Assembly: GCA_021108075.1 (NCBI GenBank)
Contig: JAIORP010000150.1
Span: forward strand, 3,396-67,395
From: Candidatus Omnitrophota bacterium
Lineage (GTDB): Bacteria > Omnitrophota > Gorgyraeia > Zapsychrales > Zapsychraceae
Reading direction: 5' to 3'
Length of the DNA: 64,000 bases
Below are positions 1-64,000 of the stretch, one piece after another. Made by a program: the position numbers and the translations under genes. Position 1 is the first letter of the stretch, and each line of letters starts with the position of its first letter. Under the pieces are notes generated by a model that did not search any database, was not told the origin of the DNA, and saw only the letters and a list, made by a program, of their open reading frames with translations.

Positions 1-102
1 TCTTTGCAACGAAGCGAGATAAGTTATTAGGGGTATAATGAATCCCATTTATTTTTCGATCTATCTTTGAAAAACGAATATCAGCTAATACTTCAACCAT
101 TT
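1..102 (-). CDS. Partial gene running off the window start. Its N-terminus resembles a gamma-class N6-adenine DNA methyltransferase.
   Basis: Reverse-strand ATG at 102 gives MVEVLADIRFSKIDRKINGIHYTPNNLSRFVAK. The GxxYTPxxxxxF pattern resembles the TaqI/Eco57I-type MTase N-terminal motif. Only 33 aa are visible. Confidence 0.3.
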
Positions 103-763
103 AAAACTCTCCTCAATTAAGATATTATAACGAAATGATATATGAACTGCCAATTCAATCAAGAGAAAGATCCCAAAAATGTGATGATTAAATTATATTA
201 AATTATTGTGAGCAAATTGATTGTACTTTTATGGGGATTGCTTTCTTTATACCACACATATGAATGGTTTGTCAAGAATTTTGCTATCATAATGTTATCG
301 CAACATTAAAAACCCATAACCTGAACAACAACAAGTTTCATAAATCACTTAATTACAACATATTACATCTATAATATACAATGCGATAATCTCCCGACCT
401 TCAGGCTGTAAACCTGAAATTAATCAACAATGCGTGTAATTACGGCGCATGATCATGCCATATTTGCACATGTTCATCCGTTATTATTGGCTTTAAAGGC
501 CCTCTATAACAGCTATCAGCCTTAATCATTTCTTTAACCAAAGAAAAATCCTGCCTATTACAATAGATAAATCTAGAAAAAAAAACTACTTGCATACGAT
601 TTAAATCATTAAACCATTCCCTTGCCATCTCCACGGCTTCTCTCATTTGTTATCAACATAGACCCACGTATGATCATATAAAAGAACGTCAATTTAAATT
701 TGTTCCCCTTTGGGGAATTAATGTTAAATTTATTTATCGGGCTTTTTTCTACTTTTTTCGTCT

Positions 764-1411
764 CTACTTTTTCTCCAACTCCACCCAATCCACCCAGAAT
801 AAGCCTTTGCCCTGACCGGAAATACTTATTTGAATCGAAACCGTGCCGTCGGGGACCGTGAAGGTCTTCTCGACGGTTTGCCAGGTATCATATCGCGCCA
901 TATCAGCCTGTTGTTTAACCTGGTTCCAGGAAATCACATTCCGGCCCTGATCACGGGCGATGGTGCCCAGCCACAGGCGCGCCTCCCCCTCAGGCAAAAC
1001 CCGCACGCGCGCTTTATACGTAAAGACATCACCCGCCCGCACAATGACCGCTTTTTTAGGACGGATCGAATAATCTTTCACGCTGCGGCTTTTCAAAAAA
1101 TGATACACCGGTCGCTCACCGGCAATACGCGCGAAACCGCCTTCCACCAGGCCCTGCTCCCGGCTCCATGGATCATACCACTCCAGCGCGTTCAAGAAGG
1201 GCCAATTAAAGTCATAGCGCAACACTGTTCCCGGTTTGCCCGGCTTAACCATAATCGGCAGTTCGCGCTGCATAAACTTTAGCGGCAAATACCGGCTTAA
1301 ACTATACCTGCGGGAAAAATTAATGCCCAAAAAACATTTGTACCAGTAGGCAAGAAATCCAATAACCAGGATGATAAAGATCAGTTTCATCATTTTGTGT
1401 CTCATATTCAA
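764..1411 (-). CDS. Hypothetical N-terminally membrane-anchored protein
   Basis: 215-aa ORF with one N-terminal TM helix (LIFIILVIGFLAYWY). I recognise no motif. Confidence 0.45.
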   Translation of the reverse strand: MNMRHKMMKLIFIILVIGFLAYWYKCFLGINFSRRYSLSRYLPLKFMQRELPIMVKPGKPGTVLRYDFNWPFLNALEWYDPWSREQGLVEGGFARIAGERPVYHFLKSRSVKDYSIRPKKAVIVRAGDVFTYKARVRVLPEGEARLWLGTIARDQGRNVISWNQVKQQADMARYDTWQTVEKTFTVPDGTVSIQISISGQGKGLFWVDWVELEKK

Positions 1412-1462
1412 AACTTTATTATTCTAAGAGGCTGTACGAAAATAAAATTTTTGTTCAGCCTT

Positions 1463-2004
1463 CTACACTAATTGTGACAAAAAGGTTTGAACGGGAACAA
1501 TTACCGGACGCTGTAAAGCAAAACAATCATTGTCGACATAGTCCATATCAAAAACAACCTGAAAAGCGTGCTGGGGATGAATGGTCTTATAATAATACTG
1601 CAAGGCCTGTGTGAGCCCGCTTTTTTGTGAAGATTTCACTTCCACAATGATCCAGGGCGCATTATTTTTTGTTATCAAAAAATCAACTTCCCGCCTGGAT
1701 TTATCCCGTAAAAACCACAAACGATAATCCCCTGATCCGCTGTCCTGCCAAAAATGAACGGCTTTCATCAGATGAACAGCGACAAAATTTTCGTGCTTCG
1801 CGCCCTGATCAGAAATAAGTGACCAATCCCAGGAAGGCACAAAAACCGTTCAGTTCTTTGCCCGGCCATCAGGCTCACTGTTGTTTTGCCCGACTGGCGA
1901 GGCCCGGACACAAACAGCATTTGCCGATTGGACTTAAAATAATTTTCAATTACCTTCGTGTACATCCTTGGGATAGGATCCGTCATACTGGCCTCCTTTA
2001 CCAT
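1463..2004 (-). pseudogene. Decayed AAA_14/DUF4143-family ATPase, paralog of the two downstream genes. It is split into two overlapping frames.
   Basis: ORF 1768..2004 carries the Walker A motif (SGPRQSGKTT). ORF 1463..1840 carries the C-terminal DUF4143-like part (REVDF, IIVEVK). The frames overlap at 1768..1840 and the whole is much shorter than the intact 390-410-aa paralogs. Confidence 0.55.
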
Positions 2005-2150
2005 CTTCCGTCATACGACCAATACAGCACATGTCGTAAAACAGTCAAGACCAATTTACGACAGATACAAAAATAGACGCAATTCCCAAACTCCACTCTT
2101 TGCTGTCCAGCGCGAACTTATTGAAACTAAAATAAAATTGTTATCCACGA

Positions 2151-2217
2151 AAAAGTAGGGACGGTTGCATTTAATCACGCCTAAAGCGCGAATTAAATAC
2201 AACCGTCCCTATTTTTT
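2151..2217. repeat. REP-like palindrome family B (AAAAGTAGGGACGGTTG ... CAACCGTCCCTATTTTTT) overlapping the stop of the ATPase gene
   Basis: Inverted arms at 2151-2167 and 2200-2217. The distal arm encodes the last six codons of the 2193..3431 gene. Confidence 0.5.
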
Positions 2218-3431
2218 AAATATAAATTCTTAACAGACGCGAAGGAATAAATATGAATGCCTTCCCGGACGAACGAGCTGGATCCGCCATAAACCACACT
2301 TTTAGATAAAACATGCTTTGGATTTATTCGCTCTAAATAATTAAGCCCCTTAAACCAATCTCTGTTTATTGTTTGACCCGCCTTAATTTCAATCCCCATT
2401 AAATCCCGCGCTTTTTCGATAATGAGGTCCACTTCATTACCAGCATTATCTCTAAAAAAGTATAACGGAGCGCCGCGGCCATCCGCCCAATAATGCTTGA
2501 GGGCTTCCATAATAACAAAATTCTCAAACAGCCCACCCAACAAGGGATCGCGGCCGACTTGTTTAGCTTCTTCAATTCCCAACAAATAACAGGCCATACC
2601 CACATCCGTGAAATATAGTTTGGGAGATTTAATAACGCGCTTATTAAAATTCCGATAATAGGCCGGAAGTAGATAGACAATATAACTTGCTTCCAGAATC
2701 GAAATCCATTCCCGAACCGTTGTGTGCGAAAGGCCAATATCATTGCCCAGGCTTGACATATTCAAAACTTGCCCAACCCGTCCAGCGCATAATTTTAAAA
2801 ACTTTTGAAAAGATGAAAGATTTTTGATATTCACAATTTCCCGAACATCACGCTGGACATAGCTTTCCAGATAATTACGCATGGCCTCGGTTGGATTCAG
2901 TTTCTGGTCGTAAATTCGGGGATAAAAACCGGTATAGAGCACCTGGTCTAAAGAAAATTTCTTAAGTCGCGGACGGATTTCTTCAACAGTAAAAGGTAAT
3001 AATTTCAACAGATCAACTCGCCCGGCAAGCGATTGTTGAACCGTCTTCAAAAGAAGAATATTCTGACTGCCGGTTAGAATATACATCCCGTTCTTTTTCT
3101 TTGAGTCTACTATGCCTTGTAAATAAGATAAAAGATGCGGCGGGCTACGCTGTATTTCATCAAACACCGCGCCTTCGGGATAGAGATCAAGAAAACCACG
3201 GGGGTCACGCTCAGCAAATTCCCGATGATCAGGGTTTTCGAAAGAAACATACGGTTTGTCAGGGAACACCGCGCGACATAATGTGGTTTTACCAGACTGA
3301 CGCGGGCCGGTTAACAATACAACTGGATATTGCTTCGCCCCCTGCCTTAACTTTTTTTCTAAAAGGCGTTTGATCATGGTTAAATCATAACATGTTTCTT
3401 GCAAATTGCAAGTTGCATCTTCATAAAACAT
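2193..3431 (-). CDS. AAA+ ATPase of the AAA_14/DUF4143 (COG1373-like) family
   Basis: Walker A LTGPRQSGKTTL, Walker B-like ILTGS, C-terminal NEVDLIIE block. Its C-terminal codons form one arm of the palindrome at 2151..2217. Confidence 0.75.
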   Translation of the reverse strand: MFYEDATCNLQETCYDLTMIKRLLEKKLRQGAKQYPVVLLTGPRQSGKTTLCRAVFPDKPYVSFENPDHREFAERDPRGFLDLYPEGAVFDEIQRSPPHLLSYLQGIVDSKKKNGMYILTGSQNILLLKTVQQSLAGRVDLLKLLPFTVEEIRPRLKKFSLDQVLYTGFYPRIYDQKLNPTEAMRNYLESYVQRDVREIVNIKNLSSFQKFLKLCAGRVGQVLNMSSLGNDIGLSHTTVREWISILEASYIVYLLPAYYRNFNKRVIKSPKLYFTDVGMACYLLGIEEAKQVGRDPLLGGLFENFVIMEALKHYWADGRGAPLYFFRDNAGNEVDLIIEKARDLMGIEIKAGQTINRDWFKGLNYLERINPKHVLSKSVVYGGSSSFVREGIHIYSFASVKNLYLKNRDGCI

Positions 3432-3539
3432 AAAAGGTATAAACGACAGGCTTAGAACAAATGAGCTATTATCCCTCTTTAACCTCCAACTGTCCTTACT
3501 TTTCTTGTCCCTTCTTTTCTCCGACTATTCTGCAACGAA

Positions 3540-4718
3540 ATGCATAATAGACTTGACTATTCCGCAATGCAATGCTATATTTTCAACATGAACAGATATT
3601 TAAACAAACATATCATCAACGATCTAAAGAAAAAAATGGTCTTTATTACCGGGCCACGCCAGGTTGGGAAAACATACCTGGCTAAAGCCATCGCGGAAAA
3701 ATTTTCCTCCTCCGTCTATTTAAATTACGATGATATCGACCATGCCCGAATGATTCGTAAGCGGCAATGGCCCACAGCCAGCCCTCTTATTATTTTTGAC
3801 GAACTGCATAAAATGAAAAACTGGAAAAACTACCTCAAAGGAACGTTTGACACCCGTCCGGCAAACCAACAATATCTGATAACCGGCAGCGCCCGGCTGG
3901 ACACATTCCGCCAGACAGGCGATTCTTTGGCCGGCCGGTATTATCACTACCGCCTTAATCCTTTTTCTGTCCGTGAACTGAAATCCCCGAATGAAACCCC
4001 TTATGATATCCTTTCCCGTCTGATCACCCTGGGGGGCTTCCCTGAACCCTACCTGTCAGGAACACCGGTCGAAGCCAACCGCTGGCGTCAGCAGTACTTT
4101 ACCGGTATCGTCCGGGAAGATATTTTAGATTTCAGCCGTATCCAGGAGGTACGGGCCATCCGTCTTTTGGTTGACATGTTGCGCAAAAGAGTTGGAGCGC
4201 CGTTATCCTTCAGCTCCTTAGCCCGGGACCTGCAGATCGCGCCCAATACCGTTAAAAAATATATCGCGATTTTGGAAAGCCTTTATATCGTTTTCCTGAT
4301 CCGCCCCTACCACCGCGATGTTGCAAGGGCGATCCTTAAAGGACCAAAAATCTATTTTTATGACTGTGGATATGTTAACCGCGATGAAGGTTCCCGGTTT
4401 GAGAACGCGGTCGCTGTCAGCCTGCTGAAACACGCGCAGTACCTTCAGGATGTCGAAGCTCAGAATATCAGCCTCCATTATATCCGGACCAAAGAAGGGC
4501 GCGAACTGGACTTTGTCCTCACGCTCGACGGCCAGGCCCGTCAAGGGATCGAGGTCAAACTCTCTGATGACCATATCGCCCCGCCATTAGCCTATTTCAA
4601 GAAAAAACTCCCTGAAATGGAGATGCTCCAGCTTGTCCACAACCTCCGGCAGGAAAAAGATGTGGATGGGATTTCGGTCCGCCATGCCGGCGAGTGGCTC
4701 GCAAACCTTGACGCGTGA
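3540..4718 (+). CDS. AAA+ ATPase of the AAA_14/DUF4143 family (third paralog). The true start is probably the internal Met at about 3588.
   Basis: ITGPRQVGKTYL Walker A, YLITGSA, RELDFVL. About 35% identity by eye to the 2193..3431 product. Confidence 0.75.
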   Translation: MHNRLDYSAMQCYIFNMNRYLNKHIINDLKKKMVFITGPRQVGKTYLAKAIAEKFSSSVYLNYDDIDHARMIRKRQWPTASPLIIFDELHKMKNWKNYLKGTFDTRPANQQYLITGSARLDTFRQTGDSLAGRYYHYRLNPFSVRELKSPNETPYDILSRLITLGGFPEPYLSGTPVEANRWRQQYFTGIVREDILDFSRIQEVRAIRLLVDMLRKRVGAPLSFSSLARDLQIAPNTVKKYIAILESLYIVFLIRPYHRDVARAILKGPKIYFYDCGYVNRDEGSRFENAVAVSLLKHAQYLQDVEAQNISLHYIRTKEGRELDFVLTLDGQARQGIEVKLSDDHIAPPLAYFKKKLPEMEMLQLVHNLRQEKDVDGISVRHAGEWLANLDA

Positions 4719-4768
4719 AGTGGTGAAGCTTTGAAATACACCATGTATAATTTCACGTTGGGCCGCGG

Positions 4769-5179
4769 TTGGCCAAAATTTTGTTATGGCTCAAAAAAAA
4801 TAAGCGCGGCCATTTACCGAAATCGCCGAGGAATCAGGCCATTCAGTATACGTTGAACATACGCGAGAGATTAACCCGTTACACCAAAGACGGCCGGCTG
4901 CCGATTGACAATAATCTAGAGGAAAATGCCATCCGACCAATTGCTCTGGGTCGCAAAAACTGGATGTTTTTAGGCAGGGAGAATGGCGGGCATGCGGCAG
5001 CGATCCTCATGACCTTTTGCGCGACCTGCCGCAAACTCAAAATCAACACCTGGGAATATCTCAAAGACATCCTACAAAGAATCAACACCCACCCGATGTC
5101 AAAAATAGATGAACTCCTCCCCGACCGCTGGCAGGAGCTTCGTCAGCAACAGCTTGATTATACCAAATCCAATAAATAA
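4769..5179 (+). CDS. IS66-family transposase C-terminal fragment, non-functional
   Basis: 136 aa, 95% identical to the C-terminus of the 6389..7105 product. The DDE core is missing. Confidence 0.7.
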   Translation: MAKILLWLKKNKRGHLPKSPRNQAIQYTLNIRERLTRYTKDGRLPIDNNLEENAIRPIALGRKNWMFLGRENGGHAAAILMTFCATCRKLKINTWEYLKDILQRINTHPMSKIDELLPDRWQELRQQQLDYTKSNK

Positions 5180-5184
5180 TTCAT

Positions 5185-5268
5185 CTGATTTCTCATTGCT
5201 ATTTGCGTAAAAGCGTTCGCAAAAAACGATGAAAAATTTGGGCAATTATTTAATGGAATTGGTATTAT
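5185..5268. repeat. MITE family A copy, inserted inside IS66 remnant copy 1
   Basis: Ends with the TIR CAATTATTTAATGGAATTGGTATTAT. The interior matches the inverted interior of the 40629..40772 copy (TTTTGCGAAYGCTTTTACGCAAATAGC). Confidence 0.6.
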
Positions 5269-5363
5269 AACAAATAATAATCTTCTGATACAGATGGGTT
5301 GCTCTGACGCTTACCATTTTCCTGTTAAAAAACAGCTTGAAGCTATAGAAAAGCATCATAAAT

Positions 5364-5657
5364 CTAAACAAGCTGAATTTTCAACTTCTTCCCTAAAGCA
5401 ATTGCAGCTTTCTCTAAAGTTAAAAGAGTAACGGATCTATTCTCAGGATCAAGCAATCGATCTAACTGCATACGACTTTTCATATGCATACGTTCTGTCA
5501 TTTCCTTTTTAGTTATCTTCTCTTTTTTCATTGCTGCTTCAATCTGAAATGCAATAACTCTCTTTGCCGCTACTGCCTGAGATTCTTCTAAAATACCTTC
5601 GTCCTTTAAAAAATCATCAAAATTACTTCCAATATTTTTATTTTTCTTAATCATCAT
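5364..5657 (-). CDS. XRE-family HTH antitoxin (HigA-like)
   Basis: 97 aa, downstream of and overlapping the toxin-like gene by 4 bp. Helix-turn-helix region KKEKITKKEMTERMHMKSRMQLDRL. Confidence 0.55.
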   Translation of the reverse strand: MMIKKNKNIGSNFDDFLKDEGILEESQAVAAKRVIAFQIEAAMKKEKITKKEMTERMHMKSRMQLDRLLDPENRSVTLLTLEKAAIALGKKLKIQLV

Positions 5658-6040
5658 TTACCGCCCTTAAGTTCCTTCATTCGGCTTCTGGCCGTATCTA
5701 AATCTTGTTTTGGTATCTTCCGGGTCTTCTTAATAAATCCGTGCAATAAAACAATATACTCATCAGTCATTGTAAATATTACCCTTGAAATTTTATTTTC
5801 TAATTTCGTCCTTACCTCCCAAAGTCCTGCTTCTAATTTTTCCACTAAAGGCATTCCTGATGGCCAACCAAATTGAACTGTCTTAATATCCTCGCCAATA
5901 ATTTTCTTTTCTTTTTTCGTCAATGATACTAACCATTCTCTAACAGGCTCATTGCCTGCCTCTGTCATATAAAATAATACTGGTAAAGGTCTATCTGGTT
6001 TCATCTGATTAAAGTGTACCATAATTGGTACTTTTGTCAA
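5654..6040 (-). CDS. RelE/ParE-superfamily toxin (HigB/Gp49-like, DUF891-type)
   Basis: 128 aa. A GLWEVRT motif plus the typical toxin-first, antitoxin-second order of HigBA pairs. It sits between two IS66 remnants. Confidence 0.6.
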   Translation of the reverse strand: MTKVPIMVHFNQMKPDRPLPVLFYMTEAGNEPVREWLVSLTKKEKKIIGEDIKTVQFGWPSGMPLVEKLEAGLWEVRTKLENKISRVIFTMTDEYIVLLHGFIKKTRKIPKQDLDTARSRMKELKGGK

Positions 6041-6398
6041 ATTGATAAAATTTGAATTTCCTTAATAAATTGATTACATCATAATAATTTTGAAATTATA
6101 TTGACATTTCTCAAACAATATTAAATTTCCTCGTCAAAAAACTTCCCGGACCAAACGTTAAACGCGCCGTGAAGAGCTCCCCGATCCGGACACAAAAAGA
6201 ACAAACTCAAAAGTCGTAAGTGAAACTCTCCCATACCATTACAGATACTTCCCAAAAACCAAAACTCCATTTCAAGGCCAAAAACCAAAATTTGTCCCAA
6301 AAAACATAGTCGTTTCCAAAAAAGCAATGAAACATTATCTGCATCTTGAGGCTTACGAAAACCCAATACAAAAAACACTGGAATATATTTGAAAGACA

Positions 6399-7142
6399 CC
6401 ATGTATAATTTCACGTTGGGCCGCGGGCGTGAAGGGCCGGTGGAATTTTTCAAAGGATACAAAGGGAATTTTGTATCTGACGCGTATGGAGGATATGAAG
6501 AATTATTTCGGGTAGAGGATATTACAAGTATATCGTGCCGGACACACGCGCGGCGGTATTTCAAAAAGGCGCAGGACACGAGTCCGAAGGCGGCGACGGA
6601 GGTCTTGACGCTTATCGCGTGGCTGTATAAAATCGAGAAAAAGATTAAAATGGATAATCCGGATATCCGTCGGAAGGTCAGAAAAAAAGAATCCCGTCCG
6701 CGGTTGGCCAAAATTTTGTTATGGCTCAAAAAAAATAAGCGCGGCCATTTACCGAAATCGCCGAGGAATCAGGCCATTCAGTATACGTTGAACATACGCG
6801 AGAGATTAACCCGTTACACCAAAGACGGCCGGCTGCCGATTGACAATAATCTAGAGGAAAATGCCATCCGACCAATTGCTCTGGGTCGCAAAAACTGGAT
6901 GTTTTTAGGCAGTGAGAATGGCGGGCATGCGGTAGCGATCCTCATGACCTTTCGCGCGACCTGCCGCAAACTCAAAATCAACACCTGGGAATATCTCAAA
7001 GACGTCCTGCAAAGAATCAACACCCATCCGATGTCAAAGATCGACGAACTCCTCCCCGACCGCTGGCAGGAGCTTCATCAGCAACAGCTTGATTATACCA
7101 AATAATAATCTTCTGATACAGATGGGTTGCTCTGACGCTTAC
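6399..7142 (+). mobile_element. IS66-family remnant, copy 2, with a 5'-truncated transposase and an intact right inverted repeat
   Basis: CDS 6389..7105 (238 aa) corresponds to about the C-terminal half of an IS66 TnpC, including the DDE-region motif DNNLEENAIRPIALGRKNWMFLGS. No tnpA, tnpB or N-terminal half lies upstream. The terminal inverted repeat ends at 7142. Confidence 0.75.
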
Positions 7143-7156
7143 ATAAAATTCATCTA

Positions 7157-7237
7157 ATACCAATTCCATTAAATAATGACCAGAACCAATTCTGCTTTTC
7201 AGAATTGAAATAGAACAATTCATTAATGAATTTGTAT
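7157..7237. repeat. MITE family A copy, complete, with TIRs and a central hairpin
   Basis: Left TIR ATACCAATTCCATTAAATAATG, central palindrome CAATTCTGCTTTTCAGAATTG, right TIR CATTAATGAATTTGTAT. Confidence 0.6.
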
Positions 7238-7264
7238 AAATAACAGCTTAATGTTATTATATTT

Positions 7265-7519
7265 GGCTCTTTAAAGTTTTAAGTGGGTAAATGTGGATAA
7301 TTATACTTAACGGATTGTCCTTTTGGCTTGCAGACCGGGTCATAGTGGATATTTAATTTCCAAAAGAGATTCCTGTCTCCGCTTCGCTCCACAGGAATGA
7401 CAAAAACGGAGTGTCATTCCTGCGCAGGCAGGAATCTCAGATACAAAAAAAATTTAATTACCAAATTCATAATTTATATTAATTATTAATTTTTACCCAC
7501 TCAAAAGTCTAAAGAGCCT
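7265..7519. repeat. About 255-bp structured element bounded by imperfect 27-bp inverted repeats. It contains four alternating copies of the 8-mer GATTCCTG/CAGGAATC.
   Basis: Terminal repeat GGCTCTTTAAAGTTTTAAGTGGGTAAA at 7265-7291 against TTTACCCACTCAAAAGTCTAAAGAGCC at 7493-7519. The interior reads AGATTCCTG..CAGGAATGAC..GTCATTCCTG..CAGGAATCT. Confidence 0.5.
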
Positions 7520-7554
7520 TATATTTTAATACCACTTGCCCTTATCCGTGCCTG

Positions 7555-8292
7555 TTAATCCGTGTCCCTCCCCGCCACAACGGGCGGGCGTGTCTCACCG
7601 AAAATCAAAGCCTTCTTTTCCTCATCCAGTTTATCATACATATCCCGCGTAAAATCGATGATCAGCTCGCGGGCCCGCGCTTCAGACTCATCGTCATATT
7701 TGACCCGGTCCACATAATCCACACGGAATAAAAAACCGCTCTTTGACTGCTTCAACAGACCGGACAGCATCTGATCGAGCTTGATCCAGAAGGTCTCATG
7801 ATATTGCTTCTTGTCGATCGTCAGCCAGTAAGCGACAAACTTATCACGCTCAACCGTGGTATCCGGCAGGCCCTTAATAAACAAATACTTCATCATGATC
7901 ACCCGGCCGTCCTTCAACTCAACTTTAATCGGCTCCAGAAAATCGATTTCATTGCCCCCGGCGCGATGGCAATTTTCCGGAAAATGAAACGTAAAATTCT
8001 TACGCAGGTCACTGCCATATTCCAGAATCAAATTAACAAAAGACTTATCATGCTTATAAAACGTGCGGATCATCAATTCATTGATCGCCTGCCAGCGGAT
8101 ATCTTCAAATCCGGACGTATCCCGCGTGATACTCCGCCAGCCCCATAATTTTTCCGGAACAAATGTGTTCAAATGGATTTTTTCTCCGGGCGCGCTTTTC
8201 CGCGGCGGATTCAGATAGACAAAAAAGGCCGCCCCGATCATGATGATGGACAATATCAAATCCCTTTTATTTATTCTTGATTTACTTATCAT
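7555..8292 (-). CDS. EpsI-family exosortase-associated protein
   Basis: 245 aa with an N-terminal TM helix. It lies immediately downstream of the exosortase gene and overlaps it by 11 bp. Size and position are typical of EpsI. Confidence 0.55.
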   Translation of the reverse strand: MISKSRINKRDLILSIIMIGAAFFVYLNPPRKSAPGEKIHLNTFVPEKLWGWRSITRDTSGFEDIRWQAINELMIRTFYKHDKSFVNLILEYGSDLRKNFTFHFPENCHRAGGNEIDFLEPIKVELKDGRVIMMKYLFIKGLPDTTVERDKFVAYWLTIDKKQYHETFWIKLDQMLSGLLKQSKSGFLFRVDYVDRVKYDDESEARARELIIDFTRDMYDKLDEEKKALIFGETRPPVVAGRDTD

Positions 8293-9157
8293 TCTTTTTC
8301 TTTTTACCCATTAAGTGATACATCACATCCACAAGCCACATCAGGCCTAAAACCGTAATCACAAACAGCACTAAACCGGACGCTTCATGAAAGAAACCTT
8401 CGGCAAACTCATGCCCGAAATAATACGAGAAGACACCGGTCAAAGATATCCGGAATATATTGGCAAAGACTGCCAATGGCACGATGCAGCTAAAAACGAA
8501 CCATTTCTTTTTCAGGGAAAGGTCCTGAAAATACACGTACACCGCGCCCAGGCTTAACAGGGTAACAATTGAACGAAAGCCGCTGCAGGCGTCGGCAATA
8601 AGCAATTCATGGTCTTTCACCTTTAAAATGACGCCTCTCAAATCAACCGGCAATTGCAGCAATTGCAGCACCTTAAAACTCGCGAACGCGCTGATATTCT
8701 TAAGCGGCATGGTGATCGTGTCAATAACCAACCCCGGAGGCGGGATCATGAAAAACAGATAGGCCAATGGAAAAATTATTCGTTTAAAGGATTCTTTGGT
8801 GAACCGCAGGCGAAAGATGGCCCACATCATGATGACGAAAGAAGCGGCTTCGAGGAACATGAATTCGTTTAAAGTTGAGAATAAAAAAATGAAAATGGCT
8901 AGAATAAACAGCGCTATCCCTGAGGCGTTAACCCCGTCGTACCGCTTCAATTGATCTCTTTTCAACCAGATGATAATAATAGAAATCGGAACGATGAAAT
9001 AGGAATGGGTGTAGTCGGCTGTAGGCCATCCCAGAAAACTGAGACGGTAAAATGTTTTGGCGAACATCAATATCATTGAAGCACATATCAGCCAGTCGGA
9101 TAACCGGAATGAAACAAAAGTATCCTTTATACCAACAAAAAATTTCTTATCTAACAT
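8282..9157 (-). CDS. Exosortase (EpsH/Xrt family transpeptidase)
   Basis: Polytopic membrane protein with the catalytic Cys motif ADACSGFRS, the Arg motif NIFRISLTG and a conserved His block FGHEFAEGFFHE. Confidence 0.75.
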   Translation of the reverse strand: MLDKKFFVGIKDTFVSFRLSDWLICASMILMFAKTFYRLSFLGWPTADYTHSYFIVPISIIIIWLKRDQLKRYDGVNASGIALFILAIFIFLFSTLNEFMFLEAASFVIMMWAIFRLRFTKESFKRIIFPLAYLFFMIPPPGLVIDTITMPLKNISAFASFKVLQLLQLPVDLRGVILKVKDHELLIADACSGFRSIVTLLSLGAVYVYFQDLSLKKKWFVFSCIVPLAVFANIFRISLTGVFSYYFGHEFAEGFFHEASGLVLFVITVLGLMWLVDVMYHLMGKKKKNDK

Positions 9158-9301
9158 TTCAAAATCACCATAAAATCTTTCTTATATTAATAAAAGTAAT
9201 CCTTAAGATTATATGTATATCACATTTAACACTAAAATGCACAAAAAAAATTATCCCTGCTCTGATAAATATTTTAAGTCATCTTATGGTATAATGCCGT
9301 C

Positions 9302-11725
9302 ATGAAAAAACAAAAACACCAACATATCCTATCCTGTTTCCTGGCTGTTTTCATGCTCCTTAGCATAATATCCAACCCCCGGTTATCGGCGGAAGACAAC
9401 GCGGAGGAATGGTACCCCTTCTATTTCGAGAACGAACTCGATGAAAACTCTCCTTTAAATATCGGCAAGCTCGTGCTCGACGCCCCGGCCGGGAAACATG
9501 GTTTTGTTAAAGCCGTCGGCGACCATTTTGAATTTGAAGACGGCACTCCGGCCCGGTTCTGGGGGACGAATCTGTCTATGTCCGCCTGCTTCCCTTCCAA
9601 GAAAGACGCTGTCAGCATTGCCGATCGACTGGCCTTTTTTGGGTTCAACGCCGTGCGCCTGCACCACATGGATTTCGCTTTTGAACCGATCGGAATCTTC
9701 AAAGATACCAGCCCGGCGTACAAAAATAAACAACTTAAAGACACTCAAACACTCAGCGAAAAACAACTCGACCGGCTCGACTATCTGATATACCAATTAA
9801 AAAAAAGAGGTATCTATGTCAATATCAATCTTCTTGTTTCCCGTCATTTTACAGAGGCAGACGGAGTGCCCGATGCCAAAACTCTAGGACGCGGGGCTAA
9901 AGCCGTTTCTTTATTCGATCCCAAATTAATCGAGTTACAAAAAAAATACGCCCTGGACCTGTTAACACACTATAACCCCTACACAAAACTGAAATACAAC
10001 AAAGATCCGGTGATCACTTTTGTTGAAATCACAAATGAAAACTCCCTGATGCATTACTGGATGCAAGACAGGTTAAATAGCGATACAGGCCCTTGGAAAA
10101 ACAAGTTATCAGACTATTACCTGGAAGCACTCGACCAGCTTTGGAACAGTTGGTTAGAAAAAAAACACGGATCGGTCAGAAACATCAAAGCCGTCTGGGA
10201 AAATCCCGTCCTTCCAACGTCGCCCCCCTCTTCCACTGAAAACATCCTCCATTCCGACTGGATCGCTGAGAAACATCGTGGAGCAGAAGCTAAAATATCA
10301 AGTTCCGACAATACCTTCTTTATCAACAACATCAAAACGACAAAGACAACCTGGCATTTGCAATTTAAAAACACAAATTTTCCTCTCGTCAAAGACCAAA
10401 TATACAAAATCTCTTTCTGGGCAAAATCTGAAAAAAACAGGCCCCTGACGCTGATCATCATGAAAAACGATGCGCCGTATGACAATTTAGGACTGACAAA
10501 AAAAATAACATTAGAACCGGACTGGAACGACTTCACTTTTTACTTCCGCGCGACCGAGACATACGCTAAGAGCAGAGCAACATTTATCCTAGATAACAAC
10601 ACAACGCCTCTTTTCATTAAAGATATCGTTCTTGCCCCAACCCAACCCCTCGGACTGCAACCAGAAGAACGGCAATCATCCCAGTTCACTTTTACCAGGC
10701 CAACATATTCAAATTTGCCGTTTTATACATCCCAAAGGGCAAAAGACATAAAAGAGTTTTATAAAGCAACACAAAAACAATGCTTAACAGATATGAGATC
10801 ATTCTTAAAAAATCATTGTCGGATCAAAATACCCATAACTGGAATTGGAGGGATCAGGGCGAACGAAGATATAACAACACTAACTGAGACTGATTATATC
10901 GATATCCATGGCTACTGGGACCATCCTTCCTTCCCTAACAAAAAATGGGACATTCAAAATTTTCGTGTGCATAATAAATCCATCTCAACATCACCGAAAC
11001 TAGGCCTTATCTCTGCATTCACCGAACACCAATCAGCCATTAAAAAATTACTGACCTCAAATGCCAAACCGATCACGATATCCGAATGGAACCACTGTTA
11101 TCCCAATCAATACGCGTACGAAACCCCAGTCCTACTGGCCCACTTCGCCCGGAAAAATAATTGGGCCGCCCTTTTTCAATTTGATTTCACTCACCGAAAA
11201 AACTCCCGGCTGGATGAAAAAAAAATCAAGTCTTTCTTCGACATATACGCCAACACCCAGCAATTGATCCTCAATTCAGTCGCCAGCCTGATCTATCATA
11301 AACACAGCGAAACCGCCGAACTTGAAATCGACACGTCTTTCTATAATTATGTCCGTCCCGGCATGAGAATCCTGTGCGGAAATATGAACGGCAAAAAAAT
11401 TCATTTTAAACATCTTGTTATTCAAACATCCGGTATAGGCATCCTGGGCGTCATTGATATCGATGAAAACAGAACGATCCTATTCGCTTTAAGTAAGATT
11501 AGAAACAAAGACAGTCGGTGGGTAGATAACTTATACTCCTGGGGAAATCCTCCGGCACAACTGGAAAAAATGTCAATCACAATTAAAGGGGAAACAGACG
11601 CCTTCTCTATTTATCCTATTGATCGAAAAGGGAAAAAAACCAAACCTGTCAGGCAATCGGGAACAATAACGATAGATACAAACGAGTATCAAACACCGGT
11701 TTATTTGCTTGAAAAATCAAAATAA
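9302..11725 (+). CDS. Secreted clan GH-A (GH5-like TIM-barrel) glycoside hydrolase with a large C-terminal extension
   Basis: Signal peptide. An AVRLHHMDF block. The acid/base motif VEITNENSL is typical of clan GH-A. Confidence 0.5.
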   Translation: MKKQKHQHILSCFLAVFMLLSIISNPRLSAEDNAEEWYPFYFENELDENSPLNIGKLVLDAPAGKHGFVKAVGDHFEFEDGTPARFWGTNLSMSACFPSKKDAVSIADRLAFFGFNAVRLHHMDFAFEPIGIFKDTSPAYKNKQLKDTQTLSEKQLDRLDYLIYQLKKRGIYVNINLLVSRHFTEADGVPDAKTLGRGAKAVSLFDPKLIELQKKYALDLLTHYNPYTKLKYNKDPVITFVEITNENSLMHYWMQDRLNSDTGPWKNKLSDYYLEALDQLWNSWLEKKHGSVRNIKAVWENPVLPTSPPSSTENILHSDWIAEKHRGAEAKISSSDNTFFINNIKTTKTTWHLQFKNTNFPLVKDQIYKISFWAKSEKNRPLTLIIMKNDAPYDNLGLTKKITLEPDWNDFTFYFRATETYAKSRATFILDNNTTPLFIKDIVLAPTQPLGLQPEERQSSQFTFTRPTYSNLPFYTSQRAKDIKEFYKATQKQCLTDMRSFLKNHCRIKIPITGIGGIRANEDITTLTETDYIDIHGYWDHPSFPNKKWDIQNFRVHNKSISTSPKLGLISAFTEHQSAIKKLLTSNAKPITISEWNHCYPNQYAYETPVLLAHFARKNNWAALFQFDFTHRKNSRLDEKKIKSFFDIYANTQQLILNSVASLIYHKHSETAELEIDTSFYNYVRPGMRILCGNMNGKKIHFKHLVIQTSGIGILGVIDIDENRTILFALSKIRNKDSRWVDNLYSWGNPPAQLEKMSITIKGETDAFSIYPIDRKGKKTKPVRQSGTITIDTNEYQTPVYLLEKSK

Positions 11726-12544
11726 TCATGTTCTTATATCCCTACGAACCGGAAAATTCTTAATTCGAAAATTTTGTAACAGGAAATACCAAAGAAACAA
11801 AAGATTAAGAACCGTATAGCGATACCACAATCTTTTGAAATCCTTACTGAATAACCGGTAAAGCCATTCCAGACCCATTTTACTGATCCATTTCGGAGCC
11901 CGCTTGACACGACCGCCAAAAAAATCAAAAATAGCCCCCGAAGGAACAAAAACCGCGCCCCTGATCTTCTCTATATGCGCGTCAATCCAATAATCCTGTT
12001 TAGGGGTCCCCAGGCCAACACAGATAATATCAGGTTTTAAACGATTGATTTCTTCACAAATTCGCTGATCCTCATTTTCAGTTAAAGCCTTAAAAGGCGG
12101 GGACTTATGTCCCAATATTTTTATATACGGGTAATCACGCTCCAGGTTTTCTTTCATTCTTCTTACAACATCCGGATGTCCGCCGTATAAATAAAAAGTA
12201 TAATTTTTCTCTTCAGCCTTCTCTGCCAATTTAATTAAGACACTTGACGCGTCAAACTGATCAACCTTCCGCCGCATAAACAGGCGCATCCAATAAACGA
12301 ACGGCCTCCCATCCGGACTGATTAAATCGGCTTTACTATAAATTCCTTTTAACCGGTCATTTGTCAAGGCCGACATAATACAGTAAGTATTGATAACGGC
12401 TATATGGTGTGACCTGCGGGCCTTATCTTCAATCCACCCGTCTACCAGCGCGTAAAGGTCATCATATGTAACCGCTTCAATACCGATGCCGAGAAAATTG
12501 TGTTGTTCAAACCTTTCTCTATTCTTATTTTTTATTAACTTCAA
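11726..12544 (-). CDS. WecB/TagA/CpsF-family glycosyltransferase (GT26)
   Basis: 272 aa with the GT26 hallmark blocks YLYGGHPDVV, KPDIICVGLGTPKQDYW and RAPKWISKMGLEWLYRL. Confidence 0.7.
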   Translation of the reverse strand: MKLIKNKNRERFEQHNFLGIGIEAVTYDDLYALVDGWIEDKARRSHHIAVINTYCIMSALTNDRLKGIYSKADLISPDGRPFVYWMRLFMRRKVDQFDASSVLIKLAEKAEEKNYTFYLYGGHPDVVRRMKENLERDYPYIKILGHKSPPFKALTENEDQRICEEINRLKPDIICVGLGTPKQDYWIDAHIEKIRGAVFVPSGAIFDFFGGRVKRAPKWISKMGLEWLYRLFSKDFKRLWYRYTVLNLLFLWYFLLQNFRIKNFPVRRDIRT

Positions 12545-13520
12545 TTCTTTTATTTATCCAATCGTATAATTTTTTAATACCATCTTCCAGCTTAACCCGC
12601 GGTTCCCACCCTAAAACCCGCTTTGCTTTTGAAAAATCCGCGCGGCGCCCTTTATCTCCTTCCGGTTTGGTTGTATCAAATTGAATAGGGATATCCTTAC
12701 CGGATAACCGGACGATTGTTTCAGCCAATTGCTTGATCGAAACACAAACCCCGGGGCCGATCTGAATAATACCCTGCCCATACCCTTTTTCAAATGCCAG
12801 GAATAACGCGTTAACAATATCATCAACATGGACAAAAGCTCTTCCCTGACTGCCTGTACCCCAGACGATAAGCGGTTCTCCTGATGAGGTGATAACCTTA
12901 CGGATTAAAGACGGGATGACCTGGCTCCGCGCTTCATCATAATCACACGGAGAACCGTAAACATTATGGAAAACCAAAACTGAAACCGGTATGCCTCGTT
13001 CTTTTTCCATCAACAAAGATTCATATTCCCCCATCAACTTACTCCAGCCATAACCTGATTCGGGGTTGGCAGGGTATTGATCTTCTTCTTTTAACGGCCG
13101 GGCATCAACACCTGTCTGGAGTTGATACGGAAAACTGCATGCCGTACCGACATATAAAAAACCTTTAACAGGATGTTTTCTGACTGAGGAAATAATATTT
13201 GAATTAATCAGCATATTTTGACGGAATATACTGCCCTGGTTATTAAAAACATACCCTATCCCCGCGACAATATCAGCTAAATGCACGATATAATCGACTT
13301 CCTGAACAATACCGTCACAAGAGTCTATGACAGACATATCGATTTCATGAAAGTCTTTCTCCATATCAATAACAGGGGCGCCGGAATCGTCTAACAGATA
13401 TTCTTTCTTACCCCGCCATAAATTATCAACAACCTTGACATGATGCCCTGTTTTAACCAAACGCTTAACAAAATTTGAGCCGATCATTCCCGCGCCACCG
13501 GTAACTAATACTTTTTTCAT
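12525..13520 (-). CDS. NAD-dependent sugar epimerase/dehydratase (extended SDR)
   Basis: N-terminal Rossmann motif VLVTGGAGMIGSN and the catalytic YxxxK motif YGWSK. Confidence 0.75.
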   Translation of the reverse strand: MKKVLVTGGAGMIGSNFVKRLVKTGHHVKVVDNLWRGKKEYLLDDSGAPVIDMEKDFHEIDMSVIDSCDGIVQEVDYIVHLADIVAGIGYVFNNQGSIFRQNMLINSNIISSVRKHPVKGFLYVGTACSFPYQLQTGVDARPLKEEDQYPANPESGYGWSKLMGEYESLLMEKERGIPVSVLVFHNVYGSPCDYDEARSQVIPSLIRKVITSSGEPLIVWGTGSQGRAFVHVDDIVNALFLAFEKGYGQGIIQIGPGVCVSIKQLAETIVRLSGKDIPIQFDTTKPEGDKGRRADFSKAKRVLGWEPRVKLEDGIKKLYDWINKRIEVNKK

Positions 13521-13525
13521 TACTT

Positions 13526-14599
13526 CTATTCCTCCTGACTGATACTTTGATATATTCCAACTAATTTACTGACGATCAGATCACTGTCAAACTTATCAGC
13601 GACTATTTGCAAACTTTTTGCGCCCATACGTTCTCTTAAAGCGCGATCTTCACATAACTGCTTTAAAGCCTGATACATACCATCAATGTCACCGGGTTTA
13701 AATAAAAAACCGTTTTCGCCATGCATCACCATTTCAGGGATGCCGGCAACATCGGTCGATATGATCGGATATCCATGCGCCATGGCTTCCAAAATCGACA
13801 TAGGCATTTGTTCGTTATAGGACGGTAAAATCAAAATATTTGATTTTATTAATAATTCTTCCTTCTGCTCTTTTGCACACCAACCGGTAATCGTAACAAG
13901 TTCGTCTAAACCTTCCTCTGCTACGAATTTCTTAAAAATATCTACATCACCGTCACCAGCTAAAATAAAATAAATATTCTTCTCAAGAAAAAATTCTTTA
14001 TGAACTTTTATGCACTCGAACAAATCATATGTGCCTTTACGTTTTCCTAACCTGCCAAGAAATAAAACATGAATGGGATAATGATTTCGTATATTTTTTT
14101 CACAGGCCTTAATGGGATTATACAGAGTTATCACATTTTCACATTGGGCAAAAGACTTAATAATATGTTTCCATCGATCCGACAGAACTAGTATTATGTC
14201 CGCCCGGAGGAACATGAACTTCGTTAGAGCTTGATGAACCTTTGTTTTATGCATAAACTCTTCGAAATCTGACCCATGCAAATGAACAATTGTTTTTCGC
14301 CTGAACAGTTTAGAAATGATGAACAAAATAAATTTTCGGACAAAACTTCCATCCTGCGAGACATGCAGATGAATAATCGGTGATTCTATTTTTAACAAAA
14401 CGAATAAAAAACAAAAAAACGTTCTTACGAAAACACCGGCCTTCAAAAGCTTCGTTCCATCCCGATGACTGGGGATAAAAGTCAAGGACACTTTCCGGTC
14501 CAGGTCGGACCTTAAATACTCATTAACAACAGATGAAATCCCGCCCTGAACATCCAGATCAGGGCTGATCATGATAATTTTTGGAGTGTTTATTGTCAT
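13526..14599 (-). CDS. Glycosyltransferase family 4
   Basis: C-terminal GT4 motif EQMPMSILEAMAHGYPIISTDVAGIPE. Confidence 0.7.
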   Translation of the reverse strand: MTINTPKIIMISPDLDVQGGISSVVNEYLRSDLDRKVSLTFIPSHRDGTKLLKAGVFVRTFFCFLFVLLKIESPIIHLHVSQDGSFVRKFILFIISKLFRRKTIVHLHGSDFEEFMHKTKVHQALTKFMFLRADIILVLSDRWKHIIKSFAQCENVITLYNPIKACEKNIRNHYPIHVLFLGRLGKRKGTYDLFECIKVHKEFFLEKNIYFILAGDGDVDIFKKFVAEEGLDELVTITGWCAKEQKEELLIKSNILILPSYNEQMPMSILEAMAHGYPIISTDVAGIPEMVMHGENGFLFKPGDIDGMYQALKQLCEDRALRERMGAKSLQIVADKFDSDLIVSKLVGIYQSISQEE

Positions 14600-14614
14600 G
14601 CATTAAAAAATTAT

Positions 14615-15523
14615 TTACTTATCAGGCTTTTGATAAACTAATGTTAATATCGTGCACGCTAAGTCTTCTTTAGAGTATCTTGCGTACTGCTCGTCAATAT
14701 CTAAATTATCAATTGTGCATGTTTCTGTTATCTTTTCCTTTAAAATAAAGCCTTGCTGGTTAAAAATACTTAGCCAATCAGATACTTGCAGTCGATTAAA
14801 ATACTGAACTACATTCTCATACTTCTTAAGCCATGTTTCATCAGAATATCTTATATAATTCTTGGGTGAAACTCGTGTATCATAATGCGCCAAGTGATCA
14901 TCTATTCCAATTTGATGTATAAGAAAACCTCCCGGCTTTAAAAGCCGATACATATTGCTTACTAAATGCTCCACGTTTTCCGAGGATACGTGCTCAAGCA
15001 CATGAAAACTAAAGATACATTTAAGTGATTCATCATCAAAGGCACCTAAATTCCCACTTGTATCAATAACATATTCCAAATTTAACTTCACATATAATTC
15101 TTCGAAATTCTCACATAAGGAAATTTGATGAAAAATTTCGTTTGATGCAGGGTAAGACTTTTTTTGTCCAGTCAACGCTTTCTCAAGCCTTTTAAAATTA
15201 ACCTGTAGCGCTTTAAATTGACGGTTATCCCAAACATCCATCATAGAAATTCTCATAGAAGCGTCATAATATATACGTAAAAAAATTGAAAACCAGTGCA
15301 TCCATCCCGTGCCTAACTCTAAAACCTTATCGTCTGGAAGGATGACATCATACTTTTGGCACAAGTTTAAAAGCAAGAACCCTCTTTCCCGATAAATTTC
15401 AATATCTGTTTTCTTTCTCTTTTCCTGGCCAAACAGATTACCTATTTGTCGATAAAACATCCTTGTCGTAGAATTCAATGAAAAAAACTTCAAAACTTTA
15501 GCTACAAAATAATACTTCAGCAT
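14615..15523 (-). CDS. Class I SAM-dependent methyltransferase
   Basis: Motif I-like LELGTGWMH and a post-II block LLKPGGFLI. Confidence 0.55.
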   Translation of the reverse strand: MLKYYFVAKVLKFFSLNSTTRMFYRQIGNLFGQEKRKKTDIEIYRERGFLLLNLCQKYDVILPDDKVLELGTGWMHWFSIFLRIYYDASMRISMMDVWDNRQFKALQVNFKRLEKALTGQKKSYPASNEIFHQISLCENFEELYVKLNLEYVIDTSGNLGAFDDESLKCIFSFHVLEHVSSENVEHLVSNMYRLLKPGGFLIHQIGIDDHLAHYDTRVSPKNYIRYSDETWLKKYENVVQYFNRLQVSDWLSIFNQQGFILKEKITETCTIDNLDIDEQYARYSKEDLACTILTLVYQKPDK

Positions 15524-15628
15524 TAACCTTTTCCTTTTTGAAAATTCCTTAAAATTTACTTTTCACCAGCATTAAAATTCAACTAAAAGGGTTTATCACC
15601 ATAACAATGATCAAGAACATTATAAGTT

Positions 15629-16051
15629 TCATCTTTGAATTATCCTCGCGGGAACTCCAACAGCAGTTGAGTTGATCGGTACATCTGTAATAACAACGGC
15701 ATTAGCGCCAATATTGACATTATCACCAAGCGTGATATTTCCTAAAACTTTTGCACCTGCACCTATAATCACATTATTGCCAATTATAGGCGCCCCTGGG
15801 CCAACCCTACCACCGATTGTCACATGTTGATTTATTTGAACGTTATTCCCAATAACACTCTCTTTATGGATGACGATGCCCATACCCATATGAGCAAGAT
15901 GAACATTCTGCCCAATTTTTGTCTCATAAGGGATAAAACAACAAAATGCGAAGCGTAATAATTGTTGAATGATAAAAGGAATCAAAGGAATGTGCCAACT
16001 ATAAAATTTATTCGATAAACGCCAAATATAATATGGCAAATTTGCAGTCAT
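15629..16051 (-). CDS. Hexapeptide-repeat (left-handed beta-helix) acetyltransferase
   Basis: Repeated [LIV]GxxxxI hexads (IGNNVQINQHVTIGGRVGPGAPIIGNNVIIGAGAKVLGNITLGDNVNIGANAVV). Confidence 0.7.
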   Translation of the reverse strand: MTANLPYYIWRLSNKFYSWHIPLIPFIIQQLLRFAFCCFIPYETKIGQNVHLAHMGMGIVIHKESVIGNNVQINQHVTIGGRVGPGAPIIGNNVIIGAGAKVLGNITLGDNVNIGANAVVITDVPINSTAVGVPARIIQR

Positions 16052-16065
16052 ATAAAAATCCTTTC

Positions 16066-17160
16066 TTACCTTAGCCCTTTATAAACTTTAATTGTTGAAT
16101 CTGCTATCTTGTTCCAATCCAACTTAGTCTGAGCAACACAATACGCATTGTCTCCATATTTTTTACAGGTTTCTTCGTTTAATAGTAATTTAGAAATCGC
16201 TTCAGCTAATAATTTCTCATCCTTCACAGGGACGATGTATCCTGTTTTCCCGTCTTCCAAAATTTCACTTATACTTCCGGCATCTGTTGCGACCACTGGT
16301 TTGCCAAAACCAAAGGCAAGGGGCAAAATCCCACTCTGAGTAGCACTAACATATGGCAGGACAACAATATCAGAATTCTCGAACAAAGTGGCGACCTGAG
16401 AACTTAAAATATAATCATCTATTATCTCGAATTTATTTTTATCCTTTATCAAATTCATATAATAATCTAAAGTCCCAGAAAAATTACCTGCGATACAAAT
16501 TTTATATCTAGAAAACTTTTTAGAGATATAGGGTTCGGCCTTTATCAAATACTCCAATCCCTTATTTGGTCTAATACTCCCAAAGAATAAAATTCGCTTA
16601 TAATTCACAGTCCCAATCAGTTCTTGCCCGTCTGGGCGAATCATCCTTTTATAAAAAGAAAATTCTCCGTGCGGAATGACATGTACATCCTTTTCATTTA
16701 AAGAATAGCGTGAAACTAAGTCTGTTTTCATCTTTTCACCATGTACAATAAAACTTGAAGAATGTTTAATATTCCATTTCTGACTTAAATCCCTATATGT
16801 TCTATTACTTATCCCGTAATGCTGATATGGATCATGCACAGTGAAGACCAACGGAATATCTCGAAATAACCAACGGTACATTGCGAACCAAATATTTCCA
16901 ATCTGTATATGAATGACATCATAAGAACTAAATTCTCGCATTATAGCGTAATAGCTCCAAATATTACGAACATCCCTAATCCGATAATGAGTTATTGCTC
17001 GCTTCTCAATAGAGGGATTCAACACTTTTAAAATAGTTGGATCGCCTCTTTCTACAAATATACCGTCATAAAAAAAAGATACCTGACACTTCCTAGAAAG
17101 CGCATTAGCTAAACATAGAGAATATTCAATTGGACCTGAAAATAGTGCGACTTTTATCAT
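16066..17160 (-). CDS. Glycosyltransferase family 4
   Basis: GT-B fold with the C-terminal block SATQSGILPLAFGFGKPVVATDAGSISEILEDGKTG. Confidence 0.65.
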   Translation of the reverse strand: MIKVALFSGPIEYSLCLANALSRKCQVSFFYDGIFVERGDPTILKVLNPSIEKRAITHYRIRDVRNIWSYYAIMREFSSYDVIHIQIGNIWFAMYRWLFRDIPLVFTVHDPYQHYGISNRTYRDLSQKWNIKHSSSFIVHGEKMKTDLVSRYSLNEKDVHVIPHGEFSFYKRMIRPDGQELIGTVNYKRILFFGSIRPNKGLEYLIKAEPYISKKFSRYKICIAGNFSGTLDYYMNLIKDKNKFEIIDDYILSSQVATLFENSDIVVLPYVSATQSGILPLAFGFGKPVVATDAGSISEILEDGKTGYIVPVKDEKLLAEAISKLLLNEETCKKYGDNAYCVAQTKLDWNKIADSTIKVYKGLR

Positions 17161-17732
17161 GATAAAAAAGGAAAATGTTTAATTATGTATGTTAGCTTTG
17201 ATTTTCTTTCCCCAATTTTTTTAGCAGGAATTCCACCTACTATTGTCATTGGAGCAACATTTCGCGTTACAACAGCATTTGAGGCTACAACAGCCCCTTT
17301 CCCAATTTTTACTCCAGGCAAAATAGTAACTCTTGAACTTATCCAAACATAATCTTCGATGATGACATCTCCACTTTTTGTATCATGAAAATCTGAATTA
17401 AGGTCGTGCTCTAAAGTAAAAATATTAGTTTCTCTCGCGATATCAACATTATCACCAATACAAATGCGTCCTATTCTACCATCTAATAAACAATAGGAAT
17501 TTATTACCGAGTTGTTTCCAATAACAATTTGATTCTTTTTTAAGGATCGATTCAATATTTCAACATTTGTCAATATGTTAGAGTCGTTTCCTATATTTAC
17601 ATATAATCGTATCAATGGCATTCTAATACAAGCAAAAGGGATACGATTAATCAGTTTATTAAATATATACATGCGTAATGCTTGAATGAACATATATAGT
17701 TGTTTTAATATATAAATTTTTTTTAATTCCAT
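17157..17732 (-). CDS. Hexapeptide-repeat O-acyltransferase (maltose/galactoside acetyltransferase-like)
   Basis: LbH repeats ISSRVTILPGVKIGKGAVVASNAVV. Confidence 0.65.
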   Translation of the reverse strand: MELKKIYILKQLYMFIQALRMYIFNKLINRIPFACIRMPLIRLYVNIGNDSNILTNVEILNRSLKKNQIVIGNNSVINSYCLLDGRIGRICIGDNVDIARETNIFTLEHDLNSDFHDTKSGDVIIEDYVWISSRVTILPGVKIGKGAVVASNAVVTRNVAPMTIVGGIPAKKIGERKSKLTYIIKHFPFLS

Positions 17733-17745
17733 GATAAGCTTTAAA

Positions 17746-18645
17746 TTACTGTTTTATGATTTTATGTTTGAAATATCCGCCTACGTAGTAAAACATTCTT
17801 TTCATAATATTCATATAAGCCCACAATGAATTGCAGTGACGTTTATAAAACTTAAATTCGATTATTACATTCTGGGGAGATTTTATGTCAAAAAGAGTTT
17901 TTATTAACTGGACAAAACTCCCGTTATGCAATTTTCCCGTATTTGATTCATCATTCCATATTTTTAACATTGGAAAAGCTAACAATTTAAATCCACTCTC
18001 TCCTGCCCGTAAGGTGAAATCACTATCTCCATGATATTGAGGAAAGTTTTTATTATCAAAAAAACCAATTTTCCTAAAGACAGAACTAGGAATTAATGTC
18101 CCCATTCCACCAGACCAATCTGCATCCACAATATTATGATATTTCTCTGAATCTACCTGATTAAATCCTGTTAATTTCTTCATTCCTTTTCTTTTGTCAA
18201 ACAAACAGCCCATATTGAAGATTACATTAGGTCGATCTAAATAATAAATTTTTGATAATACAATAATATTATTTTTTAAAGATTTTATTATTATATACAA
18301 TTCCTTAAAATAATTAACTGCTGGTTTAGTGTCATGATTCCATAGCAAAATATAATCACAAGAATAATTATTCAGTGCATATTTGACACCTACATTTACT
18401 GCTCCCGACCACCAAAGATTCCCATCCCCTTTTAAAACAACTATATTCGGATAATTATCTTTGAACCAGTCAGCAGTTCCATCAGTCGAGCCATCATCAA
18501 CAAAAATAATCTTAATATCATCTTTGTGCCCAGAAAAATTAATGGATGCGATAAGATATTTCATATATTTCTTAATACAACTTAAACCATTATGCACAGG
18601 GCAAATTATTGATATCACGATGACCTCATAGTTGATTCTTAGCAT
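17746..18645 (-). CDS. Glycosyltransferase family 2
   Basis: GT-A motifs IIFVDDGSTDGT and DxD region. Confidence 0.7.
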   Translation of the reverse strand: MLRINYEVIVISIICPVHNGLSCIKKYMKYLIASINFSGHKDDIKIIFVDDGSTDGTADWFKDNYPNIVVLKGDGNLWWSGAVNVGVKYALNNYSCDYILLWNHDTKPAVNYFKELYIIIKSLKNNIIVLSKIYYLDRPNVIFNMGCLFDKRKGMKKLTGFNQVDSEKYHNIVDADWSGGMGTLIPSSVFRKIGFFDNKNFPQYHGDSDFTLRAGESGFKLLAFPMLKIWNDESNTGKLHNGSFVQLIKTLFDIKSPQNVIIEFKFYKRHCNSLWAYMNIMKRMFYYVGGYFKHKIIKQ

Positions 18646-18755
18646 TGTCCATAATAAACAAGGCCGTTTTATAAACTTTAATTATTTAGGAATATATGTT
18701 TTTCTTGATTATAAAAAAGCGAACTGCTGATATCTTTTTTGTTCATTATCTTTCT

Positions 18756-19967
18756 TTATTTTGTTATTTCATAGTTTCCTGGATGCAAAAGAAAACCAAT
18801 AATTGATATTGGAAATACTATTTGAATAATGCCACCACTAAAATTATATGAATGTCCCCAAAATGCAGGAACAACACACCAAAATATTGCAATGTTGATA
18901 ATTAATCTTGGCCTAGCGCAAGAATATTTCCAATAATTACGTATTATTACTGCATAAAATATTATAAATAGAATCAAACTTACTATCCCCGAATGAAGAG
19001 CCAATGATAAAAATGCAGAGTGTGGATCTTGTATTGTGCGTTCAAAAAGACCTGTTGAGATGTCTGATTTTAAAAAGTTTTCATTGCCATAACCAATCCA
19101 AGGTTTTTTTAGTATTCCCGTTATTGCTAATTTCCAAATTTCTAATCTATATAAGAAATCATTCATGAGTTTTTCTGTTAAGTCATTATTAAATTTGTAA
19201 TTAATAAAATAAAATAATACTAATGAATTAATCAATAGGAAAAGGTGTATCAGAATATTTTTAATATGCCAATTTATATTTTTGTAGCTTGGAAATATTA
19301 TCAAAAACGCACATAGAATTGTTGGAATTAAGACACTTCTACAATCAGTAAAAATTACAAATAACAACATTAATGCGGATAACAAGAAATACGTATATTT
19401 TTCTTTTTTTGTCCTGCTTATAGTTGCTCCAATTAAAGATAAAAGCATATTCATGCCACAAAGCATTGCAGTGTTTGCTGCTGGAAAAGCGCCACCTAAG
19501 CGCGATGAAAAATCATTATGATTGAGATGTATTAAAGGCGTACTCCCTCCTCTATATAAATGTAATAGTACGCATGCAAATGTTATAGTAGTGATTGTCA
19601 TAGTAAATATCGAAAAGGCTTTTTTTAATTCTAAACTATGCAACAGCGATACTGAAAACAAAACTATTCCAAAACTAAAAAATATTGCAATAAAATTTTT
19701 CAAAGATAAAAAAATATTAGGTCGTAAAAAAGAGATTATAAACAAATTAAATAGAATTAAAAAAATGATTAATTTATTTGGCATGTTAATTTTTAAATGC
19801 TTTAACAAAATTAAAAAAACAATTAATTCTAAAGCTGTTATGCCCAAATAAAAAATTCCATTACTTCCAGGATATGCAACAATAACCATTCCTTTACCCC
19901 AATTCCCAAAATTAAAAGCAATAAGCCATATAGTAACAAAGAATATAATTGATATTTTTTTTTGCAT
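18756..19967 (-). CDS. Wzy-type O-antigen/EPS polymerase or ligase-like polytopic membrane protein
   Basis: 403 aa, about 10 TM helices with a large loop. It sits between a GT2 and Wzx in a polysaccharide cluster. Confidence 0.5.
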   Translation of the reverse strand: MQKKISIIFFVTIWLIAFNFGNWGKGMVIVAYPGSNGIFYLGITALELIVFLILLKHLKINMPNKLIIFLILFNLFIISFLRPNIFLSLKNFIAIFFSFGIVLFSVSLLHSLELKKAFSIFTMTITTITFACVLLHLYRGGSTPLIHLNHNDFSSRLGGAFPAANTAMLCGMNMLLSLIGATISRTKKEKYTYFLLSALMLLFVIFTDCRSVLIPTILCAFLIIFPSYKNINWHIKNILIHLFLLINSLVLFYFINYKFNNDLTEKLMNDFLYRLEIWKLAITGILKKPWIGYGNENFLKSDISTGLFERTIQDPHSAFLSLALHSGIVSLILFIIFYAVIIRNYWKYSCARPRLIINIAIFWCVVPAFWGHSYNFSGGIIQIVFPISIIGFLLHPGNYEITK

Positions 19968-20073
19968 TTATTAAAGTCTTTTTAAAATAATTTAAATTTT
20001 ATAAAACATTTTCCTCGCATACCACTTTGTTTCATACAAAGCCTTATTTATTTAAATTAAAATCATAAATAAA

Positions 20074-21468
20074 TCAATAATCTGAATTAATTACATAATT
20101 TTTTCCTGTCATATTATTTCTAGTAAATTTATACATATAAAATAATATTTTTAACCAAATTGCACTGATTATCAAACCTATACAGTTAATTAGTGTCACT
20201 CTAGTCAAAGTTAAGGGAAAATTTGATAATATAAAAAACAAAATTATTCCAAAATTAAGAACTAATCTAACCCATTTTTCACTCGCACTATAGAGCACTT
20301 TTCCAATTCCTATAAACATATAGTGATCTGGGACAGCTAATGCATTAAAAAACCATCCTATTGCTAATATTTTTAAAATTATAGATATTTGAATATTAAA
20401 TTCTTCACCAAGCCATATACTTAAAATTTGGTTAGAAAATACAAAAAGAAATAAAAATATAGGTATTGCACAAAAAAATATAAGTTTCATACATTTTGCA
20501 TGTACCTGTAAAACAGATTGCTTTGAACCAACATTGGTCTTATTGACATTACTAATTTTTGGTATAATAGATTCTAATCCTTTAACAAATAAACCTCTTA
20601 CAGCAAATATAACTTGAGTAGCAATTTGATAATATGCAACTTCTGAAAGACCAACATATCTTGCAATTATAATTTTGTTAAACGGAATTACCAGCATATT
20701 GGCAATGCTACCCGTCATAAATACACCGCCAAATTTTATTAACTCTTTACATTTAGCAATATTAAACAAAAAAGGATAAAAAATTATAATTGAGAAGTGT
20801 TTAAATAGGATGTAAACACTTACACTAAAAGCAAAAATATAAAACATAATATGAGACAAATATAATCCCCATACGCCGTATCCAGAAACCAACAATATCA
20901 CAGCAATCATAATTTGAAGAATTCTGCAAATTAAATAGATATAGTTCGCTATATCCATCCTTCCAACACCTGCTAGTACACCTTTAATAAGATTCAGGTA
21001 AAAACAAAAAATTGACAAAACACCAACACCTAAAATTAAGGATGAACTACTGTCTAAAAGAACTGATTGAATTTTTAAAAAAGCAGCAATATTTTTATTA
21101 AACACCATTAACAATCCTAAAATAAGTATGGTAGGAATTAATAATAAATATATCGCAGTTGTAATATATTTAGATATATTCAAAATATCTTTCTTAGCAT
21201 ATTCACCTGCAACACTTCTCATAATAGCAGTACCCATTCCCATTTCACCTAATAAACCATATGTCAATATCACAGATAATGTTACCCATACACCATATAA
21301 TTCAACACCCAAATATTTTAAATATATTGGATAAGATATTAATGTTACTAAAATATTTAATCCAGAAAAAATAGCTCCTGATAATACATTTTTCTTTAAT
21401 TGCGATAAATCATTATATTTATTTGTTAATTTCGATAACAATTTCACAAAAGAATCTAACCTATACAT
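20074..21468 (-). CDS. Wzx-type oligosaccharide flippase (MOP superfamily)
   Basis: 464 aa, about 12-14 TM helices, position within the polysaccharide cluster. Confidence 0.65.
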   Translation of the reverse strand: MYRLDSFVKLLSKLTNKYNDLSQLKKNVLSGAIFSGLNILVTLISYPIYLKYLGVELYGVWVTLSVILTYGLLGEMGMGTAIMRSVAGEYAKKDILNISKYITTAIYLLLIPTILILGLLMVFNKNIAAFLKIQSVLLDSSSSLILGVGVLSIFCFYLNLIKGVLAGVGRMDIANYIYLICRILQIMIAVILLVSGYGVWGLYLSHIMFYIFAFSVSVYILFKHFSIIIFYPFLFNIAKCKELIKFGGVFMTGSIANMLVIPFNKIIIARYVGLSEVAYYQIATQVIFAVRGLFVKGLESIIPKISNVNKTNVGSKQSVLQVHAKCMKLIFFCAIPIFLFLFVFSNQILSIWLGEEFNIQISIILKILAIGWFFNALAVPDHYMFIGIGKVLYSASEKWVRLVLNFGIILFFILSNFPLTLTRVTLINCIGLIISAIWLKILFYMYKFTRNNMTGKNYVINSDY

Positions 21469-21513
21469 TTGTTAACTTCCGTTATAAATATTCACCATAT
21501 ACCACTTATTTTG

Positions 21514-22527
21514 CTATTTATATCCAAATCTTTCATTCAACTGACCTGCACTCTTGTTAAATAACAATAAATCGTGGTCACTGAAACTTGTGGTCCATAT
21601 CTCTTCAGAAGGTTGAATTGATTTAGCATTTATTCTGGATGCATTACCACCAACCATATGATGAGTTTTTTTAGTTAAATCAAGCATACTGTCTTCCCAT
21701 TCCACCCCTAAATAATTACTTATATTATTAAATGTACTTTTGGGGTCTTTGCAAAAGTCTTCATGTTTAATTAGACAATAATTATCTCTTTTAAAAACAT
21801 CTAACAATAATTTTATTTTCTTGTTTACTTTCTTCCATTGAAAAACAGCGCTTTTAAAGTCAATTTTTACCTGACTCTTAAAGGTAGCGCACTTTTCTTT
21901 TTTTGAATCATTTTCTTTTTTTAAAAGCCGATATTCTCTTTTTAATATAGAATTCACCGTGGCTCGACCATCTCTTACCAAAAAAATATGCTTACATTCA
22001 ATTTCAGCTTTTAACAGTTTCTCCAGAAACAACGCCCTAATTACATCCTTTGAAGAATCGATAAGAATATTTTCTTGGACTTTATCAAATACTTTTCTGT
22101 ACAAAAATATATTATTCTGCATAGCTTCTTTTATTCTTCTGAATACAAACGGAAAATTTCCTGAATAATATAATAAAAAATCTATAAGCTTTAACCATCG
22201 AATAAAAGCCGATCCTTTTCCAATTTTGCAGTTTGTCGAAAAAGCATCCGGATTTCTTAGTAAATCAGTTTGAAACTCTTGATTAATGTGTCGCATCATC
22301 TTTGACCAAAATGGACATTCTTGTTGTCCTACACCACAACTACAGATAGAATTTTTTATAAACTCCTCAGTAAAATGATTAATTTCACCTAAAGAAAAAC
22401 AATCTGAATGTGAGCCTAAAAATTTATCCAAGACAGTCGATCCACTACGCCCAACACTTAGAATAAATATAATTTTCTTTTTCATTTTTTCATCCTTTTG
22501 AGCAACATGACAACCTATAACTACCAA
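21514..22527 (-). CDS. Sulfotransferase-family protein
   Basis: The PAPS 5'-phosphosulfate-binding motif FILSVGRSGSTVL near the N-terminus. Confidence 0.6.
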   Translation of the reverse strand: MVVIGCHVAQKDEKMKKKIIFILSVGRSGSTVLDKFLGSHSDCFSLGEINHFTEEFIKNSICSCGVGQQECPFWSKMMRHINQEFQTDLLRNPDAFSTNCKIGKGSAFIRWLKLIDFLLYYSGNFPFVFRRIKEAMQNNIFLYRKVFDKVQENILIDSSKDVIRALFLEKLLKAEIECKHIFLVRDGRATVNSILKREYRLLKKENDSKKEKCATFKSQVKIDFKSAVFQWKKVNKKIKLLLDVFKRDNYCLIKHEDFCKDPKSTFNNISNYLGVEWEDSMLDLTKKTHHMVGGNASRINAKSIQPSEEIWTTSFSDHDLLLFNKSAGQLNERFGYK

Positions 22528-23474
22528 TCCATGTCGTTATAAAATTTACATGCTAACGGTTCTGTTAGCATTCTAATTTGTTTAATTTCATTCAAATTAA
22601 GTAATTTTTTCCATCTTTTTATGTTTTCTTGACTATTTCTTTTTAAAACATGAGGACGATTATTTACTGGATCAGACGGATTGTCAATATTTGTAAATCT
22701 TTTTATAATTATCTCGATTTTTTTTGTAAAAACTAAATTCAATTTATCATAAAGATACTGAAATTTTTCTACTGGAAAATTAGAAATATCTTCATGACGA
22801 ATACCAATCATATTTGGATTCCGGTCTAAATACGCAAATAAAACTGAGTAAATACAATTCCATAACAAAGCGCCTTCTTCAATAATTGATAATTTATTAA
22901 AATCAATATTTAAATCAATACGCTCGCCTAAAAAATCGTCCATCAACTCTTTTTGTTTAATAAATTCTTGAAAATCAAATTTATAATTTAATCTCTTTAT
23001 GCTTCCGATAAAAGCTACAGGATGACGAATTATAATAACCGTGTCCATATTTAATTTTTTGTGCATCCATTCAGCAGAAAAACAAGCTATGGGATCTTTT
23101 ATCAATAATCTTGTAACCCAAGGTTTATATTTCAAAAGCCTGTATTTTCTTATTTTTTTGTCACCAAATATATTCCTTGCTATTGTTTTCAACATAAGCT
23201 CTTGTTTGTTTTTAGAGCTTAACTTCCATGGTTCTTTATATTTTGCCTTACCATTCAAAACATTTTTTAAAATATAATGGTATTTTTTTTCAAGCAATCC
23301 ACCATTTTTGATATAAGGATTCCATACATCCACACCCTCAACCCCCAAAACTTTATTGAAAGGTTCGAAAATATAACCAACATTAGGCGATAATGCTAAC
23401 ATTTTTCCAACAAAAGTAGTTCCACTTCTATGAGAACCTGTTACTAAAATCGTATTTTTCTTTTTATTTTGCAT
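22521..23474 (-). CDS. Sulfotransferase-family protein (second paralog)
   Basis: N-terminal ILVTGSHRSGTTFV motif. Confidence 0.6.
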   Translation of the reverse strand: MQNKKKNTILVTGSHRSGTTFVGKMLALSPNVGYIFEPFNKVLGVEGVDVWNPYIKNGGLLEKKYHYILKNVLNGKAKYKEPWKLSSKNKQELMLKTIARNIFGDKKIRKYRLLKYKPWVTRLLIKDPIACFSAEWMHKKLNMDTVIIIRHPVAFIGSIKRLNYKFDFQEFIKQKELMDDFLGERIDLNIDFNKLSIIEEGALLWNCIYSVLFAYLDRNPNMIGIRHEDISNFPVEKFQYLYDKLNLVFTKKIEIIIKRFTNIDNPSDPVNNRPHVLKRNSQENIKRWKKLLNLNEIKQIRMLTEPLACKFYNDMDW

Positions 23475-23517
23475 ATCCTGTCACAATTTATAAAAAAATA
23501 AAAATAATAGCACTCTT

Positions 23518-23958
23518 TTACCTTGCTAAAAACCATTCGTTCACTAAAACATCTTTATTATAATCAAGTTGATTATTAGTCTTCGTATTCACAACTCTCG
23601 CCCCTACCTCCTCTACGATCGCGTGCCCAGCAGCAGTGTCCCACTCCATCGTAGGAGCAAATCTTGGAGAAGCATCAGCTTTGCCTTCGGCTACAAGGCA
23701 TAATTTTAGCGAACTTCCGGCTGATAGCACTTCTACTTTGCCGTGGATTTTCTTTTGCTCTTCAATATATTCTTCTGTTTCTTTTGACATATGTGAACGA
23801 CTGCCTATGATTGTAAATGATTCTCTTTTAATATCTAATGGCAATCTTGAAGCTTTTTTGAGTAGATACCCACGGGCGTGCCCGTGGCACTTAATTAATT
23901 TTTGTGCGAGCTTACGCTCGTCGCCCTCTGGGCGAAGGTTGCATTCACCCACGGGCAT
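23518..23958 (-). pseudogene. CysQ-like 3'(2'),5'-bisphosphate nucleotidase remnant with only the C-terminal half. Its 5' end is replaced by a palindromic insertion.
   Basis: C-terminal inositol-monophosphatase-family motifs (LKLCLVAEGKAD, WDTAAG) are present. The N-terminal metal-binding half (DPIDGT) is absent. The first 30 codons are read from the palindromic element at 23869..23966. Confidence 0.5.
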
Positions 23959-23966
23959 GCCCGTGG
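23869..23966. repeat. Small palindromic insertion element: two near-identical 19-bp palindromes flanking a hairpin-rich core
   Basis: CCCACGGGCGTGCCCGTGG at 23869-23887 and CCCACGGGCATGCCCGTGG at 23948-23966. Internal hairpins GCGAGCTTACGCTCG and CGCCCTCTGGGCG. Confidence 0.5.
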
Positions 23967-24050
23967 ATCTCTGCTAGCTTTTAGATTGCATTGAATTTAT
24001 TAGTAATAAATGCGAATATATTGCTATTGATGAATGAGAAGCTAAAAGAC

Positions 24051-25070
24051 TCAATCAATATGCCCCATCACCACACACATCCCCCACGCCAACCCGAAGG
24101 ATATCATCGGCGCGATGATCCATACGGTAAAGATCTTCAGGACCGCGGATTTTTGCATGATTTCGTTAAATCCGTATTTATACACGCCCAGTCCCAGTAT
24201 CGCGCCCACGTTCAATTGCGCCAGGGCGGTCGGGATGCCTTTATAAAGCGACGCCAGTATTAATAAACTCCCGGTCACGCTCGAGATGGCCAGCGCGCCG
24301 ATCGGGCCGAACTCGACGATCTGTTTGCCGGTCGTCTCCAGCACCCTTGCCCCGAAGATCGAACTGCCTAAAGCGAAACACGGGGCGATGATAAACGTGG
24401 CCAGTATCATACAAATAACATACAAATGTGAACTTTCAGTGACGCTGAATTGATTAACCAGCAAACCATGCACAGGGCCGGCCGCGTTGGCCACATTGTT
24501 GGCGCCGATCGCGAAGGCCACGAAACAGGACGAGGCGATCACGCTGAAGCGCAGCACCGGATGCAAAGCCAATTCCTTAAAATTAACCAGATTCCTGGCC
24601 TTCAGCGGCTTATAAATAAACTTTCCCAGCAGAAGCGTCAGGCAAAACGAAATCACCGGCAGAATAAACCAGCTGGGGATGATCAAAAAAACCAGTTTTT
24701 CCATTTGAATGCTGCCGTGAAAAGCGGCGACCGCTACCAGGGCGAACACGGTCGACTGGCTGGTCGACTGCGGCACTTTTAACAGATTGGCAAAAAGAAT
24801 GGACAAAGAGATCGAGAACAGAATGATCGTGGTGATCTTTAAGGTCATATAGCTTTCCGGCAGGACGCCTTTGCCGATGGTCGCGGTCACATCCTTGCCG
24901 GCCATGATCGCACCCAATAAGACAAAAAACCCGAACAGACCCGGGATCAAATCCTTGCGGATGATATTGGCCCCGTAGGACGATGAGAACGCGGCTGACG
25001 TCCCGCTCCCGCCCATATTGATGGCCAGAAACATCGCCGCCAGCAGTGGTAATAGGATGATGGAAAACAT
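24051..25070 (-). CDS. PiT-family inorganic anion permease (phosphate/sulfate; CysP-like candidate)
   Basis: Duplicated PiT signature NMGGSGTSAAFSSSYGA near the N-terminus and FAIGANNVANAAGPV in the second half. Polytopic. Confidence 0.65.
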   Translation of the reverse strand: MFSIILLPLLAAMFLAINMGGSGTSAAFSSSYGANIIRKDLIPGLFGFFVLLGAIMAGKDVTATIGKGVLPESYMTLKITTIILFSISLSILFANLLKVPQSTSQSTVFALVAVAAFHGSIQMEKLVFLIIPSWFILPVISFCLTLLLGKFIYKPLKARNLVNFKELALHPVLRFSVIASSCFVAFAIGANNVANAAGPVHGLLVNQFSVTESSHLYVICMILATFIIAPCFALGSSIFGARVLETTGKQIVEFGPIGALAISSVTGSLLILASLYKGIPTALAQLNVGAILGLGVYKYGFNEIMQKSAVLKIFTVWIIAPMISFGLAWGMCVVMGHID

Positions 25071-25476
25071 AGTTTAAGTTATAAAAAAGTTAAAAGTAAA
25101 AAGAATTAAAATTCGGTTAAACACACTGAATTCCTGTCATACCCATTCGATCAAATAATGACCGGACGGGTACACAAAGTCAAACCTCAAAAAGCAAAGC
25201 GTGACTGACAGATGAATGATCTCTCCAACGCGCGCTTTAAACGACGGACCTGACATGCTCCCGCGACACAACCGGAATGATCACCTCCGACCCGCTCCCC
25301 AACGTTACCAAGCATAAAGCCTTTATTCCCATACACTAAGAACTCAGAGCATAAAATATATTTATATAGTAATATTATAGATATATATTAATAAATAATA
25401 GGTATTATAATAATAACAACAAATGTATCATACCTGATTGATTTGTCAAGGATTAATGCGGGGAAAGCAGGGCTGA

Positions 25477-25530
25477 AAAGTAGGGACGGATGGTACTTTT
25501 TTAAAAAAAGTACCATCCGTCCCTACTTTT
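25477..25530. repeat. REP-like palindrome family B copy: a perfect 25-bp-stem hairpin flanked by A/T runs, a bidirectional terminator candidate
   Basis: AAAAGTAGGGACGGATGGTACTTTTTTT/AAAAAAAGTACCATCCGTCCCTACTTTT. Confidence 0.55.
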
Positions 25531-25669
25531 ACTTGTAAACTTTCTGAACCTTACCGTCCCGCCAGACGTAAAGCGGGCGACCGGCTTTTTGATGTTCCGC
25601 GACAACGCGTTTAACCGCCTCCTTCATGGCTGCTTCGGCTTTATCTAAAATCGTCATTCGTTTGCGCAT
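25529..25669 (-). CDS. Candidate 47-aa small protein downstream of the zeta-toxin-like gene (possible cognate partner)
   Basis: Reverse-strand ATG at 25669 gives MRKRMTILDKAEAAMKEAVKRVVAEHQKAGRPLYVWRDGKVQKVYK. It overlaps the toxin gene end by 16 nt. It is below the ORF-track size cut-off. Confidence 0.25.
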   Translation of the reverse strand: MRKRMTILDKAEAAMKEAVKRVVAEHQKAGRPLYVWRDGKVQKVYK

Positions 25670-26256
25670 AAGTTAATCCCCACGTTTTTTGTGATCGCCA
25701 CAAATAATGGCTGATTCAATATTTCCATATGTGCGTTTTGTTGCCTGGCAATGATTCGGGGCGTTGTTTCAGCATTATCAAATAAAATCCATCTATCGGC
25801 CAATAAACGATATTCTTTGAAGAAATTCGCTATACTTCGCCTGTAACGCCGCTTCACATCGTTTACCGGCACATGATGTCCGCCCTGCGCCACACGGTCC
25901 TTAACCCGCGAAATAGCAAGTGCGGAACCCGGTATCCATAAAAAAAACATGTTTAACCGGTAATCTTTTTCTTTTAACATCTTGAAATATTTCAGATACG
26001 TTACTCCTGACATCGTTGTTTCAAAACCAAAATCAATACCTTCATTTGAATATTCTTTAATCTGCTCTAAAACAAGTTTCCCGGATTTAATCGCGACTTG
26101 CCCGGGAGAGAAGGGGGATAAACCCGCGGCTATGAGATCAGCATTTATAAATCTAACGCATTTAGCGTATTCAGGTAAAAACGTTTTCGCGAAAGTGGTC
26201 TTACCCGATCCATTGGGCCCGGCGATGATATAGACATTTTTCTTCTTCATTGTCAT
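25654..26256 (-). CDS. Zeta-toxin-family P-loop kinase (AAA-like ATPase)
   Basis: Walker A IIAGPNGSGKTTFAKTF. About 200 aa with a zeta-toxin-like layout. Confidence 0.6.
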   Translation of the reverse strand: MTMKKKNVYIIAGPNGSGKTTFAKTFLPEYAKCVRFINADLIAAGLSPFSPGQVAIKSGKLVLEQIKEYSNEGIDFGFETTMSGVTYLKYFKMLKEKDYRLNMFFLWIPGSALAISRVKDRVAQGGHHVPVNDVKRRYRRSIANFFKEYRLLADRWILFDNAETTPRIIARQQNAHMEILNQPLFVAITKNVGINLCANE

Positions 26257-26309
26257 TGATTATATCATTTGTTCCGGATAAAACAAGACAGGACGACAAA
26301 AAAGGGATA

Positions 26310-26366
26310 AAAAAGTGAGGACGGTTGGTACTTTTTAAAAAAGTACCAACCGTCCCTACTTTTTCC
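26310..26366. repeat. REP-like palindrome family B copy between the zeta-toxin and AbiE genes
   Basis: AAAAAGTGAGGACGGTTGGTACTTTTT/AAAAAAGTACCAACCGTCCCTACTTTTT. Confidence 0.55.
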
Positions 26367-26376
26367 TCTCCTAATT

Positions 26377-27081
26377 TTAATGCCCTTTGTTTATCAAACC
26401 TTCCTTAAATAATTTCAAATAAAACAAAATTTCATCCTTCATCTTTTCCCTCATCGAATCCTTGGAAGGTTCCGTTAAAAGCTCCCCTAACCCTTGCAAA
26501 ATGTAAGTATTATTAACCTGATTGACTCTGTGAACGCATCGATCAATATAATCTTTTGTTGCCATCCCTGTTCTCTTTTCTAACAAATTCAGATTGCAAT
26601 CCCATCTGTTCTTAATAAAAAAAATAATATCGTATAAATCTCTATTTGCCAGTGATTTCCGGTCTAACAGGGCGGCCATTTTATGCGCGAACATATCTTC
26701 TTGTTTCATGACCAAAACGGGGATGCCGAGATAGTCTTTGACTTCGTAGCTGTCTTCGAACATTCTGGTAGAAATCTCAATTTTTAGATTCCGGGTTTCA
26801 CGCTCATACGACAAAAGAAAAAAGAGTGTGTTTTGTTTCTGACTGGCTTCCTTCAACTCCCCATGGGCTGAAACGATGTTCTTGATCTTTTCAAAAACAA
26901 AAGTCTTCTTATTTGAATCAAGCAAATTGAAATCCAAATCGACGGAAAACCGGGTTAGTTGATAAAAAAAATAAACGGCTGTCCCACCCTTGAATCCCAA
27001 AAGTGAGGATATTTCTATATCCGAATAGATATCTTTCAAAATTTGAATTAAAATAACTCTATGTTTATTAATATTTAACAT
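26377..27081 (-). CDS. AbiEii/AbiGii-family nucleotidyltransferase toxin (DUF1814), pair 1
   Basis: N-terminal GGTAVYFFYQLTRFSVDLDF block characteristic of AbiEii. It overlaps the upstream AbiEi-like gene by 7 bp. Confidence 0.65.
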   Translation of the reverse strand: MLNINKHRVILIQILKDIYSDIEISSLLGFKGGTAVYFFYQLTRFSVDLDFNLLDSNKKTFVFEKIKNIVSAHGELKEASQKQNTLFFLLSYERETRNLKIEISTRMFEDSYEVKDYLGIPVLVMKQEDMFAHKMAALLDRKSLANRDLYDIIFFIKNRWDCNLNLLEKRTGMATKDYIDRCVHRVNQVNNTYILQGLGELLTEPSKDSMREKMKDEILFYLKLFKEGLINKGH

Positions 27082-27653
27082 AAATTCAAAAGCGCGCTCA
27101 CTTTCTTATTTAACGTATGGCTCTGATAAACGGGTAATAACATTTTAACGTCTTGAATCTTTAATGACCCCGGGTTATCAAAATGATAATTCTTATAAAG
27201 ATACAAAGTATCTAAGAACGCTCTTTCCTTTGTTGCCATGGGGACATGATCAGAAATGATGATCCCCCTATTGTTGTAAAGCGCTTCATTCTTAATTTTC
27301 CGCATAACGATACAGTGACGGCAAATTTCTATCGTTCTACTGATATAGCTAACCGCGTATATACACGTGTCATGTTGAAAAATAATCCCTTCCCGTTGTA
27401 GCACCGTTTCCAGACTGATATAGGCAGGCGAATAAATTTTCGCGGCTAATTCAAGCGCGTTATAATCTGGTTTCGCGTAAACACCCTTACGCAAAGCCCG
27501 CAGTTTCCCGGTTTTGACATAATAATGAATTTTTGATTTTAAGGCATCGGCATTGGTTTCATTCATTATTAACGCGATATCCTTAAAAGAAAATACAGTT
27601 TTTGAATTTTTATAAATCTCGAAAATAAAATCTTTTTTCATTATATGATCCAC
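27075..27653 (-). CDS. AbiEi-family antitoxin/transcriptional regulator, pair 1
   Basis: N-terminal winged-HTH region with the LRKGVY motif. Positioned 5' of AbiEii. Confidence 0.6.
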   Translation of the reverse strand: MDHIMKKDFIFEIYKNSKTVFSFKDIALIMNETNADALKSKIHYYVKTGKLRALRKGVYAKPDYNALELAAKIYSPAYISLETVLQREGIIFQHDTCIYAVSYISRTIEICRHCIVMRKIKNEALYNNRGIIISDHVPMATKERAFLDTLYLYKNYHFDNPGSLKIQDVKMLLPVYQSHTLNKKVSALLNLC

Positions 27654-27706
27654 AGGTAATAATTATTCTTACCTATAGATTACCATATTTATTAAAAGTG
27701 TCAAAT

Positions 27707-27744
27707 AAAAAAGTACCAACCGTCCCTACTTTTCCCTACTTTTC
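27707..27744. repeat. REP-like palindrome family B half-copy with a duplicated CCCTACTTTT
   Basis: AAAAAAGTACCAACCGTCCCTACTTTTCCCTACTTTTC between the two AbiE pairs. No partner arm was found. Confidence 0.4.
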
Positions 27745-28560
27745 TGTTGGCCACGATTGAAAATATGTCACAACCAACTGTTTGATCGCTAATTGTTCGA
27801 AAACATTGAGTTCATGCTTGTCCTCAATAAACCGTTCAACATCCTTTCTCACAAAATCAAAATCTTGCCGCGCCACAACGTCCAACAGATGGTCTTTGAA
27901 GTTCTGCCGGTCAATCGGTAAAGACGTCCCTTGAGTTTGAACAATGGCATTATTAAGCAATTCAAAATTGGGCTTAATTTTTTTGGTTAAATACCAGACA
28001 AAATCATACCAGTCCCGCCCTTTGGTATATGTTCTAAAAAAACAAGCATGCAACTTCCCCGCGAAAAGCGAAGGCAAATCATAGTGAACAACATTAAACA
28101 TGAACTGTTTGTTTAAAATTGTTGTTAACGTTTCCCAACCTTGTGGAGGATTTGTGTCCGCCTCCCATTTAATGGAAATATTTTGAGAAACCAACGGAGA
28201 CAGACCCAACTCCTTAAGCAAACCCGGAAATTTCAACATCATCGAATCCACATTATTCGTTGATTTCAACTTTGTTTGACACTCCAGTCCATTCAATCTG
28301 AATTCTTTGACAATTTGCTCAGAGATGTCTTCAAAGGCATATCCACCCTGACCGGTCAATGAAAAATCAAGGTCCTCTGAAAACCGCCTCAAATTATACA
28401 GCAGCCGCAAAGCTGTTCCGCCCAGGAACGCGACTTGATGAAACATTTTCTTTTGACTCATAATTCGTAAACAAAGCATCTGCAAAAACTCTCTGGTCAC
28501 ATTCATTTTATCGCTGCTAGACATACGTTCGGTGAATTGCTGTTTGATCACATCAATCAT
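27736..28560 (-). CDS. AbiEii/AbiGii-family nucleotidyltransferase toxin, pair 2
   Basis: AFLGGTALRLLYNLRRFSEDLDF block. It overlaps the upstream gene by 4 bp. Confidence 0.65.
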   Translation of the reverse strand: MIDVIKQQFTERMSSSDKMNVTREFLQMLCLRIMSQKKMFHQVAFLGGTALRLLYNLRRFSEDLDFSLTGQGGYAFEDISEQIVKEFRLNGLECQTKLKSTNNVDSMMLKFPGLLKELGLSPLVSQNISIKWEADTNPPQGWETLTTILNKQFMFNVVHYDLPSLFAGKLHACFFRTYTKGRDWYDFVWYLTKKIKPNFELLNNAIVQTQGTSLPIDRQNFKDHLLDVVARQDFDFVRKDVERFIEDKHELNVFEQLAIKQLVVTYFQSWPTEK

Positions 28561-29192
28561 GATTCCCCCTCATTGATCATTAAGCAAACGTTATGAACCA
28601 CTTTCATCAGTTTCTTACTATGAAAAATTCTCCCGAACATCATCATTTTTTCTTTGCTTAACTCATCCAGGTTTTGCAAACGATAAGAACGTTCCAGCTG
28701 AGGGCGCGCGTCTTTTTGAATCTCGCCTGAACGCAAATATAAAAAATCAACAAGCGCTTTTTCAGGTTCCGCCATCAAAAAACCCGCTTCAAAAGGCCCC
28801 ATTTTTATAAATCCTCGAAAGGCCTCAGGCTTGATACGCTGATAAACAAATGTTCCAAGATCATTTTGAATTTTCATTGTTTTCCGGGTCGTAATTGACG
28901 TGATGTCTTTCGTTTCTTCCGGAATCAATCCATAAAAACTTAAAGCGTATTCCAGACTAACATATGAAGGTTCAAACAAATAATTAGCGATATAAGCAAC
29001 ATCAGGAGACACCTTTCTATCCCGCTCATTTAAAAGATAGACCCCTCTTTTCAAACGAATGATTAAATCGTCCTTTACCCACCGGTTAAGTTGATTGCGG
29101 TTGTTCTGGAGTTCATTCTTCCCAGAGTCAATATACTTGCTAAAAATAAGCGGATATTTCTGATAGTTTCTCTTAAAATCACTAAATTTCAT
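28557..29192 (-). CDS. AbiEi-family antitoxin, pair 2
   Basis: RLKRGVY motif and a domain layout like 27075..27653. Confidence 0.6.
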   Translation of the reverse strand: MKFSDFKRNYQKYPLIFSKYIDSGKNELQNNRNQLNRWVKDDLIIRLKRGVYLLNERDRKVSPDVAYIANYLFEPSYVSLEYALSFYGLIPEETKDITSITTRKTMKIQNDLGTFVYQRIKPEAFRGFIKMGPFEAGFLMAEPEKALVDFLYLRSGEIQKDARPQLERSYRLQNLDELSKEKMMMFGRIFHSKKLMKVVHNVCLMINEGES

Positions 29193-29368
29193 CCCGGCGT
29201 TCTCCGTTTCTTTAAATAATCATATTTGATTACTTACGGAAACAGTATAACATTATTATAAAAATTAATCAATATCAAGAAAATTCGTCCCGCATCAATT
29301 TTTGTTAGCGGAACTCATGACTTTTTATTCCCACATCCGTAGGATTATTTGTTATAATTATCTCTGTT

Positions 29369-30241
29369 ATGAATAGAGACCTGACTTTTGAATCTATCCT
29401 TAAACGTGATAATAACTGGACACTCTTTAAAGAGCTTTACAAAAATCGACTTTCTAAAAATGTCATCCACGAAGTTGAGAAAATGCTTAATTGCTGTAGC
29501 AAAGACTGCGGCTTCGCCACTTTCATTTGCCCCCATTGCGGCCAAACTAAAACCTTTCCTTTCAGCTGTAAAAGCAAGCTCTGTTCTCGTTGCGGAAAAA
29601 AACATACCGACATTTGGGCACATACACTCTCTGAGAAACTACTCAACTGTGATCACCGACACATCATCCTGACTATCTCTGATAAACTCTGGAATTTCTT
29701 CATTAATCGTCCCGATAGACAGAAACTCCTTTTGGACTCTGCCGCTAAAATCATTAATGAAATCTTCTCACTCAAACAAAAACTAACCCTCGGCATAATT
29801 CTTGTTCTCCACCCTTTTGGCGATGATCTAAAATCTAACTTTCATGTCCATGCCTTAGTCTCCTGCGGTGGTCTTAACGCTAAACGTAGCCAATTCATTG
29901 ATGTTAATTTTATCCCTTACGATAAACTCAGGAATAAGTGGCAATATCTTATCCTGACCGCCCTTCGTGATCTCTACGCACATGACGAACATTCTCTCAA
30001 CCCTACCATCAATTGGTGTTTCAAATATCTCAAAAATGGCTTCTGCGTCTTTGCTGACTCCATCGTCAAAGGCTCAAAAAAACATGTCCTTCGTTACATC
30101 GCTCGATATACTCGGCATCCTCCTATCTCTACTCGGCGCATCACCAATTACGACGGCTCCTATGTCACCCAACGGAAAATCTTCAGTCCTGCATCATTGC
30201 AAAACTTCCTTATGCCGCCTTTTACCGGCCTGATACATTGA
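29369..30241 (+). mobile_element. IS91-family (HUH, Y2) transposase gene, probably C-terminally truncated
   Basis: N-terminal zinc-binding domain with CxxC pairs (CPHCGQ, CSRCGKKH), the HUH-like HVHALVSCGG block and the YxxxY region LRYIARYTRHPPIS. 290 aa is shorter than the typical 380-400 aa. Confidence 0.65.
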
Positions 30242-30283
30242 ATAAATTCTTAATCCTTTAAACCCCCGAGCCACGACCTACAA

Positions 30284-30868
30284 TTACCGATTTTCCATCG
30301 CTTTTTTATCAATCTCGCTTTTAAACATGTTGTAATGGCGCTTGATACGTTCAACATAATCCCGATCTTTAATCAAAACATCTTTTACAAGCTCAAGAAT
30401 TTCCGGCGCATGATGGGACTGCGGACTGCCAAGATTAAGGGAAGGCCCTTTAATCTCGGCAACCATATGAGGGTCATCATCTTTATACCACTTTCGATAA
30501 AAATCTGTCGACTCCCATCCATAACACACGACCGCCTCTACATTGTGTCGCGGCGCAGATGTCACATAGAAAAATACCCGCCTGCAATCACAATTGCGTT
30601 CACGGCAATACATTTCGTGAAAAACATATATTCCCTCTGGCAAACTAGAATGTTCGCCATCCATGATTGTGATATTGCGGGTTTCTTTCTCGGCAATTTC
30701 AGGAAAACGGGCACCGAACAATTCATAACCCCAGTCGTCACCTGTCGAATATTCATCCGCCCCGGCATTACTCGATCTCCGCCCTTCTTCAGGCAAACAA
30801 CATTTCTTGTACTTCTTCCCGCTGCCACAATGGCAGGGATCATTTCTGCCAATATTTCCCATCCTCAT
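30284..30868 (-). CDS. SEC-C motif protein, Cys-rich, function unknown
   Basis: N-terminal SEC-C metal-binding motif NDPCHCGSGKKYKKCC plus further Cys pairs (CRERNCDC). Confidence 0.45.
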   Translation of the reverse strand: MRMGNIGRNDPCHCGSGKKYKKCCLPEEGRRSSNAGADEYSTGDDWGYELFGARFPEIAEKETRNITIMDGEHSSLPEGIYVFHEMYCRERNCDCRRVFFYVTSAPRHNVEAVVCYGWESTDFYRKWYKDDDPHMVAEIKGPSLNLGSPQSHHAPEILELVKDVLIKDRDYVERIKRHYNMFKSEIDKKAMENR

Positions 30869-30891
30869 CCTCCGAAAATTCCGCGAATCAA

Positions 30892-31326
30892 TTATTGTTG
30901 TCTTAATTTACTGTTCCAGTATTCATTGTAGGCTTCATAACCCTTCTTGGTAGTCAGGAATTTCATATGTTGTTCAGCATTCAGCTTGTAGGCTGACATA
31001 CTTTTTACTCCCATCCTTCTCGCCTTTTGCATTCTATGATTGCCATCGATCAGATTATATCGCCCCGGTGATATCTCTGCCATTATCACAGGCCGCGAGA
31101 CATCAACGTTATCTACATGAGACTCATCAAGAGAAGAAAAATCCTTGAAGAAATCCTCTACCGCAACCGTCTCAAGTGTAATATCAGCAGGATTTTTCTG
31201 AATATATTCAATCATCTTTGTAATATTAAACTCGAAAATGCCATTTGGAAAAAGCTCATCTCCATTATCAACCGGGCAAGGGGTAAAATTTTTATCAATA
31301 CTGAATTTATTTGCCATCTTATCCAA
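30892..31326 (-). CDS. ParB/sulfiredoxin-superfamily (DGQHR-like) nuclease-domain protein
   Basis: The IDGNHR motif matches the DGQHR/ParB-N catalytic signature. 144 aa. Confidence 0.4.
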   Translation of the reverse strand: MDKMANKFSIDKNFTPCPVDNGDELFPNGIFEFNITKMIEYIQKNPADITLETVAVEDFFKDFSSLDESHVDNVDVSRPVIMAEISPGRYNLIDGNHRMQKARRMGVKSMSAYKLNAEQHMKFLTTKKGYEAYNEYWNSKLRQQ

Positions 31327-31395
31327 AAAACATTATGCTGTTGATTGTGCCACAGCTTGTGGCACTTTTAGTCAATCTCTTTCCAAAATTGCCGC

Positions 31396-31635
31396 TCATT
31401 CCAAATCAGGAATGTCTTCACGAGAAAGCAAGAGCCGGATTGACCGTGCCTTTCCTGGCGTTTGCTCGATGAATCCGATTTTGATTAAAGACTGTATCAT
31501 CCTCTGCACAGCACCCCATTCCATTTTGAAATATCGCTCCATATCAACGCGTGCAGGAGGAACTCCATGAATCTTCTCATAATAATAAATAAACGCAAGA
31601 TACTGCCCTTGCTTTTGCGTGAAACATTTTCTCAT
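31396..31635 (-). CDS. Small hypothetical protein (possible winged-helix)
   Basis: 79 aa. Third gene of a contiguous minus-strand operon. GFIEQTPGKARSIRL resembles a wing/recognition helix. Confidence 0.3.
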   Translation of the reverse strand: MRKCFTQKQGQYLAFIYYYEKIHGVPPARVDMERYFKMEWGAVQRMIQSLIKIGFIEQTPGKARSIRLLLSREDIPDLE

Positions 31636-31648
31636 TATTTACAGCCCC

Positions 31649-31894
31649 TTAATTTCCATAAACCTCAGATTCTTCATCTGTTTGTATATCTATGTATTCC
31701 CACATTTCATTCTGATGAAGCCACACAGGATCAGCATTATTACGGACAAATTCATCAACAGGTATGCCATCAATCGTCTCCAGACGTTTAACTCGTTTTT
31801 GTTTCCCATTAATGAAAATAGTCATGTATTTCTTTTGCCGTTCCTTTTTTATTTGCTTCTCCTCAGTCATCAACTTTTGTTTAAGATTTCCCAT
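31649..31894 (-). CDS. Small hypothetical protein
   Basis: 81 aa, tightly spaced within the operon. Confidence 0.25.
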   Translation of the reverse strand: MGNLKQKLMTEEKQIKKERQKKYMTIFINGKQKRVKRLETIDGIPVDEFVRNNADPVWLHQNEMWEYIDIQTDEESEVYGN

Positions 31895-31897
31895 TAT

Positions 31898-32173
31898 TTA
31901 TTCCTTAATCTTTTCCGACTTGCCATACCTTTTATCCATATAATCCGTCATTTCCTGAATCACTGCCTGACCGTCTATCTGGTCAGAATTCGGCTCATAA
32001 GAAAAACACAAAAAAACATCCTCATCCTGATCATTCCTGTTTAGATTACAAAGAATTTCCTGTTTAGGATCAACATCCTTTTTACAGGTCGCACACAAGC
32101 TGGGCTTCGGCACTATGCCCGGATTAAATGGCGTGCCATCATCATTAAAATACCCATGCATTTCTTCACTCAT
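31898..32173 (-). CDS. Small hypothetical protein
   Basis: 91 aa. Its start overlaps the stop of the helicase gene by 4 bp. Confidence 0.3.
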   Translation of the reverse strand: MSEEMHGYFNDDGTPFNPGIVPKPSLCATCKKDVDPKQEILCNLNRNDQDEDVFLCFSYEPNSDQIDGQAVIQEMTDYMDKRYGKSEKIKE

Positions 32174-34260
32174 TCTTTTCCTCCAATGGTTTCATTGACG
32201 GAACAACCCATCGCCTTATATGTCTTTAACCGCCTTTGATACATGCTGGCCAAAACCGGGACTTTATGATCGACGTAATCATAAATTCGAACCTCACTTT
32301 TTCCATGATACTCCCGATGTAACCGGCCAGAATATTGGACAATCTTTCCTTTGAAAGAAATTGGCATTGTTAGAAACAAAGTATCCAAACGAGAATCATC
32401 AAATCCTTCTCCAATATAAGCCCCCGTTGCTAATAAAGCCTTTCGATGACCATTGGAGTCATCTTTAAACTCCTCCAATATTTCTTTTCTTTTTTTGGCC
32501 TTCAGACCGCCGTGGAAGATAGCCAAATGATCAATATGATTCTTAAGAGCTTCCGCTAGAAATTCAAGATGATTTTTTCGTTCCGTGAGAATAATTGGAA
32601 ATCGCCCATCTTCGATCGCCTTAAGAATATCTGCTATGATCATTTGATTCCTCTGGCTATTCTCAACTAACTTCGGCCAGACTTCATGAATCTTAGAGTC
32701 CTCAGTCCACTTACAGGTAAATTCAGTACTGCGTGACACAACTAAAAATTCGGAAATATGCTGATTAACGTCCTTCTGCCTAATTCTGGCAACAACCGGA
32801 CCGCATTGCATGTGAATAATGGGTTGGTGACCATCACGTCTATAAGGTGTTGCTGTTAATCCAAGCACATATTTTGACTTTGATTGCATCATAACTCGTT
32901 CAAAGGAAACTGCCCCAATGTGATGACATTCATCAACAATAATAAAACCATATTCTGCAATCCGATCATCAACAACGCCCTTGCGTTCCATACTTTGGAT
33001 CATCGCAATATCAATAACGCCAAAAGACTTGTCTTTCCCCGATCCGATTTGCCCTATCTCTTTAACATCAATTCCCAAAAAAGCGGCTATTTGTAATCTC
33101 CATTGCTCCATCAACGGTTTTCTGTGAACAAGGACAAGAACATTAGTTTTCCGTTTCGCTATCATATGAATAGCAAGGACCGTTTTCCCAACGCCAGGTG
33201 GAGCTACTAAAATACCAACATCCTTCTTATTCAATTTTCTTGCGGCTTTTTTCTGCTCATCCGTTAGAGTGCCCACAAAATTAAATTTTTTCTTCTTCCC
33301 AAAAAATTTCTTATCATCGACATCCACGTCAATACCATATTCTTCTAAGATAGAATAAACATCATCCAGACACCCTCGTGGTAAAGCTAAATAATCATCA
33401 ACTATTTCAGAACAGCATATAATCCTTGGTGTCGCATGTGTGGAAAACCGCATACTCTGACGCCGGTAAAATTCCGGGTTATGAAACGCAGCCAAACGTT
33501 TTAGTTGATTTAATAAAACAGCTGGCACATCGTTGGTATTGATATAAATACAATTGGCAATAACCAAATTCAATGAATCCGGAAGATCAGATATTTTCGC
33601 TTTGTATTGTGTTTTACTTGAGGGAAGCCTCATCCAAGGGGAATCTTTCTCATCTTGAGGGCTATTTCTAATACCTTCCATTTGGCTCTGTTCAGATGAA
33701 CCTTTGGTGATTATTTCAATTTCACGATACGACATTTTTCTTATTGATGCCAGAAACTGCCATTGATTCTCGCAAGGATTACCTTTATCATCAATAAACA
33801 CACTATTGTCACATCTTCTGGCCTGCCTTTGCAACGGCAGGGCAATCAGATTGCCAAACCCACCTTTCGGCAATGTGTCCTGATTCGGAAATAGACGATC
33901 ATAGCTTTTCATATCAAGTTGATAATAATTAGACATTGTCTTTGTAAGTAGCATACTTCCGAGCTTTCTTGCCATAGAAGCAGGGATTTCATCATTAAAA
34001 AAGATCCAGGCATGAGCTCCATTGCCAGACTGCGACCTTTCAATAGCAACCGGAACATTCTGAGCATCACATGTGTTTTTAAAGGCCATAACATCATTCA
34101 TCCATTCTTCTTTATCAAAGTCAGCAGCAAGGAAAAAACAATGTTCATTTGTCAACATCGGATAGACGCCAATAACACATTGTCCTTCCAGATGATTAAT
34201 CATAACTTCTTCACTTACGGGGACAAATTCGCGGCTGGGGAACAACATGAAAAGAATCAT
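32170..34260 (-). CDS. AEP-type primase-polymerase domain fused to an SF2 DEAD/DEAH-like helicase
   Basis: N-terminal AEP motif I (FLAADFDKEE) and motif III (SGNGAHAWIFF). The helicase part has Walker A VAPPGVGKT, the DEcH box IIVDECHHIG, motif III GLTATPYRRDG and motif VI QYSGRLHR. Confidence 0.6.
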   Translation of the reverse strand: MILFMLFPSREFVPVSEEVMINHLEGQCVIGVYPMLTNEHCFFLAADFDKEEWMNDVMAFKNTCDAQNVPVAIERSQSGNGAHAWIFFNDEIPASMARKLGSMLLTKTMSNYYQLDMKSYDRLFPNQDTLPKGGFGNLIALPLQRQARRCDNSVFIDDKGNPCENQWQFLASIRKMSYREIEIITKGSSEQSQMEGIRNSPQDEKDSPWMRLPSSKTQYKAKISDLPDSLNLVIANCIYINTNDVPAVLLNQLKRLAAFHNPEFYRRQSMRFSTHATPRIICCSEIVDDYLALPRGCLDDVYSILEEYGIDVDVDDKKFFGKKKKFNFVGTLTDEQKKAARKLNKKDVGILVAPPGVGKTVLAIHMIAKRKTNVLVLVHRKPLMEQWRLQIAAFLGIDVKEIGQIGSGKDKSFGVIDIAMIQSMERKGVVDDRIAEYGFIIVDECHHIGAVSFERVMMQSKSKYVLGLTATPYRRDGHQPIIHMQCGPVVARIRQKDVNQHISEFLVVSRSTEFTCKWTEDSKIHEVWPKLVENSQRNQMIIADILKAIEDGRFPIILTERKNHLEFLAEALKNHIDHLAIFHGGLKAKKRKEILEEFKDDSNGHRKALLATGAYIGEGFDDSRLDTLFLTMPISFKGKIVQYSGRLHREYHGKSEVRIYDYVDHKVPVLASMYQRRLKTYKAMGCSVNETIGGKE

Positions 34261-34373
34261 CAGTGGGCGAGTTATTTAATTCAAATAATAATTTTTCTTT
34301 GAGTTCACTAAGAATTCCTATTTGTGATTCAACATTCTTTAGTTTCTCTAAAACTTTTTTTCGTGACTGCGAC

Positions 34374-35067
34374 TTATGCATCGATTAAAATTTCCCAATG
34401 TCCACCCTTATCGGGTCCCACACGTTTTATCACTTCCTTTTTCCTTAAACTTTCAATATGTTTTTGAACGGCTGAAGGGTTAATTTTAAGTTTCTCTGAT
34501 AACTCTTTCCTTGATATATCAAGCTTTTGCTGAATGAACCTAACAACCTCACTTTGACGCTCCGTTAACTCTGACCACCTTTTCTGACCACCTTCTGACC
34601 ACCTTCTGACCACCTTTTTCACCCCCCTTTTCTACCCCCCTGGCTTTTAACCCCATTCTCTCCTCATAACTCTGCTTCTGAAGATCAGGACGGACAAACG
34701 TCACGGTGAACCAGTTCTCGTCGGCTTCAATCTTCGAGGCTGGCAGACGGTAATCCTTCATAGACTGCTTAATACGCAGGATACCGGAGCCCGCCTTTTC
34801 AACAAGATCCATTCTCTGTAATAGGCCAAAAAGCAGAACATTGCGAGGCATACTTTTTTTACCCAAATCGGACATCCTCATTCCAGACACCAGACCGCCA
34901 GGGCTGACAAACTCAACTCGGTCGGAATAAATATACACCTGAATATTTCCTGTCAGAAAATAATTACGGTGCCCCATCGCATTCAAAAGAGCCTCACGAA
35001 GAGCATCTTCAGGTAACTCTAAAACCTCTTCTCTCGGACCGCCTTTGATGATGTATTCCGTATTCAA
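34374..35067 (-). pseudogene. RecG-C-terminal-like HATPase_c_4 + winged-HTH regulator. It is frameshifted inside an 11-bp tandem repeat and truncated at the 5' end by the IS3 element.
   Basis: ORF 34549..35067 holds the HATPase_c_4-like core. ORF 34374..34622 holds the C-terminal wHTH. The two frames meet in the repeat tract (CTGACCACCTT)x4 at 34562-34610, which encodes (K)VVRRWSE in both frames. The expected N-terminal AlbA_2-like domain is absent; the IS3 element ends 40 bp upstream. Confidence 0.5.
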
Positions 35068-35106
35068 TTTGGACTTAATACAATACTTCCCTTGTCAAGA
35101 CCAAAG

Positions 35107-36196
35107 TTAAGGCAATTTAAGGTGGGGGCTTTTTGGGGGCGAAAATTTAAGCCCCGAGTAAACTTCCCACGGTGTTTGATATTCCAGAGACTGATGTAAA
35201 CGATCGGTGTTGTAAAAATTAAAAAAATCTTTCAATCCGTGTTTCACGTCAGTTATTGTACGATATTCATGAACATAAATGTTATCATATTTCACCGTTC
35301 GCCACAGCCGCTCAATAAAAATATTGTCAAAAACTCGTCCACGGCCATCCATACTGATTCGGATATTGTTCGATAACAATTTTTGAGTGAATTCGTTTGA
35401 CGTAAACTGAACGCCCTGATCCGAATTAAATATGCCCGGACGCCCGTAATCAAAAGCTTCTTCAACACATTCCACGCAAAAATCAGCTTCCAGCGTATTG
35501 CTCAGACGCCATGACAGAACATAACGGCTGTACCAGTCCATAACAGCCACCAGATAACAAAATCCTTTCGCAAGCTGAATGTACGTGATATCAGTGCACC
35601 AGACCTGATTCGCCCGAACAATGTCCAATCCCTTTAACAAATATGGATATATCCGATGCTCTGGATGTCTCTTGCTTAACTTTGGCTTCGGATAGATCGC
35701 CAAAAGATTCATCGTGCGCATCAATCGGCGAACAAGCTTCTCACCGACTTTGTATCCAAGTCGACGTAAATTCTGCATCATCTTAAACACCCCGCAGGCT
35801 TCCTTCATGAATCGCAGATCAATCTCTTTGCGTAATTGATCCTCAGACTCAATGTTTTTCTGGCGATGTTGATAATACAAATTCGAACGGTTAAATCCTA
35901 ATAATTCACATTGCCGTCGGATACTAATATCCGGGTTATCCTTCTCAATGAACAGGTATCGCTGATCCCGGCTTATAATCCGAGATTTTTTTTAACCAGG
36001 CATTCTCAACCTGCATTCGCCCGATCTCTTTGTACAAATTGTCTATTTTCCGTTCCGCATCCGGCTCACGCTCATTTTTTCGGATGAAAATATTGGAAAT
36101 ATTTTCTTTCAACTGCTTTTTCCATTTGGTAATCATATTGCTGTGGACTTTATATTCAGAACTGATCTCTGCAATCCATCTCGCGGCTCGATACAT
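35107..36196 (-). mobile_element. IS3-family insertion sequence (orfA/orfB with an A-run frameshift site)
   Basis: OrfB 35107..35880 has an rve DDE integrase core (WCTDITYI..., DQG..., E in RLWRTVKYD). OrfA 35945..36196 has an HTH and leucine zipper. The A8 slippery run at 35985-35992 on the minus strand lies between them. The OrfA N-terminus looks about 20 aa short, so the element may be slightly degenerate. Confidence 0.8.
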
Positions 36197-36504
36197 TTTT
36201 TCAACGATAGAATCATGCCTTCTCTTATATTAACTAAATGTGAACAAATCTTTGGTTGCCAAATTGGAAAGAAATTTTCGTTTTATTATTAATATAACTA
36301 AAAATATACATATTACTAAATTAATATACATGATTATCAACAACAACAAATGTATAAAAAAATAGACACACCGTTGGGGTGGGTTGTCCTAGTATGTCCT
36401 GGGTTGGGAGGGGTATAAAAGCGTTTTTAAAAAACGTATATTACTAATGTGTTATTCCTCAATGGTTTAAGATGTTGTGAAAAAAGTTCGCCTTTTTGGC
36501 GGTT

Positions 36505-36520
36505 TGGCACGTTATTTGCT
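36505..36520 (+). promoter_or_regulatory. Sigma-54 (-24/-12) promoter upstream of the sugar-transferase/PEP-CTERM genes
   Basis: TGGCACG-TTAT-TTGCT has exact GG-N10-GC spacing. It lies 39 bp upstream of the 36559 start codon. A sigma-54-dependent regulator is encoded at 47516..48913. Confidence 0.5.
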
Positions 36521-36558
36521 TATAGTAAAGTAAGAATTTAAATTAAAAAACGCTTTCT

Positions 36559-37407
36559 ATGAAAAAAATGAAATATATTAAAAAGATACAGCTAACATTA
36601 ATTATTCTTGGATTCGCAATTCTTTCGATTTCAACCATGGCTTTGGCATCAATTCCAATCATTGAGCCAGAGAATGCGGAATTGACATTAAATATCCAGG
36701 ATGAAGAAATCATTCCTACTAATTTGCCGCAGGAAAAGAAGACCAAGGCTCCAGAGCCTGCAACCATCTTTTTGTTTGGCAGTGGTTTTATTGGCATGGT
36801 CATGAGTTTTGTCCGTAAGACCTATGCCGCAATTAAAAAGGTCTTAGATTTTATTTTTTCTGTTTTTCTTTTCATCGCCATCTCACCGCTCATGCTTTTA
36901 CTCGCGTTGCTTGTTAAACTGACATCACGAGGTTCGGTTATTTACTCACAGATTCGAGTGGGTAAAGATGGTAAATTATTCAAAATATTTAAGTTTCGTT
37001 CCATGAAAGTCGATGCCGAAAAGAATTCCGGTCCGGTTTGGGCTGCTGAAAATGATAACCGATTAACCCCTGTTGGTGGCTTTTTGCGCAAATCACATCT
37101 TGATGAATTGCCACAGTTATTTAATGTTTTAAGGGGAGAGATGAGCATCATTGGTCCACGTCCGGAAAGACCAAAGTTTGTTGATGAATTTAAGCAAGCT
37201 ATACCTGATTATGAAAAAAGATTAAGAGTTCAACCAGGCATTACAGGATTAGCTCAAGTTTGGCATCGATATGACGAAACCATGGACGATGTTAAGAAAA
37301 AATTAAAATACGACCTTTTATATATCAAAAAGATGTGCTTGTGGGCTGATTTTAACATTATGCTGCGCACCGTTCGAGTTGTCATTACGGGCGAAGGAGC
37401 CAGATAA
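36559..37407 (+). CDS. Priming sugar transferase (Bac_transf/WbaP C-terminal type) with an in-frame N-terminal signal peptide plus PEP-CTERM-like unit
   Basis: Residues 93-282 hold the Bac_transf domain (LDFIFSVFLFIAISPLMLLLALLVKLTSRGSVIYSQIRVGKDGKLFKIFKFRSM ... IIGPRPERP). Residues 1-92 hold a signal peptide, a linker, then APEPATIFLFGSGFIGMVMSFVRK (PEP motif, TM helix, basic tail). Confidence 0.75.
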   Translation: MKKMKYIKKIQLTLIILGFAILSISTMALASIPIIEPENAELTLNIQDEEIIPTNLPQEKKTKAPEPATIFLFGSGFIGMVMSFVRKTYAAIKKVLDFIFSVFLFIAISPLMLLLALLVKLTSRGSVIYSQIRVGKDGKLFKIFKFRSMKVDAEKNSGPVWAAENDNRLTPVGGFLRKSHLDELPQLFNVLRGEMSIIGPRPERPKFVDEFKQAIPDYEKRLRVQPGITGLAQVWHRYDETMDDVKKKLKYDLLYIKKMCLWADFNIMLRTVRVVITGEGAR

Positions 37408-37519
37408 TCAGAGCAAGCTTTTATATTACAAGTCCTAAACGTAAATAAGCAGTAGGGCATAACATAGATGAAATCAATTTCAAAACATATTTTAATAACA
37501 AGAAAAGGAGGGTAACAGA

Positions 37520-38365
37520 ATGAAAAAATTGCTGATTACAGCTATTATTCTGACCTTTGGCATCGTACCATCAGCACACGCTTTTTCTTTAGGCGGGTAC
37601 ACAGGCTCAGTTACGTTTGACTTTATAAACTACGATGTAGGTACTACTTACAATGCAAATACAAACATCGTTAACGGAGCTGACGGTCAGGGTGACAGTT
37701 ACGGTATTATAAAGAATTTTACAATTATTGATCCTAACACAGCGCAACCATTGTGGCAATCATCCGCTAATGAATCGATTGAAGGTGTGTTTTATGGTAT
37801 CGATGACAACAACGTGAGCATCAACCCTGATTATAGTGGAACAATTGATTCAATTGGTGGTTTCTTAGATCTATATCTATCGACTTCTAATTTGAATCCT
37901 GTTGGCGGTACTGCGCCTGCCGTTCCATTAGCCGACTTGAATAATCCATATGCCGCGGGTACAGATCCATGGAATGCCAGTGACGGAACGCTTTTCTTAA
38001 GATTAGCATTCGTTCCCGGCGCTTCAATCGTTGATCCAACATCAACATATCATCAAACTATTGATTCTATGGCGAATCCTGTTCGTGGTGAAGGTAGTGG
38101 TTATTTAATGGTTGTTGGTGGTCAATATGCTTCAATGTTTGATTCAAACCAATTTGATAGCTTTTCTTCTGGTGCGGATTTCTACTTCTCAAATGATTTT
38201 GACGCGAGAGGATTAACACCGGCACAAATTGCAGCAGGTTGGTTAGTTTTTAGTGATGGTAAAGCATTAGGTTATGCTGTTCCAGAACCAGCTACTATGG
38301 CTCTTTTGGGTAGTGGTTTATTCGGTTTAGTTGGTGCTGCCATTAGAAAGAAAAAATTAGCTTAA
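37520..38365 (+). CDS. PEP-CTERM sorting-domain protein (secreted exosortase substrate)
   Basis: Signal peptide. A Gly/Asn/Ser/Thr-rich body. The C-terminal sequence VPEPATMALLGSGLFGLVGAAIRKKKLA is a canonical PEP-CTERM. A strong RBS AAAGGAGGG precedes the gene. Confidence 0.85.
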   Translation: MKKLLITAIILTFGIVPSAHAFSLGGYTGSVTFDFINYDVGTTYNANTNIVNGADGQGDSYGIIKNFTIIDPNTAQPLWQSSANESIEGVFYGIDDNNVSINPDYSGTIDSIGGFLDLYLSTSNLNPVGGTAPAVPLADLNNPYAAGTDPWNASDGTLFLRLAFVPGASIVDPTSTYHQTIDSMANPVRGEGSGYLMVVGGQYASMFDSNQFDSFSSGADFYFSNDFDARGLTPAQIAAGWLVFSDGKALGYAVPEPATMALLGSGLFGLVGAAIRKKKLA

Positions 38366-38393
38366 TTATTCTCGGATAATTGAGTTTATGATA

Positions 38394-38431
38394 AAAGACA
38401 TAGGATCTTTTTGATCCTATGTCTTTTTTTG
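38394..38431 (+). terminator. Rho-independent terminator after the PEP-CTERM gene
   Basis: A perfect 14-bp stem AAAGACATAGGATC/GATCCTATGTCTTT with a 5-nt loop, followed by T7. Confidence 0.6.
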
Positions 38432-38445
38432 TGCGGTTACCTTTA

Positions 38446-38528
38446 TACCAAATCCATTAATGAATTGCTTTATCTTAATTCTGAAAAGCAGAATTGGTTT
38501 TGGTCATTATTTGATGGAATTGGTATTA
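38446..38528. repeat. MITE family A copy, complete, 83 bp
   Basis: ATACCAAATCCATTAATGAATTG ... central hairpin CAATTCTGAAAAGCAGAATTG ... CATTATTTGATGGAATTGGTATTAT. Confidence 0.6.
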
Positions 38529-38869
38529 TTAGCCTGTTCGTTGATCACCGATATAAATGAGCTGTCAGAGCCCCGTAAAGGAACGAACGGACCTCGCTAC
38601 AATAAACTCTTCTCCCACTTTTTTTCGGGGCTGGGATAAAATGCTTTCTCCCCAATATTATAGATGAAGGAACCTACTACTTCGACTACATTGAAATTAC
38701 CTTTTGATAATTTCAATTTCGCTCAGCATTTATACTGAGCCATTAAAATTGCAACCCGCAATTTTAATGTTGTCGAAGTACTACAACCATCGGGGTATTT
38801 ATGTGAAGAATGAGGTGCGCAAATATTTATGGCTCAAGCCTTTGCGTCTCTGCAGGAAAACAAATGCTA

Positions 38870-40333
38870 TCAGATATATTTGAATTTGCGTTCGTAATCC
38901 AATTCCATTCCATATGGAAAGTCTTGATAGTGGAAGATTTTAATCGGGATGTCCATTTCAATGTAACGTAATAAGGCATGCGCGATTTTTATTTTAAATT
39001 CCCAGGTTAACTTGATATTCTTTTTTAATTGAATTTCAATGAGAGGTTTATCCCGCTTTTGACTGAGGCGGAAATTACCTGTTGTGCTTATGGCCACCTC
39101 AAAGTCTGTAAAAAGACCTTCAGATATTTGCTGGGGGTAAATCCTTTTGCCGTTGAAGAGCAAATAATCATCTTTACCGTACATGATGACCAGCGGGGAT
39201 TTAAATGGAGGCAGGAGATGATTTCTATCAAAATCTTTAAGGATTTTGTTTAGTTCTGAATAAGGGATGATGTGGCCTTTATCTTTGGTGTTGTAGCGGA
39301 TCAAGGGGAGTCGTAAGGCTGAGGTTAAGCTCGTGATAATGATGTCTTGATTTTTTTCTTCCAGGAAGAATGCTTGGGGGAAATAATTAAAGAACATGGG
39401 GATGTACGGATACCGGTCATAAAGCAGGTGTTCTTTTAAGGACGGGTTTTGTAGCGTGAGCTGCCTGAGCCGAACGGTCTCCGGGCTTTCAAAAAACAGA
39501 TTTAATCCGAACTCTGAAATGCCCATAGACGAAAAGATCGAGCCATTATGTCGGTTGTGTTGATTGATTTCAAGGATGTTTGTTAGATGCGTACGGAGTT
39601 TTTCCGGTAAGTACGCGCCACCTACGATAATATGGATTTTGAGTTTGCCCAATGGGATGTTTTTTTTAAGGGCCGCTTCAAGTGCGTTTTTGATGAAATA
39701 GTTGTCACCGATAATAATAATTTGTGAGAATTTTGACGCCAGTGTTTGCAATATGTATAGCAAGGAATCAATGCGGGGCCCGGTCTCGACAACAGCCGCT
39801 GTATCGATCATCGGGAGTTTGACCGATTGTGATAGACAGTTGATGATCAGTGAGGATTCATCAAGAATGTTAAAATAATAATCAAGGATAACTTCAATGA
39901 ATTGATTGTTTTTTTTGATTTCTTTTGGGGTGCTGATCCCAAAAGAAAACGTTCCTGTCGATCCAGATGAGAGCAAGATGGATTGAATATGATTTTGATT
40001 GGCTTTTAAAAAGATGTTTTCATTGACGCTTTCTTCGGAATGGAAGATAGAGTGTTTATCAATGACCGGCACTGAAGATTTGAACGCGGCAATATCATCA
40101 ATGTTCTTACCTGAAACATTTTTGGATTGTAAATAATTTTGATAAAGTTCAACATTCTCCGCGGCACGTTTAAATACTTTTAAGGCTTTTTGTTGGGATC
40201 TCGCGATCACCTCATAGGGGGCCATATCCTGGCAACTATGGATCACGTAATTGTATTTTGATTTTTTTATCTTATTTTTTAATGAAAGCATGATCCCTCC
40301 ATTCGCTATACCTTTTTGTTCATATGATACCAC
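38870..40333 (-). CDS. Adenylate-forming enzyme of the phenylacetate-CoA ligase (PaaK/CapK/F390-synthetase) family
   Basis: AMP-binding P-loop LSSGSTGTFSFG and a PaaK-like length of 487 aa. Such genes are common in capsule/EPS loci. Confidence 0.55.
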   Translation of the reverse strand: MVSYEQKGIANGGIMLSLKNKIKKSKYNYVIHSCQDMAPYEVIARSQQKALKVFKRAAENVELYQNYLQSKNVSGKNIDDIAAFKSSVPVIDKHSIFHSEESVNENIFLKANQNHIQSILLSSGSTGTFSFGISTPKEIKKNNQFIEVILDYYFNILDESSLIINCLSQSVKLPMIDTAAVVETGPRIDSLLYILQTLASKFSQIIIIGDNYFIKNALEAALKKNIPLGKLKIHIIVGGAYLPEKLRTHLTNILEINQHNRHNGSIFSSMGISEFGLNLFFESPETVRLRQLTLQNPSLKEHLLYDRYPYIPMFFNYFPQAFFLEEKNQDIIITSLTSALRLPLIRYNTKDKGHIIPYSELNKILKDFDRNHLLPPFKSPLVIMYGKDDYLLFNGKRIYPQQISEGLFTDFEVAISTTGNFRLSQKRDKPLIEIQLKKNIKLTWEFKIKIAHALLRYIEMDIPIKIFHYQDFPYGMELDYERKFKYI

Positions 40334-40628
40334 GCGTCCCCTATTTATTTATAATATTATATATAAAATATAGGGACACAACAATTTTTTCTTTATGTTT
40401 TTTGCGATCGTGTTGCGAAGTGTGAGTTTGTCTGGCAGGTCTTGATGCATCATTATTATGTTATACCGATCACTAAATTAACTATAATAATAAAATTAAT
40501 ACATATAGAACTTAATAGTTTTAGGGTCATGTCCTCGAGTGAAATTCCCTATCTTCTTGATTGACAGTTATTTTGAGGTATGTTAACATATTTTCACATT
40601 TATTGTTGGTCGATGAATTTCGGGGAAT

Positions 40629-40772
40629 ATACCAATTCCATTAAATAATTGCCAAAAAATTCTCATCGGTTTTTGCGAATGCTTTTACGCAAATAGCGAG
40701 GAGAAATCAGAAGAATTATTTATTGGATTTGGTCTCGCTATTTGTTCAATTATTTAACGCAATTGGTATTAT
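40629..40772. repeat. MITE family A copy, 144 bp, full TIR pair. It ends 3 bp before the acyltransferase ATG.
   Basis: Left TIR ATACCAATTCCATTAAATAATTG at 40629-40651. Right TIR CAATTATTTAACGCAATTGGTATTAT at 40747-40772. Confidence 0.6.
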
Positions 40773-40774
40773 CT

Positions 40775-41458
40775 ATGGAAACATTCACATTTCAGAAAGT
40801 TGATTTTGACGATAAAGAGTTGATGCAGCAAATATACCAGTTGCGTTTTCGGGTGTATTGCTATGAATGTGGCTTTATTAACGAAGCGGATTATCCTGAT
40901 CAAATTGAACGTGATGAATACGACCCGCAATCCGTGCATTTTGCCGCATTGAATGAACATCAAGAAGTGATTGGAACGATGCGTCTTATTTTAAATGGCG
41001 ATCTGTTCATGCCATTGGAACATCATTGCAAAGATATCCGTATTGATCAAGGTGATGTCCCCCGCGATAAAATAGCCGAGATCTCACGCCTGGTCATCAG
41101 CAAGGACTTAAGAAGACGTAAAAAGGATGAGCTTTATTATGAGCCGCAAGTCTCAGATGAATCGGTCAAGAACAAGGAAAACCATGTTTTTTTACGACGA
41201 GCGAAGCCGATGGCCTTTGGTCTCTATCGTGAAGTTTACCGTGAAAGCTTAATGCGGGATATTATTCATTGGTATGCCTTAATGGAAAAAAGTTTGTGGC
41301 TACTGCTGCATATTCATGGCTTTACGTTTGACGCTGTTGGCGCAGAAGTCGATGTGTATGGTCCTGTTAAGCCTTACTTGGGGCGTGTTGATAAAATAAA
41401 AGAAGAGGTTAAGAAGAAGTTTCCAGGATTTTTTGACTACTTTGCTGAAGGTGCGTAG
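40775..41458 (+). CDS. PEP-CTERM/exosortase-system-associated N-acyltransferase (FeeM/autoinducer-synthase-like GNAT; N-acyl amino acid synthase family)
   Basis: METFTFQKVDFDD...LRFRVYCYECGFINE...GTMRLILNG...EISRLVISKD is the hallmark layout of the exosortase-associated acyltransferase family. I chose the ATG at 40775; the track's TTG start at 40742 lies inside the MITE. Confidence 0.65.
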   Translation: METFTFQKVDFDDKELMQQIYQLRFRVYCYECGFINEADYPDQIERDEYDPQSVHFAALNEHQEVIGTMRLILNGDLFMPLEHHCKDIRIDQGDVPRDKIAEISRLVISKDLRRRKKDELYYEPQVSDESVKNKENHVFLRRAKPMAFGLYREVYRESLMRDIIHWYALMEKSLWLLLHIHGFTFDAVGAEVDVYGPVKPYLGRVDKIKEEVKKKFPGFFDYFAEGA

Positions 41459-41508
41459 GTTTATTTTTTCGTTTTTCTCGAGGAAGAATTAAACTTGTTT
41501 GGGCAAAA

Positions 41509-44286
41509 ATGACATTCTTTAGAAGAATGCGGCCGGTTATGAAAATAGAAACGATTGTCTCCAATATTTATTCTGCCTTCACGCAAGTGGCTGGTACGTA
41601 TCCAACCACTCCAGCAATTTTGTTTAAAGACGACCATCGCTGGCAATCCATATCTTACCGGGAGCTTCATGGGCGAAGCAAAAAATTTGCGCAGTATTTA
41701 AAGAATCATTATGATATCAAGCCTGGTGATAAAGTTGGCGTCATGCTGGATAACCAATCCCAATATGCCGAGCAATTCTTTGGAACAATCGCTGCGTCCG
41801 GTGTTATTGTTGCCTTAGATGTCCAATACCCTAATCAGCAAGTCCGTGATATTTTAATGCATGCCGAGGCGAAGTTCTTAATCACTTCCTGTGACCATTA
41901 TCAGCGCGTAAGAAATGAATTGCCCCATCACCTTAAGGTGATACTTATCGATGATAAAGAGACCTGCCGTAAGGTCGCGGCTGAACCGGACAAAGACGTT
42001 TCGATGTCACATCCGGCGACGAGCACGTCATTAGCTGTTTTGTTTTATACTTCAGGGACAACGGAAGACCCGAAGGGTGTCATGTTGTCGCATGCTAATT
42101 TGCTGTCGAACATTGGGGCTATTGAAACGATAAAGATTGTCAAACACAATGATGTCGTGATTTCCATGTTGCCGCTTCATCATGCCTATGCGTTGACCAC
42201 GACGCTTTTAACTCCGCTATTGGTTGGCGCAACAGTCGCTTATCCTTCAGAAATTAATTCCGTGGAACTTCTCGCAACAATGCGGGATACACGCGCGAAT
42301 ATTTTTGTCGGAGTTCCGCAGGTTTTTTCTTTGATCTACCGCTCCGTGAATGATAAATTGGCCAAAGTTAAGGGTGCTAAAAAATTGTTGATTTCCGTAT
42401 TAGGAGGGCTGTTTTATCTTTTACGAAAATACACGGGGATTAATTTGAGCCGTTTGCTTTTTGCCGAAATGCATAAAACTTTTGGTAAAAGTTTGCGCTT
42501 CATGGTCTCCGGCGGCGCGAAGTTAGATAAGGAAGTAGGGTTAGGATTTTACCGTTGGGGATTTACTATTTTGGAAGGTTATGGTTTGACGGAAACGTCA
42601 CCCGTCGCTTCGTTTAACCTGCCGTCCAAATTTAAGATCGGTTCGGTTGGAACACCTCTGCCGAATGTGCAAATTGAGATACATCATCCGAATGAAGAGG
42701 GGATCGGCGAGGTCGCGATAAAAGGTCCGAATGTCATGCAGGGTTATTATCAAGCTGAAGAAAAAACCAAAGAGGTTATTCGGGACGGTTGGTTTTTTAG
42801 CGGAGATTTAGGCTATATTGACCAGGACGGATATGTTTTCTTAACCGGGCGGAAAAAGGAGATGATTGTATTAAGTTCAGGTAAAAATATTTATCCTGAA
42901 GAAGTGGAACACGCGTATATGAAGAGTCCGTATATTAAAGAGGTGGGCGTGCTGCAGGTCAAAGGCTCTGGCGTACTTGAGCATGTTGATCAACTTGTCG
43001 CGCTCATTGTGCCGTATGATGATTACTTTAAAGTGAAGAACGAGGGGAATTTACGTGACCGGCTTACATATGAAATTGATACGGTTTCTGCCGGTTTGCC
43101 AAGTTATAAGGCGATTAAGGGTTTTGTTGTATCCTCTGAACCTTTGCCGCGGACGCGTTTGGGTAAGTTGATGCGATATAAATTGTTTGGGGTTTATGAT
43201 AATCTTCAAAAGAAGCAACGTCCCCGGAGGGATCCAGAATCCACATCTTTAACCGGCCGTGGTGAGACTGCGGGCGCGGAATCGGCACTGGTTCAGGCTG
43301 CTTTGCTGTATTTAGAAGAAACGCTGAATAAGAAAGTTCACATGAATGATCATTTAGAATTGGATCTGGGGCTTGATTCATTAGGGCGCATCGAGATCCT
43401 TTTGGGGTTGCAGGGTAAATTGAATCTTGAGTTGGATGATGATGCGTCCATGAATTTTTACATGTGCAATACGGTCCAGGAGTTAGCGGATAAACTACAG
43501 AAGATCGTGCCGAATGGTTCCGCTGATCATGCATCAAATGATACGGATACGATTGGCCCGCAAGAGACCTGGTCGATGATGTTAACTGAAGAAGTGCCGC
43601 AAGAGATAAGGGCGCGTATTAAGTTTGAACAGAATATTTTTTCTAAGGCTTTTGCCCTCATGCTTGTTTTGCTGATTAAGTTGACGTTTAAATTGTTTTT
43701 TAGGTTGAAAGTTGAAGGCCGCGAAAATTTATCAGATGATAAACCTTTTATCATTTGTCCGAATCATTCCAGTTATTTGGATGCGTTGATCCTGATCGCC
43801 GCATTACCGTTAAAGATATTGTTTAAAACTTATTTTTTAGGTCTGAAAGAAGTACTGGATGAGATTTTTTTGGGGTCGTTCTTCACGGTGCTGCATATCA
43901 TCCCGATTGAAAGGAATTATGGGTTAGTGAATTCTTTAAAACTTTGTGCTTATGTCGTGAAGAATCAACGGTTGTTATGTTTTTTTCCTGAGGGCGAGCG
44001 TTCAGTCGATGGGGAGGTTAAGGCCTTCAAGAAAGGGATTGGTATTTTAATGCGTGAAATGTCTTCAGCGGTTGTGCCCGCGCATATTGCCGGGGCATTT
44101 GAAGCCTGGCCGAGGTATCGTAAATGGCCTCGATTTGTTCCGATTGAAATTAGATTTGGTGAAATGATTAAGCCGGATGAGATCGAGACAGCCTCGGACG
44201 AGGGTCGAGACGCTTATGACGTTATTGCTCAGCATATCCGCCTTGCCGTCATGGCATTGGCCGATGGCGGCAAGGCGAAAGCCTAA
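41509..44286 (+). CDS. Tri-domain protein: fatty acyl-AMP/CoA ligase, acyl-carrier (phosphopantetheine) domain and PlsC-type lysophospholipid acyltransferase
   Basis: AMP-binding motifs (YTSGTTEDPKG, GYGLTETS, GDLGYIDQDGY, GRKKEMI). A carrier-protein serine motif LDLGLDSLGRIE. A C-terminal LPLAT motif ICPNHSSYLDALI (HxxxxD) and FPEGERS. Confidence 0.75.
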   Translation: MTFFRRMRPVMKIETIVSNIYSAFTQVAGTYPTTPAILFKDDHRWQSISYRELHGRSKKFAQYLKNHYDIKPGDKVGVMLDNQSQYAEQFFGTIAASGVIVALDVQYPNQQVRDILMHAEAKFLITSCDHYQRVRNELPHHLKVILIDDKETCRKVAAEPDKDVSMSHPATSTSLAVLFYTSGTTEDPKGVMLSHANLLSNIGAIETIKIVKHNDVVISMLPLHHAYALTTTLLTPLLVGATVAYPSEINSVELLATMRDTRANIFVGVPQVFSLIYRSVNDKLAKVKGAKKLLISVLGGLFYLLRKYTGINLSRLLFAEMHKTFGKSLRFMVSGGAKLDKEVGLGFYRWGFTILEGYGLTETSPVASFNLPSKFKIGSVGTPLPNVQIEIHHPNEEGIGEVAIKGPNVMQGYYQAEEKTKEVIRDGWFFSGDLGYIDQDGYVFLTGRKKEMIVLSSGKNIYPEEVEHAYMKSPYIKEVGVLQVKGSGVLEHVDQLVALIVPYDDYFKVKNEGNLRDRLTYEIDTVSAGLPSYKAIKGFVVSSEPLPRTRLGKLMRYKLFGVYDNLQKKQRPRRDPESTSLTGRGETAGAESALVQAALLYLEETLNKKVHMNDHLELDLGLDSLGRIEILLGLQGKLNLELDDDASMNFYMCNTVQELADKLQKIVPNGSADHASNDTDTIGPQETWSMMLTEEVPQEIRARIKFEQNIFSKAFALMLVLLIKLTFKLFFRLKVEGRENLSDDKPFIICPNHSSYLDALILIAALPLKILFKTYFLGLKEVLDEIFLGSFFTVLHIIPIERNYGLVNSLKLCAYVVKNQRLLCFFPEGERSVDGEVKAFKKGIGILMREMSSAVVPAHIAGAFEAWPRYRKWPRFVPIEIRFGEMIKPDEIETASDEGRDAYDVIAQHIRLAVMALADGGKAKA

Positions 44287-44321
44287 TCCTTGATTGTATG
44301 AAAGAAAATCAAGGATTAGGG
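44284..44321 (+). terminator. Strong hairpin after the ligase gene, with no T-run (possible terminator or RNA processing site)
   Basis: 12-bp stem TAATCCTTGATT/AATCAAGGATTA. Confidence 0.35.
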
Positions 44322-44361
44322 GCAATCTGTTCTAAATTATTGAAAATAGTAGTTTTAACTC

Positions 44362-44393
44362 GTTGACACCATTTTGCATGTGTGTTAATATAC
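44362..44393 (+). promoter_or_regulatory. Sigma-70-type promoter for the 44441 gene
   Basis: TTGACA-N17-TAATAT. Confidence 0.4.
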
Positions 44394-44440
44394 AAATTAT
44401 TATTATTATTATTTAAATATATACTAAATAGGTAGGTTGC

Positions 44441-45319
44441 ATGAAGAAAAAAAAGTCATCCAATAAGCGTTTAATCCCTGTTTTACGTACAGCTTTGTTC
44501 TCCGTGTTTTCGCATAAAGAAATTTTCTGTCCCTTCCTGATTGTTGCCCTCGTTCAAGTTTTGTTCATCAGTGTTCTTTGTTTCTTGCCGCGGTATCCCC
44601 TGGTTAATTTCTTTGGTCCCATGATAGAGAAATTGCATGGTGACTTGTATTCGCATTATCCTTATTATTTAGAAGTTATGCCTAAGATTTTTCAAAAAAT
44701 TCAATATGGTGTTTTTATTCTTCTGAGCAGTTTAATGATCGGGTTTGCGATTAAAAATATTGCGGACTTAAATCAAGATATTGAAGTGAACCCGGGTAAA
44801 AATTTTCTTTATGCCCTTTCCCGATATGTTCATTTGCTGATGGGAAGTGTTATCCTTTTTACGATTTTCTTTTATGGCATGAGGCCCTTAGTTGGTATTC
44901 TTGTTGCCCGCGCGACAGAAATCCGGTCAACCTCGGGTCTATTTTACTATCTGAAAATGATTGTCCTCAGAGGGGCTTCGTTCTACATGTTGTTTCTGGG
45001 TGTTGTGACCACATCTGTTTTCGGCTTTTTGTATCCTTTGATTATTCTTGAAAAAAAGAATGTCTTTGTTGCTTTTTTTATAAACTTAAAGCGTATGTGG
45101 GGATCCTACTGGTTCGTTTTTTTTGTTGTTTTAACACCGTCCATTCTTTATGTGCCCCTTCTTCTGATACGTAATAATGTGACTGAGGTTGCGACAACCA
45201 TATTGCCTGAAATTCGGATTATTATGCTGTTTGCTAGCGTTATCCTGATATTCCTTATTGATTCAATTATATATACATCAATAACAACCTATTATTTATT
45301 AAAGAAAGAAAATTTATGA
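44441..45319 (+). CDS. Hypothetical polytopic membrane protein
   Basis: 292 aa, about 7 TM helices, no recognised motif. Confidence 0.4.
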   Translation: MKKKKSSNKRLIPVLRTALFSVFSHKEIFCPFLIVALVQVLFISVLCFLPRYPLVNFFGPMIEKLHGDLYSHYPYYLEVMPKIFQKIQYGVFILLSSLMIGFAIKNIADLNQDIEVNPGKNFLYALSRYVHLLMGSVILFTIFFYGMRPLVGILVARATEIRSTSGLFYYLKMIVLRGASFYMLFLGVVTTSVFGFLYPLIILEKKNVFVAFFINLKRMWGSYWFVFFVVLTPSILYVPLLLIRNNVTEVATTILPEIRIIMLFASVILIFLIDSIIYTSITTYYLLKKENL

Positions 45320-46218
45320 AAAAGACTATTTTATTTCTTATTATTTTGATTATCGGTGTGTATGTTTCTTTGAGTTTTTTGGCGAAAAATGATGATTATG
45401 CCATCGAAAAAATACTGTGGGGGCTGAATAATGAAATCATTGACCTCGCCAAAGACCCTAAAGCTGTGCCGCCGGATCAATTTGACAGTGTGATCGAACG
45501 TTGCCGGAAAGTCATTGCTGAATATCCCGATTCAAAGATTATTTTGAAGCCATATCTTGATGTGGCACGCCTATACACGCTTAAGGAGGATTATGCGACA
45601 TCCCGCATTGAGTATGCCAGAGCGATTGATAATTTTGAGGAGAATCACGAAGTTGTCGCCGGCATTATGTCATCAATTGGCAGGACTTATGAAATGGAAG
45701 AGAATTGGAAATCTGCCAATGAGGTCTATCAAAGAATAATAAAAGATTATTCCGGTACGCGTGTAGGTTTGAATATGCCACTTTATATTGCGTATCATTA
45801 TCGTCAATTAAACGATTACACCCATACTGTCGAGTCATTTCAAGCTGCCATCAACCATTATCGTTCATTAATAAATAAACATCCTGATACCCTTCTGGCG
45901 TTTAGATCTTACAACAATTTAGCCAGGACGTACCTTGATCAGATGCGTTGGGAAGATGGTTTAAAGGTCTATGGGGAGATATTAACTGTGTATGCCGTAC
46001 CTAAAAAGATACCAGCACAGCGTGCCCAAAATATTATAAAAACGATGAATACCATTTCAGCTGCTAAATTAAAAAATTTTAATATCGTGACTGAAATTTT
46101 TAATCAAATTATGATTGAAAATCCTGATCATGAAATGACAAAATATTTGAATATCCTTGTTCAATCCTTGGGTGAACTAGAAAAAAAAGCTGCTGAGGCT
46201 GCAAGTAAAAAGAAATGA
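45316..46218 (+). CDS. Signal-anchored TPR-like helical-repeat protein, function unknown
   Basis: N-terminal TM helix, then repeated roughly 34-aa Tyr/Ala-rich helical units. It overlaps its neighbours by 4 bp and so is co-transcribed with the kinase. Confidence 0.4.
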   Translation: MKKTILFLIILIIGVYVSLSFLAKNDDYAIEKILWGLNNEIIDLAKDPKAVPPDQFDSVIERCRKVIAEYPDSKIILKPYLDVARLYTLKEDYATSRIEYARAIDNFEENHEVVAGIMSSIGRTYEMEENWKSANEVYQRIIKDYSGTRVGLNMPLYIAYHYRQLNDYTHTVESFQAAINHYRSLINKHPDTLLAFRSYNNLARTYLDQMRWEDGLKVYGEILTVYAVPKKIPAQRAQNIIKTMNTISAAKLKNFNIVTEIFNQIMIENPDHEMTKYLNILVQSLGELEKKAAEAASKKK

Positions 46219-47510
46219 ATTCTTCAGATGATAACACAATATTTCAAGGGATTACCCAAATCTCTCTTTTTAGCCAGATTAGCGACATTTGTGCTGCCGT
46301 TAATGTTGTCACTTCAGAAGAAGAGCTTCTTCAGGTATCTTTACACAAAACAGTGGAACTGTTTCAAGCCACCCGTGGTTCAATTTTTATCTTAAATGAA
46401 GCGAGCAATAACCTTGTCCTTAAAGTCGCTGAAGGAATGGAACGAGAAGAAGAAGAACAGATGGTTAAAAAGATGGGGGAAGGTATCGTCGGTGTCGTTG
46501 CCCTGTCCAAGAAACCCATTTTTGTGACCGACATCGCAAAAGATGAACGATTTGAAAATTTTAAATCAAGAAGCAGTTATACGACACCTTCATTTATTTG
46601 TTCGCCCTTAATGGTGAAAGATTCGTTAATCGGGGTGATTAATATTGCTGACAAGGAAGGGGGACAACTATTCAAGAAACATGAAATGATGTTGCTTGAT
46701 TTTTTGTCTAGTCAGATCGCCCTTAATTTTAGACGGACAATTCTTTATCAAGACTTTAATAAAGTATTGCAAGAGACTATAAACTTAAAAGATAAGCTTG
46801 GTCAAAGCGACCAGGAAGCAGAACATTTAAAGAAACAGATATCCATTCAGGAAAAGTTTGCCTCTATTGGTAAACTAGCCGGTGGAATAGCGCATGAATT
46901 CAATAATCCATTGGATGGAGTGATGCGCTACACAAACTTATGTTTAGATCACATCAAAGATGATGAAGTCGTTCGTGGGTATTTATTAGAAATTAAACAT
47001 GGATTAAACCGGATGGCAAACATTGTCAAGAATCTTCTGGCCTGTTCCCGCAACGTTGCTGTTCAGAGTGAGAAAATAGATTTTAATCTAGCATTAGAAA
47101 GATCGCTCAGCAGCATTGATCCTGAATGCATGAAAAATAATATTTCGGTCGTAAAAGAAATTCAGGAAAATATGCTCTCCATCAAGAATTTCGGGCTAGA
47201 ACGAATCATTATCAACCTTATTCGCAACGCGATTGATGCGATGAAATCAGGGGGGAAAATTATTATTTCAGCATGGCAAAATCAAAACACGTTAAAATTT
47301 TCTGTCTCGGATCAGGGCTCGGGCATCGCGTATGACAATATTGATAAAATATTTGATCCGTTTTTTACAACCAAAGACATTGATAAGGGTTGCGGGTTAG
47401 GGTTGACGGTCGTCGGTGAGATCGTTAAGGCATACGATGGCAAGATCGATGTCGAAAGTCAACCTGAAAAAGGAACGACATTTACTATTACCTTGCCTTA
47501 TAAGGATTAA
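46215..47510 (+). CDS. Cytoplasmic GAF-domain sensor histidine kinase (PrsK-like partner of the sigma-54 regulator)
   Basis: GAF domain, then the H-box HEFNNPL, then the HATPase_c N/G boxes (NLIRNAIDAM, DQGSGI, GLGL). Confidence 0.75.
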   Translation: MNSSDDNTIFQGITQISLFSQISDICAAVNVVTSEEELLQVSLHKTVELFQATRGSIFILNEASNNLVLKVAEGMEREEEEQMVKKMGEGIVGVVALSKKPIFVTDIAKDERFENFKSRSSYTTPSFICSPLMVKDSLIGVINIADKEGGQLFKKHEMMLLDFLSSQIALNFRRTILYQDFNKVLQETINLKDKLGQSDQEAEHLKKQISIQEKFASIGKLAGGIAHEFNNPLDGVMRYTNLCLDHIKDDEVVRGYLLEIKHGLNRMANIVKNLLACSRNVAVQSEKIDFNLALERSLSSIDPECMKNNISVVKEIQENMLSIKNFGLERIIINLIRNAIDAMKSGGKIIISAWQNQNTLKFSVSDQGSGIAYDNIDKIFDPFFTTKDIDKGCGLGLTVVGEIVKAYDGKIDVESQPEKGTTFTITLPYKD

Positions 47511-47515
47511 CAGCT

Positions 47516-48913
47516 ATGACAATGTCTAAGAAAGATGTCAGCATATTAATCGTTGATGATGAACCACTCATTCGTGAGTCTTTATATGAGATCCTTCGGA
47601 TTGATGGATATTGTGTCCAAATGGCATCCACCGCCGAGGAAGCTTTGCAAACATTGGAAAGAGGGAAAATTGATATTATCGTCACTGATTTTAAACTTCC
47701 TAAAATGAGTGGGATGGAGTTGTTGGAGCAAATTAAAACAGCAGACAGTTCAGTCGATATTATTATGATGACAGGGTATGGCTCGATAGAGATGGCGGTC
47801 GACGCCATGAAAAAAGGAGCCTACGACTACATTACTAAGCCCATTAATGATAGCGAAATAAAAATTATTATTAATAAAATTGTTGAGAAGAAAAAAATTC
47901 TTCGAGAGAATCAGACCCTTAAGGAAATTATTGCTAAAGAACATCCTGTCTCTTTTGGCGGGATGATTGGCGCGAGTGAGAGCATGCGGCAAGTTTACAA
48001 TATTATCGAGTCTGTCGCAAGCACAAACGCCACGATCTTAGTTTCCGGTGAAAGTGGAACGGGTAAGGGCCTCGTTGCCAGGGCGATTCATGACAATGAT
48101 AAATACCGTAAGGACAGACCGTTTGTAGAAATAAGTTGTGGGGCCCTCTCAGAAACTTTGTTGGAAAGCGAATTGTTCGGACACATGAAGGGGGCCTTTA
48201 CCGGCGCGATTAAAGATAAGGAAGGCCGTTTTGAATACGCGCGCAGTGGAACTATTTTTTTAGATGAAATTGATGCGTTTTCTCCTAATTTGCAGGTCAA
48301 ATTGTTGAGGGTTTTGCAGGACGGCATCTTCGAACGCGTTGGGGATAATATCACCCGCAAAGCAGATGCCCGTATTATTGTCGCAACAAACCAATTTTTA
48401 CCCGATTTAGTTGAAGAGGGCGCGTTCCGTGAAGACTTATATTACCGCATCAATGTCATTGCCATTCGTATGCCTCCCTTGCGACAAAGAAAAGATGATA
48501 TTGAATCGTTGGTCTCACACTTTATTAAAAAGTATAGTTCCGCAAACAATAAAAAGGTTCTTAACCTGTCTGAACAAGTTCTGGGTTTGTTTAAGCAGTA
48601 CAATTGGCCAGGTAATATCCGTGAATTAGAGAACGCCATTGAGGGGGCTGTTATCATGGCAAAGACGGAAGTTGTCAATAAGTGGGATATTCCCCACCTG
48701 TCCAAGTTTAAAAGCCTTGGGAAAAAACCATCAGATGATAAAAACTTAAAAAAAGTCGTTGAACAACCAGAGCGAGATCACATCGTTTCAATATTAGAAG
48801 AGTGTGATTGGAACCGTAGCAAAGCCGCCACAGCTTTAGGTATTAATCGAACAACATTGTATAACAAAATGAAAAAATACGGTATAACCGAAAAAAGATC
48901 GAGGGGCTTATGA
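47516..48913 (+). CDS. Sigma-54-dependent response regulator (NtrC family; PrsR-like)
   Basis: REC domain (DDE...D in DFKLPKMSG). AAA+ sigma-54 activator domain with GESGTGKG, the GAFTGA motif and ESELFGH. C-terminal Fis-type HTH ALGINRTTLYNKMKKYGI. Confidence 0.85.
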   Translation: MTMSKKDVSILIVDDEPLIRESLYEILRIDGYCVQMASTAEEALQTLERGKIDIIVTDFKLPKMSGMELLEQIKTADSSVDIIMMTGYGSIEMAVDAMKKGAYDYITKPINDSEIKIIINKIVEKKKILRENQTLKEIIAKEHPVSFGGMIGASESMRQVYNIIESVASTNATILVSGESGTGKGLVARAIHDNDKYRKDRPFVEISCGALSETLLESELFGHMKGAFTGAIKDKEGRFEYARSGTIFLDEIDAFSPNLQVKLLRVLQDGIFERVGDNITRKADARIIVATNQFLPDLVEEGAFREDLYYRINVIAIRMPPLRQRKDDIESLVSHFIKKYSSANNKKVLNLSEQVLGLFKQYNWPGNIRELENAIEGAVIMAKTEVVNKWDIPHLSKFKSLGKKPSDDKNLKKVVEQPERDHIVSILEECDWNRSKAATALGINRTTLYNKMKKYGITEKRSRGL

Positions 48914-49920
48914 AACCCGAAAGAAGACGATCCTTGATACAAGAAATTGTTCAGAAAGATAAGTATCTAAGCCGAATTATGTCTCACCTGATTGATGTTT
49001 TGCGTGTGTATATGTTCATCGTTGATCAAGATGGAAAAATTCTTTGGGAGTCAGACCATAAAAGGTATGGCGCTACTTTTTTATTAGACCATATTTTAGG
49101 CTGCCATATTCAGTCTGAGCACACGACCTCTATGAAGCATTTTCACCGCCGGGGCCATTATTTCGAATGTGGCAATCATCTTTTTGTCCATTGTTTTTCA
49201 ATTCCAATTTTTTATGATACCGCGGATCCGATTGGATATATCATTATCGGTCCAGTTGTTTTAAATAAGCGGCTTAGTAATGAGGAGTACCGAAAAATTG
49301 CCGACCAACATGGAATTCCGGCGCAACAATTCATTGATACCGTTAGTGAAATTAAAGTTGTGTCAAATTTAATGATGAATTCTATTCTCGATCTTATCAA
49401 GGAAATCACGGAAGATAATATCAAGAATTTTGTTAAAACTCTTCCTTCGATGGAAGGCATGATGCCCTCCCCGGGGAGCGCATCTGGTTCGGCTTCAGCG
49501 ATTTCAGCGCAGGAGTTGCTTGAACATGTTCTGGCTGTTGCCTTGCAAATGACAAATGCTGAATGCGGTTCCATCATGTTGATCGACTCCAAACGAAAGG
49601 AGTTGGAGGTTCGTGCGATCAAAGGCGTTGATCTTCAGGACCTTCCGCAGATGAAAGTCAAATTGGGCGAGGGGCTTGCAGGCTTAGTCGCGCAAGAAAA
49701 GAACCCGATCTTGATTTCAGAGGATCAAACGGATGAAAGAATCGCGCATTTATTAAAACGCCCGGAGATTAAAAAATCATTTATTATGCCGCTGTGTGTT
49801 AAGGATCAATTGCTGGGAGTTTTAAACCTCCATAGTAAGCGCAGCAAGAATGTCATCAAGAAAAAGAGCATCGAGTTTTTACCATATTTGGCGAATTTAT
49901 TGTCACCGATATTGAATTGA
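48910..49920 (+). CDS. GAF-domain protein (C-terminal GAF; N-terminal PocR-like sensory region?)
   Basis: C-terminal GAF-like block LQMTNAECGSIMLIDSKRKELEV...GEGLAGLV. It overlaps the regulator gene by 4 bp. Confidence 0.45.
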   Translation: MKPERRRSLIQEIVQKDKYLSRIMSHLIDVLRVYMFIVDQDGKILWESDHKRYGATFLLDHILGCHIQSEHTTSMKHFHRRGHYFECGNHLFVHCFSIPIFYDTADPIGYIIIGPVVLNKRLSNEEYRKIADQHGIPAQQFIDTVSEIKVVSNLMMNSILDLIKEITEDNIKNFVKTLPSMEGMMPSPGSASGSASAISAQELLEHVLAVALQMTNAECGSIMLIDSKRKELEVRAIKGVDLQDLPQMKVKLGEGLAGLVAQEKNPILISEDQTDERIAHLLKRPEIKKSFIMPLCVKDQLLGVLNLHSKRSKNVIKKKSIEFLPYLANLLSPILN

Positions 49921-49967
49921 CGGTGTCGTGTTAAGCAATGTCGAGGAAGAAATCAAAGAGGTGATCT

Positions 49968-50741
49968 ATGTCTAAAAGAATTTTAGTCGTGGATGATGAG
50001 AAGGATGTTTCCTATGTCATGGAAAAAAAATTAACGCGAGTTGGATATTCTGTCGCATTAGCCAATGATGGTCAGACGGCTTTAAATATGGCTAAGAGGG
50101 GCGGTATTGACTTGATCATCACAGACATCATCATGCCGGTGATGGACGGATATACTTTTTACAAAGAATTAAAAAATTGTGCAGCGACAAAAGATATTCC
50201 TGTCATTGTTGTTACCGGTCGAGTCGGAATGGAAGATTCTTTGAACGCTGTGGGTGTTGATAGGGTTTTAAAGAAACCATTTGATATCGATGATGATCTG
50301 GTTGACATGGTCAGCGATTTAATCCGGTTATCAAAGAAGTCTAAAAAACAAAAAAAAGCATTGGTCTATTCTAAGTATAGTAAAATTTCCCAGGAAATGT
50401 CTTTGTTGCTGGAACAACGAGGGGTTAAGGTATCAAAAGCTTTTGATGGTGCGGACTTTTTGGCTAAATCGTTAACCTTTGTCCCTAACTTGGTCCTCCT
50501 GGATATTCTTATTGAAGATATTTCTTGTCCTGAGTTGATCAGGGCGATGAAATGTTTCTTTAGGCTGCGCGACGTCGACATTGTTTTGTTTACTTTTTTT
50601 ACGGAAGATATGTTGGGCGATGTTGACACGATTGAACAGTTAAAGGAAAGTAAGGACCGTTGTTTAGAATCCGGGGCAACGAAATATATCGGCCGTTTTA
50701 GCCGGGCTAATTTTATCGGGAATGTTGAGCCCTTTTTGTGA
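49968..50741 (+). CDS. Stand-alone tandem receiver (REC-REC) protein; the second REC is degenerate
   Basis: First REC has VVDDE, DLIITDIIMPVMDG and K in VLKKPF. The second half repeats the fold with weakened conserved residues. Confidence 0.55.
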   Translation: MSKRILVVDDEKDVSYVMEKKLTRVGYSVALANDGQTALNMAKRGGIDLIITDIIMPVMDGYTFYKELKNCAATKDIPVIVVTGRVGMEDSLNAVGVDRVLKKPFDIDDDLVDMVSDLIRLSKKSKKQKKALVYSKYSKISQEMSLLLEQRGVKVSKAFDGADFLAKSLTFVPNLVLLDILIEDISCPELIRAMKCFFRLRDVDIVLFTFFTEDMLGDVDTIEQLKESKDRCLESGATKYIGRFSRANFIGNVEPFL

Positions 50742-50989
50742 TCGTTCGTTCTCAGAGGAATTTTTGGGGGATTCTTCAAGTTTTTTTAATAAAAATTTTC
50801 TGCCGTTCTGTCAATCCTAAATGATTGAAAAACAACATGTTGTGTCTCTATCCAATAGGACAACTCTTATCCTGTGCTTTGAGATGTTTGCTTTTTTTTT
50901 AAAAATATACAATACTATAACTATATATACTTATTATTCTATATCTATATAATTTTATTAAAATTATACATTGGTATAATTACAAAGAC

Positions 50990-51064
50990 CGATTCTGCTT
51001 TTCTCGACGCTATGGCAAGAATATCAGAATTGAAATAGAACAATTCATTAATGGATTTGGTATT
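50990..51064. repeat. MITE family A partial copy (right half with a 22-bp internal insert), ending 2 bp before the giant-gene ATG
   Basis: GATTCTGCTTTTC[TCGACGCTATGGCAAGAATATC]AGAATTGAAATAGAACAATTCATTAATGGATTTGGTATTAAAT matches 7185-7237. The insert matches, in inverse orientation, the insert in copy 60192..60298. Confidence 0.55.
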
Positions 51065-51066
51065 AA

Positions 51067-54000
51067 ATGGTGAACATGAAACGAAAAAGAATGTTTTTTG
51101 GAATGAATTGCCTGGTGCTTGCGGTTTTCATTTTTATGTCAACCCTGTCGAATTTTGTTTGCGCGCAAGGGATGTTTGTCGGCCGTCTCCCGCAACCGGG
51201 GCAGATGGTCTTTTTGAGTCCAGCGTTCAATCCTTTGGTCATCAAAGGGATCAAACTATACCCGCAAGAACCCTTGCGTTTTGATTTTATTATTGATGTT
51301 GGTGATTCGTCCACCCAGGAAGCCCCTCTGCGGGAAGCTTCTGCTAAGGCCATTAAATATTTCTTAGCGGCCCTGACGGTCCCTGAAGATGACTTATGGG
51401 TGAATCTTTCACCCTTTGAGAAAGATAGGATTATTCCAGATGATTTTGGCGTGACGGAAATGGGGCGGGACCTCTTAGCGCAGGATTACCTGTTAAAACA
51501 AATCACGGCATCCTTAATGTATCCGGAGGAAGAATTGGGCCGGAAATTCTGGGAGACGGTTTACCGGAAAGCGTATGACCAGTATGGCACAACGGATATT
51601 TTTATTGGAACATTTAACAAAGTTTGGATTTTGCCCGATCATGCGGAGGTGTTTGAGAATGGCGATTCCGCTTTAATTGTGGATTGCCGTTTGAGGGTCT
51701 TGACAGAATTTGATTATAAGGCGGAAGCCGAGCAGAGAGAAATTTCAACCCAGGATCAGAGTTTAAAAACCGATCATTTGAACAAATGGGGGCAGCGGAA
51801 TTCTTCATTAACCTCGGAAATCGTGCGAGAGATTATCATTCCGGAATTAGAAAAAGAGGTCAATGAAGGTCAGAATTTCGCAGACTTACGTCAGATTTAC
51901 CATTCCCTTATTCTTGCGACGTGGCTAAAGCAGCGTCTGAAAAATAGTGTGATGTCGAAGTTGTACATCAATCAGAACAAGACTGCGGGTGTAAACGTGG
52001 ATGATCCTGAAATTAAAGAGAAAATTTATCAGCAGTATTTAGCCGCCTACCGTAAAGGGGTTTATAACTATATCAAAGAGGATTATGATCCTTATATTCA
52101 GGATGTTGTGCCGCGGAAATATTTTTCTGGTGGAATGGATCTCGCCATGTTGGGTCAGGAAACGAATCAGATTTTGAAGATCGTTAAAAAATTGGATTGG
52201 TCCAAGCATGCCCAGCGTTTCACGAATTTGGTTATGACCGGCGTCATCTTAACCGTTGCGGGCACGTCTGCTGCTGATGTCGGCAATGTCAATCTGAATG
52301 CCATCAATCCCCCGGCCGGGATTGTCCAGCAAGGGGAACGTTTTGTTGCTGTGTCTTCTAATGTTCACTCCGATCCCTACAATGTTCCCGCCAAATGGAA
52401 ATCATTTGTCTTTGCGCCCCCATCAGGAGCAACATTAGACCTCTCGGGTTATCGGTATCTAAACGTAAGAGTTGGTGCGGGCGCGGGCAATGTGATTGTT
52501 GAATTAACGGATCTTTTGCAGGCTGAGCGGCAGCGTTTATTGGAACACAAAGGGGTCTATGACCGGAAACGGGCTTTAAGCCCGGTCTATATTGTCGGGC
52601 AAGGCGAGGATTTTATTTCGATTGATCTTGATGAAATTAAACAAAGCGACCCCCAGATTGACCTCTCAAAAATTATTCAAGTCAGCGTTAATGCCGGTGA
52701 GTATTTTTACTTTGACAAAATTAATTCTCGCGATGCGAATCTGCAGCTTTCCGGTGGTTTGTCTCTTTCTTCCACTCCGAAAATTCAGTCTAAGGCCGAA
52801 GACTTAAATGCTTTCCGTCAATTTTATGCAGCCAAACAACAAGAAAAAGAAGCCTTGAACGAGCGTTACAGAACAGAACCCCTTGTTTTACCACAAGGCG
52901 TATTAACCGGTGAGGCACAGTCTTTGCTCGGCGGGGAGTTTTCTGACCGTATTCAAGCGTTGGACAATGTCAGCGCCATTATAACAGATAAAAAGCATCC
53001 GAATTATGCCTCTGCCATCAAATTATTGCGGTACCACATGTTTAACCCTTTTCAAAACACAAATATTCGGCGGCACATTCATTACTTATTAAAAGACCGC
53101 GCTCAGGAGCAGGTCGATGAATATCTATTAGATGATTATGTCACGCATGGTTATCGTGTGACCGAACCGGTTGTTGTCCAGGTGCCGTATATCAAGACAA
53201 CACAGACAGGCACGACCTATCAATATGATGGCTGGGATGGCCAGAGTGAAAAAGCCCGCTTCACCGATAAAGGCACACAATACGGGGTTGAAGGGATTAT
53301 TACCGGTCCTGAAACGGTTGAACGTGTCTTGGATAAAAAAGTATTAGAACGTTTAGCGCATTGGTCGATCATTATGAATATTGATCCGATGACCATTACC
53401 TTTCCGACGATTTATACCGAGTCACTGCTTGGCGCCCACCCGGAGTTAACATACAATATTATGACGATCCATCAGCAGGATATTCACAGCATGCTGTCTG
53501 ACCGGGAGAAACAGTTACGGCAAGATCTTTTGGCAATGTTTGCCGAAGGTTCTTTTGATGAAAAGTTAGATGAAATTATCATCACCGGATTAATCATTAT
53601 GCAGCGCGGGTTTAACGTTTTTGCCAATTCTGACGCTGACTTGAGTAAGCGTCTTCAGGGCTATAATGGATATGGAACATATCCATGGGAACCATGGAAA
53701 GGTACCAATATGGCTAAAGAGCCTGTCATCGGCCGTCGCGCCGTCAAGGTCGGCGAGTTCATCAAGGACGGAATATTAAAGGATATTAGTGCGGCCGTCG
53801 CAAAAGAGCTGAAGATTGACCTTCCGCTTCTTCCTCATAATTTACAAGGGGTCCGGATCGGGATTTCCCATGTCCGGCAAAGTCCTGTTGTCAAGAATTT
53901 GGTCGACGAGAAAAAGATCGATCAGGCGGTTGATGCCGACATGGCCATGCTGTCTCTCCCTCAGTATTTAAATATCGGCCGTTATAAATGGGCCATGCGC

Positions 54001-57000
54001 AAATCAGGGTATAAGCAGGCGCAGGATTTGATCGAAGCCGCGCTGAACCGGGGAGATTTATTAGGGCGGACCACCGACGGGTTGAATAAAATCATGTCTA
54101 TCCCTGGAATGCCCGGGTATTCTCTGCAGGTCCCTGAGTTGTCAGAATTTGAGGAACGTTTGCAAACTGTTCAGGACCCATTTCCAAACAGAAATTTTGG
54201 CCAGGCGATTGCCCGCTATGGAAATTTTTTCATTCTGAAACGGCAAGCCGGGTTTGTCGGGGGTGTTCCTGCTTGGTCGGAGGCGACATTCGAAGAAAAG
54301 GATCGCGTCTTCGAACAATATTTAGATGCAACGGCAACCATGCCACAGACGGCCTACAATGATTTAGCTGCATCGATTCAAACCGTCGATCGTTCGGGTT
54401 TTCGTTTTGATCCGAATCCAAATAATATCCTTGTTGATCGTGCCCGGGATAAATTTAATATTGTTGATATTAAAGTGAAGAACCTGGAACACACGGCCTC
54501 TGTGGCCGAGATGATCACCGCGCTAACCGCCCTGAGATATTCTGAAGGGCCGTACAGCCGTGGCCGTGCGGAAAACGCGGGTTTGTTTAAAACAATTATG
54601 CGGCGTTCTTTTCTGGCTGCCATAGATGGGAACATTCTTTATCCTCCCACTGATCGTTATGCGACTTCGACCTTGCGTTCAGTTTTTAAGCAGGCCGGCA
54701 TTGAAAACCGTTGGGACGAGTTTCAAAGCGCGTACGCGCGGTTATATGAACGTGAGGCCGCGAAGGATGATTGGCTGGAATTGTTTAACCGTGTTTTTGG
54801 TGAGTCAATAGGTTCTCTCGTCGACCAGAATGTTTCACCGGACATCTCGCCTTATATGTTAACCCGGAAACCAGAGGGCATTGTCTTAGCTGATGATAAA
54901 AATTTGGATGAAAAATTTGCGCGATACATTGAACGCGATCAGGTGTTAAGCCAATATGCACATTTAGCGCAGTTATTTTTACAGGATACCGATGAGATGC
55001 GCAGGATTAAGGCGGCGCTATTAACCAATCCGCATTGGCGGCCCGTATTCATGCAGGCTTTACCCTCCCAGGCGACCAGTGAGATTATCCCATTGAACCG
55101 GTTTGATTCCATCCGTGATTTAGGTGGAATGGAATTATTGGAATCGCACCGGGTGTTTTCTTTTGGTCAATCGCAGGTGAGCCTGGAGTTCGCGGACGCC
55201 AGGTCCCGGACTTATCTCGAACAACAAGAAGCAGGGATGAATGATTCGGACCTTGTTGAGAATGAATTTAAGATAATCGTTGGATTAGCCGACCGGTACT
55301 CCGAGAAGACACTCGATTTTTATAAAGTGGCACATGGCCGCCGGGTGTTCTTTCCGTTAGCGGATGGTTTCTTTTTAAGCCTGAAGGGCATAGGGCAACT
55401 GGTCCAGAGAGAGCAGTCGCCCTATTTTTATGATCAAAAGACGGATTCTTTAAGGGGGCTTGCCATTGAGGCCGTCCTTCCTCAGTATTTGAAGTCTGCC
55501 GACCTGCAAGATATCAGCCTGTATCCGGAGTCGTTGGCATATATGTATGTCTACCGGGTCCCAAATGGTCAAGGGGCATTAGAATCCTTTGAGGCCATGA
55601 CACCCCAACGCAGCGATCTTCAACAAAGTCTGGTCTATTTTGAAAAAACCATTCATCCGGACCGTTTATTGAAATTGTCCCAAATGGGGGATCATGATCC
55701 GGACCTGCAAAAGATCGCCTGGCAAATATCACAAAACCTGATACAAAGCGGTCATTTGTCAAAAGACACCTTATTGACACCCCGGCAGCTGTTTTCGCAA
55801 ATTTTTGAAAATATGTTTAGGCGCTTGGCTTTAGATCAAAATGCGGGGATCTCGTATGCCGTTGTGCATGCCCAGGATATTACCTTCACAGGTTCTTTTG
55901 AGGATAAAGAAGAACGTCAGCCGATTAACCATTTAGGCGGGGCAGCCGTGCTTCCGGTTATGGAGAGAGTCGTTAAAGAAAAGAATATTTTTGAGAATTT
56001 TGACAGTCAAATGAAGATTTTTCTCCAGGTCGCATCATATTTAGGAACTGAGCGACCGGGTCTGGTTACGGATTTTGACGCGTTTCTTAAAGGCGCGCTT
56101 GAAATATATTTCACGACGGTTAATGACGGTATTTTATCCTTCTGGGTTAGAGAGTCGTCAGGGGAATTCTCCCGGGCTTTACCGGGCATCGCCCGGCGGT
56201 TTGAAGACGACCCGTTGCCGGGCTTATTTAATGTTTCCCGTGTTGAGCAGATGGAACAAAGATTGAAAAGCATGGTCATGGCGGAGTGGGTCCGCCGTCT
56301 GGACGCGATGCCTGAAATGGTGACTGATCAGGAGGTGATGCTGACAGGTGGATTCACAGATTTATTAGAATTTGATCCTCAAAATATTTCAACGGTTCAA
56401 ATGAATGGACGAACAAAGGTGTCCTCCTCATTGACCCCGGACGCATTATCACAAGCACTGCGGGCCCCATATTATCAGGTTGAGCGAAACATTCAAGATA
56501 ACATTATCCTTGGACGCGTTACGTCTCCCGCTGATCTGGGCTGGGGATTTTTTAACACGTCCATAAGGGATTTTAGTGAAAGCATTGATGTTGACGTCAT
56601 GGCCGGAGTGCTGTCGTATATTAGTAAAGTCCGAAAAGATGTGGCGCCGGATGAAGAGATTGTTATTGTCGATTGGGGCACGGGCGAAGGGAATGTGCTC
56701 AATGATGTCGCGGCAGAACTGGAAGCGCGGGGCATGACAAATGTCAGACTGATCGGGTTTGCCAATGTCCTGTCGCAACAATGGGGCAGGGCCCACTCGA
56801 ACGTGGAATTTATCTTCGATGACGGACGAAATTTTTTTCACCATTTCAAAGACACAAAAGTTGACATCATGTTGAGCAACATGGGGCTTGTTCATCTGCA
56901 GAATGATTTTGTGCCGTTTTTATTTGAAACGAGAAACCTGATGAAACCCGGGGGGATCATTATCGCCGATAGTGCCGTGGTAGCTAAAGATGATACTTTT

Positions 57001-60000
57001 GAGGAGTTATTTGGCTTGTTTTTTAATTTGATCAAGAATGAACGGGTCTCTGAGGGAACGACCACTTTAGTCTTGCAGAAAGTTATACCGGCGGATAATA
57101 CACAGCAGCCATCCATGCCGGCCATCAAAGAAGAGCCCTGGTTGCTCAATCAGTTCAGTGATCATGGTCGATTATCTTTTCAAGATGCCCAAGAACAATT
57201 GCGGCAATTTGTCGCGTCATCTTTAGCCGGTCCTTACATAGCCGCTTTTCGAAATGACAGCCGTGTGTGGGCGGATCAGAAAGTCGTGGCCCTGCTGAGG
57301 GAGCTGCATGGCCAGGGCCCGGATTATATGATACAAACTCCAATACAGTCTTATCGTAAGGGTGATCTGACAGAACAAACCGGTTTTGATTTGTTGTCGC
57401 TTTCAACTCCTGAGAGGCAAGAAGTTTTTATCGACATCATTGATCAACGTTTAGGTGTTGGCCCGGCTACGCTTGACCGTGCCATGCTTCATCGGCAGCG
57501 GGAGGATTTGCGTTTTCACGCGGATACGATTACGAATGTTCTTTTAGAGGGTCATGTCAAAGTGTCGACGACAGTTATTGAAGAAGATATGGCCAGGGTG
57601 TTAAGGCATCCTTACTATCTGATGGAACACAACGAAGACACCGGCGAGATCAAAGGGCGCTTTACGTCACCCCAATATGAAAATTATAGTTTTTTTGAAA
57701 CGGATATCGGAACGATTTCTCATCGGTTTGATGTGGATGTGATCGAGGGTGTCATGAGTTACATCGATATGGTCCGTAGCAATATCGGTTCTGAGCGGGA
57801 GATTGTCATTCTTGATTGGGGCGCTGGCGAGGGAGAAATGCTGAATCATTTAGCCGGATTGATCGAAGATGAGGGCATACGAAATGTTAAGTTGATCGGA
57901 TTTGCGAATATTTTCAGTCAAGATTGGGCCCGGGTGCATCCGAATGTTGAATTCATTTTTGATGACGCGCAGAATTTGTTTAAACATTTTAAAGACCGTA
58001 AAATTGATATGGTATTCAGCCATATGGGAATGACGCATGTTAATCCGACCGCGATGGCGGATTACCTGCACGGGATGGGCGATATCATGCAGCCCGGAGG
58101 GCTGCTGGTGATGGATTATTCCCGTCGGATTCATTGGCGGACGATCGCAAAAGGTATCTTGCCCGCCACGTTACAGTCCTTGCGCAATGAGCGGGTGAGT
58201 TGGTTGGATTCTGTGCTGGTCGCCCAGCGCGTGATCTCGGACGATGCCCCCCAAAGCGAGAATATGAAGAGCCTGCGGAAGCAGCCATGGCTTTATCATG
58301 AGTTGAGTTTTGAGGACATAATGTCCTATGCGGAAGCTGAAGCGCAAATTTCTGAATATCTTAAAACGCCTGATTCGCAACCCCTTCAAGATGTATTTAA
58401 GAGCATACTAGACAGTTTGACCATTGATATTGCGATTGGTTTGATAAGGGAGTTGGATGGTAAAGACGCCCGCTATATGTTCGATACCCCGGAAGATAGT
58501 TACGCGAAATCCCGACTTACGGATCAAAGAGATATGCGTTCATCTCAAATGAATGCCCCGGGCGCGCATGAATTGTTCGCCCTGGCTGTTAAAGAACGAA
58601 GTGAAGATTCTGATCACTATCTTGACTTAGCGATGATGCCCACCGATAAAGCCAAGATCATTCTGCGCGTTAGAGACTTTGCGCGGGAAGTGGATTATCT
58701 TGATGAATTAAAAGACCGATTTGATTTTAGCCAGGTTGATCGAAGCGATGTGAGGTTGAATAAACCCGATCAGCTGATGCGGGATTTGAATGCCTTTATT
58801 AAGCGTCAAGCGCGGGCACACCGTCAGATTTATTCCATGATGCAGGATATGGTTATCGCTGAAATGGAGCCGTTTCTTTATGACCGGAAGGATAACCCTG
58901 ATGGTGTCACGCGTGCAGCATTAGGCGAAGAACTGGATATTCATCCATCATCTATTTATTCCATCATGAATCGAAAATTTGTGCCATCAGCTGAATTGCT
59001 CGGTAAGCTGGGGAACGAGTTGGGTTTCTCGACGGTTTCTATATCTGAATTACGGGTCCGTTTAAGAAGTTTAGAGATGATGATGAAAGATGCGACAAGG
59101 CTTCAGGGCCTGGTCCTCAATCTTGTGCGTGACATGTATGGCTTCCGGTCGTTCTCGCAAATGTCACAAGCGATCAATGACATTCGACAAACGAAAGGTA
59201 AGTCAGCGATTAATCGTGGCACGATGGCCCGAATGGCCGGTGGAACGTATCGTGTCAGCCAGGACATGTTAGGGAGTTTGTCTCAGGATATAGGGGAATA
59301 TGTGGCCGGCCAATCTTTGGATGAAGAGAATGTTTTTGTTGTCCGCTCGCAGTATTCACAACTGCTTAAAAGATGGGCTGTCCAGGATGAGATTGGGAAA
59401 TTGATCCGCCGGTCGCGGGAAAGGCAGAATATCATTCAAGAAGACATGGCGAACCGTCTGGGAATATCTGTGCCGCAATACCGGGGTTTTGAGACGGGGA
59501 TGCAACCCATTTCGCAACAGTACCTGGATATTTTGTATGAGGAACTGCATGCCCATGAGAATGGATTGGCGGATAGGATTTCTGCCTGGAAACAAGAAAT
59601 AGAGGATCAGGAATTGATTTTTATTCAAGCTCAAGAGAAGGCCTCGGCAAATTTAGGGCCAACCCGTCGATCGAAAAATGTTTCTCAAGAGCAGCTTTAT
59701 CAGCGTACGGGTATTTCTGATGCAAAGATTCGGTTGATTGAGAACGGTTCCGAAACGATGGATCCGTATCAAACGTTCGCCTTTGCCAGGGGACTTAGCG
59801 TAACGCCAGCACGACTATGGCCTGAAGAAGACCTGATCCAGGTCGCATTTGACCAGGCCTCGTTAACACGGCCTGACATCGCCACGGATAACCTTGGTGG
59901 TATTGATTTCAGGCCGGAACAATTGAATATTGAAACAAAGGGCGAGGTTTTCGATTTTGAACCGAACGCGATTATCGGTGATGTTGAAAATTTTACCGGG

Positions 60001-60099
60001 TTTACTCCCATCATCATGCAGATTACTCCCATTACGAATTTACCGCTTATCCTTGGCGCGAAAGACGTGATTCAAGAGGACGGTTTGTCTTCATCTTAA
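51067..60099 (+). CDS. Giant 3010-aa signal-anchored multidomain protein of unknown function, with a kinase-like motif, two methyltransferase-like modules and four XRE-type HTH repeats
   Basis: Uninterrupted ORF. N-terminus KRKRMFFGMNCLVLAVFIFMSTLSNFVCAQG is a signal or signal-anchor. FRFDPNPNNILVD...NIVDIK at about aa 1112 resembles a kinase HxDxxxxN..D(F/I)G core. Two repeated roughly 380-aa modules each carry SAM-MTase motifs (IVIVDWGTGEG, IVILDWGAGEG, post-motif II LMKPGGIII and IMQPGGLLV). The C-terminal 400 aa hold four XRE-like HTH units. Confidence 0.7.
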   Translation: MVNMKRKRMFFGMNCLVLAVFIFMSTLSNFVCAQGMFVGRLPQPGQMVFLSPAFNPLVIKGIKLYPQEPLRFDFIIDVGDSSTQEAPLREASAKAIKYFLAALTVPEDDLWVNLSPFEKDRIIPDDFGVTEMGRDLLAQDYLLKQITASLMYPEEELGRKFWETVYRKAYDQYGTTDIFIGTFNKVWILPDHAEVFENGDSALIVDCRLRVLTEFDYKAEAEQREISTQDQSLKTDHLNKWGQRNSSLTSEIVREIIIPELEKEVNEGQNFADLRQIYHSLILATWLKQRLKNSVMSKLYINQNKTAGVNVDDPEIKEKIYQQYLAAYRKGVYNYIKEDYDPYIQDVVPRKYFSGGMDLAMLGQETNQILKIVKKLDWSKHAQRFTNLVMTGVILTVAGTSAADVGNVNLNAINPPAGIVQQGERFVAVSSNVHSDPYNVPAKWKSFVFAPPSGATLDLSGYRYLNVRVGAGAGNVIVELTDLLQAERQRLLEHKGVYDRKRALSPVYIVGQGEDFISIDLDEIKQSDPQIDLSKIIQVSVNAGEYFYFDKINSRDANLQLSGGLSLSSTPKIQSKAEDLNAFRQFYAAKQQEKEALNERYRTEPLVLPQGVLTGEAQSLLGGEFSDRIQALDNVSAIITDKKHPNYASAIKLLRYHMFNPFQNTNIRRHIHYLLKDRAQEQVDEYLLDDYVTHGYRVTEPVVVQVPYIKTTQTGTTYQYDGWDGQSEKARFTDKGTQYGVEGIITGPETVERVLDKKVLERLAHWSIIMNIDPMTITFPTIYTESLLGAHPELTYNIMTIHQQDIHSMLSDREKQLRQDLLAMFAEGSFDEKLDEIIITGLIIMQRGFNVFANSDADLSKRLQGYNGYGTYPWEPWKGTNMAKEPVIGRRAVKVGEFIKDGILKDISAAVAKELKIDLPLLPHNLQGVRIGISHVRQSPVVKNLVDEKKIDQAVDADMAMLSLPQYLNIGRYKWAMRKSGYKQAQDLIEAALNRGDLLGRTTDGLNKIMSIPGMPGYSLQVPELSEFEERLQTVQDPFPNRNFGQAIARYGNFFILKRQAGFVGGVPAWSEATFEEKDRVFEQYLDATATMPQTAYNDLAASIQTVDRSGFRFDPNPNNILVDRARDKFNIVDIKVKNLEHTASVAEMITALTALRYSEGPYSRGRAENAGLFKTIMRRSFLAAIDGNILYPPTDRYATSTLRSVFKQAGIENRWDEFQSAYARLYEREAAKDDWLELFNRVFGESIGSLVDQNVSPDISPYMLTRKPEGIVLADDKNLDEKFARYIERDQVLSQYAHLAQLFLQDTDEMRRIKAALLTNPHWRPVFMQALPSQATSEIIPLNRFDSIRDLGGMELLESHRVFSFGQSQVSLEFADARSRTYLEQQEAGMNDSDLVENEFKIIVGLADRYSEKTLDFYKVAHGRRVFFPLADGFFLSLKGIGQLVQREQSPYFYDQKTDSLRGLAIEAVLPQYLKSADLQDISLYPESLAYMYVYRVPNGQGALESFEAMTPQRSDLQQSLVYFEKTIHPDRLLKLSQMGDHDPDLQKIAWQISQNLIQSGHLSKDTLLTPRQLFSQIFENMFRRLALDQNAGISYAVVHAQDITFTGSFEDKEERQPINHLGGAAVLPVMERVVKEKNIFENFDSQMKIFLQVASYLGTERPGLVTDFDAFLKGALEIYFTTVNDGILSFWVRESSGEFSRALPGIARRFEDDPLPGLFNVSRVEQMEQRLKSMVMAEWVRRLDAMPEMVTDQEVMLTGGFTDLLEFDPQNISTVQMNGRTKVSSSLTPDALSQALRAPYYQVERNIQDNIILGRVTSPADLGWGFFNTSIRDFSESIDVDVMAGVLSYISKVRKDVAPDEEIVIVDWGTGEGNVLNDVAAELEARGMTNVRLIGFANVLSQQWGRAHSNVEFIFDDGRNFFHHFKDTKVDIMLSNMGLVHLQNDFVPFLFETRNLMKPGGIIIADSAVVAKDDTFEELFGLFFNLIKNERVSEGTTTLVLQKVIPADNTQQPSMPAIKEEPWLLNQFSDHGRLSFQDAQEQLRQFVASSLAGPYIAAFRNDSRVWADQKVVALLRELHGQGPDYMIQTPIQSYRKGDLTEQTGFDLLSLSTPERQEVFIDIIDQRLGVGPATLDRAMLHRQREDLRFHADTITNVLLEGHVKVSTTVIEEDMARVLRHPYYLMEHNEDTGEIKGRFTSPQYENYSFFETDIGTISHRFDVDVIEGVMSYIDMVRSNIGSEREIVILDWGAGEGEMLNHLAGLIEDEGIRNVKLIGFANIFSQDWARVHPNVEFIFDDAQNLFKHFKDRKIDMVFSHMGMTHVNPTAMADYLHGMGDIMQPGGLLVMDYSRRIHWRTIAKGILPATLQSLRNERVSWLDSVLVAQRVISDDAPQSENMKSLRKQPWLYHELSFEDIMSYAEAEAQISEYLKTPDSQPLQDVFKSILDSLTIDIAIGLIRELDGKDARYMFDTPEDSYAKSRLTDQRDMRSSQMNAPGAHELFALAVKERSEDSDHYLDLAMMPTDKAKIILRVRDFAREVDYLDELKDRFDFSQVDRSDVRLNKPDQLMRDLNAFIKRQARAHRQIYSMMQDMVIAEMEPFLYDRKDNPDGVTRAALGEELDIHPSSIYSIMNRKFVPSAELLGKLGNELGFSTVSISELRVRLRSLEMMMKDATRLQGLVLNLVRDMYGFRSFSQMSQAINDIRQTKGKSAINRGTMARMAGGTYRVSQDMLGSLSQDIGEYVAGQSLDEENVFVVRSQYSQLLKRWAVQDEIGKLIRRSRERQNIIQEDMANRLGISVPQYRGFETGMQPISQQYLDILYEELHAHENGLADRISAWKQEIEDQELIFIQAQEKASANLGPTRRSKNVSQEQLYQRTGISDAKIRLIENGSETMDPYQTFAFARGLSVTPARLWPEEDLIQVAFDQASLTRPDIATDNLGGIDFRPEQLNIETKGEVFDFEPNAIIGDVENFTGFTPIIMQITPITNLPLILGAKDVIQEDGLSSS

Positions 60100-60164
60100 A
60101 GAATTCGTGCGTAAATAAAGTCATCAAAACTAATTGATTTTTTGTCTTCTCAATCATCATTTTT

Positions 60165-61523
60165 TTGTGGAGGAATGTTATCATGAAAGTCACACCAAAT
60201 CCATTAACAAATTGTTCTATCTTAATTCTGATATTCTCGCTAAATCGTCGAGAAAAGCAGAATTGGTGTTGGTCATTATTTAATGGAATTGGTATTATTT
60301 GTTCCGTTATATTTGGTGTTATCCTTTTATTGAATGGCGCGTCGCCTGTGGATGCGGCCGTTGTAAAGGTCGAGAAAACCGATATCGGATGGCAATTGCT
60401 CGTTGATGGACAGCCGTTTATCATTAAAGGCGTTTGTTACACGCCGGTCAAAGTTGGTGAGGACCCCGAAGACTTGACGATGCGAGACTGGATGATTGTC
60501 GATGATAATAATGACGGGATAATCGATAGCGCTTATCAAAGTTGGGTGGATTATGACCGCAATAACAAGAAGGATTCAGATGAACCAGCTGTCGGGGATT
60601 TTAAATTGATCAAGGACATGGGGGCAAACACCATCCGGCTTTATCATCATTCTTCATCCAATCCAAAAATTCAAAGTCTCAGTCGAAATAATCCTTTGTT
60701 TGATCATGCGCCAAACAAGAAGCTGTTGCGTGACTTGCATCAGAAATATGGTTTATGGTTTGCGATGGGTGATTTTTTGGGCGCGCACACAATCGGGTCT
60801 GGCGCGACGTGGGAAAAGGGAACGGATTATACCGATCCGGTTCAACGCAAGAATATGATGCGTAGTGTGGAAGACCTGATTAATACTTTTAAAGATGAAC
60901 CCTATGTGCTGTTTTGGACCATTGGAAACGAAAATAACCGGGCGGATATGAGCCGGACAAATGCTCAATTCCACCCGGAAGAATACGCGAAGTTTGTGAA
61001 TGAGGTCGCCAAACGGATTCATGAATTGGACCCGAATCATCCGGTTGCGCTGATCAATGGCGAAACAACGATGCTGGACATGTACCGCCGCTACGCCCCG
61101 GCTGTTGACATCATCGGCATCAATACGTATTTTTATTTCCCTGGAGGATTCGGCAGCTTATGGCGGGATATAGACAAGTTGTATGACAAGCCTGTTTTTG
61201 TCGAATATAAAAATGCTCATCCAACCATTCAGGGCGGGTCTCTTGATGAGATCATTGATTATCGGTTACATGTTGAAAGCTGGCGTGATATTATCCGTCA
61301 TACCGCGGGGAAAAGCCAGCCGGGGAACGCCATCGGAGGTTTTAAGTTTCAATGGTTGGATACTTGGTGGACAGATTGGGACCCGGCTTTTCAGAACTTA
61401 GCCAAAGACGGGTGGCACGGAGAGTATCACGGCATAGCCTCACAGGGCGACGGTCATAATAGTTTGTTTATCCGTCAGTTGCGGCATGTGTACTACGCTT
61501 ATCAAGAAATCTGGAAAGATTAA
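60165..61523 (+). CDS. Secreted clan GH-A glycoside hydrolase (GH5/GH2-like TIM barrel). Its start codon is uncertain because the 5' end contains a MITE copy.
   Basis: Signal-like LLLNGASPVDAAV, NTIRLYHH, the acid/base motif FWTIGNENN and a later Glu in VFVEYKN. Confidence 0.5.
   Translation: MWRNVIMKVTPNPLTNCSILILIFSLNRREKQNWCWSLFNGIGIICSVIFGVILLLNGASPVDAAVVKVEKTDIGWQLLVDGQPFIIKGVCYTPVKVGEDPEDLTMRDWMIVDDNNDGIIDSAYQSWVDYDRNNKKDSDEPAVGDFKLIKDMGANTIRLYHHSSSNPKIQSLSRNNPLFDHAPNKKLLRDLHQKYGLWFAMGDFLGAHTIGSGATWEKGTDYTDPVQRKNMMRSVEDLINTFKDEPYVLFWTIGNENNRADMSRTNAQFHPEEYAKFVNEVAKRIHELDPNHPVALINGETTMLDMYRRYAPAVDIIGINTYFYFPGGFGSLWRDIDKLYDKPVFVEYKNAHPTIQGGSLDEIIDYRLHVESWRDIIRHTAGKSQPGNAIGGFKFQWLDTWWTDWDPAFQNLAKDGWHGEYHGIASQGDGHNSLFIRQLRHVYYAYQEIWKD
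60192..60298. repeat. MITE family A copy, 107 bp with internal insert, lying inside the annotated 5' end of the hydrolase ORF
   Basis: ACACCAAATCCATTAACAAATTG...TCTGATATTCTCGCTAAATCGTCGAGAAAAGCAGAATTGGTGTTGGTCATTATTTAATGGAATTGGTATTAT. Confidence 0.55.
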
Positions 61524-61555
61524 TTTTATTCATGTGTTTGATATAGAAAGAAACC

Positions 61556-64000
61556 GATGAATCAATTTTTTCTTTTGTTAAAAAATAGACATTTGAACGT
61601 TATCGTGCTAGGAGCCATGATCTGTATATATCCGAGCGCGGGCAACGTTGAGGCGGCAAAGGATATTCAGGGTTACCGGATTTTTTCCAGTCCTTCTTCA
61701 GACCCCCAGGTGTATGATCAAGACATCCGCATCGCTAAACGAATACTGCGGGAAGCTGAAAAGAATTTTTTTGATGACATTCGAATTGCTCCAGCCATGA
61801 TTAATTTGGCCCTTTTGTATGAAAAAGGCGGCCATATCGAATTAGCATTACCCCATTATGAGAATGCCCTAACAATTTTAGAAAATCAAGAAGGGTATAA
61901 AAGCCCTCAAGTCCTTGATTTGTCGGACCGCGTTGCCCGCATTTATAAGATGATGGGGCGGATTGCCCAGGCCATGAAATTGTCCTATGACATGCAGTAT
62001 GAATACGAACAAGATTTGGCATTGGCCCAGGAAATATTAGTCAAACAAGAAAAGAATTTAGGCGTGGAGCACCATAAGGTTGTTCGCCTGTTTGAGCTTG
62101 TTGGTTCCTTTCACCGGACAACCGGAAAGGTGCAGGAAGCCATCAAATTGTATGAAAAGGTTTATCAGAGTGTGCTAAGCAAATATGGTGAAACACATCC
62201 GCGCCTGGCACTGATCGCCGAACAATTGGGTTATTTATATCGGCGGGTGGATAACTATCCCAAGGCGCGTGAGACATGGCACCAGGCCTTAAAGGTTTGG
62301 GAAAAACATTTAGGTGCAAATAGTCCTAAGGTGGCTGAGGCGTTGATAAATTTGAGCTATATATTTATTGATTTTAAACAAAATATGGTCGCGGCCGCAT
62401 TATCCCGAAAAGCCCAGGAAATTCATCGAGAAACGTTAAAGAACATTTTATCATTCGGTTCTGAGGAACAGCGTCTGGATCATATGGAAACCGTTGATCC
62501 CTATTCTTTGCCAGCGACCTTGAATGACACGCCGGCGCTTGTTCAGGCGATCTTTGATCATAAAGGCATTGTGTTAGATTCGATTATCGAAGACATTCAG
62601 CTCACACGGCAAGCCCGGGGAGAAAAAAATACCCGTTTGTTAAAAAGCCGTTCACAAAAGAAAAAGAAGCTGATGAAATTATATTGGGACTTGTCATTAG
62701 ATATGACCCGCGAAGATCGTTATAAGAAAGAACAGCGAAAGAACCGTTTGAAATATGAAATCAAGGAAATAGAGCAGCAAATGACGCAGCACATGCGCTT
62801 TGGCCAATCCCGCGGAAATTATAATGTCGATATGCAAAAGATCCAGGAAGCTCTGCCGGACGATTCCACCTTGATTGATTTTATCCGTTATAATCATTAT
62901 TTGGGCCATTATAAGTTTGAGAAACGCTATGGCGCAGTGGTGATTGGTCCAGAAGGCCCTCCCCGGTGGGTGCCTCTGGGGCAGGCTTCTGTTATCGATG
63001 CGGCAATCAAACGCTATCAGGTGGTTGTGCGCCAGGATAATTATTTCGACAATTTAACGGCTGTGTTATTGAACGGTCTATATGGAATGATTTGGGAACC
63101 ATTGGAAACGAGTTTAACCCAGAGGACCCGTCGCGTGATTATCAGTGCCGCGGGATCACTGAATTATTTGTCCTTCGCGACATTGCTAACGCCCAACGAC
63201 AGGTTTCTGGCCCAGAAATACCGTATCTATTACGTTCCCTATAGCCGGGATATCCTGAAGAAGACACCGGTTGGACAGAAAAAGGATATTTTTATTTTTG
63301 CGGACCCGGCCTTTGCCAGGGATACTGAAAGAAAGGGTGTCCCTTTTTATCCTTTGCCTGGATCAAGGGATGAAGCGCAATCCATCGATAAGATCGCCAG
63401 GAACAATCAATACGCTTCACGGTTATATCTTCAGGACCAGGCGAGTGAGGCCTCGTTAAATTCTTTAAGTTCTCCGCGCATCCTGCACCTCGCAACGCAT
63501 GGTTTTTTTCAAAAGAATGGGAACAATATCTTAAAAGGGGTTGATCGGGAAAATCTTTTTTTGCTAGATTCCGATCGGAGTGGCGCGATGCCCACATTTT
63601 TTCAATCCTTGAAAAATCCGATGCAAACCAGTGGTCTCGCTTTGGTGGGCGCGCAGGATAGTGTGGACATTATCGCTGGAGAGTCTATTCCCCTGACAGC
63701 AAATGATGGTATTGTCACAGCCGAAGAAATCAGCCTGCTGGACCTTCAGCGGACGTGGCTGGTTGTCTTATCTGTTTGCGATAGCGGTCTGGTCGATATT
63801 GTCTCCGGGGACGAGTTTATGGGATTAAGGCGGGGATTTATGCAGGCCGGAGCGCAGAACGTTATGCTGAGCCTCTGGCGCGTCGATGACCGTGTGACGC
63901 CGCGGTTTATGAAAGATTATTATGCGCGTTTGTTTAAGATGCAAAGTCCGGCCCGGTCATTGTCCTTCACCCAGCGTTCCTGGCTGGTTCAACTCCGTAA
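61556..64000 (+). CDS. TPR-repeat plus CHAT-domain (caspase-like peptidase) protein. It is 3'-partial and runs off the window, so it is absent from the ORF track.
   Basis: My own translation from the ATG at 61556 is open to 64000. It shows a signal or TM N-terminus and TPR-like repeats (ALLYEKGGHIELALPHYENAL, GYLYRRVDNYPKARETWHQALKVW). It then shows the CHAT catalytic dyad context RILHLATHGFF and VVLSVCDSGL. Confidence 0.6.

Follow-up and report, generated by a model that had tools for sequence, protein, structure and literature searches.

A 9-kb gene in an Omnitrophota genome

The stretch of DNA analysed here, a 64,000-nt window of contig JAIORP010000150.1 (positions 3,396 to 67,395) from the Candidatus Omnitrophota bacterium assembly GCA_021108075.1, carries an uninterrupted 9033-nt reading frame encoding a protein of 3010 amino acids (Table 1), exactly as an earlier note made from the sequence alone had read it. 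The same protein is deposited in NCBI as MCD4781155.1, with the second ATG (51076) annotated as the start. The remaining ORFs of the window (listing threshold at least 150 aa) span 150–925 aa, confirming a gene much longer than its neighbours, and the expected chance of 3010 codons without a stop at the local base composition is ~1e-71, negligible as the earlier note had judged it.

The 3010-aa ORF is a genuine gene. A spurious frame is very unlikely, whether it came from a chimera or a collapsed repeat, as the earlier note had considered, or from read-through of genes that have fused or decayed; such doubts are prompted by the MAG origin of the contig and by an ORF unusually large for the window. 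Three separately assembled records, whose read sets may be shared, encode the product with 0 differences (the NCBI MAG contig, 70,981 bp; ENA ERZ26872899 NODE_125, 41,993 bp, 14x coverage; and a Logan contig from run SRR15668621). GC is even along the ORF, no tandem or direct nucleotide repeats lie within it, and both family-defining ends occur in the correct order, the head opening and the tail closing the protein, an arrangement shared by 185 full-length relatives of 633–4969 aa.

Two-component genes sit upstream of the ORF, and an adjoining TPR-CHAT gene is without counterpart at other family loci. The intergenic region before the start contains no sigma-54 consensus, despite an NtrC-type activator gene just upstream, and its sigma-70-like matches show no excess over shuffle expectation. 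Elsewhere in the window lies a TOTE conflict-system gene.

Table 1. Features of the giant ORF and its upstream region, in window coordinates
Feature	Position	Strand	Residues and remarks
Upstream intergenic region	50742..51066	+	325 nt, AT-rich; presumed promoter region
Giant ORF	51067..60099	+	3010 aa, ATG start
Predicted Sec-type signal peptide	51067..51165	+	aa 1-33, MVNMKRKRMFFGMNCLVLAVFIFMSTLSNFVCA/QG
Family-defining N-terminal module	51172..52221	+	aa ~36-385
DxAM motif 1	52138..52149	+	D358-L-A-M; end of N-module
Cargo module A	52222..53937	+	aa 386-957, conserved core ~420-945
DxAM motif 2	53938..53949	+	D958-M-A-M; boundary of modules A and B
Cargo module B, minimal kinase-like	53992..54576	+	aa ~976-1170
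Cargo module C	54889..56166	+	aa ~1275-1700
Methyltransferase module 1	56302..57366	+	aa 1746-2100; Pfam Methyltransf_31/25/11
DxAM motif 3	57475..57486	+	D2137-R-A-M; between methyltransferase modules 1 and 2
Methyltransferase module 2	57487..58476	+	aa 2141-2470
DxAM motif 4	58624..58635	+	D2520-L-A-M; junction of methyltransferase module 2 and HTH region
XRE-type HTH unit 1, marginal	58903..59037	+	aa ~2613-2657; HTH_3, E=1.2e-4, 22.5 bits vs cut-off 23
XRE-type HTH unit 2	59389..59532	+	aa 2775-2822; HTH_3 / HTH_31, local profile
XRE-type HTH unit 3	59650..59820	+	aa 2862-2918; HTH_19 / HTH_3, local profile
Family-defining C-terminal tail	59890..60096	+	aa 2942-3010, NLGGIDFRPEQLNIETKGEVFDF...FTGFTPIIMQITPITNLPLILG and a 13-aa polar end ...LSSS

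A family with a constant head and tail

Homologue searches, which the earlier note had proposed, returned at least 1,586 matches for the family, with the N-terminal module represented by at least 8,025 clusters, so the protein is no orphan and its mixed architecture, called unprecedented in that note, is the norm among its relatives. The statement that no described protein family covers it holds in part: the first ~1850 residues fall into no curated Pfam or NCBIfam family, and the large homologous family to which the abundant matches belong is uncharacterised. We found no description of this head/tail family in the searchable literature, and it is apparently undescribed.

The constant parts are a signal peptide with an A/Q junction, an N-terminal module of ~350 aa and a C-terminal tail of ~60 aa. 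Among the matches listed, the N-module is common to all 119 relatives, the sole part of which this is true, and the tail is present in 118 of 120. Conserved motifs run through the N-module (LPxPGxMV...WVNLSPxE...FGxTEMGRDLLAQDYLLKQ...TFNKVWI...EVNEGxNF...KYFSGG), for which Pfam and a PDB fold comparison based on a moderately confident structure model gave no match. The conserved core of the tail (aa 2942–2997) follows the pattern GGIDLNP...GFxPVIxxIxPVxNLPLLLG; its HMM matches the 118 relatives 0–76 aa from the C-terminus, gives 186 terminal matches versus 1 internal, and has none in neighbouring proteins or in shuffles. Of three tail-only ORFs examined on long contigs, one belongs to a split gene, one is a fragment at a contig end and one is a decayed remnant. 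None of the sorting-signal families PEP-CTERM, T9SS CTD or LPXTG is listed for the protein in Pfam or NCBIfam. As the family design sets a constant head and tail around a changing domain mix, a unique combination is the family rule.

So far the family has been seen only in Omnitrophota-type MAGs. At least 575 genomic loci were confirmed, and nearly all of the best 79 of these carry Omnitrophota titles; ~28 'uncultured Planctomycetales' and one 'bacterium' also occur among the titles of confirmed loci. Genomes hold several copies, some in same-strand tandem arrays. The family genes show no consistent association with secretion or translocation machinery, the commonest neighbours being generic two-component genes at no more than 11 of 79 loci.

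Signal peptide and cysteine exclusion

The earlier note had proposed a signal or signal-anchor at the N-terminus. Residues 8–26, preceded by KRKR, are indeed the sole strongly hydrophobic segment of the protein (19-mer, KD>1.6), a hydropathy scan revealing no TM helix beyond it; it resembles a cleavable Sec signal peptide and not an anchor, with a predicted cleavage point after A33 (VCA/QG). The tripartite layout recurs across complete family N-termini, with a hydrophobic core in 207 of 207, a net-basic n-region in 198 and an [AVS]xA c-region in 168. In 179 of 210 relatives, AQ precedes the LPxPG motif by no more than 22 aa.

Cysteine is strongly depleted, amounting to 0.066% of residues in family proteins versus 1.1% in neighbouring genes (~17-fold); 181 of 220 members contain at most two, and the mature protein studied here has a single one in its ~2,975 aa. 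Such exclusion is a reported signature of exported proteins (PMC2823432). Other signal-peptide-like proteins at the same loci have a median of 0.16% versus 1.03%, and the depletion in the family matches, even exceeds, that of the other signal-peptide proteins of these genomes. That the protein is an exported member of a modular head/tail family is highly probable.

Shuffled modules and a punctuation motif

Between head and tail, cassettes reappear at differing positions among relatives, a pattern of shuffling and duplication. In relatives, the shared signal peptide is followed by kinases, PP2C, UbiB+M48, SNF2 helicases, HATPase, NUDIX, PGK, PGI, PFK and PMM, and the methyltransferase cassette and HTH arrays are also found in other members. 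Module A, without a profile match in PDB or Pfam, recurs at other positions in four relatives and one further ORF. Module B, present in two relatives as well, has a catalytic-loop-like string, FDPNPNNILVDRARDKFNIVDI, at aa ~1112–1135. Profile comparison with PDB ranks type III effector kinases highest, namely NleH1 (4lrj, E=0.0033), 4o96 and NleH2 (4lrk), in an alignment spanning the catalytic loop and a DFG-like Asp; no Pfam match was obtained and the conserved beta3 Lys is not evident, making it a possible, marginal candidate for an NleH-like minimal kinase. Module C is predicted to adopt a protein-kinase-like fold, closest to SelO/YdiU by two methods, with the effector pseudokinase SidJ next; it retains invariant residues (G1424, R1425, K1440, H1601, Q1603, D1604, D1613 and E1616), has no match to Pfam (including the SelO family) or to PDB sequences, and is best modelled as a SelO/YdiU-like kinase-fold module.

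The enzyme-like modules claimed in the earlier note are borne out by two Pfam SAM-methyltransferase domains. The first module has a class I core at aa 1863–1973 (motif I IVDWGTGEG), the second at aa 2248–2350 (motif I ILDWGAGEG), and the two are duplicates (37% identity over 323 aa, E=8e-79). The cassette occurs in at least 15 relatives, and the nearest PDB chains of module 1 are phosphoethanolamine N-methyltransferases, weakly (E=1.6e-3). XRE HTH units do lie near the C-terminus, two strong and one marginal, with no HTH match in aa 2681–2765; the protein ends with the family tail and not, as first read, with these repeats.

The motif DxAM ranks first in an unbiased motif scan (z=37) and is ~9-fold enriched across the family (414 occurrences of D.AM versus 46.6 expected), with selection acting on the protein and not on the nucleotide level. 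All four sites in the protein lie at module boundaries. Among 220 members, 86 lack the motif, and the analysis turned up no cognate protease; we consider it doubtful that DxAM is a cleavage site.

A possible exported effector array

We propose, at roughly even odds (about 0.5), that the protein is a Sec-exported, modular effector-array protein of an Omnitrophota-type family. We infer the roles of its constant ends, delivery to another cell, DxAM processing and all substrates as follows. Head and tail would serve as handles in export, in targeting to the envelope or in onward translocation, and everything between them exchangeable cargo, built by cassette shuffling and duplication. This cargo, here a SelO/YdiU-like kinase fold, a possible NleH-like kinase, two SAM methyltransferases and two to three XRE HTH units, would modify host proteins or nucleic acids and bind DNA, at the host/prey contact zone or inside, and DxAM at module boundaries might provide processing or docking sites separating cassettes. 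Action at or in the host or prey cell, to which we assign slightly less than an even chance, is suggested indirectly by the nature of the cargo: its modules depend on ATP or SAM, or bind DNA, activities that would make little sense in the periplasm. Omnitrophota are ultra-small and host-dependent (PMC10066038), and in culture V. archaeovorus forms open cytoplasmic contact with its prey and its RNA is found inside dead prey (PMC13153191). For related giant proteins the published reading favours surface or inner-membrane-anchored roles (10.64898/2026.06.07.730766; 10.1101/2023.11.21.568195). A surface or inter-organism 'conflict' role, for which the gene had been put forward in the earlier note, is plausible, and our analysis suggests that the family represents tools of tiny predatory or parasitic bacteria for use on other cells.

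A second reading, which we regard as unlikely while taking it seriously, keeps the exported protein on its producer as an envelope or surface coat or a periplasmic scaffold, fixed by its head and tail to the membrane, the peptidoglycan or the outer membrane: a tethered-enzyme layer, analogous in small format to the Velamenicoccus giant coat protein, for adhesion, surface remodelling or sensing. The export evidence (signal peptide, A/Q junction, Cys exclusion) fits it equally, the conserved hydrophobic tail looks like an anchoring or sorting signal, long Omnitrophota proteins have been read as surface- or membrane-associated, with adhesion and cell-wall attack (PMC10066038; 10.1101/2023.11.21.568195; 10.64898/2026.06.07.730766), and the family's domain repertoire overlaps that of Omnitrophota giants. 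What speaks for an effector array instead is the cargo, kinase-fold, SAM methyltransferase and HTH modules here and glycolytic enzymes and SNF2 helicases in relatives, with requirements for ATP, SAM, NAD or DNA unexpected at a cell surface; moreover, Pfam and NCBIfam detected no adhesin, lectin, dockerin or glycoside hydrolase domains in the protein, which also lacks TM helices apart from the signal peptide.

It is improbable that an uncleaved inner-membrane anchor holds the bulk in the producer's cytoplasm, the HTH units binding its own DNA and the methyltransferase and kinase modules acting on its own substrates. Every recognisable domain is of cytoplasmic type, the upstream two-component genes could point to a regulatory locus and ~46% of giant Omnitrophota proteins are predicted to be TM-only with cytoplasmic bulk (10.64898/2026.06.07.730766), but the positive-inside rule, applied to KRKR ahead of that core of hydrophobic residues, puts the bulk outside, the A-x-A/Q processing-type junction is conserved family-wide, the Cys depletion fits exported and not cytoplasmic proteins at the same loci, and the conserved tail would be left without a role.

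A defence or restriction-modification-like enzyme, fusing a methyltransferase to a controller-type XRE-HTH for DNA modification, is more improbable still: PADLOC gives domain-level matches to mad2 (methyltransferase, E=4.5e-10) and HTH_VI (E=3.1e-9) and the window holds the TOTE gene, but the PADLOC matches cover no more than short pieces (~65 and ~50 residues) of generic domains, both methyltransferase cores belong to small-molecule/protein-type class I (Methyltransf_11/25/31; nearest PDB chains phosphoethanolamine N-methyltransferases) and not to DNA methyltransferase families, a nuclease partner is absent, signal peptide, head, tail and Cys exclusion go unaccounted for, and family cargo is mostly unrelated to defence.

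Comparison with known systems

Cargo of the Bacteroidota T9SS combines an N-terminal Sec signal and arbitrary domains with a conserved C-terminal sorting domain of ~70–100 aa, and under the Bacteroidetes 'Q-rule' Gln often stands at the mature N-terminus. The family is alike in its Sec signal, the Gln after its predicted cleavage point, its variable domains and conserved C-terminal part; it differs in its phylum and in an extra obligatory head module of ~350 aa, the T9SS CTD (PF18962/TIGR04183) is not listed for the protein at E<=1 in Pfam or NCBIfam, and the surroundings of family loci showed no T9SS genes.

MARTX toxins of Vibrio and relatives are secreted proteins of 3.5–5 kAA whose conserved ends flank a strain-variable, recombination-shuffled effector array; the effectors are freed by cleavage at short linker sites and act in the target-cell cytoplasm. 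In place of a Sec signal they use a type I secretion signal at the C-terminus, and they contain a cysteine protease domain along with glycine-rich RTX-type repeats; Pfam and NCBIfam detected no such features in our protein. Large size, constant ends and a shuffled central array are thus shared, with no sequence or fold relationship.

Polymorphic toxins end in a variable toxin that has a partner immunity gene. In the family, variation is instead confined to a multi-domain interior between two constant termini, most of the cargo does not resemble toxins, and family loci showed no immunity-type neighbour. Polymorphic toxin and effector systems are likewise lineage-expanded, with a constant trafficking part, variable domains and paralogue arrays (compare Omnitrophota giants, PMC12419801), and a role in inter-organism conflict is plausible. 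Modules B and C can be likened at the domain level to SelO/YdiU AMPylating/UMPylating pseudokinases, NleH/OspG and SidJ, without sequence-family membership; the predicted catalytic loop of module C, HxQD in moderately confident models, is unlike that of SelO.

Long multi-enzyme proteins of Omnitrophota ('Archaeovorins') have been described by West-Roberts et al. 2023 (10.1101/2023.11.21.568195), Nielsen & Lui 2026 (10.64898/2026.06.07.730766) and Seymour et al. 2023 (giant ORFs; PMC10066038). Like the protein studied here, they are single long polypeptides from the same phylum tiled with unrelated enzyme and signalling domains (methyltransferases, HATPase_c, NUDIX, PPDK, HEAT/TPR and sugar-phosphate enzymes), and like the family they mostly have a signal peptide and/or TM segments, near-unique architectures and frequent internal domain duplication. 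Those giants are larger (>=10 kAA or ORFs >20 kb); their TM helices number from tens to hundreds, and many contain SecA-DEAD-like or C39 peptidase domains. The 3-kAA protein has neither SecA nor C39, and its signal peptide is the sole TM-like segment. The available portions of the published text on these giants do not mention a conserved N-module, the GGID tail, Cys exclusion or DxAM punctuation. The protein is a new variant of the long multi-enzyme proteins of Omnitrophota, with a head/tail family of its own.

Gene, assembly and family membership

The giant open reading frame (ORF) lies at 51067..60099 on the plus strand, begins with ATG and encodes 3010 aa, the remaining ORFs of the window listed at ≥150 aa being 150–925 aa long. 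This bears out the earlier note, which had described a real, continuous 9-kb reading frame and judged a chance absence of stops negligible: with the local base composition, 3010 codons without a stop are expected with a probability of ~1e-71. The protein is deposited at NCBI as MCD4781155.1 ('MAG: methyltransferase domain-containing protein [Candidatus Omnitrophica bacterium]'), with the annotation beginning at the second ATG. The same 3010-aa product is encoded with 0 differences on ENA contig ERZ26872899 NODE_125 (41,993 bp, 14x coverage) and, again with 0 differences, on a Logan contig of run SRR15668621. Given an identical product in three assemblies, which may draw on shared reads, and no tandem or direct nucleotide repeats within the ORF, the assembly error raised in the earlier note is very unlikely and, as an explanation of the gene, poorly supported. 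Judged by its sequence, the gene is demonstrably real and belongs to a huge, lineage-specific family of modular, cysteine-free proteins that carry signal peptides and combine constant termini with shuffled cargo.

A search with the full-length query returned at least 1,586 significant proteins. The 119 relatives among the matches listed are 1,650–5,000 aa long, align to only ~12% of the query and, where named by source, come from Omnitrophica/Omnitrophota or Ca. Aceula. All 119 share the query's head (aa ~35–385), each time at their own N-terminus and with 45–60% identity and 60+ invariant columns; mapping of these matches gave the last ~70 aa of the query as the second common part. In the query, this ~350-aa N-terminal module adjoins the signal peptide. 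Exhaustive phmmer comparison of the module with 1.84 billion cluster representatives yielded 8,025 matches at E<=1e-3 and 6,208 at E<=1e-30, and in 150/150 matches listed the best match begins no more than ~90 residues from the N-terminus.

One-genome-per-species contigs contain at least 575 confirmed family loci. The titles of the best 79 are nearly all Omnitrophota, with ~28 'uncultured Planctomycetales' and one 'bacterium', and it is from these names and those of the top protein matches that the taxonomic restriction of the family was judged. Complete head-to-tail ORFs at the same 79 loci (n=59) span 677–3,535 aa, and full-length family proteins in the databases (n=185) span 633–4,969 aa. 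Several genomes contribute 3–5 loci each within the best 80 alone, and two or three family genes stand in same-strand tandem at 15 of the best 79. At loci L045, L024 and L023, three to four family genes follow one another on the same strand within 20–40 kb, with a further same-strand array at L042/L075 on DATDQB010000013.1; such arrays suggest that local duplication and recombination drive the shuffling of cassettes.

Constant tail and shuffled cargo

The tail profile has the consensus vGGIDLNPxxLxLxTxGxG...I.GFxPVIxxIxPVTNLPLLLG and matched 118/120 proteins, 0–76 residues from the C-terminus; a half-tail HMM gives the query's own tail 23.3 bits. At a score of >=8 the tail HMM gave 186 terminal matches against 1 internal, which rules out the first half of the tail (GGIDLNP..L.L.T.G) as a junction between cassettes, a role that inspection of the starts of the methyltransferase modules had hinted at. 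Neighbour proteins and shuffled sequences gave no match to the tail HMM. A tail-profile search of a large database, biased to short proteins, returned only proteins of 34–112 aa and no evidence of the tail in other protein classes; of three tail-only proteins on long contigs, one came from a split family gene, one was a fragment at a contig end and one a decayed remnant. On the Ca. Aceula meridiana contig JAVCDE010000033.1 (L083, 10001..10240), a 79-aa stand-alone ORF that is nearly all degenerate tail (GGIDL...GFIPVIINITPIANFYSML) is flanked by era and a YjeF_N gene, with every upstream frame closed, and is probably the relic of a decayed family gene.

Between these ends the cargo varies widely. 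A UbiB/ABC1 kinase with an M48 peptidase follows the family head in ~20/120 relatives; Pfam places HATPase_c, HEAT, SNF2 helicases, PPDK/PEP-utilisers, PGK, PGI, PFK and phosphomannomutase in others, and Ser/Thr kinases with PP2C, NUDIX, HD, glycosyltransferases, DnaJ, RNAP alpha-CTD and additional XRE HTH arrays (for example in the relative P0044) in yet more. With so wide a range behind one head, a unique domain combination is the rule for family members. The earlier note's view of the query as an unprecedented mix from no described family thus gives way to membership in a huge family in which a unique mix is the norm.

Segments from the middle of the query reappear in a few relatives at quite other positions, as found by local comparison among the retrieved family sequences (table below). 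Searching for homologs of the middle 1,320 aa gave one match, missed the query's own entry and so was uninformative. Pfam and NCBIfam list no domain in aa 1–1850; beyond that region, the query's Pfam domains are two SAM methyltransferases and XRE-type HTH_3. Module A has no Pfam or PDB profile match, and a by-eye reading as a lytic transglycosylase (ES / GLxMQ / YNGYG motifs) was dropped for want of such support. Module B, likewise without a Pfam match, gave marginal hits with a three-sequence profile to NleH1 (E=0.0033), 4o96 and NleH2; over ~60 residues of the NleH1 alignment the catalytic loop D..N and a DFG-like Asp are aligned, with no beta3 Lys apparent. A predicted model of module C, of moderate confidence as are both predicted structures, has a protein-kinase-like fold nearest to SelO/YdiU, and neither Pfam (SelO family) nor PDB profile and sequence searches gave a match.

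Methyltransf_31/25/11 exceed the Pfam cut-offs in both methyltransferase modules, whose motifs I (IVDWGTGEG and ILDWGAGEG) fit the Rossmann-type (D/E)xGxGxG, and the two modules are generic class I enzymes with motif I intact; their nearest solved relatives, weakly, are phosphoethanolamine N-methyltransferases. The two cassettes, which agree at 37% of positions over 323 aa (E=8e-79), are a diverged tandem duplication. The HTH_3 match (51.5 bits overall) comprises two strong units and one marginal, with no match for a fourth at aa 2681–2765. Where the earlier note had proposed a signal or signal-anchor, enzyme-like modules and closing XRE HTH repeats, the signal peptide, methyltransferases and HTH units stand, but the HTH units are not terminal: the GGID tail ends the protein. 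These units sit inside a 3010-aa protein with a signal peptide, unlike those of small cytoplasmic XRE regulators, and a cytoplasmic, membrane-anchored regulator is a poorly supported account of the query.

Features of the query protein and its neighbours (aa, query residues; window, nucleotide positions)
Feature	Position	Strand	Remark
GAF histidine kinase, NtrC-type sigma-54 activator, PocR-GAF protein, response regulator	upstream of query		
GH2-like TIM-barrel protein, then TPR-CHAT protease	downstream of query		
TPR-CHAT (caspase-family, clan CD) protease	window 61542..64000	+	two genes downstream; CHAT E=1.9e-54
DxAM site	aa 358		head end
Module A	aa ~420-945		recurs in P0002, P0005, P0032, P0121 and an ORF of L001
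DxAM site	aa 958		between modules A and B
Module B	aa ~976-1170		recurs in P0092, P0009
Module C	aa ~1275-1700		recurs in seven proteins, two copies in one
Methyltransferase cassette	~320 aa long		recurs in at least 15 proteins
DxAM site	aa 2137		between methyltransferase cassettes
DxAM site	aa 2520		before HTH region
Tail	aa 2942-2997		

Export signal and cysteine exclusion

The N-terminus of the query reads KRKR, a hydrophobic core and VCA|QG followed by RLPQPG, and its only strongly hydrophobic stretch is aa 8–26, with KRKR just before. Among complete family N-termini, a hydrophobic core is present in 207/207, a net-basic n-region in 198/207 and an [AVS]xA c-region in 168/207. An A-Q pair stands 4–10 residues ahead of the LPxPG motif of the head in 179/210 family proteins, and this implies, as a prediction, cleavage by signal peptidase I and a mature N-terminal Gln.

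Cysteine makes up 0.066% of family residues against 1.12% in neighbouring ORFs and 1.10% in other genes of the window; 181/220 family proteins have <=2 Cys, and two of the query's 3 Cys fall within the signal peptide. In a control comparison, neighbouring ORFs whose N-termini resemble signal peptides have a median of 0.16% Cys and the others a median of 1.03%, so that the family composition is an extreme form of that of the exported class. The exclusion of Cys from exported proteins has already been described (PMC2823432).

Linker motifs

The 220 family proteins contain 414 copies of the motif D-x-A-M, where shuffles give 46.6, and 314 copies of D.AM[LIMVT], against 12.1 +/- 3.6 expected; the density of DxAM-type motifs is 0.73 per 1000 aa in the family and 0.03 in neighbours. 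D-x-A-M tops an unbiased gapped-tripeptide scan of the cargo regions (z=37, the next tripeptide reaching 16), and the close variants E.AM, D.AL and D.SM are not enriched in the family. The motif precedes the tail by 5–25 residues in 52/184 proteins, is missing from 86/220 members and occurs 16 times in the relative P0028, in a different polar context at each site. A nucleotide signal (an internal Shine-Dalgarno with ATG, or a gene-fusion scar) was rejected, SD-like sequences occurring at 0.08 against 0.10 at other internal Met. With no Shine-Dalgarno enrichment and freely varying synonymous positions, selection on DxAM acts at the protein level, and we regard the motif as a putative processing or docking site between cassettes. 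A second linker motif, SSP(V), emerged from the gapped-motif scan of the cargo (50 against 2.7 expected, z=29); it frequently sits between cargo and tail, for example just upstream of GGID in P0008, P0019, P0024, P0025 and P0072, and in that form is absent from the query.

Genomic context

Sigma-54 control of the query by the upstream NtrC-type activator was considered; the 325-nt region upstream of the query contains no GG-N10-GC promoter. The upstream intergenic region (50915..50960) also holds a 24-nt AT-rich unit repeated 1.9 times (TRF score 64), a candidate regulatory or curved-DNA element. The TPR-CHAT gene leaves the window at its 3' end; it is complete at 838 aa on L080 (20491..23007), and beyond it the longer ENA contig carries MerR, ParA-like and PilM genes. 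As a DxAM-processing protease the TPR-CHAT protein gained no support, no CHAT homolog being found near 79 other loci or in family proteins, and no protease partner for DxAM emerged. Nor did ~1,400 clustered neighbour ORFs from the 79 loci include a conserved secretion system; the commonest neighbours (response regulators, PAS kinases and PHP proteins) occur at 11 loci at most. No neighbour is conserved at these loci beyond generic two-component genes, and any machinery that handles family proteins is encoded away from the family loci.

Elsewhere in the window, 36505..38365 (+) holds a near-consensus sigma-54 promoter (TGGCACGTTATTTGCT, at 36505) just upstream of a Bac_transf sugar transferase (36559..37407) with a PEP-CTERM-like motif, then a PEP-CTERM protein (37520..38365). 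PEP-CTERM was found in two window proteins other than the query, which points to an exosortase-type C-terminal sorting system separate from the GGID tail. A 696-aa protein at 32170..34260 (-) combines a TOTE archaeo-eukaryotic primase domain (PF22548, E=4e-72) with a ResIII/DEAD helicase and is likely an anti-mobile-element conflict gene. A low-GC island at ~14000..24000 (27–35% vs ~40% elsewhere), with minus-strand genes including a Polysacc_synt/MatE-type flippase (20074..21468), is probably a horizontally acquired surface-polysaccharide cluster. At ~34000..36500 the GC skew turns from negative to positive, with the cumulative skew minimum, and gene orientation from mostly minus to mostly plus, an origin-like signature. 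A divergent AAA_14 + DUF4143 ATPase gene pair occupies 2193..3431 (-) and 3540..4718 (+). At 40742..44286 (+), upstream of two-component genes, a FeeM-like N-acyl amino acid synthase / GNAT gene precedes one for a 925-aa AMP-binding + PP-binding + acyltransferase protein, a putative small pair for lipid or lipo-amino-acid biosynthesis.

Proposed mechanism and alternatives

We propose that head and tail would act in export, targeting or translocation, and that the exported protein would work at or within a host or prey cell. The cargo would require ATP, SAM or DNA, found only in a cytoplasm; as the protein would leave its own while still needing these, action at or inside a host or prey cell is the most plausible reading of its sequence. 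Such action fits the host-dependent, predatory biology of Omnitrophota (PMC10066038) and the reported open cytoplasmic contact with prey, with RNA transfer to prey, of V. archaeovorus (PMC13153191). Extended to a phylum-wide, hitherto unrecognised delivery scheme, in which Sec signal, head and ~60-aa GGID tail would route Cys-free polyproteins into host or prey, where ATP/SAM-dependent enzymes and DNA-binding modules cut at DxAM would reprogram or dismantle the victim, the proposal has by our estimate about one chance in four of being correct. On this view the paralogs, in their thousands, would form a combinatorial library of effectors, with the giant (10–147 kAA) Omnitrophota proteins as an extreme of the same principle.

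The main rival has the query stay with the producer, tethered in its envelope as an enzyme coat, in line with the prevailing view of Omnitrophota giant proteins (10.1101/2023.11.21.568195; 10.64898/2026.06.07.730766); what speaks for the host or prey cell is the cargo's predicted need for cytoplasmic substrates. A defence element is poorly supported: PADLOC gives only partial, generic matches (mad2, HTH_VI), no partner genes lie nearby, and membership of a defence or restriction-modification system was rejected.

Omnitrophota are abundant, ultra-small and host-dependent. Discussion of how they attack or exploit other cells has centred on a handful of huge proteins with poor conservation, whose genes are difficult to assemble and which cannot be expressed. 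The family is a more tractable handle: thousands of proteins of 0.6–5 kAA with a common head, tail, signal peptide and composition, features that allow searches, per-genome counts, proteome look-ups and piecewise expression. Should the constant ends serve as signals for export or translocation, they would represent a new sorting system with a ready list of candidate effectors, among them methyltransferases, helicases, glycolytic enzymes and kinase folds like those of SelO and NleH, all behind a signal peptide; processing at DxAM, if real, would amount to a polyprotein strategy in bacteria. Read conservatively, as exported multi-enzyme envelope proteins, the family still accounts for a large body of 'hypothetical proteins' in the phylum.

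Comparison with known systems

PEP-CTERM / exosortase substrates, marked by a C-terminal PEP motif, a TM helix and an Arg-rich end, differ from the query, which has no PF07589 and whose tail end is polar and acidic rather than Arg-rich. The design of type IX secretion (T9SS) cargo, a Sec signal with a C-terminal sorting domain, is alike, with no T9SS sorting domain (PF18962 / TIGR04183) listed in the query at E<=1 in Pfam or NCBIfam. MARTX toxins have constant ends, a shuffled effector array and inter-effector cleavage, a functional resemblance only: the query has no Pfam or NCBIfam match to RTX/glycine-rich repeats, a cysteine protease domain or a type I secretion signal and, unlike MARTX, has a Sec signal.

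Archaeovorins (West-Roberts et al. 2023) reach tens of thousands of aa, against 3010 aa for the query, and have many transmembrane regions and a divergent SecA DEAD-like domain, where the query has one hydrophobic segment and no Pfam match to SecA, DEAD or C39. The head/tail family, the exclusion of Cys and DxAM do not appear in the open-access texts consulted on Omnitrophota giants. A methyltransferase-type repertoire is common to Archaeovorins and the query, with its two SAM methyltransferases, and its relatives carry NUDIX, HATPase, PPDK, HEAT and GT domains, as in the Archaeovorin repertoire. Of the systems described so far the Omnitrophota giants come closest: in phylum, design principle and domain repertoire, the family and these giants are alike.
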